A stretch of 64,000 bases of DNA from Proteromonas lacertae (taxonomy: Eukaryota), in contig NGBS01001163.1 of the NCBI GenBank assembly GCA_002245135.1, positions 1 through 64,000 of the forward strand. Direction: 5' to 3'. The notes below the pieces were generated by a model. That model saw only the letters and a list, made by a program, of their open reading frames with translations. It was not told the origin of the DNA and did not search any database. Below, piece after piece: positions 1 through 64,000 of the stretch. Both the position numbers and the translations under genes were made by a program. The number at the start of each line of letters is the position of its first letter. Position 1 is the first letter of the stretch.

Positions 1-1719
1 TTTATAATATTTACAGTTCGTATTATTGACTATACAAATAATTTGATTAATTCTATTATAATTTATACAATTTACTATGTATTTTGAAAAATATTTTGTA
101 ATATAAGGTGTAAGGTGATGAGAGTCAACATATACAATTCTGTTATTAATACTTAAACTACATTTGTTGTTGTTACAAAATTTGTCACTTAAATCACATA
201 TTCTAATATGTTTATGATTATAATAAGGAATATTAGAAATTGTGCAATTTACACCTAAAACACAATATGTATTATAATATGTATTTTTGTTTAGATATTG
301 ATAAGCAGGAAATGATAAATGTGGATTGTCATTTAAAATAACAATATTATTAGAATAATTCAATAGTATCTTCTGCAATGCTATGTAATATTTGTCATAA
401 TTATTAATGAATTTATAGTCATTCTTAAATTCAAATGAATATTTAAAATTACACATAATTATTACTTTTTATTTTTCAATAGTTTTATTTTTAATATAAT
501 GTTATCCCATATTAAAAAATGTAATATCAGTTTTCCACTGATTTTTATTAAAAGAAGTAAAACATTACTATTTTTATAAGCAGCATGAATAGCTGATATC
601 CATTGATCCATATGCGAATCTACCATAAAGACTATTTTATCACATTCATTATTAATTATATTAAATTCACATGATTTTCTATTCTTTTGAAAGTCATCCC
701 ATAAACTCCATTTATTATATTTATAATTGTACAATACTTTATCATCTTTTTATTTAGGCTATACGAAAAAATAACACAAAGTATGTATATTAATGATATT
801 GAATAAAAGTTAAATTCTATTAAAACATTTACTATCACTTTTTCACATATAATATACAGTAAAATAGATAATATAATAATTATAATTGTTTTTATATAAA
901 TATTACATTTCATTAGAATTATTATTGGGTAATGAATCAAATACAGTGAATATGATATTTTTGAAAAATGAAATAATATTTTAAATCTATTTGTATTCAA
1001 ATAATTTCCATGAATTATAAAACAAATTGCTATAGTGTATATTATATGTGATAGAACATATTTACTTGATAATGTAATTAAAAGAGTGATATGAAGGAAT
1101 GAGAAAAAGTACCACACTTTAATACTTTTATAATCTCTATTATTTGAATTTATAAAATATGGTATTAAAAATTGGTATAATCTAGGAATTATACAATAAT
1201 AACAATATGAAGCGTTCTTATACATATTCAACATAAAGATATAGAATGAAATTAGCATTAGAGCATTAATGAGATATTTTTTATATGATTGTTAAGTATA
1301 AATGGAATCATGAAATAAAACTGATATTCTAATGATAAACACCAGTAATGTAATACTGGAGATGGTTTATCATACTGATAGAAATAATCAATTTGTTTTT
1401 CATAATAATAGTTATTTGAAATAAACAATAAAGAAAAGAAAATTTCATTCCTATCCACTACATAATTTCTGCATTGAAATAATACAAACAATGAAGAAAG
1501 AAATAATCTGTTATTTCTTTTAATAATATATTTCAAATAGTAAAATTTATGTTTTAGAATTAAACTTGATATTGAAGTAATACTTAAATAACTTGTAAGT
1601 ACTAATAGTATATCTACACCTAAATATCCACCTTTAAAAAGAACTTCATTTATATGAAATAATATAATTGACACTATAGCTAAAAACCTTAAATAAAATA
1701 TATCATATCAAACATTCAT
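1..1719 (-). pseudogene. OafA/YrhL-like acyltransferase-3 + SGNH O-acetyltransferase, copy 1 (disrupted; 3' end beyond window)
   Basis: Reconstructed from ATG 1719: MNV*YDIFYLRFLAIV (TGA at 1708-1710 where paralogs have R), then GGYLGVD, HYWCLSLEYQFY, SYSLYLIHYP, VDSHMDQW and YVDSHHLT. The pieces join by adding one A each at 1277-1282, 747-751 and 466-470. Confidence 0.85.
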
Positions 1720-2043
1720 TTAATAAATATATGTTATACTCATTCTTGGAAAGCTTTACAAGGATCAATATTGCTAAACTAGAATGATAACTATCATTCT
1801 GCTTCTTGCGCTTTGAAGATATCAATTCTATTTTATAGAGTTTATCTTGAACAACCTCTCAACCACATGCAAGGATCCAGCAATTTTCAGTTCATAACCA
1901 TTAATTGTAAAATTTAAAATGTAATACATAATACCCGTTTATTTGGTATTAGTCAAAATAGAAATGCAAATTAGTCGATACAAGTCCCATTTGCTAACTA
2001 TAATATTAGAAAATGGTATTAAAAATACTAAAATGTTAAAGAT

Positions 2044-3777
2044 TTAAATTATTTTTATTCTTAATAATTCTCTTTTAATACCATTTTTAATAGTAAGAAA
2101 TGATAAGCAATTGGTTTTAAACAATTTAGTTAGTAAATAGGAGTAAGATAGGGTTAAATGATTAGAATCTTTGTATTTTATATAAGTATTGTTATACACA
2201 TAATAACATTTTCCATTAGAGCAAATATAATTGTTCATATTACAGTAATGTATATTTTGTAATGAGATAATTGGCAATGAATTTACTGTAGCATTAATAC
2301 CTATAATAGAATAACACAGTTCAAATGGCTTATCTGAGTAAATACATTTCAAAGGATCTGAATTTAAAAAAGGAATATCTTGAATAAATAAAACATGAAG
2401 TAACACTGTAGATAGAAATTTTGCATACTTTATAAAAGACGAATTAAAAATACTATAATTATGTATATATATATTTGACACAAAAAATGATGAAATAATA
2501 ATATTATTGCAATTTTCATTTTTACATTTTACCATATTCACAATATTGTTATAAAGATTTCTTTCTATATAATCAGCATGAATAAAAATATGTACTAAAT
2601 TATATTCATATATCTTTGTAATGCTGATAATTGAAGGAAACCATTGTTGTCCATGAGAATCACAAATTAAAAAAATGACATTTTTATTAATTATATGTGA
2701 AATCTTTTTAGTCTTAAAATTGTACAATATTCGATAATATTCATGAAGAGGATCTATTTTAGGTTTTAACATAAATTTGGATTTTTTAATAATAACAATA
2801 TTTTCCTTATAACATAAATACTTGAATAAAAGTAAAATTATCAATATAAGCGCAATAGATTTAAAACTGTCATGTTTCATAGAAAAAATTCTGGATATAT
2901 AATTAATAATAAATGAGAATATCAGTAAATAGCATAATTTTATATATATATTATGTTTAGTAATATACAGTAGTGGATAATGAAGTAGATATAATTGAAA
3001 TGAATATTCACCTAAAAATTTGATTACACGTATGTCAATGAAAGTTCTATTATAATACATAATCATTTGAAGCATTATACATCCCAGTATAGATGTAGCT
3101 GATATGACATAGAAAGAATAGTTAAAATTGCCAAATACTGAGAGTAATATAATTAATATAATCATAAAATCTAACATATATTTGTTATTTATGTTGTATT
3201 TATATATTTTTGAATTAAAACCTAATAAAAATTCATATAATCTACTTTCCATAAGATAGTATGATTTGTTTTTATTTATTCTATTATAAAGAAAACTGAT
3301 TAAATAACTCAAAATAATAATAAAGTTTGATAATTTATTAAACTTGATAAATAAAGGAAATATAACATACATTTGCATTTGCAGTGATATATACCAAAAA
3401 TGTAATATATATGAATGATTTTGAAATTGGTGAAAATAATCAACAGATTTACTATAAAAATAATAATTAGATATTCCTTTTATTGTATATTCGCAATCTT
3501 TGTAGTAATTAATTAACTCATTATATGATATATCTTTAATCAAATATTCAACTAGCAATATTGATATTATTAAAGAAGGATAAATAGAATCTAATCTTCT
3601 AATATAAAAATTATAAGAACTAAAATTTAATGTATCTTTGTTATTTACAAAACCAGATATTTCAAGAAAAAGAGTAACACCTAAATAACCACCTGCAGCA
3701 TAATTGGGATAATAATGATAAACTATAATTAATAATATAGAAAAACCTCTAATTGATTGAACTGCTGAAATAAACAT
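2044..3777 (-). CDS. OafA-like acyltransferase-3 + SGNH O-acetyltransferase, copy 2 (intact, 577 aa)
   Basis: RGFSILLIIVYH, GGYLGVTLF, HFWYISLQMQMY, YSFQLYLLHYP, SGNH motifs CDSHGQQW and YKDSNHLT; multiple TM helices; intronless. Confidence 0.9.
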   Translation of the reverse strand: MFISAVQSIRGFSILLIIVYHYYPNYAAGGYLGVTLFLEISGFVNNKDTLNFSSYNFYIRRLDSIYPSLIISILLVEYLIKDISYNELINYYKDCEYTIKGISNYYFYSKSVDYFHQFQNHSYILHFWYISLQMQMYVIFPLFIKFNKLSNFIIILSYLISFLYNRINKNKSYYLMESRLYEFLLGFNSKIYKYNINNKYMLDFMIILIILLSVFGNFNYSFYVISATSILGCIMLQMIMYYNRTFIDIRVIKFLGEYSFQLYLLHYPLLYITKHNIYIKLCYLLIFSFIINYISRIFSMKHDSFKSIALILIILLLFKYLCYKENIVIIKKSKFMLKPKIDPLHEYYRILYNFKTKKISHIINKNVIFLICDSHGQQWFPSIISITKIYEYNLVHIFIHADYIERNLYNNIVNMVKCKNENCNNIIISSFFVSNIYIHNYSIFNSSFIKYAKFLSTVLLHVLFIQDIPFLNSDPLKCIYSDKPFELCYSIIGINATVNSLPIISLQNIHYCNMNNYICSNGKCYYVYNNTYIKYKDSNHLTLSYSYLLTKLFKTNCLSFLTIKNGIKRELLRIKII

Positions 3778-4079
3778 ATATGAAGTAAAATATAAATCAA
3801 CATTTATATATAATTCAATACATACACGGATTATTACCTTACGCCTTTCCTAACCTTCTATTGATTAATAAGAGATTTATTCATCGTAGAATATTCATGC
3901 TTCTGCACTGACCTATCATTCTCTGATGGTAGCTTCTTATTGCATGTAACTCTTTAAATGACAAGGAAAAGTCTGACTTTCTCTCTACGATGATTCAAAA
4001 ACTGGTTTAAACATAGAATACTTTATATATAATATTCCTTTAAACTGTAACTATTCTATGTTTTGGCATTGTTTACATT

Positions 4080-5813
4080 TTAAAAATATAATTGTAAATT
4101 GCATCCTTTATATGGATATTTCCATGCTCTTAGTATCTTATTTTTATATAGTATATATTCACATTCTAATGTTAGCGGTGAATTTTTGTTGTTATATATG
4201 ATAAAAGGTTTAATAATTTCAATTGTATAATTAAATATACTCTTATAAAAATTAAATGTGAAATGATGTTCATCATAATATATGCAATTGCCTTTATAGT
4301 TAAGATTACATGAGTTGTTATTACAGAAAAGATGTGTTAGATCCACAGATATAATTCCATTATAATGATGATTATTGTTATATGAAAATATAGTAATATC
4401 TACTCCCTTTTTAGCTAAACATTTTTTTTGCTTTTTGCATGATAATCTATGTTTCAACACTGGAGTTGGTATGAAGTATAATATATAATCTGTTTTTGTT
4501 TTAAGATAAAGCAAATATGAATCAATTTTTGATGGATATATTTTGAGATATTCTTCATGTAGATTATCATAAAACAGATTCATATTAATTATAAATTGAA
4601 AATAATCTGTAATATCATATATATTAGAATTGTTTCTTACAATAAACTCAGTATGAATATATTTATAATATATAACATAATTATTAAATTTCAGTATATG
4701 ATAAAAATTTCCTAATAAATTAAATGCATGTGAGTCTCCTACCACTAATATTGACTTGTAAATAAATTCTTTATTACTTCTATAGCAACAGTAACTTTCT
4801 CTATTAATAATCTCTCTATTATTCAATATACATAAAATATTACCATTTTTATTATTATTCCTCATTATATTTATATTAATATACAACATACTGTATATTT
4901 CAATTAGCAGTAATGTAAAATACATGAATTTATGTTTCATTACACTTGTCATAGGATTTTTGCCATAAAGAATGAACAAAATAATAGACATTACACCAAC
5001 TCTAAAAGTTAATAAAATATCGAATGATTCTAATTTAATTATTGGATAATGTAAGAGATATATATAAAAAGAAGTCTGGCCTATTATTTCAATTGGACTA
5101 TATTTAATCTTTGCTGAAGAAGATAAATATAAAACTGTTGAAATTACTATGACAATCTGATATAATCTTTCATCAATATAATTATTTGAATAAATAAAAA
5201 TGCTTGTTGTAAATAATAATGATATGCACTTTAAATATATATTGTTATTCTTAATTGTATTAATTTTTGTAACTAAATATTCCCAAATTCTTGTAATGAA
5301 CGAAAAATAATTATAGGATGTATATACATTAAATGTTATAATGTAGATTAACAAAGAAAATGATGATAAGACTAAACTTATAAATTTTGAATCATTAACA
5401 TTAAATGAATTAATAAAATGTAATTAAAAATCAACAGAAATATACCAATGATGAAGAAAGAGAGAATGTTCAGGAGGATTGAAATAATCAGTAGTGTGAT
5501 AAATAAAATAATAATTTGAATATAAGAAAGAGGTTGATAATATTTCGCTGTATAATTGATCATATTGTTGTTCATATATTTCTTTTCTATACAGCATAAT
5601 TACTATAAACATTTCTGAAAAACAAGGAAATAATAATCTAACATATCTTTTCAATAAGTTATTCCAATTTTTGTTAGAATTAGATAAATATCCTGAAATT
5701 ATAAGAAATATTATTACAGCTATATAGCCATGTTTCAAAATATTACCATGATATAAAACAATAAATATTATGGAATAACCTCGAAGTATTTGAATATCAT
5801 TTCTATAATTCAT
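4080..5813 (-). pseudogene. OafA-like acyltransferase-3 + SGNH, copy 3 (single in-frame TAA)
   Basis: MNYRNDIQILRG...HHWYISVDF*LHF: TAA at 5424-5426 sits at the conserved Q of the HxWSLxxExQFY motif. The same frame continues through VVGDSHA and YYDEHHFT to 4080. Confidence 0.85.
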
Positions 5814-5972
5814 ATTAACAAATTTAAGGAAGATATTTTGATTCTTACTACTTGGTAAAATTTAAGACTTTTATCATTTCTTTATGCGGATATTATACTA
5901 AACAGTTTATCTTTTCTTTATCTATTATTACATTATTCTAACACTATGAGAATTTGATAAAATGCATGATTC

Positions 5973-6785
5973 TTATATTTTGCAGTTGTAGTCTTTTATA
6001 TAAAACCCTAAATTATTTTTAAATAATGCAACTTTATAACCTTTAACCACTACTCTTGAAATAAAATCTAAATCTTCTGTTGATTGAAGTGATTCATTAA
6101 ATCTAATAGTATTCATAATTTTCCTTTTAATTGAAGGCCAACCATTTGTTATATAGAATCTATTAGAAACATCACACTTGTATATCCTATTGTCAAAATA
6201 AAATGTATCTCTACATCTTTTGGTTATTAAATTACATTGATTTGTTATACTATATTTACTATACAGTTTAGATATATTGTGCAAATCTAATATACTACTA
6301 TTTCTAGTTGATGGATGCAAAACTACGTCTATATATTTGTTTTCATTGAATATTTTATATATTGTATATATTCTATAAATTGACATTCGATCATCAACAT
6401 CAAAATATGAAATAACAGAACAATGCGAATTATAATATCCAACATTTCTATTAGATGCAGCATTATATTTATTTCTTCTATAAATTATAACTAACCTATT
6501 GGTACATCTTTTTAATTGTTTTGATGTGTTTAGAATATTACTAATACTTTTATTATATATTCCTGATATTACTATAATTAATTCATTAGGATATTTTACT
6601 GATTCACATACACTTCTTGTTAATATGTTATGACATCTAGAAAAATCTTCAAATGTAGAAGGTATTATTAAAGATATACAAAAACTATATACATTTTTGA
6701 AGGATATTTCATATAAATTATAAAATATTATTAAAACTAGTAATAAAATGATAGAACAGAAGTGTATTTTACCTATCTTTAACAG
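5973..6785 (-). CDS. GT2-family (GT-A fold) glycosyltransferase with N-terminal TM anchor; start codon unresolved
   Basis: Frame is open from CTG at 6785: hydrophobic anchor, SLIIP, SNRNVG, SYFDVDD and TEDLDF. There is no in-frame ATG before the anchor; the upstream ATG is out of frame. Confidence 0.7.
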   Translation of the reverse strand: MLKIGKIHFCSIILLLVLIIFYNLYEISFKNVYSFCISLIIPSTFEDFSRCHNILTRSVCESVKYPNELIIVISGIYNKSISNILNTSKQLKRCTNRLVIIYRRNKYNAASNRNVGYYNSHCSVISYFDVDDRMSIYRIYTIYKIFNENKYIDVVLHPSTRNSSILDLHNISKLYSKYSITNQCNLITKRCRDTFYFDNRIYKCDVSNRFYITNGWPSIKRKIMNTIRFNESLQSTEDLDFISRVVVKGYKVALFKNNLGFYIKDYNCKI

Positions 6786-7529
6786 CTAAAATTTAACATT
6801 CTATACACATTGTTTATATATTTATTATTTAAATATTCTACAATGATTTAATTCTTGTGAAATAAATATTAAAGAAAAACTTCTATATATTAAAGAAAAA
6901 CTCTTTTTGCTAGATAAAACAAGTCCCTGAAACTGCCGAAATCAGGTTTAAGTTATTCTAATATTATATCAAGTGCTCTACATTTACTAAACTTATATAT
7001 TTATATTATTATTATAAAATGTAGTTAAAAACAATGTGATAAAATTAAAACATATAAGTATTACTTTCACATATATTTAACAAATTCATTAATCCTACGC
7101 TATTGACTTGAAAAATATTTAACAAATGATGTTGAACTACCAAATTAATTACATATTCATAAATATTTTATATAAATACTTAAAAATAAAAAGTCTCTTA
7201 ATAGATTATTTAACATCAGTATAAAAGGATTGAATACAAAAAGTGCAAAATGTTTATATTTAGTTCAGTCAACAATTGATCTAAGTGATCATAGTAAATC
7301 CTGGCTTATCCACATAATATTATTATAATATTTATTATATTGAGTTTATATCCAATAGGAAAATATTCCCAATAAGATAAAATATTAAATAATATTTTGT
7401 AGGATAAACATAATATCATTTATTTTATATAAGAACAAATTATATATAAACATTTCAAGTATATCATCTAGATAATTAAAATATATAGTTTCTATATATG
7501 AAGAAGTTAAAAAAACTAATAACTAAATG

Positions 7530-8866
7530 CTATTGTAGATATCTTTTCATTCGTTTTATTCCTTTAACGGTTATATTATGAATTGATATAGATGAAATGT
7601 TTAATATGATATAATTTATTCTTTTATCAATAAGATTAATAATGTAAGGCAAACTATCATTTTTAATATTTAAATATATTGGATGTTTATATATATTTGG
7701 TACTAATTTGTTATATGAAAAAGAGTGCTCTCTATATTTGTTGTAATAATATTTATTTAATTCTTCAATATCCCAATATTTTATAAAATTACATTTTCTA
7801 TAAATAACATCATTGTTATTATTTATATTATATATATTACATGGAAATGATGGTAATATAACAATTCTATTTGTCAGCTTATTTAATGAAAAAAGAATAA
7901 ATAATACTGCTTCTATGTCAATATTATTATTTGAATTTATTGTTGCGGATATATACTTATTCTTTTCTGAAGTGTAATAATTGTTATCATCTACAGTAAA
8001 AAATAACATTTCTTTTTCTCGATATATTTTATTTTCTATTCCAACTATAAAATTGTTATGAACTGAAATATAAGAGTGGTCTATGAGTTAAAAATGAATA
8101 TCATACTACTATAGTCAAAGAAAAATTCTCTTTTTTCAATTGTATAAAATAGATTTCCATTAACAAACAATCTATCAGACAAATATTGTATTTTTATTAT
8201 TTTATTTCGTCTTATCTCATAATTCCAATATTTTTGATCTGTTCTTCCCTTTTCATTCATTATTCTATGATACACATTACATACAAATTCTTTTGAAGAT
8301 TTTGTTGGATTGATCAGGCTAACGAATTATAGAAATGAATTATACAAAAATCCTGCATTCAAATAATTTTTATTATCACAAGCAGCAATAATGTCAAAAT
8401 ATATTGAACTAAAATAACGAATAGGACTTTTAAAGAAGTGTATATCAGGATCAAGTATTAAAACTCTATAATTCATTTGTAATAATTTCTTTATAATATA
8501 TAATCTATTTCTTATTATTAAAGCATAACACTTTGTATTGTAATTACATATCGAACCTCTTGACAAATTAATATTATAATAAAAAATATTTAATTTCATA
8601 ATTTTATGCATGCTTTTATAGCTTGAATAATCAAAAGATAAATATAAGTGGTTTTTAATATTAAATCGTTTGGTGAATGTATAGTATAAATTTTGTGATA
8701 TTGCTCTATATGATTCTGATACAACAGATAAAATAATTTCTCTGTTAAAATAATGTCTAATATATTCATAAAAGTCATAATTATTTGTTTTGTAACTAAA
8801 ATTAACAATTTTATAAATAAAAAATAACATATAGAATAACAATATTATATAAATACTATTTTCCAT
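7530..8866 (-). CDS. GT77-like nucleotide-diphospho-sugar transferase, 3 exons
   Basis: ILDPDIHFFKSP, LNAGF, TDQ, FVNG and HNNFIVGIENKIYR. GT-AG introns at 8319-8345 (27 nt) and 8081-8106 (26 nt) join the three ORFs in frame. Confidence 0.85.
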
Positions 8867-8885
8867 TTCCAAAATAAAAAATACT

Positions 8886-10656
8886 TTAATTGATTCTATA
8901 ATAAGGACATTTTTTATTATATGTATAATTCTTATCATATTCTATATATTTTGATATTAGTTTCGCTACTTTACCTGACAAATATCTTAAATAAAATATA
9001 CTAAAATGATTTTTATCTGAATATACAGGAATATTATTAAAGTAATATAAACACTTGTTATTTTGAATAATGTTTTCATCCCATAAAGTAATTACATCAA
9101 TATTATCAATCTTTGGCTTAATTAGTTTACTTGGAATAAAACATGTTTTATTAACTGTTCCAAAGCAATCTGTTTTTTTATACTTAGAACATTCATTTGG
9201 ATCATGAGTGTGTCTAGGATTATCATTGCTTAAAATAATTCTTTTACAAATAGATATGAAATTTAAGGAAAGATTATATAAATATACATATGTTATAGTC
9301 ATTGTCAAATAATTTCCAAAAATACATAAATTATAGTTAAAATGTGAAAATTGTTTTTTTTAAAATATAAATGTATTTAGAGCTATAAGATCCTCTTCGA
9401 ATAAAATAATGAACTATATGAAATGTTTGATTAAATTTACTATTTAAAAGTGCAATAATATAGTGTTGAATATGAGAATCACCAACAAATAATATTGAAG
9501 ATTTATAAATATGCGAATGATAAATTGTATTACAACAGTTACTAATAATCTCCTTAAAGTGTTGTATTAGTTGCGAACTGGTGTAATGTTTCATATTTTT
9601 TAATGCTGCAGTAGATAATTTGTCTAAATATATCAACACATTTAGCATAATCATATTTGACACTACAAAAATAATAATAGTATATTTATTAAATAATTCA
9701 AAGTATCCTTTGTAAAATGGAATTTCTATTAAGTAGTAAGAAATATATACACCAATTATAATAATTGCATATTTACACATAACTGAATAATTGCATATAT
9801 TTTTAAGAGGAAAATGAATCAAATAGATTGAATAAGACATATTTCCAAATATACTTAAAATATTGATTTTCATAATTTCACCTGTATTATATGAATATAA
9901 TGTATATAAACCACATAATACAGGTATAAATGAATTATAGCTAGGATATAACATGTCATCATTATAGTATATTGATAAAATTATTAGTATAATTACAGAA
10001 TAATCAGAATTAAATAATTTGTGCCTTACGTCTTTATAAGGAACGTATCTGAATAGAGCTCCAACTAATAACTCCCATGAACGACTAGATAGATAGAAAT
10101 ACCCTTTGTTTTTATCTATAAAACCATAATTTAAGCATATAATAATTGAAATAATTGATGAAATTATATACAACATTAGAATATTGTTATAAAAAATACT
10201 TATGAAAATTGGTGAAATGATATAAAATTGTTCTTCAAGTGATAATGACCAATAATGTAATAGTGGACTTTCTTTTAATCCAGCATGAAAGTAATCTATT
10301 TTATTATTGTAGAAGTGATAGTTTGCATGAATAAGCAAGCTTGAAATTGCATCATTTTTATATACTGAAAAATTACTAAAGTCAAATTTATATATACAAA
10401 GAGTTACGATAAATATTGTTGATAAAGATGCAGGAAATAATCTTCTTACTCTTGCAGAATAAAATGAGCTATAAAATTCATTATTCTGATTCTTTATTCT
10501 ATTTTCAATTGAATAGCATACTAAAAATCCAGAAATAACAAAAAATATATCAACTCCAATAAAACCGCCAGGCATTGTTTTTGGATTTATATGATAAAAT
10601 GAAACAAATAAAACTGCAATTCCTCGCAAAGCTTGTATATCATATCTATAATTCAT
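8886..10656 (-). pseudogene. OafA-like acyltransferase-3 + SGNH, copy 4 (one frameshift at an A8 tract)
   Basis: MNYRYDIQALRGIAV, GGFIGVDIFFVISGF, HYWSLSLEEQFY and FVGDSH. Removing one A from the A8 tract (T8 at 9354-9361) fuses it to the 8886-9308 ORF, which carries YSDKNHFS. Confidence 0.85.
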
Positions 10657-10679
10657 AAGTTATTTACTGGTTGATTTTC

Positions 10680-11843
10680 TTATGCAATTAATATTTCATT
10701 TTTAACTATTTTGGAATTATAATTTATTATTTTTTCTCTAATATCTGAGCTACATTGTGTAAAGTTACCTATTAATCCTTTTATTATATATGGATATATT
10801 CTTCTTGTGTGTCTTATAAATCCAAATTGGGAATTGATTTTAGTTTGTGAATAATTATTAGTATAACCAGTTACCCAATGAATACTAACAGCAGTTATTT
10901 TGTATAAATTTCTCAAAAATAGTTTAGGCCATTTCCATGTATAAGCACAACAACTGTGATATGAGAATATATCACAATCTTCTATATTATGTACAAATCT
11001 ATCAAAGTAAGGAACATAATATCTTTTAAATATTTTCTCTTGAAAAATGTATGTATCAAACGTTTTATTATTCTTTTCTTCAATTTTTTCAATCATTGTG
11101 AGTATTTTCTCCTCTTCTATTGGCCACAATATTTCATCTAAATCAGTCATTATTATATTATTAGATGTATAATAGTTTCTATAAACACAATCATTTAATT
11201 TTATTCTTTGTCCATATGTTTTATATTTTGCATATTTTAGATCAAATTCATTTTCAAATTGAATAATATCTAATATACCTTTCTTTATATAGTAATATAA
11301 TGCTTTTGATACATTCTTTGTACAAGAAGTTTTATATATTGTGAAATGATCCACACCGAAAAATCTATATGATTCAATCATTTGAATAAACATATTGTAT
11401 GCGCTATAATTAATCATTTTTCCAATACAAACTGTTATATTATGTTTATGTAAATAATTTCTTTCTAATTTCTGATTAATATTAATATTGTGCAAATTCA
11501 GTATTATTTTTTGTGGAAATGTTGTTACATATACTAATATATTAATCACAGTATTATCTTCAGATAATTTTGTATATATATTTAATTTACAGTTTTGCGT
11601 AGTTTTAGTATATAAAACTTTACAGGATATATTATTATCAATTTTACTATTGTTATAGTTGTAAAGAATTAATCTAATAGCATTAAATCTAATATCATAA
11701 TAATATGATATTAAAAATAAATTCTTTATTATTTCAATAGTTTTAATACTTTTAAAGAATGCTATATTTGCCAGTCTAATTATTATACTAATAATAATAA
11801 AAGTATATAGCACTAATATTATCAATATAATATATCTAATCAT
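10680..11843 (-). CDS. GT92-family glycosyltransferase (type II membrane)
   Basis: N-terminal TM; VCIG, ESYRFFGVDHFTIY, GQ...NDCVYR and TDLDEIL motifs. Confidence 0.8.
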   Translation of the reverse strand: MIRYIILIILVLYTFIIISIIIRLANIAFFKSIKTIEIIKNLFLISYYYDIRFNAIRLILYNYNNSKIDNNISCKVLYTKTTQNCKLNIYTKLSEDNTVINILVYVTTFPQKIILNLHNININQKLERNYLHKHNITVCIGKMINYSAYNMFIQMIESYRFFGVDHFTIYKTSCTKNVSKALYYYIKKGILDIIQFENEFDLKYAKYKTYGQRIKLNDCVYRNYYTSNNIIMTDLDEILWPIEEEKILTMIEKIEEKNNKTFDTYIFQEKIFKRYYVPYFDRFVHNIEDCDIFSYHSCCAYTWKWPKLFLRNLYKITAVSIHWVTGYTNNYSQTKINSQFGFIRHTRRIYPYIIKGLIGNFTQCSSDIREKIINYNSKIVKNEILIA

Positions 11844-11930
11844 TATTTACATCATAATTAATAAAAGAATTGTAATTAATTAATGATTTTATTAGAATAT
11901 ATGTAAATAACTCGTTATAATATATGAAGA

Positions 11931-12908
11931 ATGATTCTATTTAGAATAAACCACTTTTCATTAATAGTATTTGGTTGCATTTTCTTATTATCATTTTTTA
12001 TAGCTTATAAATTAATTACAATAACAGATAACTTTAATTTAAAGTATATCTCTTATGTATCATCTAAACTTGAAAAAGATTGGATTAGTGTTCTTCAACT
12101 CAATAGACACAATTACTCTAAAAACTACTGCAATTTAATTTATCCATATACAAATAGATTAGAACTGCTAAATAGCAGTATATTTATGTGTAAAGAGTTG
12201 GAATATAACAAATGTAAAGGAGATGATTTGTCATATTTTTTATACAAAAATAAAAACGGAAATTTAATAAAAGAATATATCGAGCCATTATTTGGTATAC
12301 TAAGAAATACGTTTTCTATATGTAAAAAAGGTGAAAAGGGAAATATATTATCTAAAGATTATCTATTACCTTCATATATCTTTGCACTACATAAGCCTAT
12401 AGTTTATATAGATGCAGGTGCATCATCATTTTATGAAGGATATGGAGGATCAAGTCAAAGTTATTTTTATAATTTCTATAAAAAATATCCTTCCATAAGA
12501 TATTGCAAGTGGTTGTTATGGGAAGCAAGCAAAAAGAATATGACTAAAATCATGAAAGAAATACCAAATAATATTGCTATGAAGTACAACTATTATAATA
12601 GACCTATAAAAACAAATAAGTCATTATATGATAATCCTCTTCTCCATATAAAGAATTATCAACAAAAAGCCTACATAATATTTAAACTTGATGTTGATAG
12701 TCCATCTGTTGAAATTCCTATATTTAATCATTTATTAAAATATGATGACATTATTCCACATGAATTTTATTTTGAGTATCACTTCTTTGAACCATATATG
12801 ATGAAATGGTGGAAGAAAAGAGTTGATAGAAACTGTTCCTTATATTGTGCAACAATGAAATTTTTACATCTAAGAAAAAAAGGGATTAGATCACATGCAT
12901 GGGTATAA
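11931..12908 (+). CDS. Putative FkbM-like SAM-dependent methyltransferase with signal anchor
   Basis: YIDAGAS, WEA, FKLDVDSPSVE and EFYFEYH pattern; N-terminal TM. Confidence 0.55.
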   Translation: MILFRINHFSLIVFGCIFLLSFFIAYKLITITDNFNLKYISYVSSKLEKDWISVLQLNRHNYSKNYCNLIYPYTNRLELLNSSIFMCKELEYNKCKGDDLSYFLYKNKNGNLIKEYIEPLFGILRNTFSICKKGEKGNILSKDYLLPSYIFALHKPIVYIDAGASSFYEGYGGSSQSYFYNFYKKYPSIRYCKWLLWEASKKNMTKIMKEIPNNIAMKYNYYNRPIKTNKSLYDNPLLHIKNYQQKAYIIFKLDVDSPSVEIPIFNHLLKYDDIIPHEFYFEYHFFEPYMMKWWKKRVDRNCSLYCATMKFLHLRKKGIRSHAWV

Positions 12909-12936
12909 TTATTGTTATTAAGTAAAAATTATATCT

Positions 12937-13650
12937 TTAAAATGGTTTAATAATTAGTGCTCCTTCATATTTTGTTCCCTTTTTCCATGATATAATAGAA
13001 TTTTCAATGGCTAAACAGAATTTATATTTCTTTAGCAACTCCAGTTTGTTAGCTTTTGATATATTATTAGGCCATTCTTTATTATTCATATCAATACCAT
13101 AAGAATCCACTTCGTACTTTTTCATAATTTCTTTTACTATATACTGTCTATTTGCATAATGAGCTCTTTGAATATATATAATACTATTCTTTCTTTCCAT
13201 AAAAGAATTAATATTTTTGAAATTATTCTTTGATTTATATATAAAACTTGTTATATTTTCGTATCTTGATATTGGTAAATGCCACTTATTAACAAATAAT
13301 CTATAGTCAACTGCTAAATGATAATATTTATTCTTGCCTTCTCCTATTTTTTTCATAAATGTTACTTGACTTAGTTTTTCTGCTGTCATAACTATGTTAT
13401 AACTTTTATTTGGAAATAAAGGAAATGGTCTATTTCCATTATAAATTGATGCTTGATATTTATATTTTTTCTTCTTCGAGAAAAGACATTCATACTTTAT
13501 ATTTTTATAAGAACAAATAATTGATTTATGAGGTAGAGTATAATAATTTTCAAATGAATTTCCAATTTGAATATATACATTTTTATCTATGTAATATAAA
13601 CAACATATACAACATATCATAGGAAATAAAACAAAAAAATAATTTATCAT
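12937..13650 (-). pseudogene. GT10 alpha-1,3-fucosyltransferase-like, C-terminally truncated
   Basis: VDSYG and KKYKFCLAIENS are present, but the ORF stops before the expected DYxTEK motif, with the convergent neighbour 28 bp away. Confidence 0.7.
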
Positions 13651-14489
13651 TACATTAATATGATATTTTTAGTCTTTTTCCAATACACACCTCTTATCTT
13701 CTCACCCTTTTTGTGATATACGTTAATAATTTTGTCATTTATATTATATTTCTTTCTATAATCATTTATTGCTTCTTTACAAGACAACCAACCGAAATAA
13801 TCATCAACTATAATATATCCACCCACACTCAGTTTAGGATATAAAGCAGTTATTGCTTGAATTGTACTAATATATGTATCACCATCTAACCTAATTACTG
13901 AAAAAGACTTTGATGGTATGTTATGTAATGTTTCATTAAAATATCCTTTTACAATCACTGTACCATTTTCTAAATTTAGTTTTTTTAACATAGTATATAC
14001 ATTTTCTACTGGATTATTATTTAAAATATTCAGCTTTGATGCAGTTTTATCTTGAGAATATTTCGAATTGGGCATAGGTGGTATACCTGAAAATGAATCG
14101 CACATATACACTATTTTTTTCTTTTGATTATATATATTAAGAACACTTCTTGCAAACATCATAGCACCACCTCTCCAACAACCAGCTTCAATTATATCAC
14201 CATTAATATTTTGGTTTATAACACTTTCAATTAGAAACTGTAAATTGTTTAATCTTCTCATTCCAACCATTGTTAGTGCTTTTCCATCTGGCCAAGAGCT
14301 GCCATCGATTATCCATGGTCCATCTTCATAAATGGAATTTAGTATTACTTTTTTCATAAGTTCAATATATTCAATTTTTATCTCATTATATAATTTACTC
14401 ATACTATTTGACTTAACAATTTCTATAATAGAATTACTTATTAATAATATAAATAGACATATCAACAAAACACTAATAACTAACTTCAT
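13650..14489 (-). CDS. TylF/MycF/NovP-family sugar O-methyltransferase with N-terminal anchor
   Basis: TMVGMRRLNNL, GDIIEAGCWRGG, CDSFSG, KGYFNETL, RLDGDTYIST and LYPKLSVGGYIIVDDY. Confidence 0.9.
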   Translation of the reverse strand: MKLVISVLLICLFILLISNSIIEIVKSNSMSKLYNEIKIEYIELMKKVILNSIYEDGPWIIDGSSWPDGKALTMVGMRRLNNLQFLIESVINQNINGDIIEAGCWRGGAMMFARSVLNIYNQKKKIVYMCDSFSGIPPMPNSKYSQDKTASKLNILNNNPVENVYTMLKKLNLENGTVIVKGYFNETLHNIPSKSFSVIRLDGDTYISTIQAITALYPKLSVGGYIIVDDYFGWLSCKEAINDYRKKYNINDKIINVYHKKGEKIRGVYWKKTKNIILM

Positions 14490-14510
14490 TTTCTAACATT
14501 AACAGTAGAA

Positions 14511-15635
14511 ATGAATATAGCAGTTCATATACTCATTGTAATAGTTATGATGTTTATGACTAATATTATTCATTACTATTACTCATTTAGAAATATATTT
14601 ATCTGTAAAAATATATCCAAAATGAACTATTCTCATCTTAAAACTAATAAGATATTTACTTATTATTATCATAAAAGGTCAAAAGTAAATCATATATCTT
14701 TTCTTTTAAGCACAACAACTAACATACATATTATAGATAATAGTGATAAAGATAATTATACTTTGAATATATTGAAAAATGTATTTATTACAAGTAAAGT
14801 TATTATTTATAAATGCAATATTCTATTATTTAATGGTCAGTGTAAAGATAATAAGTGGTATGATAATAACATTAAAGAAAATGAAATCGTTTCAGATGTA
14901 AAATATGGAATTAATCTTATTAATTGGCATAGTGATGGAGTTTTTCATGGTACAGTGGAGGGACTAACTAGAATAGTTCCATATTTACATTTTCTTCAAA
15001 AAAATCAATACATATATATATTTATATCTTATCCAAGATACAAGCAGAATACTGCTAAAAATTTGTTAATTCTATTAGGTATTTCAAAACATAGAATTCT
15101 ATATGGTAATTATTTTGTAAGTTATTTATATGTGCCTTTACCATTCTATTGTGTAGAATCATCAACTCCTTTAGTTGTAAAATTTAATGAAATTTTAAGA
15201 AAAAGAATGAAATTAAAAATATGCAGAATTATAGACTATAATTTTATTTTAATTATTCAAAGAACAAAAAATAGAATATTACATAATATTAGACTACTTA
15301 CAAGAGAATTTTTAAAAAATTTCAATTATTCTATTATTATATATAACGACAATTACACTAATTTGAATGATATATACTGTTGGTTTACATATGCAAAAAT
15401 TATTATTGGATATCATGGATCTGGCCTGACTAATATATACTTTTCCAAAGAAAACACAACTATAATAGAAATATCACCATCTCATCCAATTTATGCTTTT
15501 GCTAAGATAGGATGCCAATTAGGATTTAAATATTATATATATAAGTTATGCTATAATAAATTATATGTAAATCGCATTATCTTTAATATTACATCTTTTA
15601 TAAACTCTTTAAAATACAACAGTATAATGAAATAA
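14511..15635 (+). CDS. GT61-like glycosyltransferase
   Basis: N-terminal TM; FHGTVEGLTR, IQRTKNRIL and IIGYHGSGLTN...TIIEI (HGAGLTN-type motif). Confidence 0.8.
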   Translation: MNIAVHILIVIVMMFMTNIIHYYYSFRNIFICKNISKMNYSHLKTNKIFTYYYHKRSKVNHISFLLSTTTNIHIIDNSDKDNYTLNILKNVFITSKVIIYKCNILLFNGQCKDNKWYDNNIKENEIVSDVKYGINLINWHSDGVFHGTVEGLTRIVPYLHFLQKNQYIYIFISYPRYKQNTAKNLLILLGISKHRILYGNYFVSYLYVPLPFYCVESSTPLVVKFNEILRKRMKLKICRIIDYNFILIIQRTKNRILHNIRLLTREFLKNFNYSIIIYNDNYTNLNDIYCWFTYAKIIIGYHGSGLTNIYFSKENTTIIEISPSHPIYAFAKIGCQLGFKYYIYKLCYNKLYVNRIIFNITSFINSLKYNSIMK

Positions 15636-15664
15636 TAAATGTATAACAATTTTCAACTATATAA

Positions 15665-15757
15665 TTATATTACTTTAAATATATATAACAATATATCTAC
15701 GCTTAAATATCCACCTTTAAAAATTCTTTCTTTGATGTGAAATAATGTAATATTCAT
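15665..15757 (-). pseudogene. Relic N-terminal fragment of a fifth OafA-like acyltransferase
   Basis: MNITLFHIKERIFKGGYLSVDILL matches SIILFHINEVLFKGGYLGVDILL of copy 1. Confidence 0.7.
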
Positions 15758-15771
15758 CTATGAATATGGGT

Positions 15772-16410
15772 TTATATATTAGCCATTTTAATTTTACCAT
15801 TAATAATCTTCCATTTACTATGATTGACTTTTCCGCTTGTATTAGCATAGTGAATAAAAGATTTAGGCATATGTAATGGATTTATATACCAATCAGAATG
15901 AAGAACAGAGTAAGGAGGAAGTGACCGAAACATTTTACCCTTAAATCTTATAAATATATTACTACTTCTCCTAATTTGAAATATAGTGTCAATGCTAGCT
16001 TCTACTAGTGAATAGTATTTATTTTTCCAAAAAATTTCATAATGTGTTTTAGATACTATTTGATTTTGATCTTTATAATGAAAATTATATAGAGGATAAT
16101 AATTTGGTAAATTACTAACCACCATTGAAGGACCAATTACATCTATTCCTTTACAGCTATTAAGAATGTATATATAATAATCCAATATATCAGTAGGAGT
16201 ATACAACAGACACATATCTGGATCAGTTACAATGTAATAATTATAAGATTTATTTTCTGTAATATTTTTAATTACATATGGCAATTCATTATCTACCATT
16301 TTCTTCCAATCCAATGTCTTTAATTCTATATAATTTATCTTTTTCTGTTCCATTAAACAATGTAAGTATTTTTGAGTAGGAACATATGTTGTGTAATGAT
16401 GTAACACATA
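15772..16410 (-). pseudogene. GT-A fold glycosyltransferase-like gene, 5'-truncated
   Basis: YYIVTDPD (DxD), IGPS, ASIDT and PPYSVLHSDWY. There is no ATG or TM anchor, and the upstream sequence switches abruptly to GC-richer unrelated DNA. Confidence 0.55.
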
Positions 16411-16975
16411 CTTGGTAAGGAAGGTTCATTGAAAAGGAACTTTCATTTGATCATCATCCAGGGTTGTTGAATCTCTTGGAGTTTATCCAACACACATCGA
16501 CTATTGAGGACCATTGAAGTTAGCAAATATACAGATTGCTCTTGTTCCATTACCTAGCATCATACCGAATTTGCAATGAATTGAATTGTCATACTCAGTC
16601 GCGATACGATCGGTAGGATTAGGAACAACCCAGTTACTTATCTTCTTATCAAGATGAATGAGATTCATTGACCTTGGTTAATTGTAACGGTGAACAGAAA
16701 CTATTGACATTCCCTGTATTGAATCCATCGATCTTGGTTCTGATAACAGCTGCATTGTTGATCGCTGTATCGATCAGTCCTTTACGAGTGTTGTTAAAGA
16801 AGCCATCCAAGTTCCTTAGGAGGTTGTCTTCCTCAGTCCTTCTAGCCACGCCACAGGTTGCATTCACATCGTTGATACTTAGAGAATCTACTTTGATCTT
16901 GATTGCATCGGTGTTGGCCTTTGTTGTATCAATGAAGTTACCACGGCCTTCAGTACAGAGCTGGTAAATACTCTA
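16411..16975 (-). other. Decayed GC-richer coding fragment of unknown, probably foreign origin
   Basis: Visibly higher GC than the flanks (32 of 60 bases at 16801-16860). The minus frame is rich in C/G-ending codons and has a frameshift and stops. Confidence 0.5.
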
Positions 16976-17111
16976 TCACATCATTTCAGAAAAAGATTTG
17001 AATATAATTTTACAATATCAGCTTCAAATTTAGAAGGTAAATTTTCTGAATTTGAAGAAAATGCAAAAAATAAGATATAATGATGATATATAAAAAATAA
17101 TTATGAAATAA

Positions 17112-20100
17112 TTATATTTTCCAATTACTTCTCACCAAATTCTCAAACTCTTCATCACTTTTAAAGGTAATACTTATTTTCAAATAATAATCTACAAACT
17201 CATTCATACTTATAAATCCATCTTTCATTGTAGATTTAAAATAATTGGCAAATTCATCTCTTGTTGGATGACTATCACCATTATATAAAGGCAAAATATC
17301 TTTAATTTGTAATTCACTTTGATTTTCTTTATCTAACATATGGAATATATCCATTATAACATTATAACATTCCATTCTATTATCCTTCATAGTTTTCTTA
17401 ATTTCATCTCTAATGTTCTTCAATTTTGCATATTTTTCTTCTACTTTAACATCTATTCTTTTATCTAATTCTAGGTATTGTCTTTTTAATGTATTAATTA
17501 GACGTTCTGCTTCAAACCTTTCTACTTTCAGCTTTATACTATGTTTCTTTAAATCATCAATTCTAAAAGTAATTACTTTAATGTTTTTTTTATCATTTTA
17601 TATATTCCACCTAATTATTTTTGTCTTTTATCAATTCTTGTAAAAATTCTGTGTATGCTCTAATTTTTCTATCTTTACATTCATCACATTGAACAATTTT
17701 TCTATGACTTATAAAGAAGAAGGCAAATTTATTGTATCCTTTTAAATTTTGTATAAATTTTGAAGAATCATTGTCATCTGAGGTGCATAACTATGTTTAG
17801 CAGCAATTGTAATTTGGATACCTCAAGGTCCTAGTAATGCTTCAATATCTGGGAATGAAGGATTATAACTTAAAGGAGCAAATGGAATTATATTGTCATT
17901 AAATGTATATTGTTTAATTATCTTTTCCAATTCATCAGCACTTTGTGGATTAATAACAGTTACTTCTTTATTTAAAATTTTATCTAAATCAATGAAAGGT
18001 GTATAATCTTTTGCATCTTTTTTTAATCTGGTTTTCCATCTTCAATAATGATATGTTCTTTTATAACCTTTTTCATTTCATTAACTATAAAGTACTTTAT
18101 ATACCATGTCTCTAACCGTTTTAGATATAAATCTAAGCTTACCAGATTTAGTAACATCATTTTCATCTGTTTCATATATTACTATACTGTCATATTTTGT
18201 CTTTGATAGAGGAGATTTAGTTATACCTTTCATCATCTCCGTAATTAGTGTTTCATTTACATCTGATAATAATCTTTCCATATTTACTTTATTAGCTTCA
18301 CTGTAATTATCTATAATACCTCCATAATATTCATAATTATCAAGATATAATTTTATTTTTGCTGATAATTCTTCTACACTAACTCTTAATCCTTTTTTTA
18401 TAGATTTATACTTTGTGAATGTATTTTTGTTTTGAGTATTTAATTCTGAAGCTGTCATTACTACTACTTCTTCTATTTCTTCTTGTGTAAATGGAGGTAT
18501 ATACATCACCAATGGACATCTTTTACTTTCAAATGTTTTACATATTTCATCAGATGGATTAGCTAACATTATTATCATTTTTGCATCAGCATAATCATCT
18601 TCACCTACAGCTAATCCATCAACAATAGCAATATATGGTTTATCATCACTAATTATACTACGATGTTCAAATTGTACTTCTTTGTATTCCAAATATACAT
18701 TAAACATTCCTTGTAGTTCTATTTTAAGTTTATCCTTGAGAATATCAGCTAATGTAGTTTTACCTATTTTAGCATGACCAAGTATTAAATAATTTCTTTG
18801 ATAGTTAAAACTAAAATTATCTTTACAAATTATATTCAACATTTTATCAAAACAATTTCTCATTAAATCAACCCCATACTTTCCTACATGCACATAAAAA
18901 TCTTCTTCTGGTGTTTCTTCAACTGGGGGTTCTTCTGCTGGAGCTTCTTCTACTGGAGCTTTTTCTGCTACTGTTGTTGCTGCTGCTGCTGTTGTTGTTG
19001 CTGTTGTTATTGTTGCTGCTGCTGCTACTGTTGTTGTTGCTACTGCTGCTGTTGTTGCTGCTGCTGCTACTGTTGGAGCTTCTTCTGGAGCTTTTTCACC
19101 TAGTGGTGCTGAAGAAGCAGCACCAGTTAATATTGTATCTGGTGGTGCTGTAATTATTGATTCTTCTGGTGATGGTGATTCTATTGATATTAATAAAGGA
19201 GACAATTCTGTTTGTTTGTATTTTATTCCACAATACATAAAATCTCCACTTTTAATTTCGCTGTAATCCTATTTCATTATAAATGTATATAATATATTTA
19301 TACTTTTATAGATTCTTCAATTTCTTTTTTATACTTTTCTATATTAATAATTTCATCATTTAATAAGACTTTTATAAATATCCCATTTACAATTAGATCA
19401 AAGAAATTATCCTCATCCAATATAAAATAAACTAAATTCAATGCATCTTCTTTACAATAAATACATACTTCTTTTTCAGGATTTAATCTGAAATATTGAT
19501 ATTGATCATCACTATTTTCAACTTCTGTATAATCTTCATCATCATATCCTTCATCATCATATCCTTCAACATTATTTTTTTCAACATCAGTTTCGTTAAT
19601 ATTATTTACTTCACTACCTATATCTTCTTTCATCTTAATATTATCAATACTCAAATCATATGCTACTAATTGCTTCAATGCAAGTCTTTTCGTATTAAAA
19701 TCAGTAGAATCGGAAGTATATTCATTTTCCACTGCTGTATAATCCTTTCTACTCATAGGTGGATAGAATTTACAATTAATATAACTCTTAACTGAATTTG
19801 AAACAAACACTAATTGTTCTTTTGGTTCTAATATCATATGACCTAATAAATCATCCATTTTTAATTCAAAATCATATTTTAATATGATGTTGGATAAAGG
19901 ATGATTTTTTAAATTGTCTTTACTTTGATATTCTTTTTCAAACTGTTTATAACCAATTGTACCTATTACTTCTTCAATCAACTTCACGTAATAATTCCAA
20001 TAATCACATTCTTTACCATAATTTTCTTTATATAGATAGTGGTAATATATCTGTCGAGGAATATTACCATATCTTTCACATATTTTTTTAAATTCATCAC

Positions 20101-22062
20101 CATCAACACTAACATTAAAACCACTACAATATTTAAACCACTCCTTGATTTCTATATCCTTTAAAGAATCTAAATATATTTTTCTTGATATATATGTTTT
20201 TATGTATTTATCATAGTTTTTATGAAATGGTGAACTAATTGAGATGATTTTGTTACTATTATCGAACTGTAGATTGAAAGTATCAACTATTATTATAGAA
20301 TCAGTAATATCTTCCACAGCAATTTTAACTCTGAAAATGTAACCATATTTTAATAAATATATTTTCTTTTCATTAGGATTTCCATTTCTCTTTCCTTTTA
20401 CTATGTAAACATCTTTAAACTGTTTATCATTTCTTCTCCATGCATTATTTAAAACCTTATTATTTATATCTTTATATAAATCCTTTATAAAGTATAGTAA
20501 TACATAAATAAACGATGTTTTACCAATACCTGGTTGACCTATTACTACTACAAAGGTAAATTTTTCAATAAGTTTAACAATATCTTTAAACATTGTGTAA
20601 TAATCATCTCTAATGAAAATTTCATTCTTAGGGAACTGGAAAACACTTTTCTCTGATAATACAAACTGTAAATAATCCTTTTTTGAACAGGTAAAACATC
20701 ATGACCATTCTCATCTAGTTTATTATGTTTAACAATATGCAAACTATTCACTATTTTAACGAAACTATCTGATAAACCTAGATTTATATCTTCATCACCA
20801 TAACAGTTTAAGAATATCATTAAATCTGTAATATCACTTTCATCTATGTATTCCTTTTGATACTCTTCTAAAGAAAATCTAGATTCTATAATATCTTTTA
20901 TTGGAGTAATATCAATGTTTGCTCCATTAAGATATTCCAATAACTGTCGAACATAATACTTTTCATAATTATACATTCCATAAATATTATTTGGCGTATT
21001 TACCTCAGTAATTTTTTGATATTCTTTGTATTGTTTTATTCCATACATCCTTGTATTTCTATATACTGCAATATCATTGTATGTCTGATAATCTTGATCC
21101 TCTTGATAATATTCTATTAATTTCACTTTGTTATTTTCAACTCTAATAAATGGATAAATTTTATTTATTTGGATATTTTGTTTATATAATTCTTTACCAT
21201 CTTCATTTTTAATTAACATTATCTTGTTAATCATATCATATTTTACTTCATATATTTCTCCTTTTTCTACCTTCCCTTGAAGTATTACTAATCCTTCCAT
21301 GTTTTTACTATTCAAATTAGATGTATAACCAAAGCTAATAGCATTACTACCAACACTCATTATTTCATAATAGAAATGATAAATACCTTCATTCATTTCC
21401 TCATTTATAAAATAACTACATTTACCTTCACCTCTATCTTCAAATAACATATCAACAACAGTATATTGAATAACATTATTAACATTCTGAACATCATATA
21501 AATTACTTGAATATTTTTTAAATGTAACAAAATTGTCCTGAATAACAGTTTTAGTTTTACGAATTTTTGATCTATGTATTGAAACTGAAGGGAGATATCT
21601 AAAACCTGTTAATCTAACTTCATTATTCTCATCAAAAAACATAATATATGGGTTAATTAAACCTTCCATATCACCTAACAGTTGTATTGTTTCTCCATTT
21701 CCACATCTCATCGACATTGTCATCTCATTCATATCAAATATAAAATCATAGATTGCACCTTCTTTTCCTTGAATATTTAACGTTTTAAATAGTTGATTAT
21801 CTTTATATACCACTGATTTATCACCAAACATCTGGATGACACCATAGATATCTGGAAATGTATATTTATGATAACCAAAACACACATAGTTATTAAATTT
21901 TGCTATCTGTAATTGGTAATGATAAATTCCATCAATCATCATTCCTTCCAAAGAGTAGAAATTACTTATCACTTTTTGGGGGTCACTAGGAGGAATACCA
22001 TTCTTGGCATCATCAATAGAGATTGGCAATATATAATCTACTTTTGATCTTGAGTTATTCAT
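17112..22062 (-). pseudogene. Crinkler/RHS-like multidomain gene: 2 SPRY-like repeats, NTPase-REase x2, calcyphosin-like EF-hands (disrupted)
   Basis: First module: EIFIRDDY..GQPGIGKTS..IIVD..SSP..YGNIPR. A 35-nt intron lies at 19269-19303. Second module: GHAKIGKTT..IVDG..MYIPPFTQEE..RFISK, then SFPDIEALLGP*GIQITIAAKH. C-terminus: DGFISMNEFVDYY...LVRSNWKI. Frameshift near 20680 and several lesions at 17590-18090. Confidence 0.7.
18969..19075. repeat. Mixed (TGT/TGC)n trinucleotide repeat encoding an Ala/Thr linker, flanked by APEE/APVEE repeats
   Basis: Seen directly in the sequence; separates the two NTPase modules. Confidence 0.9.
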
Positions 22063-22309
22063 CTTTTAATCCAAAACAACACTTTAATCCCAATTATCAA
22101 CTCTATATACTCTATTAACTCAAAATTTTATACTTTAATGGTTGAAAGGCAGCTTATAGCAGAGATATTAACAATAATAATTAATAGAAAAAGAGCCAAT
22201 CATTTTTCGTAATTTAATACTTTTGAATTTCGATTTTCTTGTGATATATAGCCAGATGAATTATTTCATTTGTAGATTTATATATATTATTATGTATTTA
22301 GTAATTTAA

Positions 22310-22494
22310 TCAAGATAAATATAGAACATCAAAATTACAGTTAATCAAAGTAAAGATCTCCAAAGGTTTGTAGTTAAAAGAATCTTTAAGATCAACTACC
22401 ATACTACAAGGACAAGGACATGCTTTCTGTAAGTCAGAGTGTAAAAATAATTATTAATTCATCTACATACCCCACAAATAATACACAAATTCAT
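22310..22494 (-). CDS. Possible small Cys-rich protein (MNLCIICG/KACPCPCSMVVD..., about 46 aa)
   Basis: ATG at 22494; a canonical-looking 44-nt intron (GTATGT...CTGAC..TTACAG) gives an in-frame join; no recognised family. Confidence 0.3.
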
Positions 22495-22582
22495 GTTAAA
22501 AAATGAGGATAATTAAAAAGTTATCTTTTAATTTATATAAATAACTTCCATTTGTTTCTAATTGATAATCTATATATATTTA

Positions 22583-25471
22583 TTAAAATCCATCAATCCA
22601 AACACTGCCATTACCTTTTTTATCAACTGTTGCATTATATATTTCTTTTTCACTCAATTGATTAAATGCTTCACAACATCTATCAATATAATTCTGAGAT
22701 GGAGTATATGGTGGTTTTATTTCATGTTTTAATAATGAGTTATAATCCATTGTACTTAGCCATTTATGATGTCTAATTTCACTTATTCCTTCTTTGTTAC
22801 ATCCCAATCTTTGTAATGGTTTTAATCTCAAAATTGATCGAATAAAATCAGTAGCATCAGTTGTAAAGAATAAAGGATAACTTACTCTTCCTTTTATAAT
22901 CTTTGATATTTGTTCACTTTGTCCTCCTTCTCGTGTTAATTCAAATGGAGTTTCACCATTCAAAAATTCATAAACTAATACTCCATAAGCCCAAATATCA
23001 GCACTAAATCCATGTCCTTTATTTAACCATATTTCAGGAGCCATATAATCAGGAGTTCCACATAAACTATAAGTTCTATCAATAATGATCTTGGCATTAC
23101 CAAAATCAGCTATTTTCACATAACCATTTGAACATAATAATACATTCTCTGGTTTTAAATCTCTATAAACTATCTTCTTACTATGTAAATGTTCTAAACC
23201 TAATAATATTACAGCACTATAGAATTTAGCATCTTCATCATATAATCTTCCTGTTCGACGATGTAATAATAAAGTACGAAGATCTCCAGCTTCTATAAAC
23301 TCTTGCAACATATATACATAATTATTATCTTGGAATGTAGTAATTAATTTTACTAAAAATGGATGATTCATTTCAGACATTAATTTCTTTTCATTCATTA
23401 TATTTCTTTTTGCTGAATTACTTTGTAATTTGGTTTTACTTACTGCTTTTAAGGCAAATACACTATTCGAATTCTTTGGTTTTACTTTCTTAACTAATGC
23501 AAATCCACCTAAACCTAAAACTCCTAACACTTCTAATTCATCTAATTTATATAACATAGGTTGAACAATATCTCCAAATTCTTTGATTGTTAAAATAATA
23601 CATCGTACATGATCAACAGCGACAAATTGATATTTACTTGGTTCATTAGAAAGTATTGATACTTCGCCAAAGTAACTTCCTTTATTTAATTCATTCTTTA
23701 TTCCTTTATTTGTTTCTTGAATTACAGTACCATCTTCAATGATGAAAAAGGACGATGGTTGATCTCCAAAATGGATAATCACATCATTGGCGTTGTATTC
23801 CATCACTTTGGAATTTTCTACTAATAATTCTTGAGCCATCGGTGGTAATTGCATAGATCCAAAGAACTTTAAAGAATTGATAAATTCTTCCATTTTCTTT
23901 CTTTCTAATAATTGTTCCATTGGGCCTAAATGTTTAATAAATGCATCTCTGGAAATTGATAAAACTGTTACACTACCAATTGTCTTTATACTAGCACTTC
24001 TTGCTTCTTCTTTAATCAAAGCTCTTTCACCAAAATGATCATTTATTGTTAAATGACGTAATTCAATTTCTTTACCATTTTCACTTTTATAACAAACAAC
24101 TTCACCTTTTTGAATAATATAGAATTTATCTCCAATATCTCCTTCATGGAATATAATACTATTATCTTCAAATTTCTCTATTTCTACACTATCAACTAAT
24201 TGCTCTCTTTGTTCTGGTTTCAATGGAGATAATACTGGAGCACTATCTAAAAATCTTCTCTTCATATTTCGTTGTAATATATTCTCTAAACTACCTAATA
24301 TTTTATCAAATGCATCTCTACGTAAAACCCAACATTCAGTTGTGCCATAACTCACTACATCTATAGTACGAGGTATATCGTGTAATAAAGCAATTTCACC
24401 AAAATAATCATTCTCATGAAGTCGACGGATTTCTATTCTATTACCTCCACCTTTTTGTTGGTTTATTTCTTCTTTAATGAATTCGATTACTTTATCATCT
24501 TTTTCTTCATTCTTTTTCTCTTCTTGTTGTTGCTGTTGTTGTTTATCAGCAGGATTTTTATCTTTACTACCATCATTATTATTAACATCATTTTCACCAC
24601 CATAACAAATAGCAACTCCACTTTTAATAATATAAAATTTTGTTCCTCTTTCTCCTTTCTTAATAATATATTGACTGTCATTAAATACATCCACTTGTAA
24701 CATAGAAACCATCTGAATTAATTGCTCTTCAGTAAGGTTCTTCAATAATGGTATTTCCTTTAATAAAGATACATATTTATCAGTTTGATTAGTTTCAATC
24801 TTGTAGTTTTCCACTTGAAAATCACTGCCATTGATCATCCATAAACTTACATCTGTTACTGCTTTTACATCTATTTTGGAGGGACCAGGATGGAATAGAT
24901 TTATATCACCATAAGTATCACCTGATGTAATAATTGACTGAGATTTTTCATCTGTTACTTCCAATTCTCCTGTTTCTACTACTACAAAGTAAATAGATAA
25001 TTCTTCTTTCCTTATAATGTATGTTCCAGTTTTGAACTCACGTAAATACATGTTATGACAAATACCATTCTTTTGATTTGTTTCAAATTGAGACAACACA
25101 CTGCTATCTTGAATAGCTTTCCATATTCTTTCTTCAGATGCTTCACTCTTGATGGTCATTTTTTGGGTTTTATCATCTACTTCAGGTCTATGTTAAATAT
25201 AAATCATTGATAATAGAAGTTATATATACGTTAAACAACTTGGTCTAACCAAGTTTCTTTTTCTTCTTTGTTCATATTGTTCTAAGTCTGTAGCATCAGG
25301 TGTGCTACTCTGTGTTTCTCTCAGATCTTCTTGTTTGAGTTTATTTACTTCACTACCATCTAGATTTCCTTGGTTACCACCATTTGATAAATCTTTATTG
25401 CCACCAGTTTTTTTCTGCTTCTCATCGAATTCTGCAACCACAGTGTTTGATTTGGAACTTCCACACCCCAT
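22583..25471 (-). CDS. cGMP-dependent protein kinase-like (4 cNMP-binding domains + AGC kinase), 2 exons
   Basis: MGCGSS acylation start; 42-nt intron at 25188-25229; FGEIALL..PRT, FGERAL..RSA, GLGGFA, YRDLKPEN, DFG and CGTPDYMAPE. Confidence 0.9.
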
Positions 25472-25835
25472 TTGTCTTATTGTTAATGATGTTTTTGGAT
25501 TGAAACGACAAAAATTGAATTTTCTATCAAGCTGATGTCAAGCTATACATCCTTTTTTTGTGAATGTGTTGTATAGTGATAGTTGGGCCTTAAAAATAGA
25601 ATTTACTATATCTGTTTGCATTACTAAAACTGTATTTGGATGTACTTTTTATTTTTTAGATTGAGATGTTTTTTATATGATGTAAATCCGATAAATAATT
25701 ACCATGTAAAATTGTAGAATTACTTATCCATTTTTATGGTATCAAAAATTATCCCGAAAAGATCAGTTATCACAATTTTTTTGAGTGATAATTTTATTAA
25801 TAAGTGATTTCTTGTCAATATCATCACTAATCAAC

Positions 25836-26941
25836 ATGCAAACACTCACAGCACCTTCAAGTACATATAAAGAGCCTTCTCACTTATGAAAATAGGTAAT
25901 AATAAGAAATCTACACCAAAATCGTATTAATCTTAATCATTTTAATCTTTATTATAAGTAAATTTGGTAAATTTATCGCAAAAAATAAATCAAACATGGG
26001 AATATGGATAACATGCTTTATGTTGATAACATTTGTTTATAAATTCATAAGTGATGGAAATTTCTCCTTTTTACTTGTAAATAAAATATTGTAAAATTAT
26101 CAATAATATAGACACTTGGAAGCATGATTCAATTATTTGGTTTTTCAATTTTGGCTTATAAAAATACTTTAGAAAAATCAGTTACTGGTGTTAGTTTAAA
26201 AACTTTAGAATGTTATTCATTTGTTTTCTTATTCAGATTTTTATCCGTCATATTTTACAGTGGATATCTACCCCTTGATAAATCAGGTGATTGGTTTTAT
26301 CAATTATGTGAAGTTTTATCATTTATTGTTACTTTATATAACATTTATTTGATATTATTTCCATTGAAATATACACATAACATTCATTGTGATAATTATG
26401 GTTATGTAACTAAATACATACCAAATAGAATATGTCATATTGTTATGTTAGTTTTACCATCTTTGTTATTAGCTATAGTATTTTTTTTAATTTAATATAT
26501 ATTTGTAATAGGTTTATCATTCTAATTTAAATCATAATACCACTCTTGATATTTGTTGGGCATTCGCTGAATATTTAGAATCTGTTGCTATATTACCTCA
26601 GCTTCATATGTTTCAGAATAACAAAACAGGAGAAATTGAAGCATTTACTTCACACTTTGTTTTTAGTTTAGGTTTAAGTAGATTTTTACAATTATTATTT
26701 TGGCTGTCATCTTATCGAGAATTGTCTATGGTTAAATCTGGTGTTACTGGAGCATCTGCCTATTTCAATGTAGGAACTTTAATTCTATTATCTCAAATGA
26801 TTCAATTATTGTTAATGGCAAATTACATATATTATTATATTATGAAGTATTTTTACATATAAAGCTATAATTTTATTGTTGTATAGTAAATTTAGTGGTG
26901 GTCCTTTGAAATTACCTGTTTTAGTCAATATGAAAATGTAG
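25836..26941 (+). CDS. ER lumen protein-retaining receptor family (ERD2-like), 6 exons
   Basis: SDGNFSFLL, GVSLKTLE, GYLPLDKSGDW, YLESVAILPQL and FTSHFV; five 34-40 nt GT-AG introns keep the frame. Confidence 0.85.
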
Positions 26942-27072
26942 AAACAATGTCTGTTATTATTTAAATTAACAAAATGATAAGTTTTTATTTATTTATTGAG
27001 ATATTGTACTTTGGGTAGATAAAATCCAATAAAAACATTAAAATATAATACTAGTGTATAATCTTTAGTTAG

Positions 27073-27324
27073 CTACATAACAGTACACATCTTAAAGCAA
27101 GTGTGGCATAATCTACAAGTCTATCAAAAATATAACCAAATAAATAATACATGAGGACTATGTGAATGAGAATGTCTATGTCCAGAATGAGAGTGGGAGT
27201 GAGAATGGGAGTGGGAGTGAGAATGACCTCTACCTCTTCCATGACCATGACCATGACCATGTGGACTATGTGAATGACCTAAATAATATTATTAATGAAA
27301 TAAAAATTGATGTATTATACCCAT
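27073..27324 (-). CDS. 59-aa His/Ser/Gly-rich micro-protein A with MGxxxS start and CaaX end
   Basis: Exons 27321-27324, 27151-27278 and 27073-27120 (introns of 42 and 30 nt) give MGHSHSPHGHGHGHGRGRGHSHSHSHSHSHSHSGHRHSHSHSPHTCRLCHTCFKMCTVM. The paralog at 29328 has the same exon structure. Confidence 0.85.
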
Positions 27325-27680
27325 TATTTAGTTAGATAGATTTTTTTTAAAATGAATAACGGTTTTTAAATTCTATTTTGAATAAACATTCTTCAAAATG
27401 TATAATTACTACATTCATAAAAATCAAATAGAAAAAGTGGTATTTAATTTATTTGTAGTGTATTTAAAAGTATTTTTCACCTAATCTTTGAGAAAAATTG
27501 ATTAAATTATTATTAATCTCATGAATTATCAAACAGCTATAAGTTATTAATAAATTTCAATTATAATAACGAATGATAAATTATTGAATAAGATAGAGAG
27601 TTTTATTCAATTCTATTTTGATTCAAGCTCAATCATTTAAGTTTGAGACAGTTAGTTTTTTTATATTTCCATTTATTTTG

Positions 27681-29179
27681 ATGAATTATTACTCTACAAG
27701 TCAAGAACAATCACAAGATGAAGGAAAAGTACTGAGACTTCAAATTGAGAGACTTCAACACGAGTCAGAACTTCGAGAAGAATTAATTCAGACTTTAGAA
27801 CAAGAAAATGCAAGATTAAGAGTATGATCGAAAAATATATATTTATTATAGGATGGTTTAGATAATCAAAGACAGATAAGTCAACAATTACAAGAACAGT
27901 GCTATAACTTTGAAGGTCAATTGAAATCTATGAGTAATCAAACTGAACCACTTAATTCCAGCTTAAATCAGACAAAAGAAGTCTTGGAAAGTAAATCAGT
28001 CGAAATACAACAGAAAGATCAAGAGATAAGTCAGTTAAGAAATCATTTACAAGAATATCAAAGAAGAATAAATGAATTATCAGATCAAATAAAAGCCAGT
28101 GAACTTGATAACACTCAATTGAGACTATTTTTAGATGTATTATTATAATTTTATATTCATAGAAAGAAAAAAGAGAACATGATGAAAGTATTGAAAAAAT
28201 AGCAAGAGAGAATAGAAGATATGTTTCACAAATCAAAAATATTGAAAAAGATCGTAATGACTTAGGAGATGAAATAACTCAATTAAAAATAGCTTTACAG
28301 CGTCAAATGAAAGCTAGTGAAGTAGATACAAAGAATTTTGAAGAAAAAATCATTTCTTTAACTCGTAAAATCAACGACCTTGAAGATAATAATTCAACAA
28401 CACTTCTAGACTCAAGTGACAAAATGAACAGAATGAATAGGAAAATGAGAGAACAAGCGGCTTTAATAGAGTCATTAACCCATGATTTAAAAGACAGTGT
28501 AACTGAAATAAGTAGATTAAAGAAAGAAAGTGAAGATAGAGTAAATGCTTTAATATCTCAAAGAAATGTTTTTACAAGTCATATTGAGAAGATGGATAAT
28601 AAGTGGAGAGATGAAATACAAAATGTGATCAATGAAAGGGATCAATTAAAAGTGGAAATTACTCAATTAATGATGGAATTGAAGAAATTGCAAGAAAATC
28701 CAAGTGTCTTATCAGCTAGACAACATGCTCGTGAAATGGAAGAGCAATTAAAATCAAATGAAAGAGATATGGAAAGATTGATAGATAGTATGAAGAATGA
28801 AAAAATGTCTTTAATTAATCGTGTGTATGACCAATCTTTAACTATCCATACATTGACAGATTCTGATAGAAAAAATAAAGAAGATGAATGGATGAAGTTA
28901 GCAACAGGTGCTAAAGTAGAAAAGAATATAAATTCAAAGAATGTGATAGATAGTGGAGATGATGATATATTAAAGACAATTACAGGTAAAAAGTTGAATT
29001 TCAATGATGATATAATGAATACACCTTTACTATCCTCATCAACTTCAAACATTAATGCTAATAGTTATATTTATGCTAGTCCATCTAAAATGAAGGTTGG
29101 AAGTAATTCAAATAGTACAAATGCTAGTTTACAATATCAGTCTATTGTTAATTCACCATTACCAGATTTTTTGAAGTAA
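27681..29179 (+). CDS. Long coiled-coil protein, 3 exons
   Basis: Heptad-rich E/K/Q/L ORFs joined in frame by GT-AG introns near 27822-27851 and 28137-28162. Confidence 0.75.
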
Positions 29180-29327
29180 AGGTGATAAAAATACTAAATA
29201 AATCTATTTTATATATGACAGTTATGTGTTTGTTGGACGGTTTTTCTTGCAAACAAACGAAAAATAGTCCTTTAATCACATTCATTCGTGTAACTGACAA
29301 ATTCCGTTTTTGAATTTTTTTTATTAG

Positions 29328-29588
29328 ATGGGTATAATGTTATTTTTTATATTACGTATATAGGTCATTCTCATAGTCCAAGAGGTCATGGTCATGGTCA
29401 CGGCAGAGGCCATCATAAAGGCCATTCTCACTCTCATAGTCATAGTCATTCCCATAGTCATAGTCATAGTCATAGTCATAGTCCAAAAAGAGGTAATCCT
29501 GTATATATTATAAACTGTTAATATCTCTTATTAGTGTCCAATGTGTCCGATATGTAGGCCATTCTGCAAAATGTGCACAGTCATGTAA
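29328..29588 (+). CDS. 64-aa His/Ser/Gly-rich micro-protein B with MGxxxS start and CaaX end
   Basis: Exons 29328-29331, 29364-29500 and 29535-29588 (introns of 32 and 34 nt) give MGHSHSPRGHGHGHGRGHHKG(HS)10PKRGNPCPMCPICRPFCKMCTVM. Confidence 0.85.
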
Positions 29589-29773
29589 TTATGGCATTTA
29601 ATTGATGCTGAAATGATTTTATATAGAAAATTTATCTTTCATATTTTTTGTGTTTTAGACATTTTAATCTATAATCAATAATCGATGAGATTAGGGTTTC
29701 ATCTAAAATTTATACCTATAACTAAAACCAACATACTAAAAATGAAATATAAATATTAAAACAATTCTAAATC

Positions 29774-30304
29774 TTATGCTTTTCTCAATTTCTTATCCAA
29801 AAAGTCTTTCATTTGATCGGATGACCATCCAGATATACTAATACTCTCTTCTTTTTCGTTGTGATTCAACATTACAAACTTAGGATATGGATTTCTTATG
29901 TACTATTCATTATAACATCATAATCATACAATAATGTCCAAATTTGTATATTTCTTAGAATATCTTCTTATAAATTCTTGCACTTCAGGAAATTGCTGTA
30001 AACTCCATCTACTTATTCGCAATTCTGCTTCATCATACAATGTCTATTGATATATAATGATTCTTGCATATCTATACTCCTTCTTTTGAAGAATGATCTT
30101 CAGTACAACACATATTGCATTCATCAATTAAAGCTATATTATTAAGTAATAGGCAATACTCAAATCATCAACAAATTCAGCCAATTTATCACAACGACTG
30201 CATTGAACAGCATCACTAAAACCCCAATCGATGCATTTAGGATCAAATGTGCAAATTACCATAGAAAAACATAGAATTAGTGAAAATAACTTCGCAATAG
30301 ACAT
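29774..30304 (-). CDS. Sep15/SELENOF-like ER thioredoxin-fold protein, 4 exons
   Basis: Signal peptide, CIDWGFSDAVQCSRCDKL, ECNMCC, YDEAELRISRWSLQQFPEVQEFI and ISGWSSDQMKDFLDKKL; introns at 30134-30159, 30044-30077 and 29903-29929. Confidence 0.8.
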
Positions 30305-30412
30305 TTTTTCTTGAATTATAATTTCAAGCTAAATCAAGCCTATTTTCTTTCTAAGTTGATTATCACATTATCTGGTGTATTAAATCAAATAAAAATTTAT
30401 TATGATAGAGAA

Positions 30413-30795
30413 ATGGAAATAGAAGAAAATAATGATAAGGATGAAATAAGTCACAAAGAGAAACTTAAGGAAATGGTATTAGAAATGAGTGAATGTGATG
30501 AAAATATAACTAAATTTTTAAAATCTAATTCTAAATTATTTGATCAAATAGAATATCAAATGAAAAGTATTTGAAATTCAATATAATCATTAGAATCTCC
30601 AAATATTAATGAAGTGATAGCTTTAGGATATAAAATATCTGGTACTAGTAATAGTAATATAATATATCCAGGGCTAAACGTAATTGGTAGATCAACTTTA
30701 TTTACTGATGGTATATCAAATCAAATAATATATGTATATAAATAGAAACAGTGGAGCATTTTCAATCTCATAATTTAAATTATTCAAGATTATAG
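30413..30795 (+). CDS. Possible Mediator subunit Med4-like protein (spliced; start uncertain)
   Basis: Helical segment, then after a 27-nt intron NINEVIALGYKISGTS...YPGLNVIGRSTL, which resembles the Med4 YAxxIS...PxP...RxS pattern. Confidence 0.4.
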
Positions 30796-31037
30796 TAGAT
30801 GTTTTTTATTTATTTATTTATTATTAAAACGAAGTTAAGAAATAGGAATAATTTCTTATTCTTTCTTACAATAACTATAAAATAATCAGAAAATAAAAAT
30901 ATAAACAAGATATAAAAATATATAAATAATAATAATAAGTTAAGTATTGCATAATTACATAATATATTGCTTTACTTTACCTGTTGCATTTGCTTCTTTT
31001 TCTTTCTTTATCTTTTCTTCACTTGCATATTCAACAT

Positions 31038-31814
31038 TTATCTTCTTTGTTTCTTTACTTTCTGAAGACTTAATAGCTTGAGTATTTCTAAAGTAATATC
31101 ATTATCTTTACACTTGCTTTTTGCTTTTTCTTCATTTTTGATTATTTTACTTTCACTATCAACATCAATACTTGCATTAGGTGAATGAATTTGAACTGAT
31201 AGTGGAGGTTGAGAATTATCATCATCACTTTCAACAGTAGAAGAGTTAATTGACAATCGAGGAGTATAACAGTTATTTCCATTTGTTATTGACGATAATT
31301 TTCTCTTTTTATCATTTCTTTCAATCTCTCCTTCATTATTTTCAAATTTTCGTTTAATTCTTTTTGGTAATGTTATAGATAGTGATAATGATTGTAGATT
31401 AGTAGTAGTATTATCTCAATCACATGAAGATATGTATTGTGATAGCATAACTGTATTTGAGTCATCTTCCACTCCTAAACCATTTATTGGTTTTTCAACA
31501 ATTGATGTTATTTCTGATGTTGATTTATTCACTGATATATAATCTCCATATATTGGACTTTGATGAATAGGTGAAAAATGTGATAATATACTTTCGTCAT
31601 CACTTTCACTTATATGAGATGGAGATGTATCATATCTAGGTGATATAGGAGAAGATGGGTCATCTACAAGAGAATCTCTCTCTCTAATTGATCGAGGAGG
31701 TGTAAACAAAATGAAATTTAACTTATCATTTTCTATATTACTTGAAGTGTGATTTGTCATGTCATATTGTTCATTTTGACGAAAGGAAGATAAATCTAAG
31801 CTATTGACATGCAT
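31038..31814 (-). pseudogene. Ser/Pro/Asp-rich low-complexity protein with KRK motifs and an in-frame TGA
   Basis: ORFs 31416-31814 and 31038-31256 are in the same frame, separated only by TGA at 31416-31418; composition resembles the N-termini of the neighbouring family. Confidence 0.5.
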
Positions 31815-32090
31815 GTCACTTAAACCAAATGCAGTAGCAACAAATAGACTAATTCACAATTGTATAATGATAACTATTGATATGTTCTGTAAAATAATAA
31901 AAAATAAAAATAATTATTTAACCAAAAATATCCCCATTTTAAATTTTAATAACACTCATTTTAAGCATATAGTGCTGATGTAAAGTCCTTTTACACACTT
32001 TACCATATAAACACATATAAAAAGAGAAATATATAATGTATAATATATAATAATAATAATAATAATTGAAACTGCTTAAACATTTCTTTG

Positions 32091-33490
32091 CTAAACTGTT
32101 ACATTTGCATCTCTTTCTTTTATTACATGCTCAATTTTCTTAAACAATCGACAGTAGCAACAACTTGTTTGTATTATGTATTCTTTCGTAGTTTTCTGAT
32201 ACTTTATGAAATGATACAAAGGTCTCGCGTGTTTCAATCTGTTACATTTGTATAAACTACTTTCATCAAATCTAATGTGATCTTGTTCATAATAATCATT
32301 TAAATCTGTTAATTCTATTACTCCTTCATTAGCATATTTTATTGCACATTCAATACAAACAACTTGATTTCTTATTAATAATACTTTCTTTTCTCTTGTA
32401 ATATTGTTACAAGTAAAACAAACCACTTTTAATTCTTTATATTCTTTATATAACATTTCATCTTTATCATTTATTTTAGTATTTCCCACTAGTTTTTTCC
32501 CTTTTGGATATTTGCTATGAATGTCATTTGTTCTTTTTCTTTTTTTATGGTTTGTTTGATAGTTTGCATTATAACTATCATATTTGCGTTTTAAATGCTT
32601 ATTTTCACTTACTAATGAATCAATAACTCCATTGTTATATAATGTTTGAAGATTTGTAATAGAATTATTTACACTTAAGTTTGATAATGATGTAATAGAA
32701 TAATTTCATTGGATGAAATAATGTTGACAATATATCATCATGTGTATAACTGATAGTTTGTAATGGTGGTGATAAATCTGCTATGGCATTATCTGTAACG
32801 TTATCTATTGAAGAAAATGGAATTTCTTGTTGAATGTTTTCATCTTCATCAGAAAGATTTGGAGAAAGTTCTGTAAATTGTTCAGGTGATAAATCATCAT
32901 TACATGGACTAATTAATGGTAATTGATGATCTAAACAATTATTACATTCATTCTGAGTTGATGTTGATGTATAATTGTAATTTTTATCTATAATCATTTC
33001 TAACCCTTCGACAATTGATGTATTTATATCTTGTGGTGTAGAATTATTCATCAATGCATCGCTCATTATCTCTTCATCTCCATCTTTAGGTGATGCTGGA
33101 GGTAAAGGAGTTACATTTCCAGAGTAAAAGTCAACACTCTCACAAATGCTATTATTTACATTCAATATAACATTTTCAACATAATCCTCAAAGTTAACCA
33201 TTTCTAGATTAATTTCGTCTGTAATTTCAACAGATTTATTAATTGGTTGTAGTTGCAGTGACTGAACAAAATCATCAGCTTCGAGTGTTATATTCTTTAT
33301 TACTATCATATATAACTCTATCTAATTGTTCCATCATTAACTCATTTGGATTATCATATAATTCCACCTCAAAATCTTCGTCACTTTTTGTTTCTTCATC
33401 TCCATTGTGAGTTAAAGTATAAGCTTGTAACACGTTTAAAAATTCTTGAATTTCGTTTTCACCTACTCTAATAGTGTTAGTCTCTCCCAT
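32091..33490 (-). pseudogene. Cys/His-domain tandem family copy 1 (two frameshifts)
   Basis: Three overlapping frames; ends with CFTC..CIECA..DLNDYYEQ..YKCNRLKHARP..HFIKYQK..CCYCR. Confidence 0.7.
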
Positions 33491-33839
33491 ATTACTTTCT
33501 TCTGTTGCAGTTAAAAAAATTACTTGGAAAATTACTAGTGTTGTTACCTTCGCTCATTGTCTCATTTTCTTGATTGTCATTTGCATTTGTATTATGCAAT
33601 CTTATATTGTCAAAATAAATCAATGGGGAAAATATCTTGTGAAAGTAATTTTGTATTGTAAAAAGCATAGCCGATTGTATCTTTTAAAACAATAAAATGA
33701 CTTTTCAATATTTACACAGAATTCAAACATATTTGTCTAATAAAAAAGTAAGATTTTTAACCTAATTTATTATTTTATATGAAACAGCATACCAATACAA
33801 CATTCTAATATATGATAAATTATCTAAAAAATGTTTTAT

Positions 33840-34923
33840 TCAACTTATTATTTTTTTATTCTCTTTTTCAAGTTTTATTTTCTTATTTTTTATTACATTT
33901 TCTATTTTCTTTATCATTCTACAATAACAGCAACAAGTTGCTATTCTATATCCTTTGCTGTTTTTCTGATATATAACATAATGAAATTTAGGTCTGGAGT
34001 GTTTTAATCTTCTGCATTTATATAAACTACTTATATCAAATGTTATATTTTCTTGCTCAAAATAATCATTTAAATCTATCAGTTGTATTTTTCCTTCTTC
34101 AGCAAGTTTCTTTGCGCAAGTAATACATAAATTTTGTTTTTTATATAATAAAACATTACTACAACTTTCATTCTTTTTGCAATAATAACAACTCACTTCA
34201 TTTTTTATAAATTCATTATAGTTTAATATGTCACTATCATCAGCTTTAATTTCTTTATTAATTTCTTCTCCCTCGGTGTATTTACTAAGTATTTTACTAG
34301 TTCTTTTTTGTCTTTTTATCAGTTTACTATTAATATTTTCATATTTACGTTTTTTACTATTTATATTCATTGTATTTATCATTTCTCTTTTATTATTATC
34401 ATCATTGAATGAATTACGTATTGGATATGGAGGAGGAGGTGTTAAATATGTATTATGTTCATTTGTAGATGATATATTACAATATACATATGAGATCGAA
34501 GTTATTATTGTAACTGGTGATTTTCTATTTTCATATACGCTTTTACATGCACATGTATCTATTATCTTATCTTCACTATCAAATTTCTGTGGTGGTATGT
34601 TAACATTTGTATGATTCACTACCTTTATGAAATTACTCTGATTTGAAATATTATTCTCAATCACATCTGTTATTTCATCATACCTATCATAAGTTGCTAC
34701 ACTATCTAGACATATTATACTATTTTCACTCACTGATTCTTTTTTAATGGTTAATTCGTTTTCACCTAAAATACTATTCGATTCTTTGCTTTCATTAGAG
34801 CCGATTGATTTTTCTTTATTACTACTATTAGCATAATATCTTTTCTTGAGAATGGATTTTAAGATCTTTAGTTTCTTTAGGTGCTATAGACTTATTAATA
34901 CTTTTATTCCCTGGCATAAACAT
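33840..34923 (-). CDS. Cys/His-domain tandem family copy 2 (the 5' ATG at 34923 is out of frame)
   Basis: CYYC..CITCA..DLNDYFEQ..YKCRRLKHSRP..HYVIYQK..CCCYCR, with KKRKY upstream. Confidence 0.75.
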
Positions 34924-35302
34924 TTTAGTGTTATCTGCAATCAATATATGATTAACTGGCATATTATTAAAAAAATAAACAAAAAGTATTTACATAGAAG
35001 ATGTAAATTTTGTTTATGTAAAAAAACAGAAGTTCTTACATATTTTCTACTTATGCATATATAAACAATATATCACAATTTGATAAATAAATAGGCTTGT
35101 TTAGGTGATTTTTATATTTAAGGGCATTGTCGTTGTTATACAATTATTTAATAGAAGCATTTTATATATTCATACAAAATATATATGTCAAAAATAACAA
35201 TAATATATATATTATAATAATTACATAATTTGCATATATAACAGATAAAATACAAGCTTAACTTTATTGCATTATGATTTTTCTTGCCTTTTCTTTTGCT
35301 TT

Positions 35303-36055
35303 CTAATTCAAATTTGCATCTGCATTAGATTGAGTATGAATTTGTGTATTTACATTATCATAATTACATTCATTTGTATATGAAGATTTTGGAAGTGGTA
35401 TATATTGCATTACATCTCCATCATCTGCACTAATACTCAATATTTGTTGAAATGAAACAGACTGTGGAAGTGGTATATTCTTTTCTTCTTCAATATCTTC
35501 GTTAATAGGTAATAATAGTGAAGTTGATATTTGCATAATTGAATTCTCATGAGATTCTATGGAATATGAAGATGATGGTAATGAATAAATTGAATCATTA
35601 ACATTTTGATTTACAAATGAAATTGAAGATGAAGATGAAGGAAGTGAATAAAATGAATTGTCACTTTTAATACTATCATTTGGATAGGATGATTCTGGAA
35701 GTGGTATATATTGTATATCATTGTCACTATTTTCATTTACACATAATAATAGTTGTTCTAACATATCTTGCATTGGATTTACTTCAGTTGGAAGTACAGG
35801 AGGATTTGCAGTACATAATTCTGGAGATATTGCTAAATTAATTATATTATCTGTATGATTTAGTGCTTTTTCTTCACAAGAATCAAATCTGTGAGTTTTT
35901 CTTTGAGTTATATTGAAAACAGTATCAGTAATATGACTCTCTACATCACTACTAACATGAACATCATTACTTATATCACTCTCTCTCATATCTTCGTTTA
36001 GAACAGTAACTCCTCTCATACTATATTCTTCTTCATCTGAATCTATAGCATCCAT
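35303..36055 (-). CDS. Acidic Ser-rich protein with internal repeats (QYIPLP, YSLPSSS); lacks the Cys/His domain
   Basis: 250-aa ORF inside the array; the IPLP motif occurs three times. Confidence 0.55.
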   Translation of the reverse strand: MDAIDSDEEEYSMRGVTVLNEDMRESDISNDVHVSSDVESHITDTVFNITQRKTHRFDSCEEKALNHTDNIINLAISPELCTANPPVLPTEVNPMQDMLEQLLLCVNENSDNDIQYIPLPESSYPNDSIKSDNSFYSLPSSSSSISFVNQNVNDSIYSLPSSSYSIESHENSIMQISTSLLLPINEDIEEEKNIPLPQSVSFQQILSISADDGDVMQYIPLPKSSYTNECNYDNVNTQIHTQSNADANLN

Positions 36056-36361
36056 TAAAAATATATACGAATACCTGATATTTCCATTATTTTGTTGAGG
36101 ATATTAATCAGATTTTTGTATGTAAGATTATTATGAAAATTTTCATACACCCAAATTTATAGAAATTATTTACATACAGGAAACAAGGTAGTATTGAAAT
36201 AATTGCGAGTTTTTATGACTTATTTTTACTTAACCTTAAAAATAAAACATTTTATATATCGTATATAATACTATTAAAAATTGCGATTGAAATTTGCATT
36301 AACTGTTATATACATTGATATAAATAATGATAAAAGATGATTTGCATTAACTATATAAATT

Positions 36362-37486
36362 TCATAATACATGATTAGCATATGCATTTGCATTTGCATT
36401 TTTACATACATTTATTGTTGTTGTTGCTGGTGGTGTTATATTTTCATTCCTAAAATGTTTTATAAAATTTTCAATTTTTTTAATTAATCTACAATAGCAG
36501 CATAATGTCTCATATTCATATTCTCTTTTTGTCTTTTTATATTTTATGAAGTGGTATCTAGGTCTATCATGATGTTCTCTATGGCATTTGAATAAATTAT
36601 TTCTATCAAATCCTTCTTCATAAGGTTTAAAGTAATCACCTAAATCTGTTACATATTTTATTTTCCCTTCTCTTATGAATTCTTTTGTACAATCTATACA
36701 TAAAGTCTCTTTGATATATATGAATAACAAATATTTAGCAACTTCATTTTTACAGTTTTTACATATATCTGTTTCATTAATAAATAATTCATAATCTTTT
36801 ACATCTTCATTACTTGCAATTCCACTTTTAGCTATAGGGGTATCATCATAATTACATAAACTTTTAATTATGTTTGTATTTTTATTTCTTTTTATAGGAG
36901 TTTTTCTATTTTCACTGTTGCAATGTTTGCGTTTTGCTTTTATATTAACACTTTCATATATTTCATGTATAGCATTATTATCTGGAAGTAAAGGTGGAGA
37001 TGATGAAGGTAAAGGAGAATAAGAAGGTAAGGCAGGTAAATTGTCATCTTCAACTCCATATCTCTGAAAATATTGTGGTTGAGATATATTTACACAATTT
37101 GAACTATTTAATGAAAACTGTGGTGATAGTGGAATATTTGAAGGAGGTGTTATTTGAGGTAAAGATAATGGCGAATTTGGAGGTGATAGTGAAAGTGGAG
37201 TTGAGGATAAAAAGTCATCTGTGTCTAGGGATGAAAGCGAAGGTGAAGGAGGTATTGAGGATGAAGGAGATAAATATAAATCTGTTATGGATAATGAAGG
37301 AGACTTAGGTGAAGATTGAATGGAGAATAATGCTGAACATTCTGATTCACTATCCGTATTACTTACAAAACTGTATGTTATCTGGCCCATAGTATCATCT
37401 TTATAATCCGTTTGTCTTTCACTTAACTCATGAATTTGAGTATCTTTTCTTTTAAACTTTATACTAGTCCAACCTCCTCTTATCAT
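36362..37486 (-). CDS. Cys/His-domain tandem family copy 3 (374 aa)
   Basis: Ser/Pro-rich N-terminus, KRKH, then CKNC..CIDC..DLGDYF..FKCHREHHDRP..HFIKY..CCYCR. Confidence 0.8.
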   Translation of the reverse strand: MIRGGWTSIKFKRKDTQIHELSERQTDYKDDTMGQITYSFVSNTDSESECSALFSIQSSPKSPSLSITDLYLSPSSSIPPSPSLSSLDTDDFLSSTPLSLSPPNSPLSLPQITPPSNIPLSPQFSLNSSNCVNISQPQYFQRYGVEDDNLPALPSYSPLPSSSPPLLPDNNAIHEIYESVNIKAKRKHCNSENRKTPIKRNKNTNIIKSLCNYDDTPIAKSGIASNEDVKDYELFINETDICKNCKNEVAKYLLFIYIKETLCIDCTKEFIREGKIKYVTDLGDYFKPYEEGFDRNNLFKCHREHHDRPRYHFIKYKKTKREYEYETLCCYCRLIKKIENFIKHFRNENITPPATTTINVCKNANANAYANHVL

Positions 37487-38000
37487 ATTAATGTTTTTCT
37501 TAACTAAGCCTTAGTTGTTAAGTCAAAATCTATCTAAATAACTTAGAAATGTCAAAAGTGAATTTTATTGGCTAAATTGTTATGAAACGAACTAATTTTC
37601 GATAACCCAATTAAAAAACATACACAACGGTAAAATATACAAAAATATAAAATAATAAATAGCAAAAACATTAGTGAGCTTTTATATCAATATTTCCTTA
37701 TCTTGTTGCATAAATATTTGCTTTATCTATATATATCTGCTTTGGGTGGTTGTATTTGCCACTCTTTTGATATATAGCTGTGAGAATAAAAAACATTAAT
37801 TATTTGATCTATAATTATTTGTAGATATTGAATGTTTAGAATAAACAATTTTTAAACTGAAATATCAATTGTGTACGACATGATGTCTTTATCTAAAATA
37901 TATTATTTGTTTCTATCTGCAAATATAAACTGAATAAAACAATAAATTAAAACACATATAAAACGCTAAATATTTTACAAAGTGTGGAGATTAAAATAAC

Positions 38001-38587
38001 TCATCCACTCTTATAGCTATTAATACTGTTTAAAATTGTTTCTATTATTTGATTAGCTTTTGGTTTATTTCTTTTTCTCTTACGAATATCTTCAATTCTC
38101 TTTATTAAACGACAACAACAACAATATTGTAAATATTTAAATGTATGTTGAGTAGATTGATATTTTAAAAAATGAGTTTTGGGTCTTGAATGATTTAATC
38201 TATCACATTTATAGAGTGTTATATTTTTATTATCAAATTTTTCTTCTTTTTCTTCAAAATAATCATCCAGTTCACATATATGTTGAATTGTTCCTTCTTT
38301 AACTAAATTTTCTGCACAGTCAATACAAATAATCTCGTTTTCATATACTAATAACATACTCTTACTTACCATCTCTTTACAATAGTGACATTCATTTGTT
38401 TGTTTAATAAATTCTTCATATTCTTTTATTTGATTAATTGCTGCATTATTTCCTGGATTTGGTTCTCCTCTTCTATTTTTACTTTTTATATCGTTGGTTC
38501 TTTTATATGTTTTTTTAGAATCTGTAAATTGTGTAATATTAGATTGTTGTTCTTGTGGTGGTGGTGGTGTATATTGTAGAGGAGGTG

Positions 38588-38637
<50 letters not shown>

Positions 38638-39191
38638 AGAAATTGTTGTAAAATGATTATATTTGTTTTACGAATTTTATTTTTTCTTTCATCATCTATT
38701 CTGTCATTACAATATTTCCTTTTCACTTTTTCTTCATTTTTATCCACAGAATGAGATATATTATTATAAGATACATCTTCATCTTTTTCATTTATTAATG
38801 TTCTAATTGATTTTGAAAGTTCTAATTGTGGTAATGATATATGAGGAGAAGGAGTAGAAGAAGGAGAAAGAGAGGAATTATTCTTTGTTGGTGGATGAAA
38901 ATTAGTATTTAGCATTTCATTGTTATTACTTGGAATAGGTATTCTCACCAAAATTACCTCACTATTTTGTCTTCCTATACGATTTACATCACTTGTATCA
39001 CAATCTCGTCCAGAATGCTGAAATAAGTTCGACATATCATCATTATAGTTATTATATGTTTCATCATGACATACATTAGTACAATTACTTAAATCATATC
39101 CATTTATATTATCAGTAGATGTATCACCTAATCTATTAGTAAAAGAGTTAGGTGTACAAATAACTTCTTCTGATTGTGATAAATAACTCAT
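38001..39191 (-). CDS. Cys/His-domain tandem family copy 4 (396 aa, polyQ)
   Basis: KRKY and polyQ, then CHYC..CIDCA..ELDDYFE..YKCDRLNHSRP..HFLKYQ..CCCCR. Confidence 0.8.
38589..38637. repeat. (TTG)n microsatellite encoding polyQ on the minus strand
   Basis: About 16 perfect units seen directly. Confidence 0.9.
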
Positions 39192-39381
39192 ACTTACATC
39201 ATAAAATTAAATATTTAAATTACTTATTTATTAAAAATTTTGGTAAACCAATTTCAAAAAAAACTATAGTGTTGTTAAGTTATATAATATAAAATAATGT
39301 TTATTAATTAGATTATGTTAGGCAGGAGCTAATTGTTGTGATAATAAAATATTCTTCATTTCATTTTCACTATTGCATTTA

Positions 39382-40610
39382 TTTTTTAGTTTTTTGATAT
39401 TTAATGAAATGGGTTATAGGTCTAGCATGTTCTAATCTTTCACATTTATATATTTTATCTCTATCAAATTTAATTCTTGTTCATAATAATCATCTAAATT
39501 TACTTTAAAGATTATTCCTTCTTTAATAAACTCTTCTGCACAACGCAAGCAGACTATATAACCCATTACTATAAACACAATATTCTCACCTACATCTTCT
39601 TTACTATTACTACATTTCTCTTTCTTTTGTAATAATTCCATATAATTCATCATATCTTCATCATCTACATATTGCTTGTCTTTTTGCAAGTTGTTTTGAG
39701 TCTATACTTATTTGGATTATTTTGTATATCTTGTTGTATTAGCACTCTAATACTTTATTTTATCTCATTTTTATGTAATAGAGGTGTGTCTCATCATCAC
39801 GAATAGTTTTTCTTTTAACTTTTTCAACTAGTGGAAGTTGTTTTTGCTTTTTCATTCGATTTTCTCTTAATACTAATTGGTGATGTGTAAGAATCTATCA
39901 TTCCATCCGCTTGATGTATATTATGAATATTTGTATTATCATTTACTTCATCTCATTTATTGATGTTGATGAATTTAATGGATGTATTAAAATGTCATTA
40001 GATATATGAACAAGACTTTCTCCTCTTTCTGTATCATTTCCATTTGAAGAAGATGAAGGTGAAGGAGAATTAGCAGGCAATGGAGTTTCATTATCATCTT
40101 TATCAATTCCTTCTTCATATTGATTTGATGTATGAAAAGGTGGAACTTGGTTTTTATTATATTTTTTAATCTTCTTCCCTGTAGATATAAATGATTTAGC
40201 TGGTTTTGCATAACTATTAGTTAAAGATGTATTACCTCCTTGTGTTTGATATTGAGTTTTTGTGCTATATTATTATCGCTGTTTATAGATTTAACTATCA
40301 CATCTTCTTCTTTTTTTTTCTCAGTATTTATATCATAATTACCTTCATTAATCTGACCATCTCTTTGAGAATCATTAACTGCATATAAGTCGTTATTTTT
40401 TACCTCTGCTTTTTTAAACTCACATAATAATAGCTGTTGATACATAATATTACTAACATCATATCCGTTTGGCATTTTAGCAGAAATATAACCATACCTA
40501 TTTATAGGTAAGTGAAATACATCAATATATCCACAATCTTCAGCGACTAACTGTGACATATTATTAATATTACAAGTTTCATATTCAACACATAATCCAT
40601 TTACGTTCAT
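39382..40610 (-). pseudogene. Cys/His-domain tandem family copy 5, heavily degenerate
   Basis: CLRCA..NLDDYYEQ, then frameshifted YKCERLEHARPITHFIKYQKTKK*; the upstream part is fragmented. Confidence 0.65.
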
Positions 40611-40789
40611 TTTTAATTCAAAACAGTAAAATCAAATTGTGAAACGATCAAATTTTTTTACTGCAGAAGTTGCATGCAAGTTTATGTATTCTATATTGAA
40701 CAATACAACAAATCTCTAAAAATTATGATTATATATAAAAAATCATTTTTAAATACTAAAAATAATTAATATTTACCTTCTAACAACCA

Positions 40790-41972
40790 TTAACCATCAT
40801 AACCACTTCCATATCCACTTATATTACTTTCTCTTTCTTCATTTACACTGTTGTAAGGTCGAGGGAATAATATTTTTTCATTATAATTATTATTCTCATG
40901 ATCACTTAAATAAGGGGGAGTAGCAGTAATTGACAAATCAACTTGAGTTTCACTTGATATCATTTGACTATAATCAACAGATCCTTTTCGAACTATTGGA
41001 AATGGACAAATATGACCTTTCTTACATTGATGACATCTACTACATAAATACCTTTTACCTCCTTCACTTTTATTTGTATCACTACTATTATTTCCATTGA
41101 TATTTGGAGAACCTTGTTGATTCAAACCTAAGTTATGGTTGATTATGGCAAATGCTGCACTACTATCAGATTGACTTCTGGTATGAGAATATCTCATTAA
41201 TGGAGTTAAATTACTTTTACTTCTTCGATGTCTTGATGATTGTTGAAGCGGAAATGAGGATGGTTGAAGTGGTGGTGTAGATTGCTGAGGTTGGGGAGGT
41301 AATGATGCTGATAATGGTTGGTGATACTGAGATATACTAATATTAGGGGTTTGAAGTAATGATTGTTGTTGTTGTTGTTGTTGAAATAGTAATTGTTGTT
41401 CCTGTTGTTGACGTTGTATAGCTTGCAGTTGGATTTGTTGTTGCTGCATGAATTGTTGTTGGATTTGTTGTTGTTGGAATTGAGGTTGTGGAGGAGGAAG
41501 TGGAGGTGGTATTGATTGAATTGGAATAACTGTTGTTGATGTTGTTATTATTGGTTGCTCTATTGGTTGTTGTTGTTGTTGTTGTTGGTAAGGCATTTGT
41601 GACAATTGTTGTTGTATCTGGTGTGATTGGTCAAAAGAGAAATCGTTGCTATTATTGTCTATAGAAAAAATAATATTAATGTGTCGAGTTATACTAGGAA
41701 TGCTTAAAACACCATCTGGTGATTGCATCCTATCTGGAGAAAACGGATACAAAATTCCTGCTTCATTATCGATTTCTAATCTATCTACTGTTGGACTGAT
41801 AAACATATGTGAATTATCGTCAAGAGGTAAATTAGATAGACTCATTCCTAAATCTGATAATTCGTCTGGTGGTCCTATCAAAGCTCCTTCATCATTCATC
41901 CCAAAAGGATTTTCATATAATCCATAGTTGTCATCGTCCTAAATAATTATTCTATAAGTTATATACTTCCAT
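40790..41972 (-). CDS. Q/P-rich putative transcriptional regulator with a CxxC-x-KKGHxC zinc-knuckle-like motif
   Basis: Micro-exon ME plus a 28-nt intron (41939-41966); polyQ tracts; RYLCSRCHQCKKGHICP. Confidence 0.65.
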
Positions 41973-42151
41973 TATATTCCAATAAATTTTATTATTCTAC
42001 TAGTATTACTGTAAGTATAAAATCAAGGAAGTTATTGATTTATGTAATTTTAATAATGATTTTGACATTACCAATGTCACAAAAATGTCAGTTTCTAATT
42101 TAAAACTAAATAAAAAAGAAACAATAATATAAATTAAATAGATATATATAT

Positions 42152-45100
42152 TTAGAAAACTGAAGACATGAATTGGCATCCTTCTCCACTAAACCCATCA
42201 AAACATTCACATACACCACTTCCATAATTACATATACCTCTTCCACTACAATCTTGTTTTACATCACTATTTCCATTTGGATCAAGTGGATCTACACCAG
42301 AAGGACATTCAATTAAACTACAATCATATCCACGATGTCTTTTATCACATTTACAACCAAATAATTGATCACTAAATACAACTGTATTACTACCTGCTTC
42401 AACTTCATTTAAGGAATTTCCATATCCTTTATAATTCTTCAATTCTTCATTTGATAATAATTCACTTAATGGAACACATCGACCATTTCCATTACAATTA
42501 TTTGGACAAGCTGTTCTTTGACAAGCATTTCCAGTAAAACCATTATAACATTTACATAATCCACTTTCTCTATCACATTCTCCTTGACCACTGCATTCTA
42601 ATGGAACATGGGTAGTTGCTGTTGTTGTAAATTCTATTTCATAACCAATTATATCATCAGCTGGAATATTTGCTAATATTCTGATGTTTTTATTTTCTTC
42701 TTCAGATAATAATCTATCTTCTGGTTTAGATGTTGTAGTAGGTTCAGCTTCCATTGCAGTTATTGGAATTACTCCTGATAGAGTTAGTATCACTTTTCCA
42801 TTCTCACTATTTATATCCATTATTTGAAATGAACCTAATTCTACATAACTCAATGTGTGTATTTCTGTTATTCTTACATAACTTCCTATTATTATCATCT
42901 TTCTTGTTGTATCTTCAATCATTGTAATTGGAATATATAATCTATCATCTTTTATTGATAATCTACTTTTATCTTTTCCTTCAATATCATCATCTATTTT
43001 ACCTCTTCCTATTACTAATATCACACTTCCATCTAATTCTACTTCAGTATGAACTATATCTTCTTTCATTTCGACATATTTACCATACGAATAACTTCCA
43101 TCTTTATTCTTTCTTACATTATTAAATAAATCAGTTTCTTCAATATTTAATACTTTTCCATCTTCATTACTTAATAAATAACAAGTTGTGCCAATCTTGG
43201 GTAATTCTATTAATTTATCATTTTCATCTTTTGCTGCAAATTTAAATGTCATTGTTTCAGTTGATAATGACACTTCGATTGATGTGTTATACATTTTCAT
43301 CTTTTTATCTTCACCATCTAGACAGGCAAATGTCGCATATTCTGGAACTAAATATTCTTTTTCTCTAGTTTCACTGATAAATCCAATATTCATTAATATT
43401 GATTTATATCCAGTCCATACTATTTTTGTATCTCCATCATCATTTGATAATAAGAATCGATTCATTCCATTTTGATTTAATGATCGTTTAGTTCCATCAT
43501 ATTCAACTACAGATGGATTGAATAATGATAAATCATTACGAGTTGATATTATCTTATCACATTCTATATCACCAATATTGTAAAATATTACATCTTCTAA
43601 TCCTCTTCTTATTGATTTCTTTCCTTTTTCAACAATAGAATACTTAAATTGAATATAAATATTTTCATCTTTATCAAATGATTTTATATCTGCTGTTCCT
43701 AATACATCTATTTCATCTTTTGCAACTGGTGTTGGATAAATACCATCCTTCTTATAATTACATTGAATTGTTCCTCCGTATTTATTCATTCCTTTTGTTA
43801 ATTTAATTATTTCATCATTAGTAATATTATATAAATGTTTATTTTTATCTAGTGGTTGTACTGGATAATATGCACCTTCACTTGGTGATGGTGGTGTTTC
43901 ATTTGATTCAATTTCATTTCCTAAATCATTTGGTGATGTTCTAATACCATTTAATACAGTAACTGTAGCAGTAGGTAATGCAGGATCTATTGTTATTGTT
44001 GTTATAGGATCTGCCAATGATCTTCTTGTGGTAGTTTTAAATTCAACTTTCGTTATTGTTGTTTTAAATTCTGGTAATATAACATTACCTTCCTGTAATG
44101 TTAAATAAATGAATAATCCTTCTTGTAGATATAAACCAGATGTAACATCAAGTTTTCCTTTCAATGTTAAAGTATCATAAACATCACTACTACCTGTAGA
44201 AGAAGTTGCTTTTATTGTCTCTTCTGGTGTAATAATAACTATTCTTCCTTCTTCAGTAGTTGTGGTAATTTTACCTTCTTCACTTGTTGTGAATTTACCT
44301 ACTATATAAGTATTATTATCTTTTCGTATATTTATTCCTAAATCTGTTTCTAATATATCCATTCTATTACCTTTACTATCACTTAATATATAACATGTAC
44401 AAGCAGCAGTTGGATGTTGATTTTCATCAGTTAAGAATGTAAATGTTACAATTGAATTAGTTGCTGGTATTCCATTTTCTGCAGTTGTTTCTGTTTCTAC
44501 TGTTACATTTTCATATACTTTTAATTCACTTTTACCATTACTATCAGCTTTTTCAATACAACCAACATCAATAATTCTTTTATATACATTCTTAGTTTCA
44601 ATTAATTCAGTTTCATTTGGATAGAATCCTATGTCATATAATATTCTACCATAACCAGCATTCCATTCAAACTTATCATATGTTGTTTTAACTTCAGTAG
44701 GATTATAAAGTGATAAATCATTTCTTATTGATAAATATTTATCACACTTCAATTTACCAATATTACTTGGAGGAATACTATCATTAAATAAAACATATGT
44801 GCTTTGAATATCATTCAATACTTTTCCTTTCACATCAGCTTCATATACAGTATTAGTTGAATCAACACATTGTAATTTACCTCCATCAGATGGTAAATTA
44901 GGAATTATTTCAGTATTTAAATTATGTATTCTATAAATCTTATCACTACTACTTGGATTTAAAACCTCTCCTATTGATGGATTTGGCAATGATGAATAAC
45001 TATAAACTGGATATGTTCTAATATAATTTAAATATGTAAAACCATCAGCAACTTCAAATAAACTAGTAAATTGTATAGTTGATGCAGGAGCAGTACCACC

Positions 45101-47528
45101 TATAGTTCCAAGTGCAATTTTTTCTTCAATAATTATATTATCATAAACTAATGATAAATACACATTTCTTCCTTCAGACAATATTTCCTTTATAAAATTT
45201 TCATATCCTGATAATGTAATTAAACCTTTTTCTGAAGTAGTAGCTGTTTCATCAATTACTATTTTATTATCTGTTCCATCCATTGTAATAATTGTATTAT
45301 TATCTTCTCTATCAATTACTATATCTATCTTTGGATCAACTGCATTTTCTACTGCATTATAATAATAATTAATTGTTCCATTTTCAAACTTTTCTTCTCT
45401 TAAATTCTTACCTAAATCACTAGCCATTATATCAATACTTTCACCATAATTATTACTTATTAAATAACAAATATCACCTTCTTTTGGACTATTTTCATCA
45501 CTTGTACTAATTGTAAATGTTCCTTTCTTATAAGATCTTACAGTATAGAGAGTAATAACATCATTGTCTTTACCTTTACATGCAAATTTTGGTTTTTTAG
45601 TTTTTAATTTGAAATTCATATTACTTAATATCTCATCATATCCTTTCCACATTATTTCATTTTTAGTACTATCATAATTTCCTTCTTTAGTTTCATCCTT
45701 AATTGTAATTGTAATTGGATTAAATAATGATAAATCATTTCTTTTCATTATTACACTATCACATTCTTTTATTTTTGTTATATCATGCAATAATCTTGCA
45801 TCTACCACAACTGGAGGTGGGGTAATTTTATATTGATATTTAACATATGAATATAATACTCTTGAATCGTAATTCATTTTATATCCTTTTATATCAACTA
45901 CACCAAAAACTTCATTAGGAGTAGGAGATGTATCATCTAAGTAAGTACATTTTAATAATCCACCATACACTTCATCTAATTGTTTAACATATGTATCTTG
46001 ATTAAAATTATATAATTTATGTAATTTATCTTGATCTAATTCTACATTTTGTGTTAAATATGCTAAGTCTGATGGAAATGTTCTAACATATTGAAATATT
46101 GTATGTGAATCAATACCATCATCTTCTTTATCAATAAATGGTATTTCATTAAATTCAACCACTAATATATCATCATTAGTTAATGTTGATTTGGTTATTT
46201 CTACTGGATATTCGAATATTTGATAATAAACATTATCTTGTAATGTCAAATATACAGTTCGAGTTATATTCAAATATGTTTGAACTATTAACCAATTATC
46301 AGGATCAGCATTTATTAGATTTGACTTGGTTATTGACATTTTACCATTTGTTATTTTATCATTACTACCTCCAAATATAATAACCTTATGCTTTATATCA
46401 CCATTACTAGTCTCTACTACACTTGACTTAGATGAATCAGTTGAAACATATTTACCTATTTTCTTACCACTCTCATCTCTTAAATTCTTTCCTAAATCAG
46501 AATTTAGTAAATCTTCAGATAAAACACTGAAGATAATGCATTATCAAATGAATATCACTACCATCTACTTTAACTAACCAAATAACAAACACTATTAACA
46601 GGTAATTGGATTTGATGATCAAATGTGAATTTAATATCAGTATGTTTAGTTGCTTCTTAGTATCAAGATTTCTTCTTCTTCTTGTAGCAGGAATAGACAG
46701 CTTCAGGCATGAAGTGTAGACTATACTCAGAAAATGTTAATGATCTGACTTATCATAACATGCAAACTTTGGTATGTTGTTATAAGATCCGAAAATTTAC
46801 AGGAGTCAGCATCATTGCATTCATCTGGTATCAGTAAATCAATTGTTGTTCATATCTAATCAATATATCTGTAATATCCTTTCCATATTCTATTGTTGGT
46901 AGATACCAGCTATTACTTCAGTAGCATTAATCATCGTTAAATCAGTATGTTGAGATATTATTCTACATTCCAAATCTAAGTGAGTAATGCCATCAATAGT
47001 AGTATCAAATACAACATATGATCTAGATATTTTATCTTCTGGATTAGATCTTTCAAATCCCTTCACATCATGCTATTACTACTTTATCTTTATAAGTACA
47101 TTCTAATAAACCACCAATCACTGGTCTTTCTCCATTGAACTAATTAAATCTTTTTGAAAATCAGTAAATATATATAACTTATTCTCTACAACATCACCAT
47201 CAAGATTTCTTACATTGTTTGTTTTAGATTGACCTGATGATAAAATTCTACTATCTGTATTTATTACTGTGTCTGTATTACCTGGATATAGAGAATAAAC
47301 GGTTGAGAAAGGATTTCCAACGGGACACTTACGTAGACTGCAATCAATACCAGTATAACTCTCACTTTTACCATCTGTTGTTAATCCCACTTGAGTATAA
47401 CATGTACAACGGTCATCATCGTTACAAGTCCCATGACCACTACAACCGTTTGGACATGCGCTCAATACAATTGCAACAGTCATAAAAAACATAAAAACCT
47501 GTAAATGGATTTTTAAATGCTTGTACAT
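42152..47528 (-). CDS. Secreted EGF-like Cys-rich protein resembling stramenopile mastigoneme (Sig1/Ocm1-type) proteins, with large internal repeats; disrupted at about 46560-47120
   Basis: Signal peptide, then [25 protein letters not shown]-terminal [55 protein letters not shown]. Repeated RNDLSLxNP and CYLxS..DLGxNxR motifs. Confidence 0.7.
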
Positions 47529-47664
47529 TCAAAAAAAATGGATTTTAAAATTACAGATTTTCAATACGTTTAATGAAAATATATTCGTTTCACATTTCAA
47601 AAACATTTTAAATATAGAATTATAATTAAAAATTAATATATATATAATAAAAGACTTTTAAAAA

Positions 47665-48524
47665 CTATATATCTTCCTTCATCTCATCATCTATTCCATC
47701 ATTACTATTATCATTCTTTCCATCAACAAATTCAATCTCAATTCCTGAATAATTCATCTCCGATCGAGTGTAATCACCATCTTCACACTCTTCATCACCT
47801 TCATGATACTCACATTCAACTTCATCACTGTTACTTGAACCACAAATAAACGCATTTAATGGGTTTATTTCATTCATAACAGTTTGGTATAAATTCTCTA
47901 ATAATAACTTTATTTTGTTGTTTAAAAGTGTTTTTTTAGATACTTCTGTATTGTTTATCTCTGATATAAAGTATGACATCATGCTATTCTCGATTGTTGT
48001 GTTTTCAATCTTATTGATCTTTTTTATTAGTTTTTCAAACCCTTTTATATTCATAACTTCACTGTTTTCTATGAATTTTATTTCGTTGTCGATTTGTTTG
48101 GCTTTGTATAGTACTAGATACCATTTTGCTAGTCTAAATTGTTCATTTTTCTATTATAAATCATTCATATATGGAATATACTATAGTATCACTTCTTGAT
48201 TTTAATTCTAGTAGCTTTTTGAGTAAAGACTCCATAGATTCTACATATCCTTTATTTACTAGGTAAAGTTCTTTTTCTATATTTACAATAAACCTATTGA
48301 AATTATATATTAGGAATATACTTTCCGATTTCTATGTTGTCTTCCATAAACTCATATTCTCTGTTTTGATACCTTTCACTTTGACTGTTAATCTTATATA
48401 ACTGTAGTTTGAGTTTGTCATAATTAAGATAATAAATAGGTATAGTTTCTTTAGTTTGCGAACTCCTCTTTCTATAAAGATGAGAATAATAAGATGTATA
48501 CTCTAGCTCTTCTGAAAATTTCAT
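47665..48524 (-). CDS. Divergent stand-alone SPX-domain protein (spliced)
   Basis: MKFSEEL..YLNYDKLK and NIKGFEKLIKK; acidic tail. Confidence 0.7.
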
Positions 48525-48766
48525 ATAAATAGAACTAAATTTGTTAATAACAGAAATTAAATAAGTCTGTGTAAAGTGATAAACTAAAAAGAAATTAAGG
48601 AATTTTCTTATGGGGTGTGAAAAAACTATCCAACTGACATTCAACTTAAAATCAAAAAACACCATAATAACACAAAGAATTTACTAATATTAGTAATATA
48701 ACATAAAGGAAAGGATATATTAACGTATAAGGTTTTGATTACATTAGAAATGAAAAATATACTCTT

Positions 48767-49592
48767 TTAGACTTCTTCTCTAATTTCATTATTTAAAAGA
48801 CATCCACTATCTTCCTTCTCTGGATGGATTTTATTATAACTAGCTTTAATTGTAGTATGATAAACATCATTCAACATTTGCATATTTTCAGATGCTAGAC
48901 TATTAGATATATAAGTCGCATGCCTATTAGGAATTCCACAGAAAAAACTACAACAGCCACTAATTTCACTTGAAATTATATTCTCAAGATCAGTAAGCTG
49001 TTGTTCGAATCTCTCAATTACTAACTGATTGGCGAAGGGAGATGAATATACAATCGGTGAAAATTGAATACTTAAACCAGATTGATCTTTCTTTTCTAAT
49101 TTCTTCAAAATCTTTCTAAATCCAGTTAAATTTAATTCGATGAATTTAGCAAAGGTTTTATTATCATTTTGAAGTATATGAATTTTGTGTAACAAATACT
49201 TTCTTTTAATAGTTTTGAAATTTTCATGTCTTATTTCATTCATTCTGAATTCAATTATGTTGATTCGATTATTGATCGATTCAGATATGTTTTGATAAGA
49301 CTCGTTCACTAAACGCAGGTCATTATCGATAATAGCGAAGAATCTAAATTATATAAATATTAGTATAAGATGATATGTAATAATACTTTCCTATATTTAC
49401 ATTGTCTTCTGTATAATCATAGTTTTTGTTAAGATAGTTCGATCTCTCATCAACTGTTGTTTTAAGCATGTGTTTTAACTCATTATACCGAATAAAATAT
49501 ATTGGAAAGCTTGTCTTCAGCATATTTCTTTCTTTACTAGTTATAAATTACAAAACATAAAATCAATACATCAGCTGCTTTCCAAACTTCAT
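48767..49592 (-). CDS. Stand-alone SPX-domain protein (spliced)
   Basis: MKFGKQL, FIRYNELKHML and LNLTGFRKILKKLEK. Confidence 0.85.
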
Positions 49593-49762
49593 TTTAACTG
49601 ATTAACTGAGTAGTATAAAATTGAATTATGTCTCTATGACTAAGAATATTATTTTAATAAAAAACATCAAACAGTTTGTATTTTGTAACGAATCTTTTTG
49701 AATCGTTTTGATTCATTTCTCATTATTTTAGTAAGCATTCATTAAAAATATAAGAAATATAA

Positions 49763-52111
49763 TTAACTTTTCATTTTATCTTTCTTACTATTATAATTCC
49801 AAGTTTTAACACTTCCATCATTTGAACAACTAGCCAATAAACACTTGTTATTATTCCATTTTGCTTCATATACAACACTCTTATGCCCTTCCAGCCTTTC
49901 AATCAATTCTCCACTTTCAATACTCCACAAATAAATAATTCCATCTTCACTTCCACTAATAACAATCTTATCATTCATACCAAAGCTAGCTTTAACGAAA
50001 TTACTAACAAAATTCTGATGCCCTTTGAATTTTTGAATTACAGATTTATTCCTTATATCCCATATTCTATTCGTGGAGTAAAACTTAAATTAAGAATCAA
50101 TAAATGTTAATAAATCATTCTTCAAAAAATGATATATCTTTAGTAGAACTTAATAACAAATTCCCATTCATATTATACTCTATAGAAGTTACTTCACTTA
50201 ATTGGCCTGGAAGACTCATAATACATACACCACTAAGAAGATCATAAAATCTGATTTTACAATCCTTAGAAGATACTACCAATATATTACCATACGGATT
50301 GAATGAAATATGAGTAATTGAAGAAGAGGAAGAGGAAGTGGTTGGAGTGTTGTAATTGTAATTATATATTTGTTGAGATTGTTGTTGTGGTGGTGGTGGT
50401 GGATGATTTGTAGTGGTAGTAGCTGTTGATGATGATGATGTTGTGGTTGTTGTTCCACTTGGATTTGAAGAAAATGATTTAATTATCTTTCCTGTTTCTA
50501 TATCATATACATGACATACTTTTTTGTAACCACCACATGCAAATATTGCATTGTTTGGATTGAACTATAAACATTAATTAGATTAATTATTAAAATATAC
50601 TCTAACACAATATATATCATTATTACATGAATTCTGTTCTAATGAAGGTGTATGGTATGTATTGACACAATCGATAAGGGGTGATTTTAAATTCCAGAGT
50701 TTTATATCACCACTTCCTGATGAACTTACTAGTAATTCACCATTTCTTGTTGAATCTAAACTCCATATTCTACTATTATGACCTAATAGTGTTTGAATTT
50801 CATTACCTATTGTATAAATATAGATAAACAAATTAATACTTTCAAGATCATATATGTTGATAGTCTTATCACATGAACCAGATGCAAGTCTATTGCCTTT
50901 ATCTCCAATGAATGTTACACACTATAAAAGTATAGTAAAAAAGTGAATAAAAATGTAGAAAAAAAAAGAAAAAAGATCTCCGCCACCGAGAATTGAACTC
51001 GGGCCTCCCGCGTGACAGGCGGGGATACTAACCACTATACTATAGCGGACCTATTAATTCTTTCTAATTTTAGTTTATAAAACTTCTCATAATATACTTT
51101 CACATTATTTGTATGTTGTTCATAACTATAATTCACATAATTGGGTATAATGAATGGCTTATAATCACACAACAACGATGGGATAGTTACATTCAATCTT
51201 GGATGATAAACACTGTTTTGAATTTGATATTTATAAGCTTGTTGGAGTAAATTCACTAATCTATTGTTAGGAACCTATTAATATTTATATAATAATGTGA
51301 TATACAAATTCAGTGTTATTATCTATATCATTCCTATTCATTGCTTCTAATTCATCAATCAATATATCTCTATATGAATTAACACCATTCCACCACGGTT
51401 TAAACGAAGAAACTCCTCTTACACTCTAATAATAATTAATAAATAATAAATATACTTTACAAGTAAGAAGATAACATAAATCACTAAATTCTGAATTATT
51501 ATATTGTCGACTAATAGGTTCAAGTGGTTTAAGATTCTTCGTTAATACTGTAAAGGCTAATTGATATTCGTGTTTGTCGATTAGTTCTAAATATTGTTGT
51601 CTTGTTATTTCATATAAAAATGATTTTTGATTACTATATATATATATATATATTATACTGTTTTGGAATATATTTTATATTTTGTTTTACAACATCCCAA
51701 TTACCTTCTTGTATAGCTGATTTCATGATGTTTATTTGATCTGCAGTTAATGTATCTTTGTGTTTCATCTCTGCTTCATCTATTAATGTTGTTGCTGTCA
51801 TATGATAACCATGAGTATCAAGATATTGCTCCATCATTAACACAATATCATTTTGTATCTATTATTCATATTTGGTTAATATACTCTAGGATCTTCTTCA
51901 TTGAAAACTGGATTATCTAATTTGAAAGAAGGCAATCCTACATAATCTGAACTTTCTGCTTCTTTCTTTATTTCTTCATTTGTTTTATGTGGAATTATTA
52001 CAGGTGAAGGGTACTGAAAATTAGGGAAATAATATATTTCTCAAAAACAACAAAAAAAGATATCAAAGGACTATTAAGATTTCCTGCTGATTCTTCTAGC
52101 TGATATGACAT
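49763..52111 (-). CDS. LisH/CTLH + WD40-repeat protein, multi-exon (start approximate)
   Basis: MEQYLDTHGYHMTATTLIDE (LisH) and AIQEGNWD (CTLH); WD repeats LASGSCDKTI, GHNSRIWSL, SGSEDGIIYLWS and GHKSVV..SCSNDGSVKTW. Confidence 0.8.
50978..51049 (-). tRNA. tRNA-Asp(GTC), intronic
   Basis: TCCGCTA/TGGCGGA acceptor stem, D-arm TAGTATAGTGGTTAGTAT, CTGTCAC anticodon loop, GTTCAATTC T-arm, followed by a T-run. Confidence 0.97.
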
Positions 52112-52489
52112 TTATTAAACTGTTATGTTTTATAAGTCTATAAAATGATTACTTAAAACAAAAATTGAAAAACAAATACTCAAGCACAAAAATAAGCTTG
52201 AACCAATATTATTCAAAATATAGATGCAATTAATTAAATAATAGTGTCTCTTATTTTACTGTGCAATTATCAACATAAAATAAAAAGATAAATCGAATAA
52301 ATAAGGTATTGAAATTCTATAGCCAAAATATTTCTCAATTTCATTCCATTTTTATATTTTTTGACTAACAACTATCTTCATAATATTATTTTCAACCTCA
52401 TTAATCATTTCCTACAACTGTAAAATCAAAATTTATATTTCTGAAACGGACAAAAGTATTTCAAGAATTTATTTCTTGACTGTACAACC

Positions 52490-54007
52490 ATGTCTGCTTC
52501 AGATGAAGTTGTTTTAGGGATAGATTTGGGTACTACATTTTCTTGTGCAGCATGGATTTCATCAACTGGCTTGAAAATTCTAGATTATGATGATAGTACT
52601 AATACTATCCCTTCATGGGTTGGATATGCTGAAAAAAATGCAATGGTGCAAATTGGAAGAGCAGCTTTGAACAAAGCGAAAGGAAACCAACAAGGTTCAT
52701 TATACGACTCCAAAAGACTGATCGGTAAAACATATGAGAATGTTGATCATCGTGATATAGAAAGATATCCATTTAAAGTAGTAGATGAAGGTGGTTATCC
52801 TAAATACAGTTTGACACACAATGCAAAAACATTTCTAGTTTCACCAACTGAAATATCATCAAAAATACTTAGTGAAATAAAACAAACAATAGCTCGAAGA
52901 GCAGGTTGCGAAGTAACCAAAGTTGTAATAACAGTTCCAGCTTATTTCAAAAACAGTCAAAGAGAAGAGACAAGAAAAGCAGGTGCAATGGCAGGTTTTG
53001 AAGTATTACAATTAATCAATGAACCAACAGCTGCAGCAATGGCTTATGTATCAACTAATAAACTTCAAAGTAACAAAAGTATTACTCGAATATTGGTTTA
53101 TGATTTTGGTGGTGGAACTTTTGATGTAAGTGTAATAGAATTGAAAGGAAAAGAAATTACCGTTTTATCAACAGGTGGAGATGATCACTTAGGAGGACAG
53201 GATGTAACGAATATATTATTGGAACATTATTGTGACAAGATAAGAAATGAAAAAGGTATAAATGTAAAAAGTAATCCAAAATGGATATTTAATTTAAGAA
53301 ATGCTTGTGAAGAAACAAAGAGAATGTTATCAACAGTGCCTGAGTATGAATTCGGTGTAACATTTGGAGAAGATGAATATACAGACACTATAACTAGAGC
53401 TGAATTTGAAAATCAAATTATGAATTTAATTAATCGAACAATTATTCATACAAAGAAAACAGTAAAAGAAGGTAAATTGAATGTGAGTGATATTGATTTT
53501 ATTGTATTAGTAGGTGGTTCAAGTAAAATTCCATTAGTAAAAGAAGAATTAAAAAAGAATTTTATCAATATTCAACTTTGCACCGATTTAAATGGTGATG
53601 AAGCTGTAGCAAGCGGAGCTGCATTTTATGCTAATAGTATTATAAATAAAGGTAAAAATGATTATGTAATTCATGATGTATTAAATCACACAATTGGTAT
53701 AAAAGGTGTAAAACATGGGAAAGAGATTATAACTCCAATTGTTCCAAAATTAAGTGCAGTAAATAGTGATCATACATTTACATTTTATAATTCAAATTAT
53801 GCAACTGATGCTGAGATTAATATATATGAAGGTGAAAGTAAAGATGTAGAAGAAGATACAATGCTTGGTAAATTCTGCGTTACTGTTCCTTCTGCTCCTG
53901 AAGCATCAATTAAAATAGAAATTAGAATTCATGTGAATGAAAATGGAACATTGGATGTAACTGCAACTTGTGATGGCAATCCAACAACTTGTGTGATTGA
54001 AGCATGA
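52490..54007 (+). CDS. Divergent Hsp70-family protein lacking the helical lid and EEVD (505 aa)
   Basis: GIDLGTT, TVPAYF, NEPTAAA, DFGGGTFD and LVGGSSKIP; ends just after NENGTLDVTA; intronless. Confidence 0.9.
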   Translation: MSASDEVVLGIDLGTTFSCAAWISSTGLKILDYDDSTNTIPSWVGYAEKNAMVQIGRAALNKAKGNQQGSLYDSKRLIGKTYENVDHRDIERYPFKVVDEGGYPKYSLTHNAKTFLVSPTEISSKILSEIKQTIARRAGCEVTKVVITVPAYFKNSQREETRKAGAMAGFEVLQLINEPTAAAMAYVSTNKLQSNKSITRILVYDFGGGTFDVSVIELKGKEITVLSTGGDDHLGGQDVTNILLEHYCDKIRNEKGINVKSNPKWIFNLRNACEETKRMLSTVPEYEFGVTFGEDEYTDTITRAEFENQIMNLINRTIIHTKKTVKEGKLNVSDIDFIVLVGGSSKIPLVKEELKKNFINIQLCTDLNGDEAVASGAAFYANSIINKGKNDYVIHDVLNHTIGIKGVKHGKEIITPIVPKLSAVNSDHTFTFYNSNYATDAEINIYEGESKDVEEDTMLGKFCVTVPSAPEASIKIEIRIHVNENGTLDVTATCDGNPTTCVIEA

Positions 54008-54214
54008 ATAATAATAATTATTATTAAAAATTATAATTATTTTTTTTAATTACTTAAATAATATATATTTTGGTATTAGTTTCTATTCTTGTTTCTTTAT
54101 TTAAATAAAAACACATTTAAAAATAATAAGGAATACCAATAATTAAAATGAATAGTTTTCAATCTAATTCTTTTTATTTTCTTCTATTTATTGTCTTCTA
54201 GCAGCAAATGTCGA

Positions 54215-57200
54215 TTATAAACTTCCTTCACCTTTCAATGAATGTTTAGAATGAGAATCTTCATTTGTATTTGGAGAAGTATTTAACATACCATTAGATA
54301 ATACTACATTAAGTGCTTGCATTGAACTTCTTTTAGGATTTGAACCAGTTACTATAACATTAACTGAAGATCCTCTAACTGAACTTCTATTATTTTTTCC
54401 TCCTTTTAACGAATTTCTGGTAGAATTTCTAACAGATGATCTTTCTGATGAGTTCTTTGCACCTAAATGAGGAGCATTATAAAACATATCAGGTAATGAT
54501 AAAGTACATAATCCAATATTACTTATTTCAAATACATTTGGCTTTATTCTAAATTTTCCTCTTGAAGCATTCTTTCTTGCTAAACTTCTTGTTCTTTTTG
54601 ATGCTGCTGAAGTACTTGAAGATGATCCAGCTGTTGTTGTAGTGATATAAGTTGCAAAGAATAATATCTTTGATGCAAATTGTAATGCTATTACACATAT
54701 CACTCCTAATTCTACTCCTAAACTTCTTAACATCATTAAAGTATCAGGTTGTTTCTCCATCATCAAGTTTAATGGTATTTCCAATATACCTAATACAATC
54801 ATTACACCAATGATAGATGCTAATGTTTTAGATTCGTTGAATTCTGATGTAGCTTTTCTCGTTGACCAAGCTAGTTTTGCACCCCATAAGAATAATACAA
54901 TTACTGCTCCTATTTCTATAAATGTAAATATATCATTTTCACTACATTCTCGAATATAAACATCTTCTAAAAAGTTGGAATATTCTACACTGTATGTTTC
55001 GACATAAACTGCTGGATCTACCACCCACCAGATTACTAAATAAACACATTGAACTACTTCGATTATCAATATAATTCTTATTAACATCCAATTGGATATT
55101 TTCACTCTTTGTAAATCTTTATTATTGAATAATTTATGAATTCTCCAAGCTTTACAGAATAGGATACTGAATAATAAATCTATTGATAAAGCTAAAATCC
55201 AAACTCTACAAAAACAAACTCCCCAATTTGGAATTAATGTAAAAATAAATCCTGAGACACTGATTATTATTAAAGCAACTAATTCATATGATAAAAACAA
55301 TGGTGAAGCAGATTTGATAAACTTTAATCGTCTAAACATATAGATTAATATCAACAATGCAACACAAGTTACTATCAATATAACCATCAATACTAATACA
55401 AAATATCTCAAACCAGAGTTTGTTTCAAATAATATAAATTCTTTTTCCATTCTACAATCATTACTACTTAAATAGGTTAATTCTGGCTCTGGTCTTACTT
55501 CTTTACCTTGTCCTGGATATACTTTTGATAAAACACCATTCAATGTTCTCATAATGAAATAAGATCTTCTTACGTGATTATTTGCAGTTATTTCTAATTG
55601 GCCATTTGGAGTTTCATATGAAACATACTTCATACTTAATCTTAAGTATTCTTTACTTGGGAATGATGATTGCGAAACATGTTCTTCATTTGCTGCATAT
55701 TCTACTCCAGCTTTCCACAAGAATATTGTTGAATAACTTGATTCATATATTTCATTTAATTCTATTGCATTTAAATACATCGAAGTGACAGATTGTATAA
55801 AGGCTTTGGCTGAAGTTGAAGTAGAACTATCTGAATAGGATGATGCTAAATATGATCCACTCATTGTTTGAATATTTTCTTTATCTAAATCAGCTGCATC
55901 ATAGAAGAAGAATGTAATGATATATGATGATACATCAATATTATTATTTCTTAAATTGGAAATAAAGTAATTATTAGCTTTAGCAGTATATACTACAATA
56001 TAAGCTATTGTATTACCATATTTGATTTGATTTTCTGATAATAAGGATAAAAGTTGTGAATATGCATTCTCATTAGATGGTTCAAAATAAGATGCACCAA
56101 CAAAATTCATATCATGTGATTTACAATATCTTTCAAATGCATCTCCCATGATATATGTTTGATTAGTTGTAGCACCAAATACAAACACATATTTAATTTC
56201 CATCTTCTTCAAATACTCAACTACTGCTACTATCTTCTGATTGACACTTTGTCCTGTTGACATTGTATATTCTGAACATATATTACCATCATCTCTTCCA
56301 ATATAAAAGAATGTCAAATCACTTCTTGCTCCACTCAAATATCTATTCACTTCATCTCTACATACTGAAGATATACAACCAAATATTGTCACAGCTGATA
56401 TTTCTTGATCTATTGTTCTTACTGTTGAGTAGATTTTTGTTTTGGTTAAGAAATAATGATTAGCATATAATTTCTTACCATTTACACCACCGCTATCATT
56501 TATTTCATCTATTGCCATATCTTGAATTAACAGATTCTGTTGTTCTAGTTTTGTACCAGCATCAATTTCATGAATAAATGCAACATGAAATGGTTCTTCA
56601 TTATATAAATCAGTTTTTTGAATATTCCAATCACAAATATATCCAATATATTCACCTTCTAACTGATTATAGACTCTTGATTCTACATATTTAGTTGGCA
56701 TCCAATTCACATATACCTTATTATCATTTGTTATATAACCACTGTAAATATTTCTTCTAAACATGTTATTTTTGGCTAATTCAATTGTTCCACTTGGAAC
56801 ATCAATTTGAAAATCGTATAAGAAATGAACATCATTCACATCAATAGTGTTGGATGTTTGTAACATATTCTTCCAATATAATAACAAAGAATAAGCACTT
56901 TCATATTGTGTTCTTATCTTCATTTCATTACCAATATTCACATGTAATCCTTGAGCAAATGTTTTTGACATGGTTGGAATTGTAACAGATGTATATTTCT
57001 CATCACCTATTGATTCAAAATAACTACCAATCACTATATGTCCTGATAAATACTTTGATTCTAAATCATTGAAGATATTTTCATCAAATAATGTATTATA
57101 AACTGTATATTTTGGATATGTTAAACCTAATTCATACATGGCTTTATAGAAATGAATATAATATTCTTTATTCTCAAATGTAGCTATTATATAACCACCA

Positions 57201-60200
57201 TTTGGAATTGCTTGTTGAATTGTTCTTAACTGAATATTTGTCTTTTCTAAATCATATTTTATATCACCCATCAATAAGATATTTGTATAACTCATTCTGG
57301 ATTGAATCATACTATTCAAATAAGTTGTATAGTTAGATGGAGAATAAACTGTTATGGCTGAAGATGTATCTTCTAATATCCTTCTTACAGTTATTGTTGC
57401 TATTTGACTTGGATGTAATTCACTAACTATTACATTCTTTGGACATATTTCACTGTATGTATGTCCACAGAAGAAGAAGATTTTGTTAGTATCTTTCATT
57501 TCATTTACTATTATTGGATAATCATCTGGATTATATCCACCAAATATATAATTGATATCTTCATTAAGATTTGATAGAATCTTCTTATAATTACTTGAAT
57601 CTGATTGTAAATCATAAACTCTGTAAAACAATTGATAAGTATCAAATAATTCTTCATATGTATTTAGATAACTTATTCCAGCTAATAATGAATCAAATAT
57701 TGGTTTTTCTATTTCAGCATCTTTACCAGAAAATGAAATAATTATTCCAATTCGATAAGTTGGAACTGTTTGTCCTGATGATATTGTTATATCACTAAAA
57801 TCACAAATATAATAATTATCATCTTTCATATCATAAGCATTTGGAAAATGAACAACTTGAGCATCATAATCAGATATCCATTCGTTTGTATCTTTATCTT
57901 TATAAGCTAATCTGATAATTCTTCCTAAATATTGATTTTTACCAAAACCAACTAAACCTTCTGGTGAATCTAAATATAAATCATCTATCAAAGCTTTTCT
58001 TACTTTATCTGTTGAAAAATCATTTATTTTATTCACTGCTTTTGCCCATAGTTTCAATGCTATATAAAATCCAGATAATCGATCATTTATAAACACTTTT
58101 GCTTTGTCTAATCTTTGATATAAATTAGATACAAATTTCTGATTTATTTCACTTTTTGAATTTAAATCATAGAAATGAATTACTTCATAATCATTATAAT
58201 CTGATAATAAGATGGCTGAACTTGCTTCACTCACTATTAATCTCACATTTGATCTTTTCATATCATATTTCTTTAATGCATTTTGTACAGCTTCAAATTG
58301 TATTAAATCACCTCCAAATATAATGCAAATGTGTTTTTCAGTTGATGCATATCTCCTTAAAACTACATCCATCTCATCTAAACTTTTAGTTGATGTAACA
58401 ATTGCTTTTAATCTTTGTAAATAATCTCTAATATAATCAGAGAAATGAGTATCAAATGATACTGGATAAATCAATATAAATTCATCATAACCTCTATTTC
58501 TTAATACATTCAACATTGGATCATATAATGATATATGATGATTTGCTACAAAAGTATTTTTTTCACAAAATCCAATATCATATTTATATATATCAAACAA
58601 CAGAAGTCCACTATCTTCAATTGCTTTATAAGCTTGATCAATACATACTTTATAAGTGGAGAAGAATGTAACTTTTGGATTGATTCTATTAATAAATTCT
58701 ACTAGTTTATTTGCACAATTAGCAGGTATGGATTGTGTATCAAATATTTCAGCTTTTAATTGTTTACCAGCTACACCACCTTCATCATTTATCTCATCAA
58801 TTGCCATTTTGAATACATCAACTACACCAGTATTTGATTCTTCGAATTCACCAGTAATTGCAGCTTGGAATAAAATCTTTTCAGCTCCAACTTCATAATG
58901 ACTTGAATTATGTTCAGGTGACCAACTACACATCCAAGTATAGGTTGAATCAATATCCCAACTCCAAGCCATTGGAGATTGCTGATTCTCTTTCGAATAA
59001 ATTGTGGAAAATGAATCACCATTCTTATTGAATTTACCTATATAAAATGGTAATGATGGATAATGACTATCTGTGAATTTAAACTCTCCTAAAGCATCTT
59101 CAGATGATATATTTATCAATTTGTTTCTTATTATATCGGTATCTGTTGTTTTGCTTACTTCTACTGCTTTCATCCACAGTTTTGCTGCAATATATGTAGA
59201 ATCAGCAATTGCAGTTGCATTTTTTGTGTAAGTATAATGATTCATTAACTTCTTGAAATTGGCATTTGATTCAGATTGAATATCATCAAAATAATGATCT
59301 ACCAAATAGATATTATGTCTTTGTGGTTCTTCTATGAAAAGATATTGATCTTTCGTGGATATAACATCAATGAACACATACTTTTCTCTATCAATACCTA
59401 ATGTGGTTATTACTGATAAGAATCTATCCAAATTATTCCCATTATTAATTATAAATGGAATAATACCTCCTTCACCTAAATCACTTATCAACTTTGTTAT
59501 TTTGTCAGCATTCACTCCTTCTTCTTCTAATATTGTGTAATTACCTACATAAGTATACATTCCACTTCCTTGATTTTGTATTATTGTTGACAAAATATCA
59601 GATGCTTGATCATTTTCTTTAATAATAGCTAAATTTGATTGAACACCAGTTGTAAGCAAATATTCTAATAATTGTGGAACATATTGATTTGGTAATAAAC
59701 CAGTATAAAAGGTATTATAATCACATTCTTGACCAACAAACTTTGCAGGATAAATGTACAGTATTCTATTTCTAGCACTGACTCTTTGAACTACTGATTT
59801 ACAGTAGTTATTAACACAACCAATAATTATTTTTACATTATGTTTTACAACTGCATCATCAATAGATCTTTCCAATTCATCTTCAGGTATTGATGTTTCA
59901 GTATTAATAAAAACAGGCATAACTATCTTACCATTTATTGAACTTACTTCTGAATCAAATTTCTCCTGAATAGCTGCTAATGCACCAAAAAGAGCTCTCA
60001 TTCTTATTTTTCTATTTTCACCAATAAATGTAAATACTAATCCAACATTTATAGTCTCATATTCACCATATTGGTTATTCTCAATATTACATACTTCTAA
60101 AGTCTTTCCTAAACTATACAATGATATATATCCATTGTTTTTAATTGGATAGGAATATTTGTAATCTGTTGTTGATTGAATCACTCCATTTTGATCTTTC

Positions 60201-63200
60201 GATATTGTGATGATTAACATTTGACCATCGAACAAATTATTTGATTCAAATTTGATTTTACCAAGTACAGTATCTACTTCAGTTTTATATGCTAATTCTT
60301 TCAATGCATTTTTATCATTGGATTTCTTTATTTTGAATATTTCATTCATGTAATTACCTATAGCATAAGCTCTACTAATTAATGTTGTTGAATAACCAAA
60401 AAACGAATATCTTTCATTTACTCTTTTTGTAAATATATTTCTTTTATCTACAATAGATGCCATACTAAAATCAAGAGGATAACTAGCATAATGACCTAAA
60501 AACTTATTTCCCAAAATATTTAAATCAGATGCTGTTATTCCAGTATTAAGAGTAATATACTGAGGAGGAATCATATTTTTATTGTATAAATTTTCTATAA
60601 ATATTGCTGCAGCTGGTCCTTCTAATGTTGATATTATCAATGCACCATTTGGCATAACACTCTTCAATAAATCTACAAAATTTACAACATCTGTTTCAGC
60701 TAATGGTACAGTTAATTCTAATCCAAATGTAACTGAATATTGGGCTAAATCTGTCTTTATCTTCTTTGCCATATTTTGAGAAAAATTTGAATCACTTTGA
60801 ATTAGCATCATATCATCTTGTTCATGATCTAAAATCCAATATAACAATATATAATATGAATTCAGAGGTAAACCAAAATAAAATACATTTTTAAGACATT
60901 CATCACCACCGAAATCATTTTGAACTATTAATGTTTTATTATAATCATTACAAACTTCATTTATTACGATTCTCTCATCTTGAAACCATCCACCTATTAT
61001 ATAATCAAATTTATATTTTTCAGAATATTCTATAACTCTTGACTTTGCTATTTCAGCACTATCTCCATTCATAAACACAAATAATTTAACATATTGTCCA
61101 TTTATTCCACCTTCTTTATTTATCTCAGTAAAAGAAGTGTCTAAACCAGCTAATAATTGCATTGAAGTTTGGAAATATTGATCTTTGGATGGTAATAAAA
61201 CACCAAATGTATAACTATCAAGTGAATAATTTGAACCAATTTTATCCCTCCAATTACATTCATAACTAACCATCTCATTAAATTCCAAATAAAATGGTTT
61301 TGGCTCTATACTTTCACTTAAAGTAACATTATATGAAACATAACCATCTTCACTCGATATTGAGCCAATATACATACTTTGAGCTATGAAATTGTTAGAA
61401 CTGTAAGTCCATTCTCCTAATGTAGTATTGATGGTTGTTTGATATAACTGTTTTCTTACATCTTCAATATCTAAGGATTCTGCTACTCTTAAAGCACCAA
61501 TCAACAAATAAACAGTGGAATATAAATCAATATCATAATAATTTGGTTCTACCATATGACCAACTACTGTATAGAAATCTATCATATAAGTTGGATAAAT
61601 TCCTGTCTTTTCTTTCACAAATGGAGTAACAACATAATGTCCACCAGCTTCTGTAGCATTGTATATAATTTGACTATCATCAAATAAATAAACAGTATAT
61701 TCTTTAGCACATTCTACACTATTCTCATAATTGTTACATATCTTTCTATTGAATAATTTAAAGAAGGATGTTGCTTCACTATATTCAAAGAATGCCAATA
61801 TTCTACCACCATTCAACATTGTATGTGATATATTTATTATATGTTTCTTCATATCACTTTCATCATTTTTCTTTACTTTATAAAAATAGATTATTTCTCT
61901 TTCAAATGCATCTAACATTGATTTTAATAAATTCACTCTATTTTCATATTTATTTTCATCAGTCTCTCCATATAATATTGCTATTGGCTTTTGTTCAGTT
62001 AATGTTGATAAATATGTAACAAATGGATAAATCACTTGATTTGGTTGAACATAGGAATAAAACACATTATCTTCACATTCATTTCCTATTCCATAACCTG
62101 TATAAAATAACATCAATTTGGAAGTTCTTAAAACTGGAAGGATATAGCTCTTAGTCTTTTCATTACAACCACCTAATAGATATTGAACACCTCTTTCTTG
62201 TAGTCTTACTACCAAATCAGTTGCTTCTTTCTGATTGGCTGGACAATCATGTAGTTCGATTCTGATAAATCTTCCTTGAACATTTCCAAATCGATTCATC
62301 CAAGCATTTAGTTCAATTTGTGACATATAAGTAAAATGATAGTGAGTTTCTGTATTGTGGCTAATATCTAATATAAATGCAAATCCAATTATATCATCTT
62401 CAACTAATTCTCTTGATGGATTAACTGAATAATCACTTGTCAAATATTTATTATCATGTAATAAATAGAAGAATGGTTCTGGTTTAATTGGAGATCCTAT
62501 TGCTAAATAATCAACTGGAATACAATCTTGTAAAAAAGGTAAAGCGACAGTAAAACTCATATAATTATCTTTCTGAATTGGTAATTCACCTATTGGACTT
62601 GTTACTATGTTATTATATAAATATGTTCTTAATGAAAAAGCATTATCTTTGTATTCTTGATTATATGTTAAAGCATTCTTTATAAACACTAATGACATAT
62701 AAGAAACTAATTGTATTTCATTGAATAATAAAGTAGCATTTCCTTTAAATGTGTTGATTTGATCTTCAATTAAAGTGGCTTGTTCATTTGTTGCTACATC
62801 TGATAATACCGTTGTTACATAAACACCATCAACTACTGATTTATTCTCCATATTATAAAACATTGTTGCTGAATAGTCTAATATTAATGAACCCATTTCA
62901 CTATATGGATATTTCTCTCTAAATGCCATATAGAATCTGGCTGTATAATTCTGTACTGCTGTATAAAGGAAGAAATTAGATGAAGCATTATCTGTTCGAT
63001 TGTATATTGCTTCACTTACATTTAACCAATCTTCTGTTGTTGGATCTTCTATTTCTAAACAATCATAATCTCCATTTAAATTCTCAATGTATTTCTTTGA
63101 ATATTCAATCGTGTTATAACTATCTCTATTTATATATAAAAATATAATAATATAAAAATACAAGCTATTCTTGAGATATAAAAAGAACAATTTCATACCC

Positions 63201-64000
63201 TTAGAAAGTCTAATATGATATGATAATGGCATTCTTTGATTTGGAATCGTATTAATCTGTATAATATTGTGATAACTAATTTCACCACCAGATGGCAAGA
63301 TTGAGAATAATATCTTATTCTTTTCCATTAATATATTATCCAATGCCTTTCTTTCTTCAGTTGTTTGAGTACCAATCAAACAAATTATATCATTATATTT
63401 ATCTAATACACTTTTTACTTCTTCTTGCAATTCCTTTAGTGTGGAATAATGAATATAAACTGGAATAATATCACGAGAGTTTATTCCACCATCTTGATTA
63501 ATTACATCGAAGATCACATTTATATAATCCATTATTACACTATCGTTGTAGGAATATCTATCAAAAACCATCACAATTCGATATAATTCATATTTGGAAT
63601 ATTGTAATTTACCATTTTCATAATAACATTTCAATGTTAAGTTGTGTATTGGCATTAATCGATTATTGAATAATTGATCCATCACACGATCTGATTTAAT
63701 ACCATCAGTAAATTCAAATAAACCAATTTTGGCTTGAGCATAACCACTGTAATATATTTCATATTGATCATAAGCTGGATTTTGTACTGCTTGATGGAAT
63801 ATATAATTCTTATATAATGATGGTAAGAATGATGAAGATGATTCAATTGCCTAATCATTATTATATTAAACATAAACATACTTGTAATAACAATGAAATT
63901 ACATTTGTAATTAATCCAAAATCAACAAATATGGGAATTTCTCTTCCTAATAAATCTTCAAAATACTGTCGATATGGATCTAAAGTAGTTGTTTTCATTG
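54215..64000 (-). CDS. Giant class C (GABA-B-like) GPCR with at least 7 tandem AmiC/UrtA-type periplasmic-binding domains; 5' end outside window
   Basis: Repeats of about 390 aa marked by INxxGGxxG-type motifs and PxPF..CxW linkers. The 7TM region has IKSASP, KAWRIHKLF and FNESK. Introns at 63851-63881 and probably 63126-63161. Confidence 0.85.

What the first reader, a model, noticed from the sequence alone, without database searches (positions are those of the whole stretch)
27073..29588. Two hidden poly-histidine micro-proteins predicted to be lipid-anchored at both ends
Seen: two three-exon genes (59 and 64 aa) are invisible to the ORF track and sit in inverted orientation around a coiled-coil gene. 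They share a 4-nt first exon (ATGG), intron phases, the start MGHSHSP, (HG)n and (HS)n tracts, a Cys-rich last exon with CxxCxxC, and the end KMCTVM. The introns and many synonymous sites differ, which implies selection on the peptide. Known: MGxxxS is the N-myristoylation consensus, CTVM is a farnesylation-type CaaX box, and His-rich peptides such as Hpn bind Ni, Zn and Cu. Inference: a membrane-tethered metal-chelating or pH-sensing loop, possibly bridging two membranes. I know no family with this design.
Basis: partly seen in the sequence, partly recalled or inferred. Interest (0 to 1): 0.85.

Follow-up and report, generated by a model that had tools for sequence, protein, structure and literature searches.

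The report
Tail-anchored poly-histidine micro-protein pair
Two tiny, probably spliced genes in an AT-rich single-celled eukaryote keep nearly the same histidine-rich peptide of about 60 residues while their DNA has drifted, and the peptides are likely fixed to a membrane by lipids at the tail only and likely buffer zinc-type metal ions there.

Summary
Both three-exon models (64 and 59 aa) close with GT-AG introns of the size and type seen in neighbouring genes. Selection on the peptide is clear: the His frame is 37 of 39 residues identical (other five frames 17-24), 24 of 28 base differences lie in codons with the same residue, six serines switch between AGY and TCN codons, and the last seven codons have 5 silent and 0 replacement differences. 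Splicing is untested (no RNA run listed). The tail CTVM is a canonical, cleavable farnesylation box. The N-terminal anchor is doubtful: G-H-S-H-S-P breaks the relaxed PROSITE myristoylation pattern at His3 and Pro7, and Pro7 occurs in 0 of 75 measured human sites. Best reading: a peptide anchored at the C-terminus only (farnesyl, probably plus S-acyl on 3-4 upstream cysteines) with a free, disordered, acid-free His/Gly/Ser arm that binds divalent metal and gains about 9 charges between pH 7.4 and 6. It works like CYSTM/CYSPD peptides but fails their membership test. No homologue was found, but the searches were weak: only the low-complexity exon was a protein query.

The parts
29328..29331 (+). 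gene A exon 1 (ATG plus first base of Gly2)
29332..29363 (+). gene A predicted intron 1, 32 nt, phase 1, GTATAA..TAG, 16% G+C
29364..29500 (+). gene A exon 2: His/Gly/Ser arm; (HS)n tract built mainly on AGT serine codons (8 of 12 Ser in the gene)
29501..29534 (+). gene A predicted intron 2, 34 nt, phase 0; a rival donor at 29493 scores far lower (-5.3 against 3.5) and would give 51 aa without CaaX
29535..29588 (+). gene A exon 3: 17 codons plus stop, five Cys (CxxCxxCxxxCxxC), ends CTVM
27321..27324 (-). gene B exon 1 (ATG plus first base of Gly2)
27279..27320 (-). gene B predicted intron 1, 42 nt, phase 1, 12% G+C
27151..27278 (-). gene B exon 2: His/Gly/Ser arm; (HS)n tract built mainly on TCN serine codons (10 of 12 Ser in the gene)
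27121..27150 (-). gene B predicted intron 2, 30 nt, phase 0, holds two in-frame stops if retained
27073..27120 (-). gene B exon 3: 15 codons plus stop, four Cys (CxxCxxCxxxC), ends CTVM
27681..29179 (+). intervening three-exon coiled-coil gene, about 480 aa (introns 27822-27851, 28137-28162); only sub-threshold coiled-coil Pfam hits; no evidence of a functional link

Best explanation
These are two selected, probably spliced paralogous micro-protein genes whose products are predicted to be farnesylated at the C-terminal CTVM, likely S-acylated on the cysteines just upstream, and likely held on the cytosolic face of a membrane with a free histidine-rich arm that would buffer divalent metal such as zinc. 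Shown by sequence: the gene models, selection on the His frame and on the tail, 17 and 19 His, no Asp or Glu. Inferred step 1: farnesyltransferase modifies the CaaX Cys, the last three residues are cut and the end methylated. Inferred step 2: 3-4 upstream Cys, which with the CaaX Cys fall within a 120-140 degree arc of a helical wheel, are palmitoylated and lock the tail in the bilayer. Inferred step 3: Met1 is removed and the N-terminus is probably not myristoylated. Inferred step 4: the alternating H-x-H arm binds Zn, Ni or Cu at neutral pH; as pH falls to 6 the computed net charge rises from about +5/+7 to +14/+15, which would release metal and pull the arm onto anionic lipid, so metal buffering and pH response are two sides of one switch.
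For: Gene models and introns. Selection: His frame 37/39 identical against 17-24 in the other frames, 24 of 28 differences in same-residue codons, 6 AGY/TCN serine switches; last 7 codons 5 silent, 0 replacement, about 1e-4 if placed at random. CTVM predicted prenylated and cleaved, Ras-reporter score near CVIM. Cys wheel angles 0-140 and 320-80 degrees. Small proteins with a disordered head and a Cys-rich C-terminal helix are palmitoylated, sit at the plasma membrane and are linked to metal stress (PMC10840359; PMC2804304). His3/Pro7 against myristoylation. Charge titration. Alternating His tracts in Zn-transporter loops and Hpn bind metal (recalled, not tested).
Against: No transcript, proteome or homologue supports any step. 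The upstream half of the tail differs between the copies (9 of 16 codons give the same residue). S-acylation has no consensus and is inferred by analogy only. Any poly-His peptide binds metal in vitro, so binding would not show a role in the cell; for CYSPD proteins the metal mechanism is itself unresolved. Gly2 and Ser6 are kept in both copies and His3 is tolerated in one measured substrate. The prenylation data are from yeast reporters, not this organism.
Confidence: 0.45

Rival explanations
1. One reading: myristoyl on Gly2 and farnesyl at the tail hold both ends, giving a His loop on one membrane or a short bridge between two.
For: Gly2 and Ser6 are conserved in both copies and fit GxxxS/T (PMC10908362). 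Gly2 is not forced by splice-site habit: 0 of 10 reference introns have G before the donor. FBXL17 shows His3 can be accepted. The PROSITE pattern has known false negatives.
Against: His3 and Pro7 are both excluded by the relaxed pattern; Pro7 in 0 of 75 sites; human NMT binds residues 2-7 as an extended strand with a pocket shaped for a charged residue 7 (PMC7048800). Ser6 follows automatically from an H-S repeat. A kinase gene in the same window starts with a textbook motif, MGCGSSK, so this organism does use canonical starts.
Confidence: 0.2
2. A pH-gated polycation like hisactophilin or BASP1: the arm's job is electrostatic (clustering anionic lipid or binding actin as pH falls), not metal buffering.
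For: No acidic residue, Arg/Lys spacers, computed charge +5/+7 at pH 7.4 to +14/+15 at pH 6 and +19/+20 at pH 5.5. Hisactophilin uses 31 His and a lipid as a pH switch for membrane and actin binding (PMC9245636).
Against: Hisactophilin's switch needs a folded core that hides the myristoyl group; these peptides have no room for one. No partner is known.
Confidence: 0.15
3. A farnesylated mini-metallothionein: the upstream cysteines stay free and bind Zn, Cd, Cu or an iron-sulfur cluster together with the His arm.
For: Both tails hold CxxCxxCxxxC, the spacing of ferredoxin-type cluster ligands, and gene A has CPxC knuckles (sequence; motif names recalled). Cys chelation was proposed for CYSTM.
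Against: In gene B the fourth Cys of that spacing is the CaaX Cys itself; the Cys register differs between copies (FC against CF); intervening residues are hydrophobic or basic with no Gly; CYSPD cysteines proved to be acylated.
Confidence: 0.1
4. Precursors of an exported lipopeptide signal, like fungal a-factor: the His arm is a pro-piece and the farnesylated tail the active part.
For: Small, easily missed paralogous CaaX genes with an identical end are typical of fungal pheromone loci (recalled; an unchecked earlier finding, e1-7523277, describes one).
Against: The His arm is more conserved (37/39) than the upstream half of the tail, the reverse of a disposable pro-piece; no tandem copies of a mature peptide; no such system is known to me in this kind of protist.
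Confidence: 0.04
5. The models are wrong: the tracts are hexamer microsatellites, or exon 2 is read in the hydrophobic +1 frame and joined to the same tail.
For: The tracts score as 6-nt tandem repeats. Alternative ATG/donor combinations give hydrophobic 43-57 aa products ending in the same tail. No RNA evidence.
Against: The two tracts use different DNA units (TCATAG against GAGTGG on the + strand) yet encode the same dipeptide; the +1 frame is only 20 of 36 identical; alternative donors depart from the window's GTAT type.
Confidence: 0.06

Closest known systems
CYSTM/CYSPD superfamily (yeast Cpp1/Ybr016w, rice CDT1, Arabidopsis PCC1; PMC2804304, PMC10840359)
   Same: 60-150 aa, disordered low-complexity head, Cys-rich C-terminal helix with Cys on one face, lipid anchoring, link to metal stress.
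   Different: No patch of 3-4 consecutive Cys, no acidic residue after the helix, head is His/Gly/Ser rather than Pro/Gln, and the tail ends in a CaaX box (the word CaaX does not occur in the main text of PMC10840359).
Hisactophilin (Dictyostelium; PMC9245636)
   Same: His-rich, lipid-modified, charge titrates near neutral pH.
   Different: Folded protein with a myristoyl pocket and actin binding; no CaaX tail recalled; here about 60 aa, no fold expected, lipid at the other end.
Heavy-metal-associated isoprenylated plant proteins (HIPPs; recalled)
   Same: Metal-binding part plus C-terminal CaaX.
   Different: HIPPs have a folded HMA domain; no Pfam family matched exon 2 and the peptides are too short to hold one.
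Helicobacter Hpn and His-rich loops of ZIP/CDF zinc transporters (recalled)
   Same: About 60 aa His-rich peptide (Hpn); alternating H-x-H tracts (transporter loops).
   Different: Hpn is bacterial, soluble, with consecutive His runs and no lipid; transporter loops are parts of polytopic proteins.
Ras-type and paralemmin-type CaaX-plus-palmitoyl tails (recalled)
   Same: Cys three residues upstream of the CaaX Cys (gene A) and basic residues near the anchor.
   Different: Here the anchor carries no folded or signalling domain.

Membership tests
CYSTM/CYSPD | C-terminal helix with 5-6 Cys, 3-4 of them consecutive | tested here: not met
   5 and 4 Cys, none adjacent; definition from PMC2804304
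CYSTM/CYSPD | acidic residue after the Cys helix | tested here: not met
   no Asp or Glu in either peptide
CYSTM/CYSPD | Pro/Gln-rich head with a hydrophobic strand | tested here: not met
   no Gln; head is His/Gly/Ser/Arg
CYSTM/CYSPD | small size, module at the extreme C-terminus | tested here: met
   59 and 64 aa
CYSTM/CYSPD | Pfam CYSTM match on the tail | not tested
   the last exons (15, 17 aa) are below the 20-residue minimum; exon 2 matched no Pfam family
CYSTM/CYSPD | S-acylation of the Cys | not testable with these tools
   needs acyl-biotin exchange or MS
canonical CaaX farnesyltransferase substrates | C-terminal C-a1-a2-X accepted and cleaved | tested here: met
   CTVM positive in all prenylation and cleavage predictors; Ras_HM 18.0; yeast data; Ydj1 enrichment 0.79 is intermediate
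N-myristoyltransferase substrates | Gly2 and Ser/Thr6 | tested here: met
N-myristoyltransferase substrates | residue 3 not in EDRKHPFYW and residue 7 not Pro | tested here: not met
   His3 and Pro7; His3 1 of 75, Pro7 0 of 75
hisactophilin | folded core that sequesters an N-myristoyl group | tested here: not met
   about 65% His/Ser/Gly, about 60 aa; profile of exon 2 found 0 PDB chains at E<=10
HIPP | HMA domain plus CaaX | tested here: not met
   no Pfam family on exon 2; family definition recalled
Hpn-like metal-binding peptides | measured Ni/Zn/Cu binding | not testable with these tools
   needs ITC or ICP-MS
fungal lipopeptide pheromone precursors | processed, exported farnesyl peptide with a receptor | not testable with these tools
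   conservation pattern argues against a disposable head

The most novel reading that the evidence does not exclude
A minimal protein lipidated at both ends (myristoyl on a non-canonical Gly-His...Pro7 start, farnesyl plus S-acyl at the tail) whose poly-His linker folds or collapses with metal or protons, acting as a pH- or zinc-gated tether between two membranes: a design not found in my searches.
Probability: 0.15. Interest if true: 0.8.

Novelty: new variant of a known kind. Interest (0 to 1): 0.5.

Why it matters
If right, it adds a class of membrane-tethered poly-histidine peptides that gene callers miss (4-nt first exon, low complexity, 15-17-codon last exon) and that profile searches filter out, so relatives may be overlooked across protists. 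It is a very small, fully synthesisable test case for how cells buffer metal or sense pH at the membrane surface, and for whether a protist NMT accepts a His3/Pro7 start. The AGY/TCN switch in the repeat is an unusually clean sign that a low-complexity tract is kept for its peptide.

Tried and rejected
No RNA holder was listed for 26500-30200, so no reads were laid; no whole genome is held, so further paralogues could not be sought. Protein searches used exon 2 only: one query gave 1 hit at E 7.1 of 415 candidates, the two-sequence profile 2 hits at E 4.6-5.3 of 423; both hits are unrelated His-tract ORFs without MG start or CaaX; 0 hits at E<=0.001 among 1.84 billion representatives; 0 PDB chains; 0 Pfam families; no usable Atlas hit for gene B exon 2. 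These blanks are weak because of low complexity. DNA patterns: gene B tail in metagenomes 0; His-tract-plus-CaaX in viral contigs 2 and in metagenomes 109 loci from 16 of 64 parts, nearly all (CA)n microsatellites: of 111 loci 49 had a true stop, 2 an H-S/G tract, 1 both (L001), and L001 has no MG start or Cys-rich tail; tail pattern in viral and prokaryote genomes 0; start pattern in viral contigs 2, both with a stop two codons in. No Rfam match. A neighbouring kinase gave no close named relative (best 56% identity, unnamed), so the lineage stays open; a TGTTTGTT 3' motif (recalled from Blastocystis) occurs 9 times, only once seen at a gene end, and was not used. The idea that Gly2 is a by-product of splice-site preference was rejected. 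Paper searches for this design found nothing relevant in the listings; one search returned 0 papers and one paper was not held. No fold or complex was predicted: the arm is low-complexity and has no alignment depth. A search of Toxoplasma myristoylome supplements for MGH starts returned only signal-peptide rhoptry proteins and one Babesia orthologue, uninformative.

Full report
Setting. The window is 20-30% G+C and carries eukaryotic genes with short introns: a cGMP-dependent-type kinase, a KDEL-receptor-like gene, Hsp70, glycosyl- and acyltransferases and a large class C GPCR-like gene. The lineage was not established: the kinase's best relative is an unnamed protein at 56% identity, the named ones lie at 30-34%. 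No genome is held and no RNA run was listed.

Observation. Introns are 32, 34, 42 and 30 nt, GTAT..TAG, 12-18% G+C, against exons of 35-46% (4-nt exons aside). Ten reference introns, picked by me from the 24 candidate junctions as the canonical low-G+C ones, are 25-42 nt with the same ends; because of that pick the donor scores are partly circular. With that caveat the modelled donor of gene A intron 2 scores 3.5 and the rival donor at 29493, which would abolish the CaaX end, -5.3. A search of the whole window for 30-120-aa models of up to three exons ending in a CaaX-like box returned only these two loci. The genes face away from each other round a 480-aa coiled-coil gene; DNA similarity is confined to the exons, and the introns are no more alike than unrelated introns.

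Selection. On 39 aligned codon pairs of exon 2 (of 46 and 43; gapped and unaligned codons dropped) the His frame is 37 of 39 identical; the other five frames give 20/36, 20/36, 21/39, 24/36 and 17/36, several with stops. 28 of 117 bases differ, 24 of them in codons with the same residue, and six serines have switched between AGY and TCN. The two (HS)n tracts thus rest on different DNA repeats but spell the same peptide. In the last seven codons all 5 differences are silent, including TAA against TAG (about 1e-4 if random). Against uniform constraint: over the last 16 codons only 9 give the same residue, and the first 16 codons are close at DNA level too (3 of 14 degenerate codons differ; 87% over 53 nt), which leaves room for local gene conversion there.

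The tail. CTVM is scored prenylated and cleaved by all predictors in the 8000-motif tables of PMC9231725 (supplement rows seen). In PMC10320760 (passages and supplement rows) its Ras_HM score is 18.0 against 19.4 for CVIM and 4.9 for the non-canonical CASQ; its Ydj1 enrichment, 0.79, lies between canonical (0.41, 0.49) and non-canonical (1.61) controls. These are yeast data. Both tails fit C-x-[IL]-C-[RH]-x-(FC or CF)-K-M-C-T-V-M, and the cysteines fall in a 120-140 degree helical arc. CYSTM proteins share the small size, disordered head and one-faced Cys helix (PMC2804304, passages), and three yeast members proved palmitoylated (PMC10840359, passages). S-acylation here is inference by analogy.

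The start. It fits GxxxS/T (PMC10908362, passages) but not the relaxed PROSITE pattern, which bars His at 3 and Pro at 7 and is itself error-prone (PMC1885993, passages). Human NMT1 binds residues 2-7 as an extended strand, with a pocket suited to a charged residue 7 (PMC7048800, passages). In the 75 HeLa sites of PMC10696250 (passages, file 2 whole, file 3 part 1 of 2) I counted His3 once (FBXL17, Lys7) and Pro7 never. The kinase in this window begins MGCGSSK, a canonical start. I put myristoylation at about one in five. If unmodified, a free Gly-His start is itself a Cu(II) site of the GHK type (recalled), unless acetylated.

The arm. 17 and 19 His, 12 Ser, 8 Gly, 5-7 Arg/Lys, no Asp or Glu; computed charge of the unmodified peptides +6.8 and +4.9 at pH 7.4, +15.2 and +14.2 at pH 6.0. 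Alternating H-x-H tracts recall the cytosolic loops of zinc transporters and Hpn (recalled). Hisactophilin is the known His-plus-lipid pH switch, but needs a folded core (PMC9245636, passages).

Relatives. None found. The blank is weak: the spliced peptides were never a protein query, only low-complexity exon 2 was; the tail was sought only as exact DNA patterns; the metagenome scan covered 16 of 64 parts and was swamped by (CA)n repeats; eukaryotic genomes were not searchable. Paper searches for His-rich CaaX peptides, for myristoyl plus farnesyl at both termini, and for small His- and Cys-rich prenylated metal proteins showed nothing relevant in their listings (listings and abstract starts only); subscription journals are mostly outside the library. 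Earlier findings had no look-alike; one unchecked note on a fungal-type pheromone precursor only prompted a rival.

Verdict. Real, selected micro-protein pair (about 0.9); C-terminal farnesyl anchor likely; second anchor more likely S-acyl next to it than myristoyl at the far end; function most likely metal buffering at the membrane, coupled to pH (0.45 for the whole chain). It works like a CYSTM/CYSPD peptide with a poly-His head and a CaaX end, and is not a member of that family, of the HIPPs or of the hisactophilins. New variant of a known kind; interest 0.5; the two-ended tether remains possible at about 0.15.

Noticed in passing
window 29777-30328 (-): Sep15/SelM-like gene next to gene A (Pfam PF08806 at E 5e-4 and 1.5e-5 on two exons, below the curated cut-off). 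Where the family's Cys-x-Sec motif is expected (recalled) the exon reads S-R-W, so it may be a redox-inactive, selenium-free homologue.
   Followed up: partly
window 25906-26930 (+): KDEL-receptor-like gene (PF00810) converging on gene B's 3' end.
   Followed up: partly
window 32091-39206 (-): At least four tandem paralogous ORFs share a Cys/His-rich C-terminal block (C-x2-C ... C-x2-C ... C-x-R-x2-H-x-RP ... CCxYCR), a possible lineage-specific zinc-binding domain; not searched against Pfam.
   Followed up: no
window 54215-63850 (-): Intron-free 3211-aa frame with 7-8 periplasmic-binding repeats followed by a 7tm_3 domain: a giant class C GPCR-like protein.
   Followed up: partly
window 2044-15635: Cluster of acyltransferase-3/SGNH and glycosyltransferase (GT92, GT61) genes in a very AT-rich stretch (20-24% G+C), resembling a surface-glycan modification cluster.
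   Followed up: no
window 22583-25471 (-): cGMP-dependent-type kinase with four cyclic-nucleotide-binding stretches and a canonical myristoyl/palmitoyl-type start.
   Followed up: partly
window 29225-29234 (+) and about 40-50 nt upstream of both ATGs: A TGTTTGTT motif lies 48 nt after the coiled-coil stop; both micro-genes have ATTCATT upstream of the start, a possible shared initiator element.
   Followed up: no
window 19298-22065 (-): Two-exon gene with a weak nSTAND3 NTPase hit (E 8e-6, below cut-off) next to an ORF with no Pfam family.
   Followed up: no
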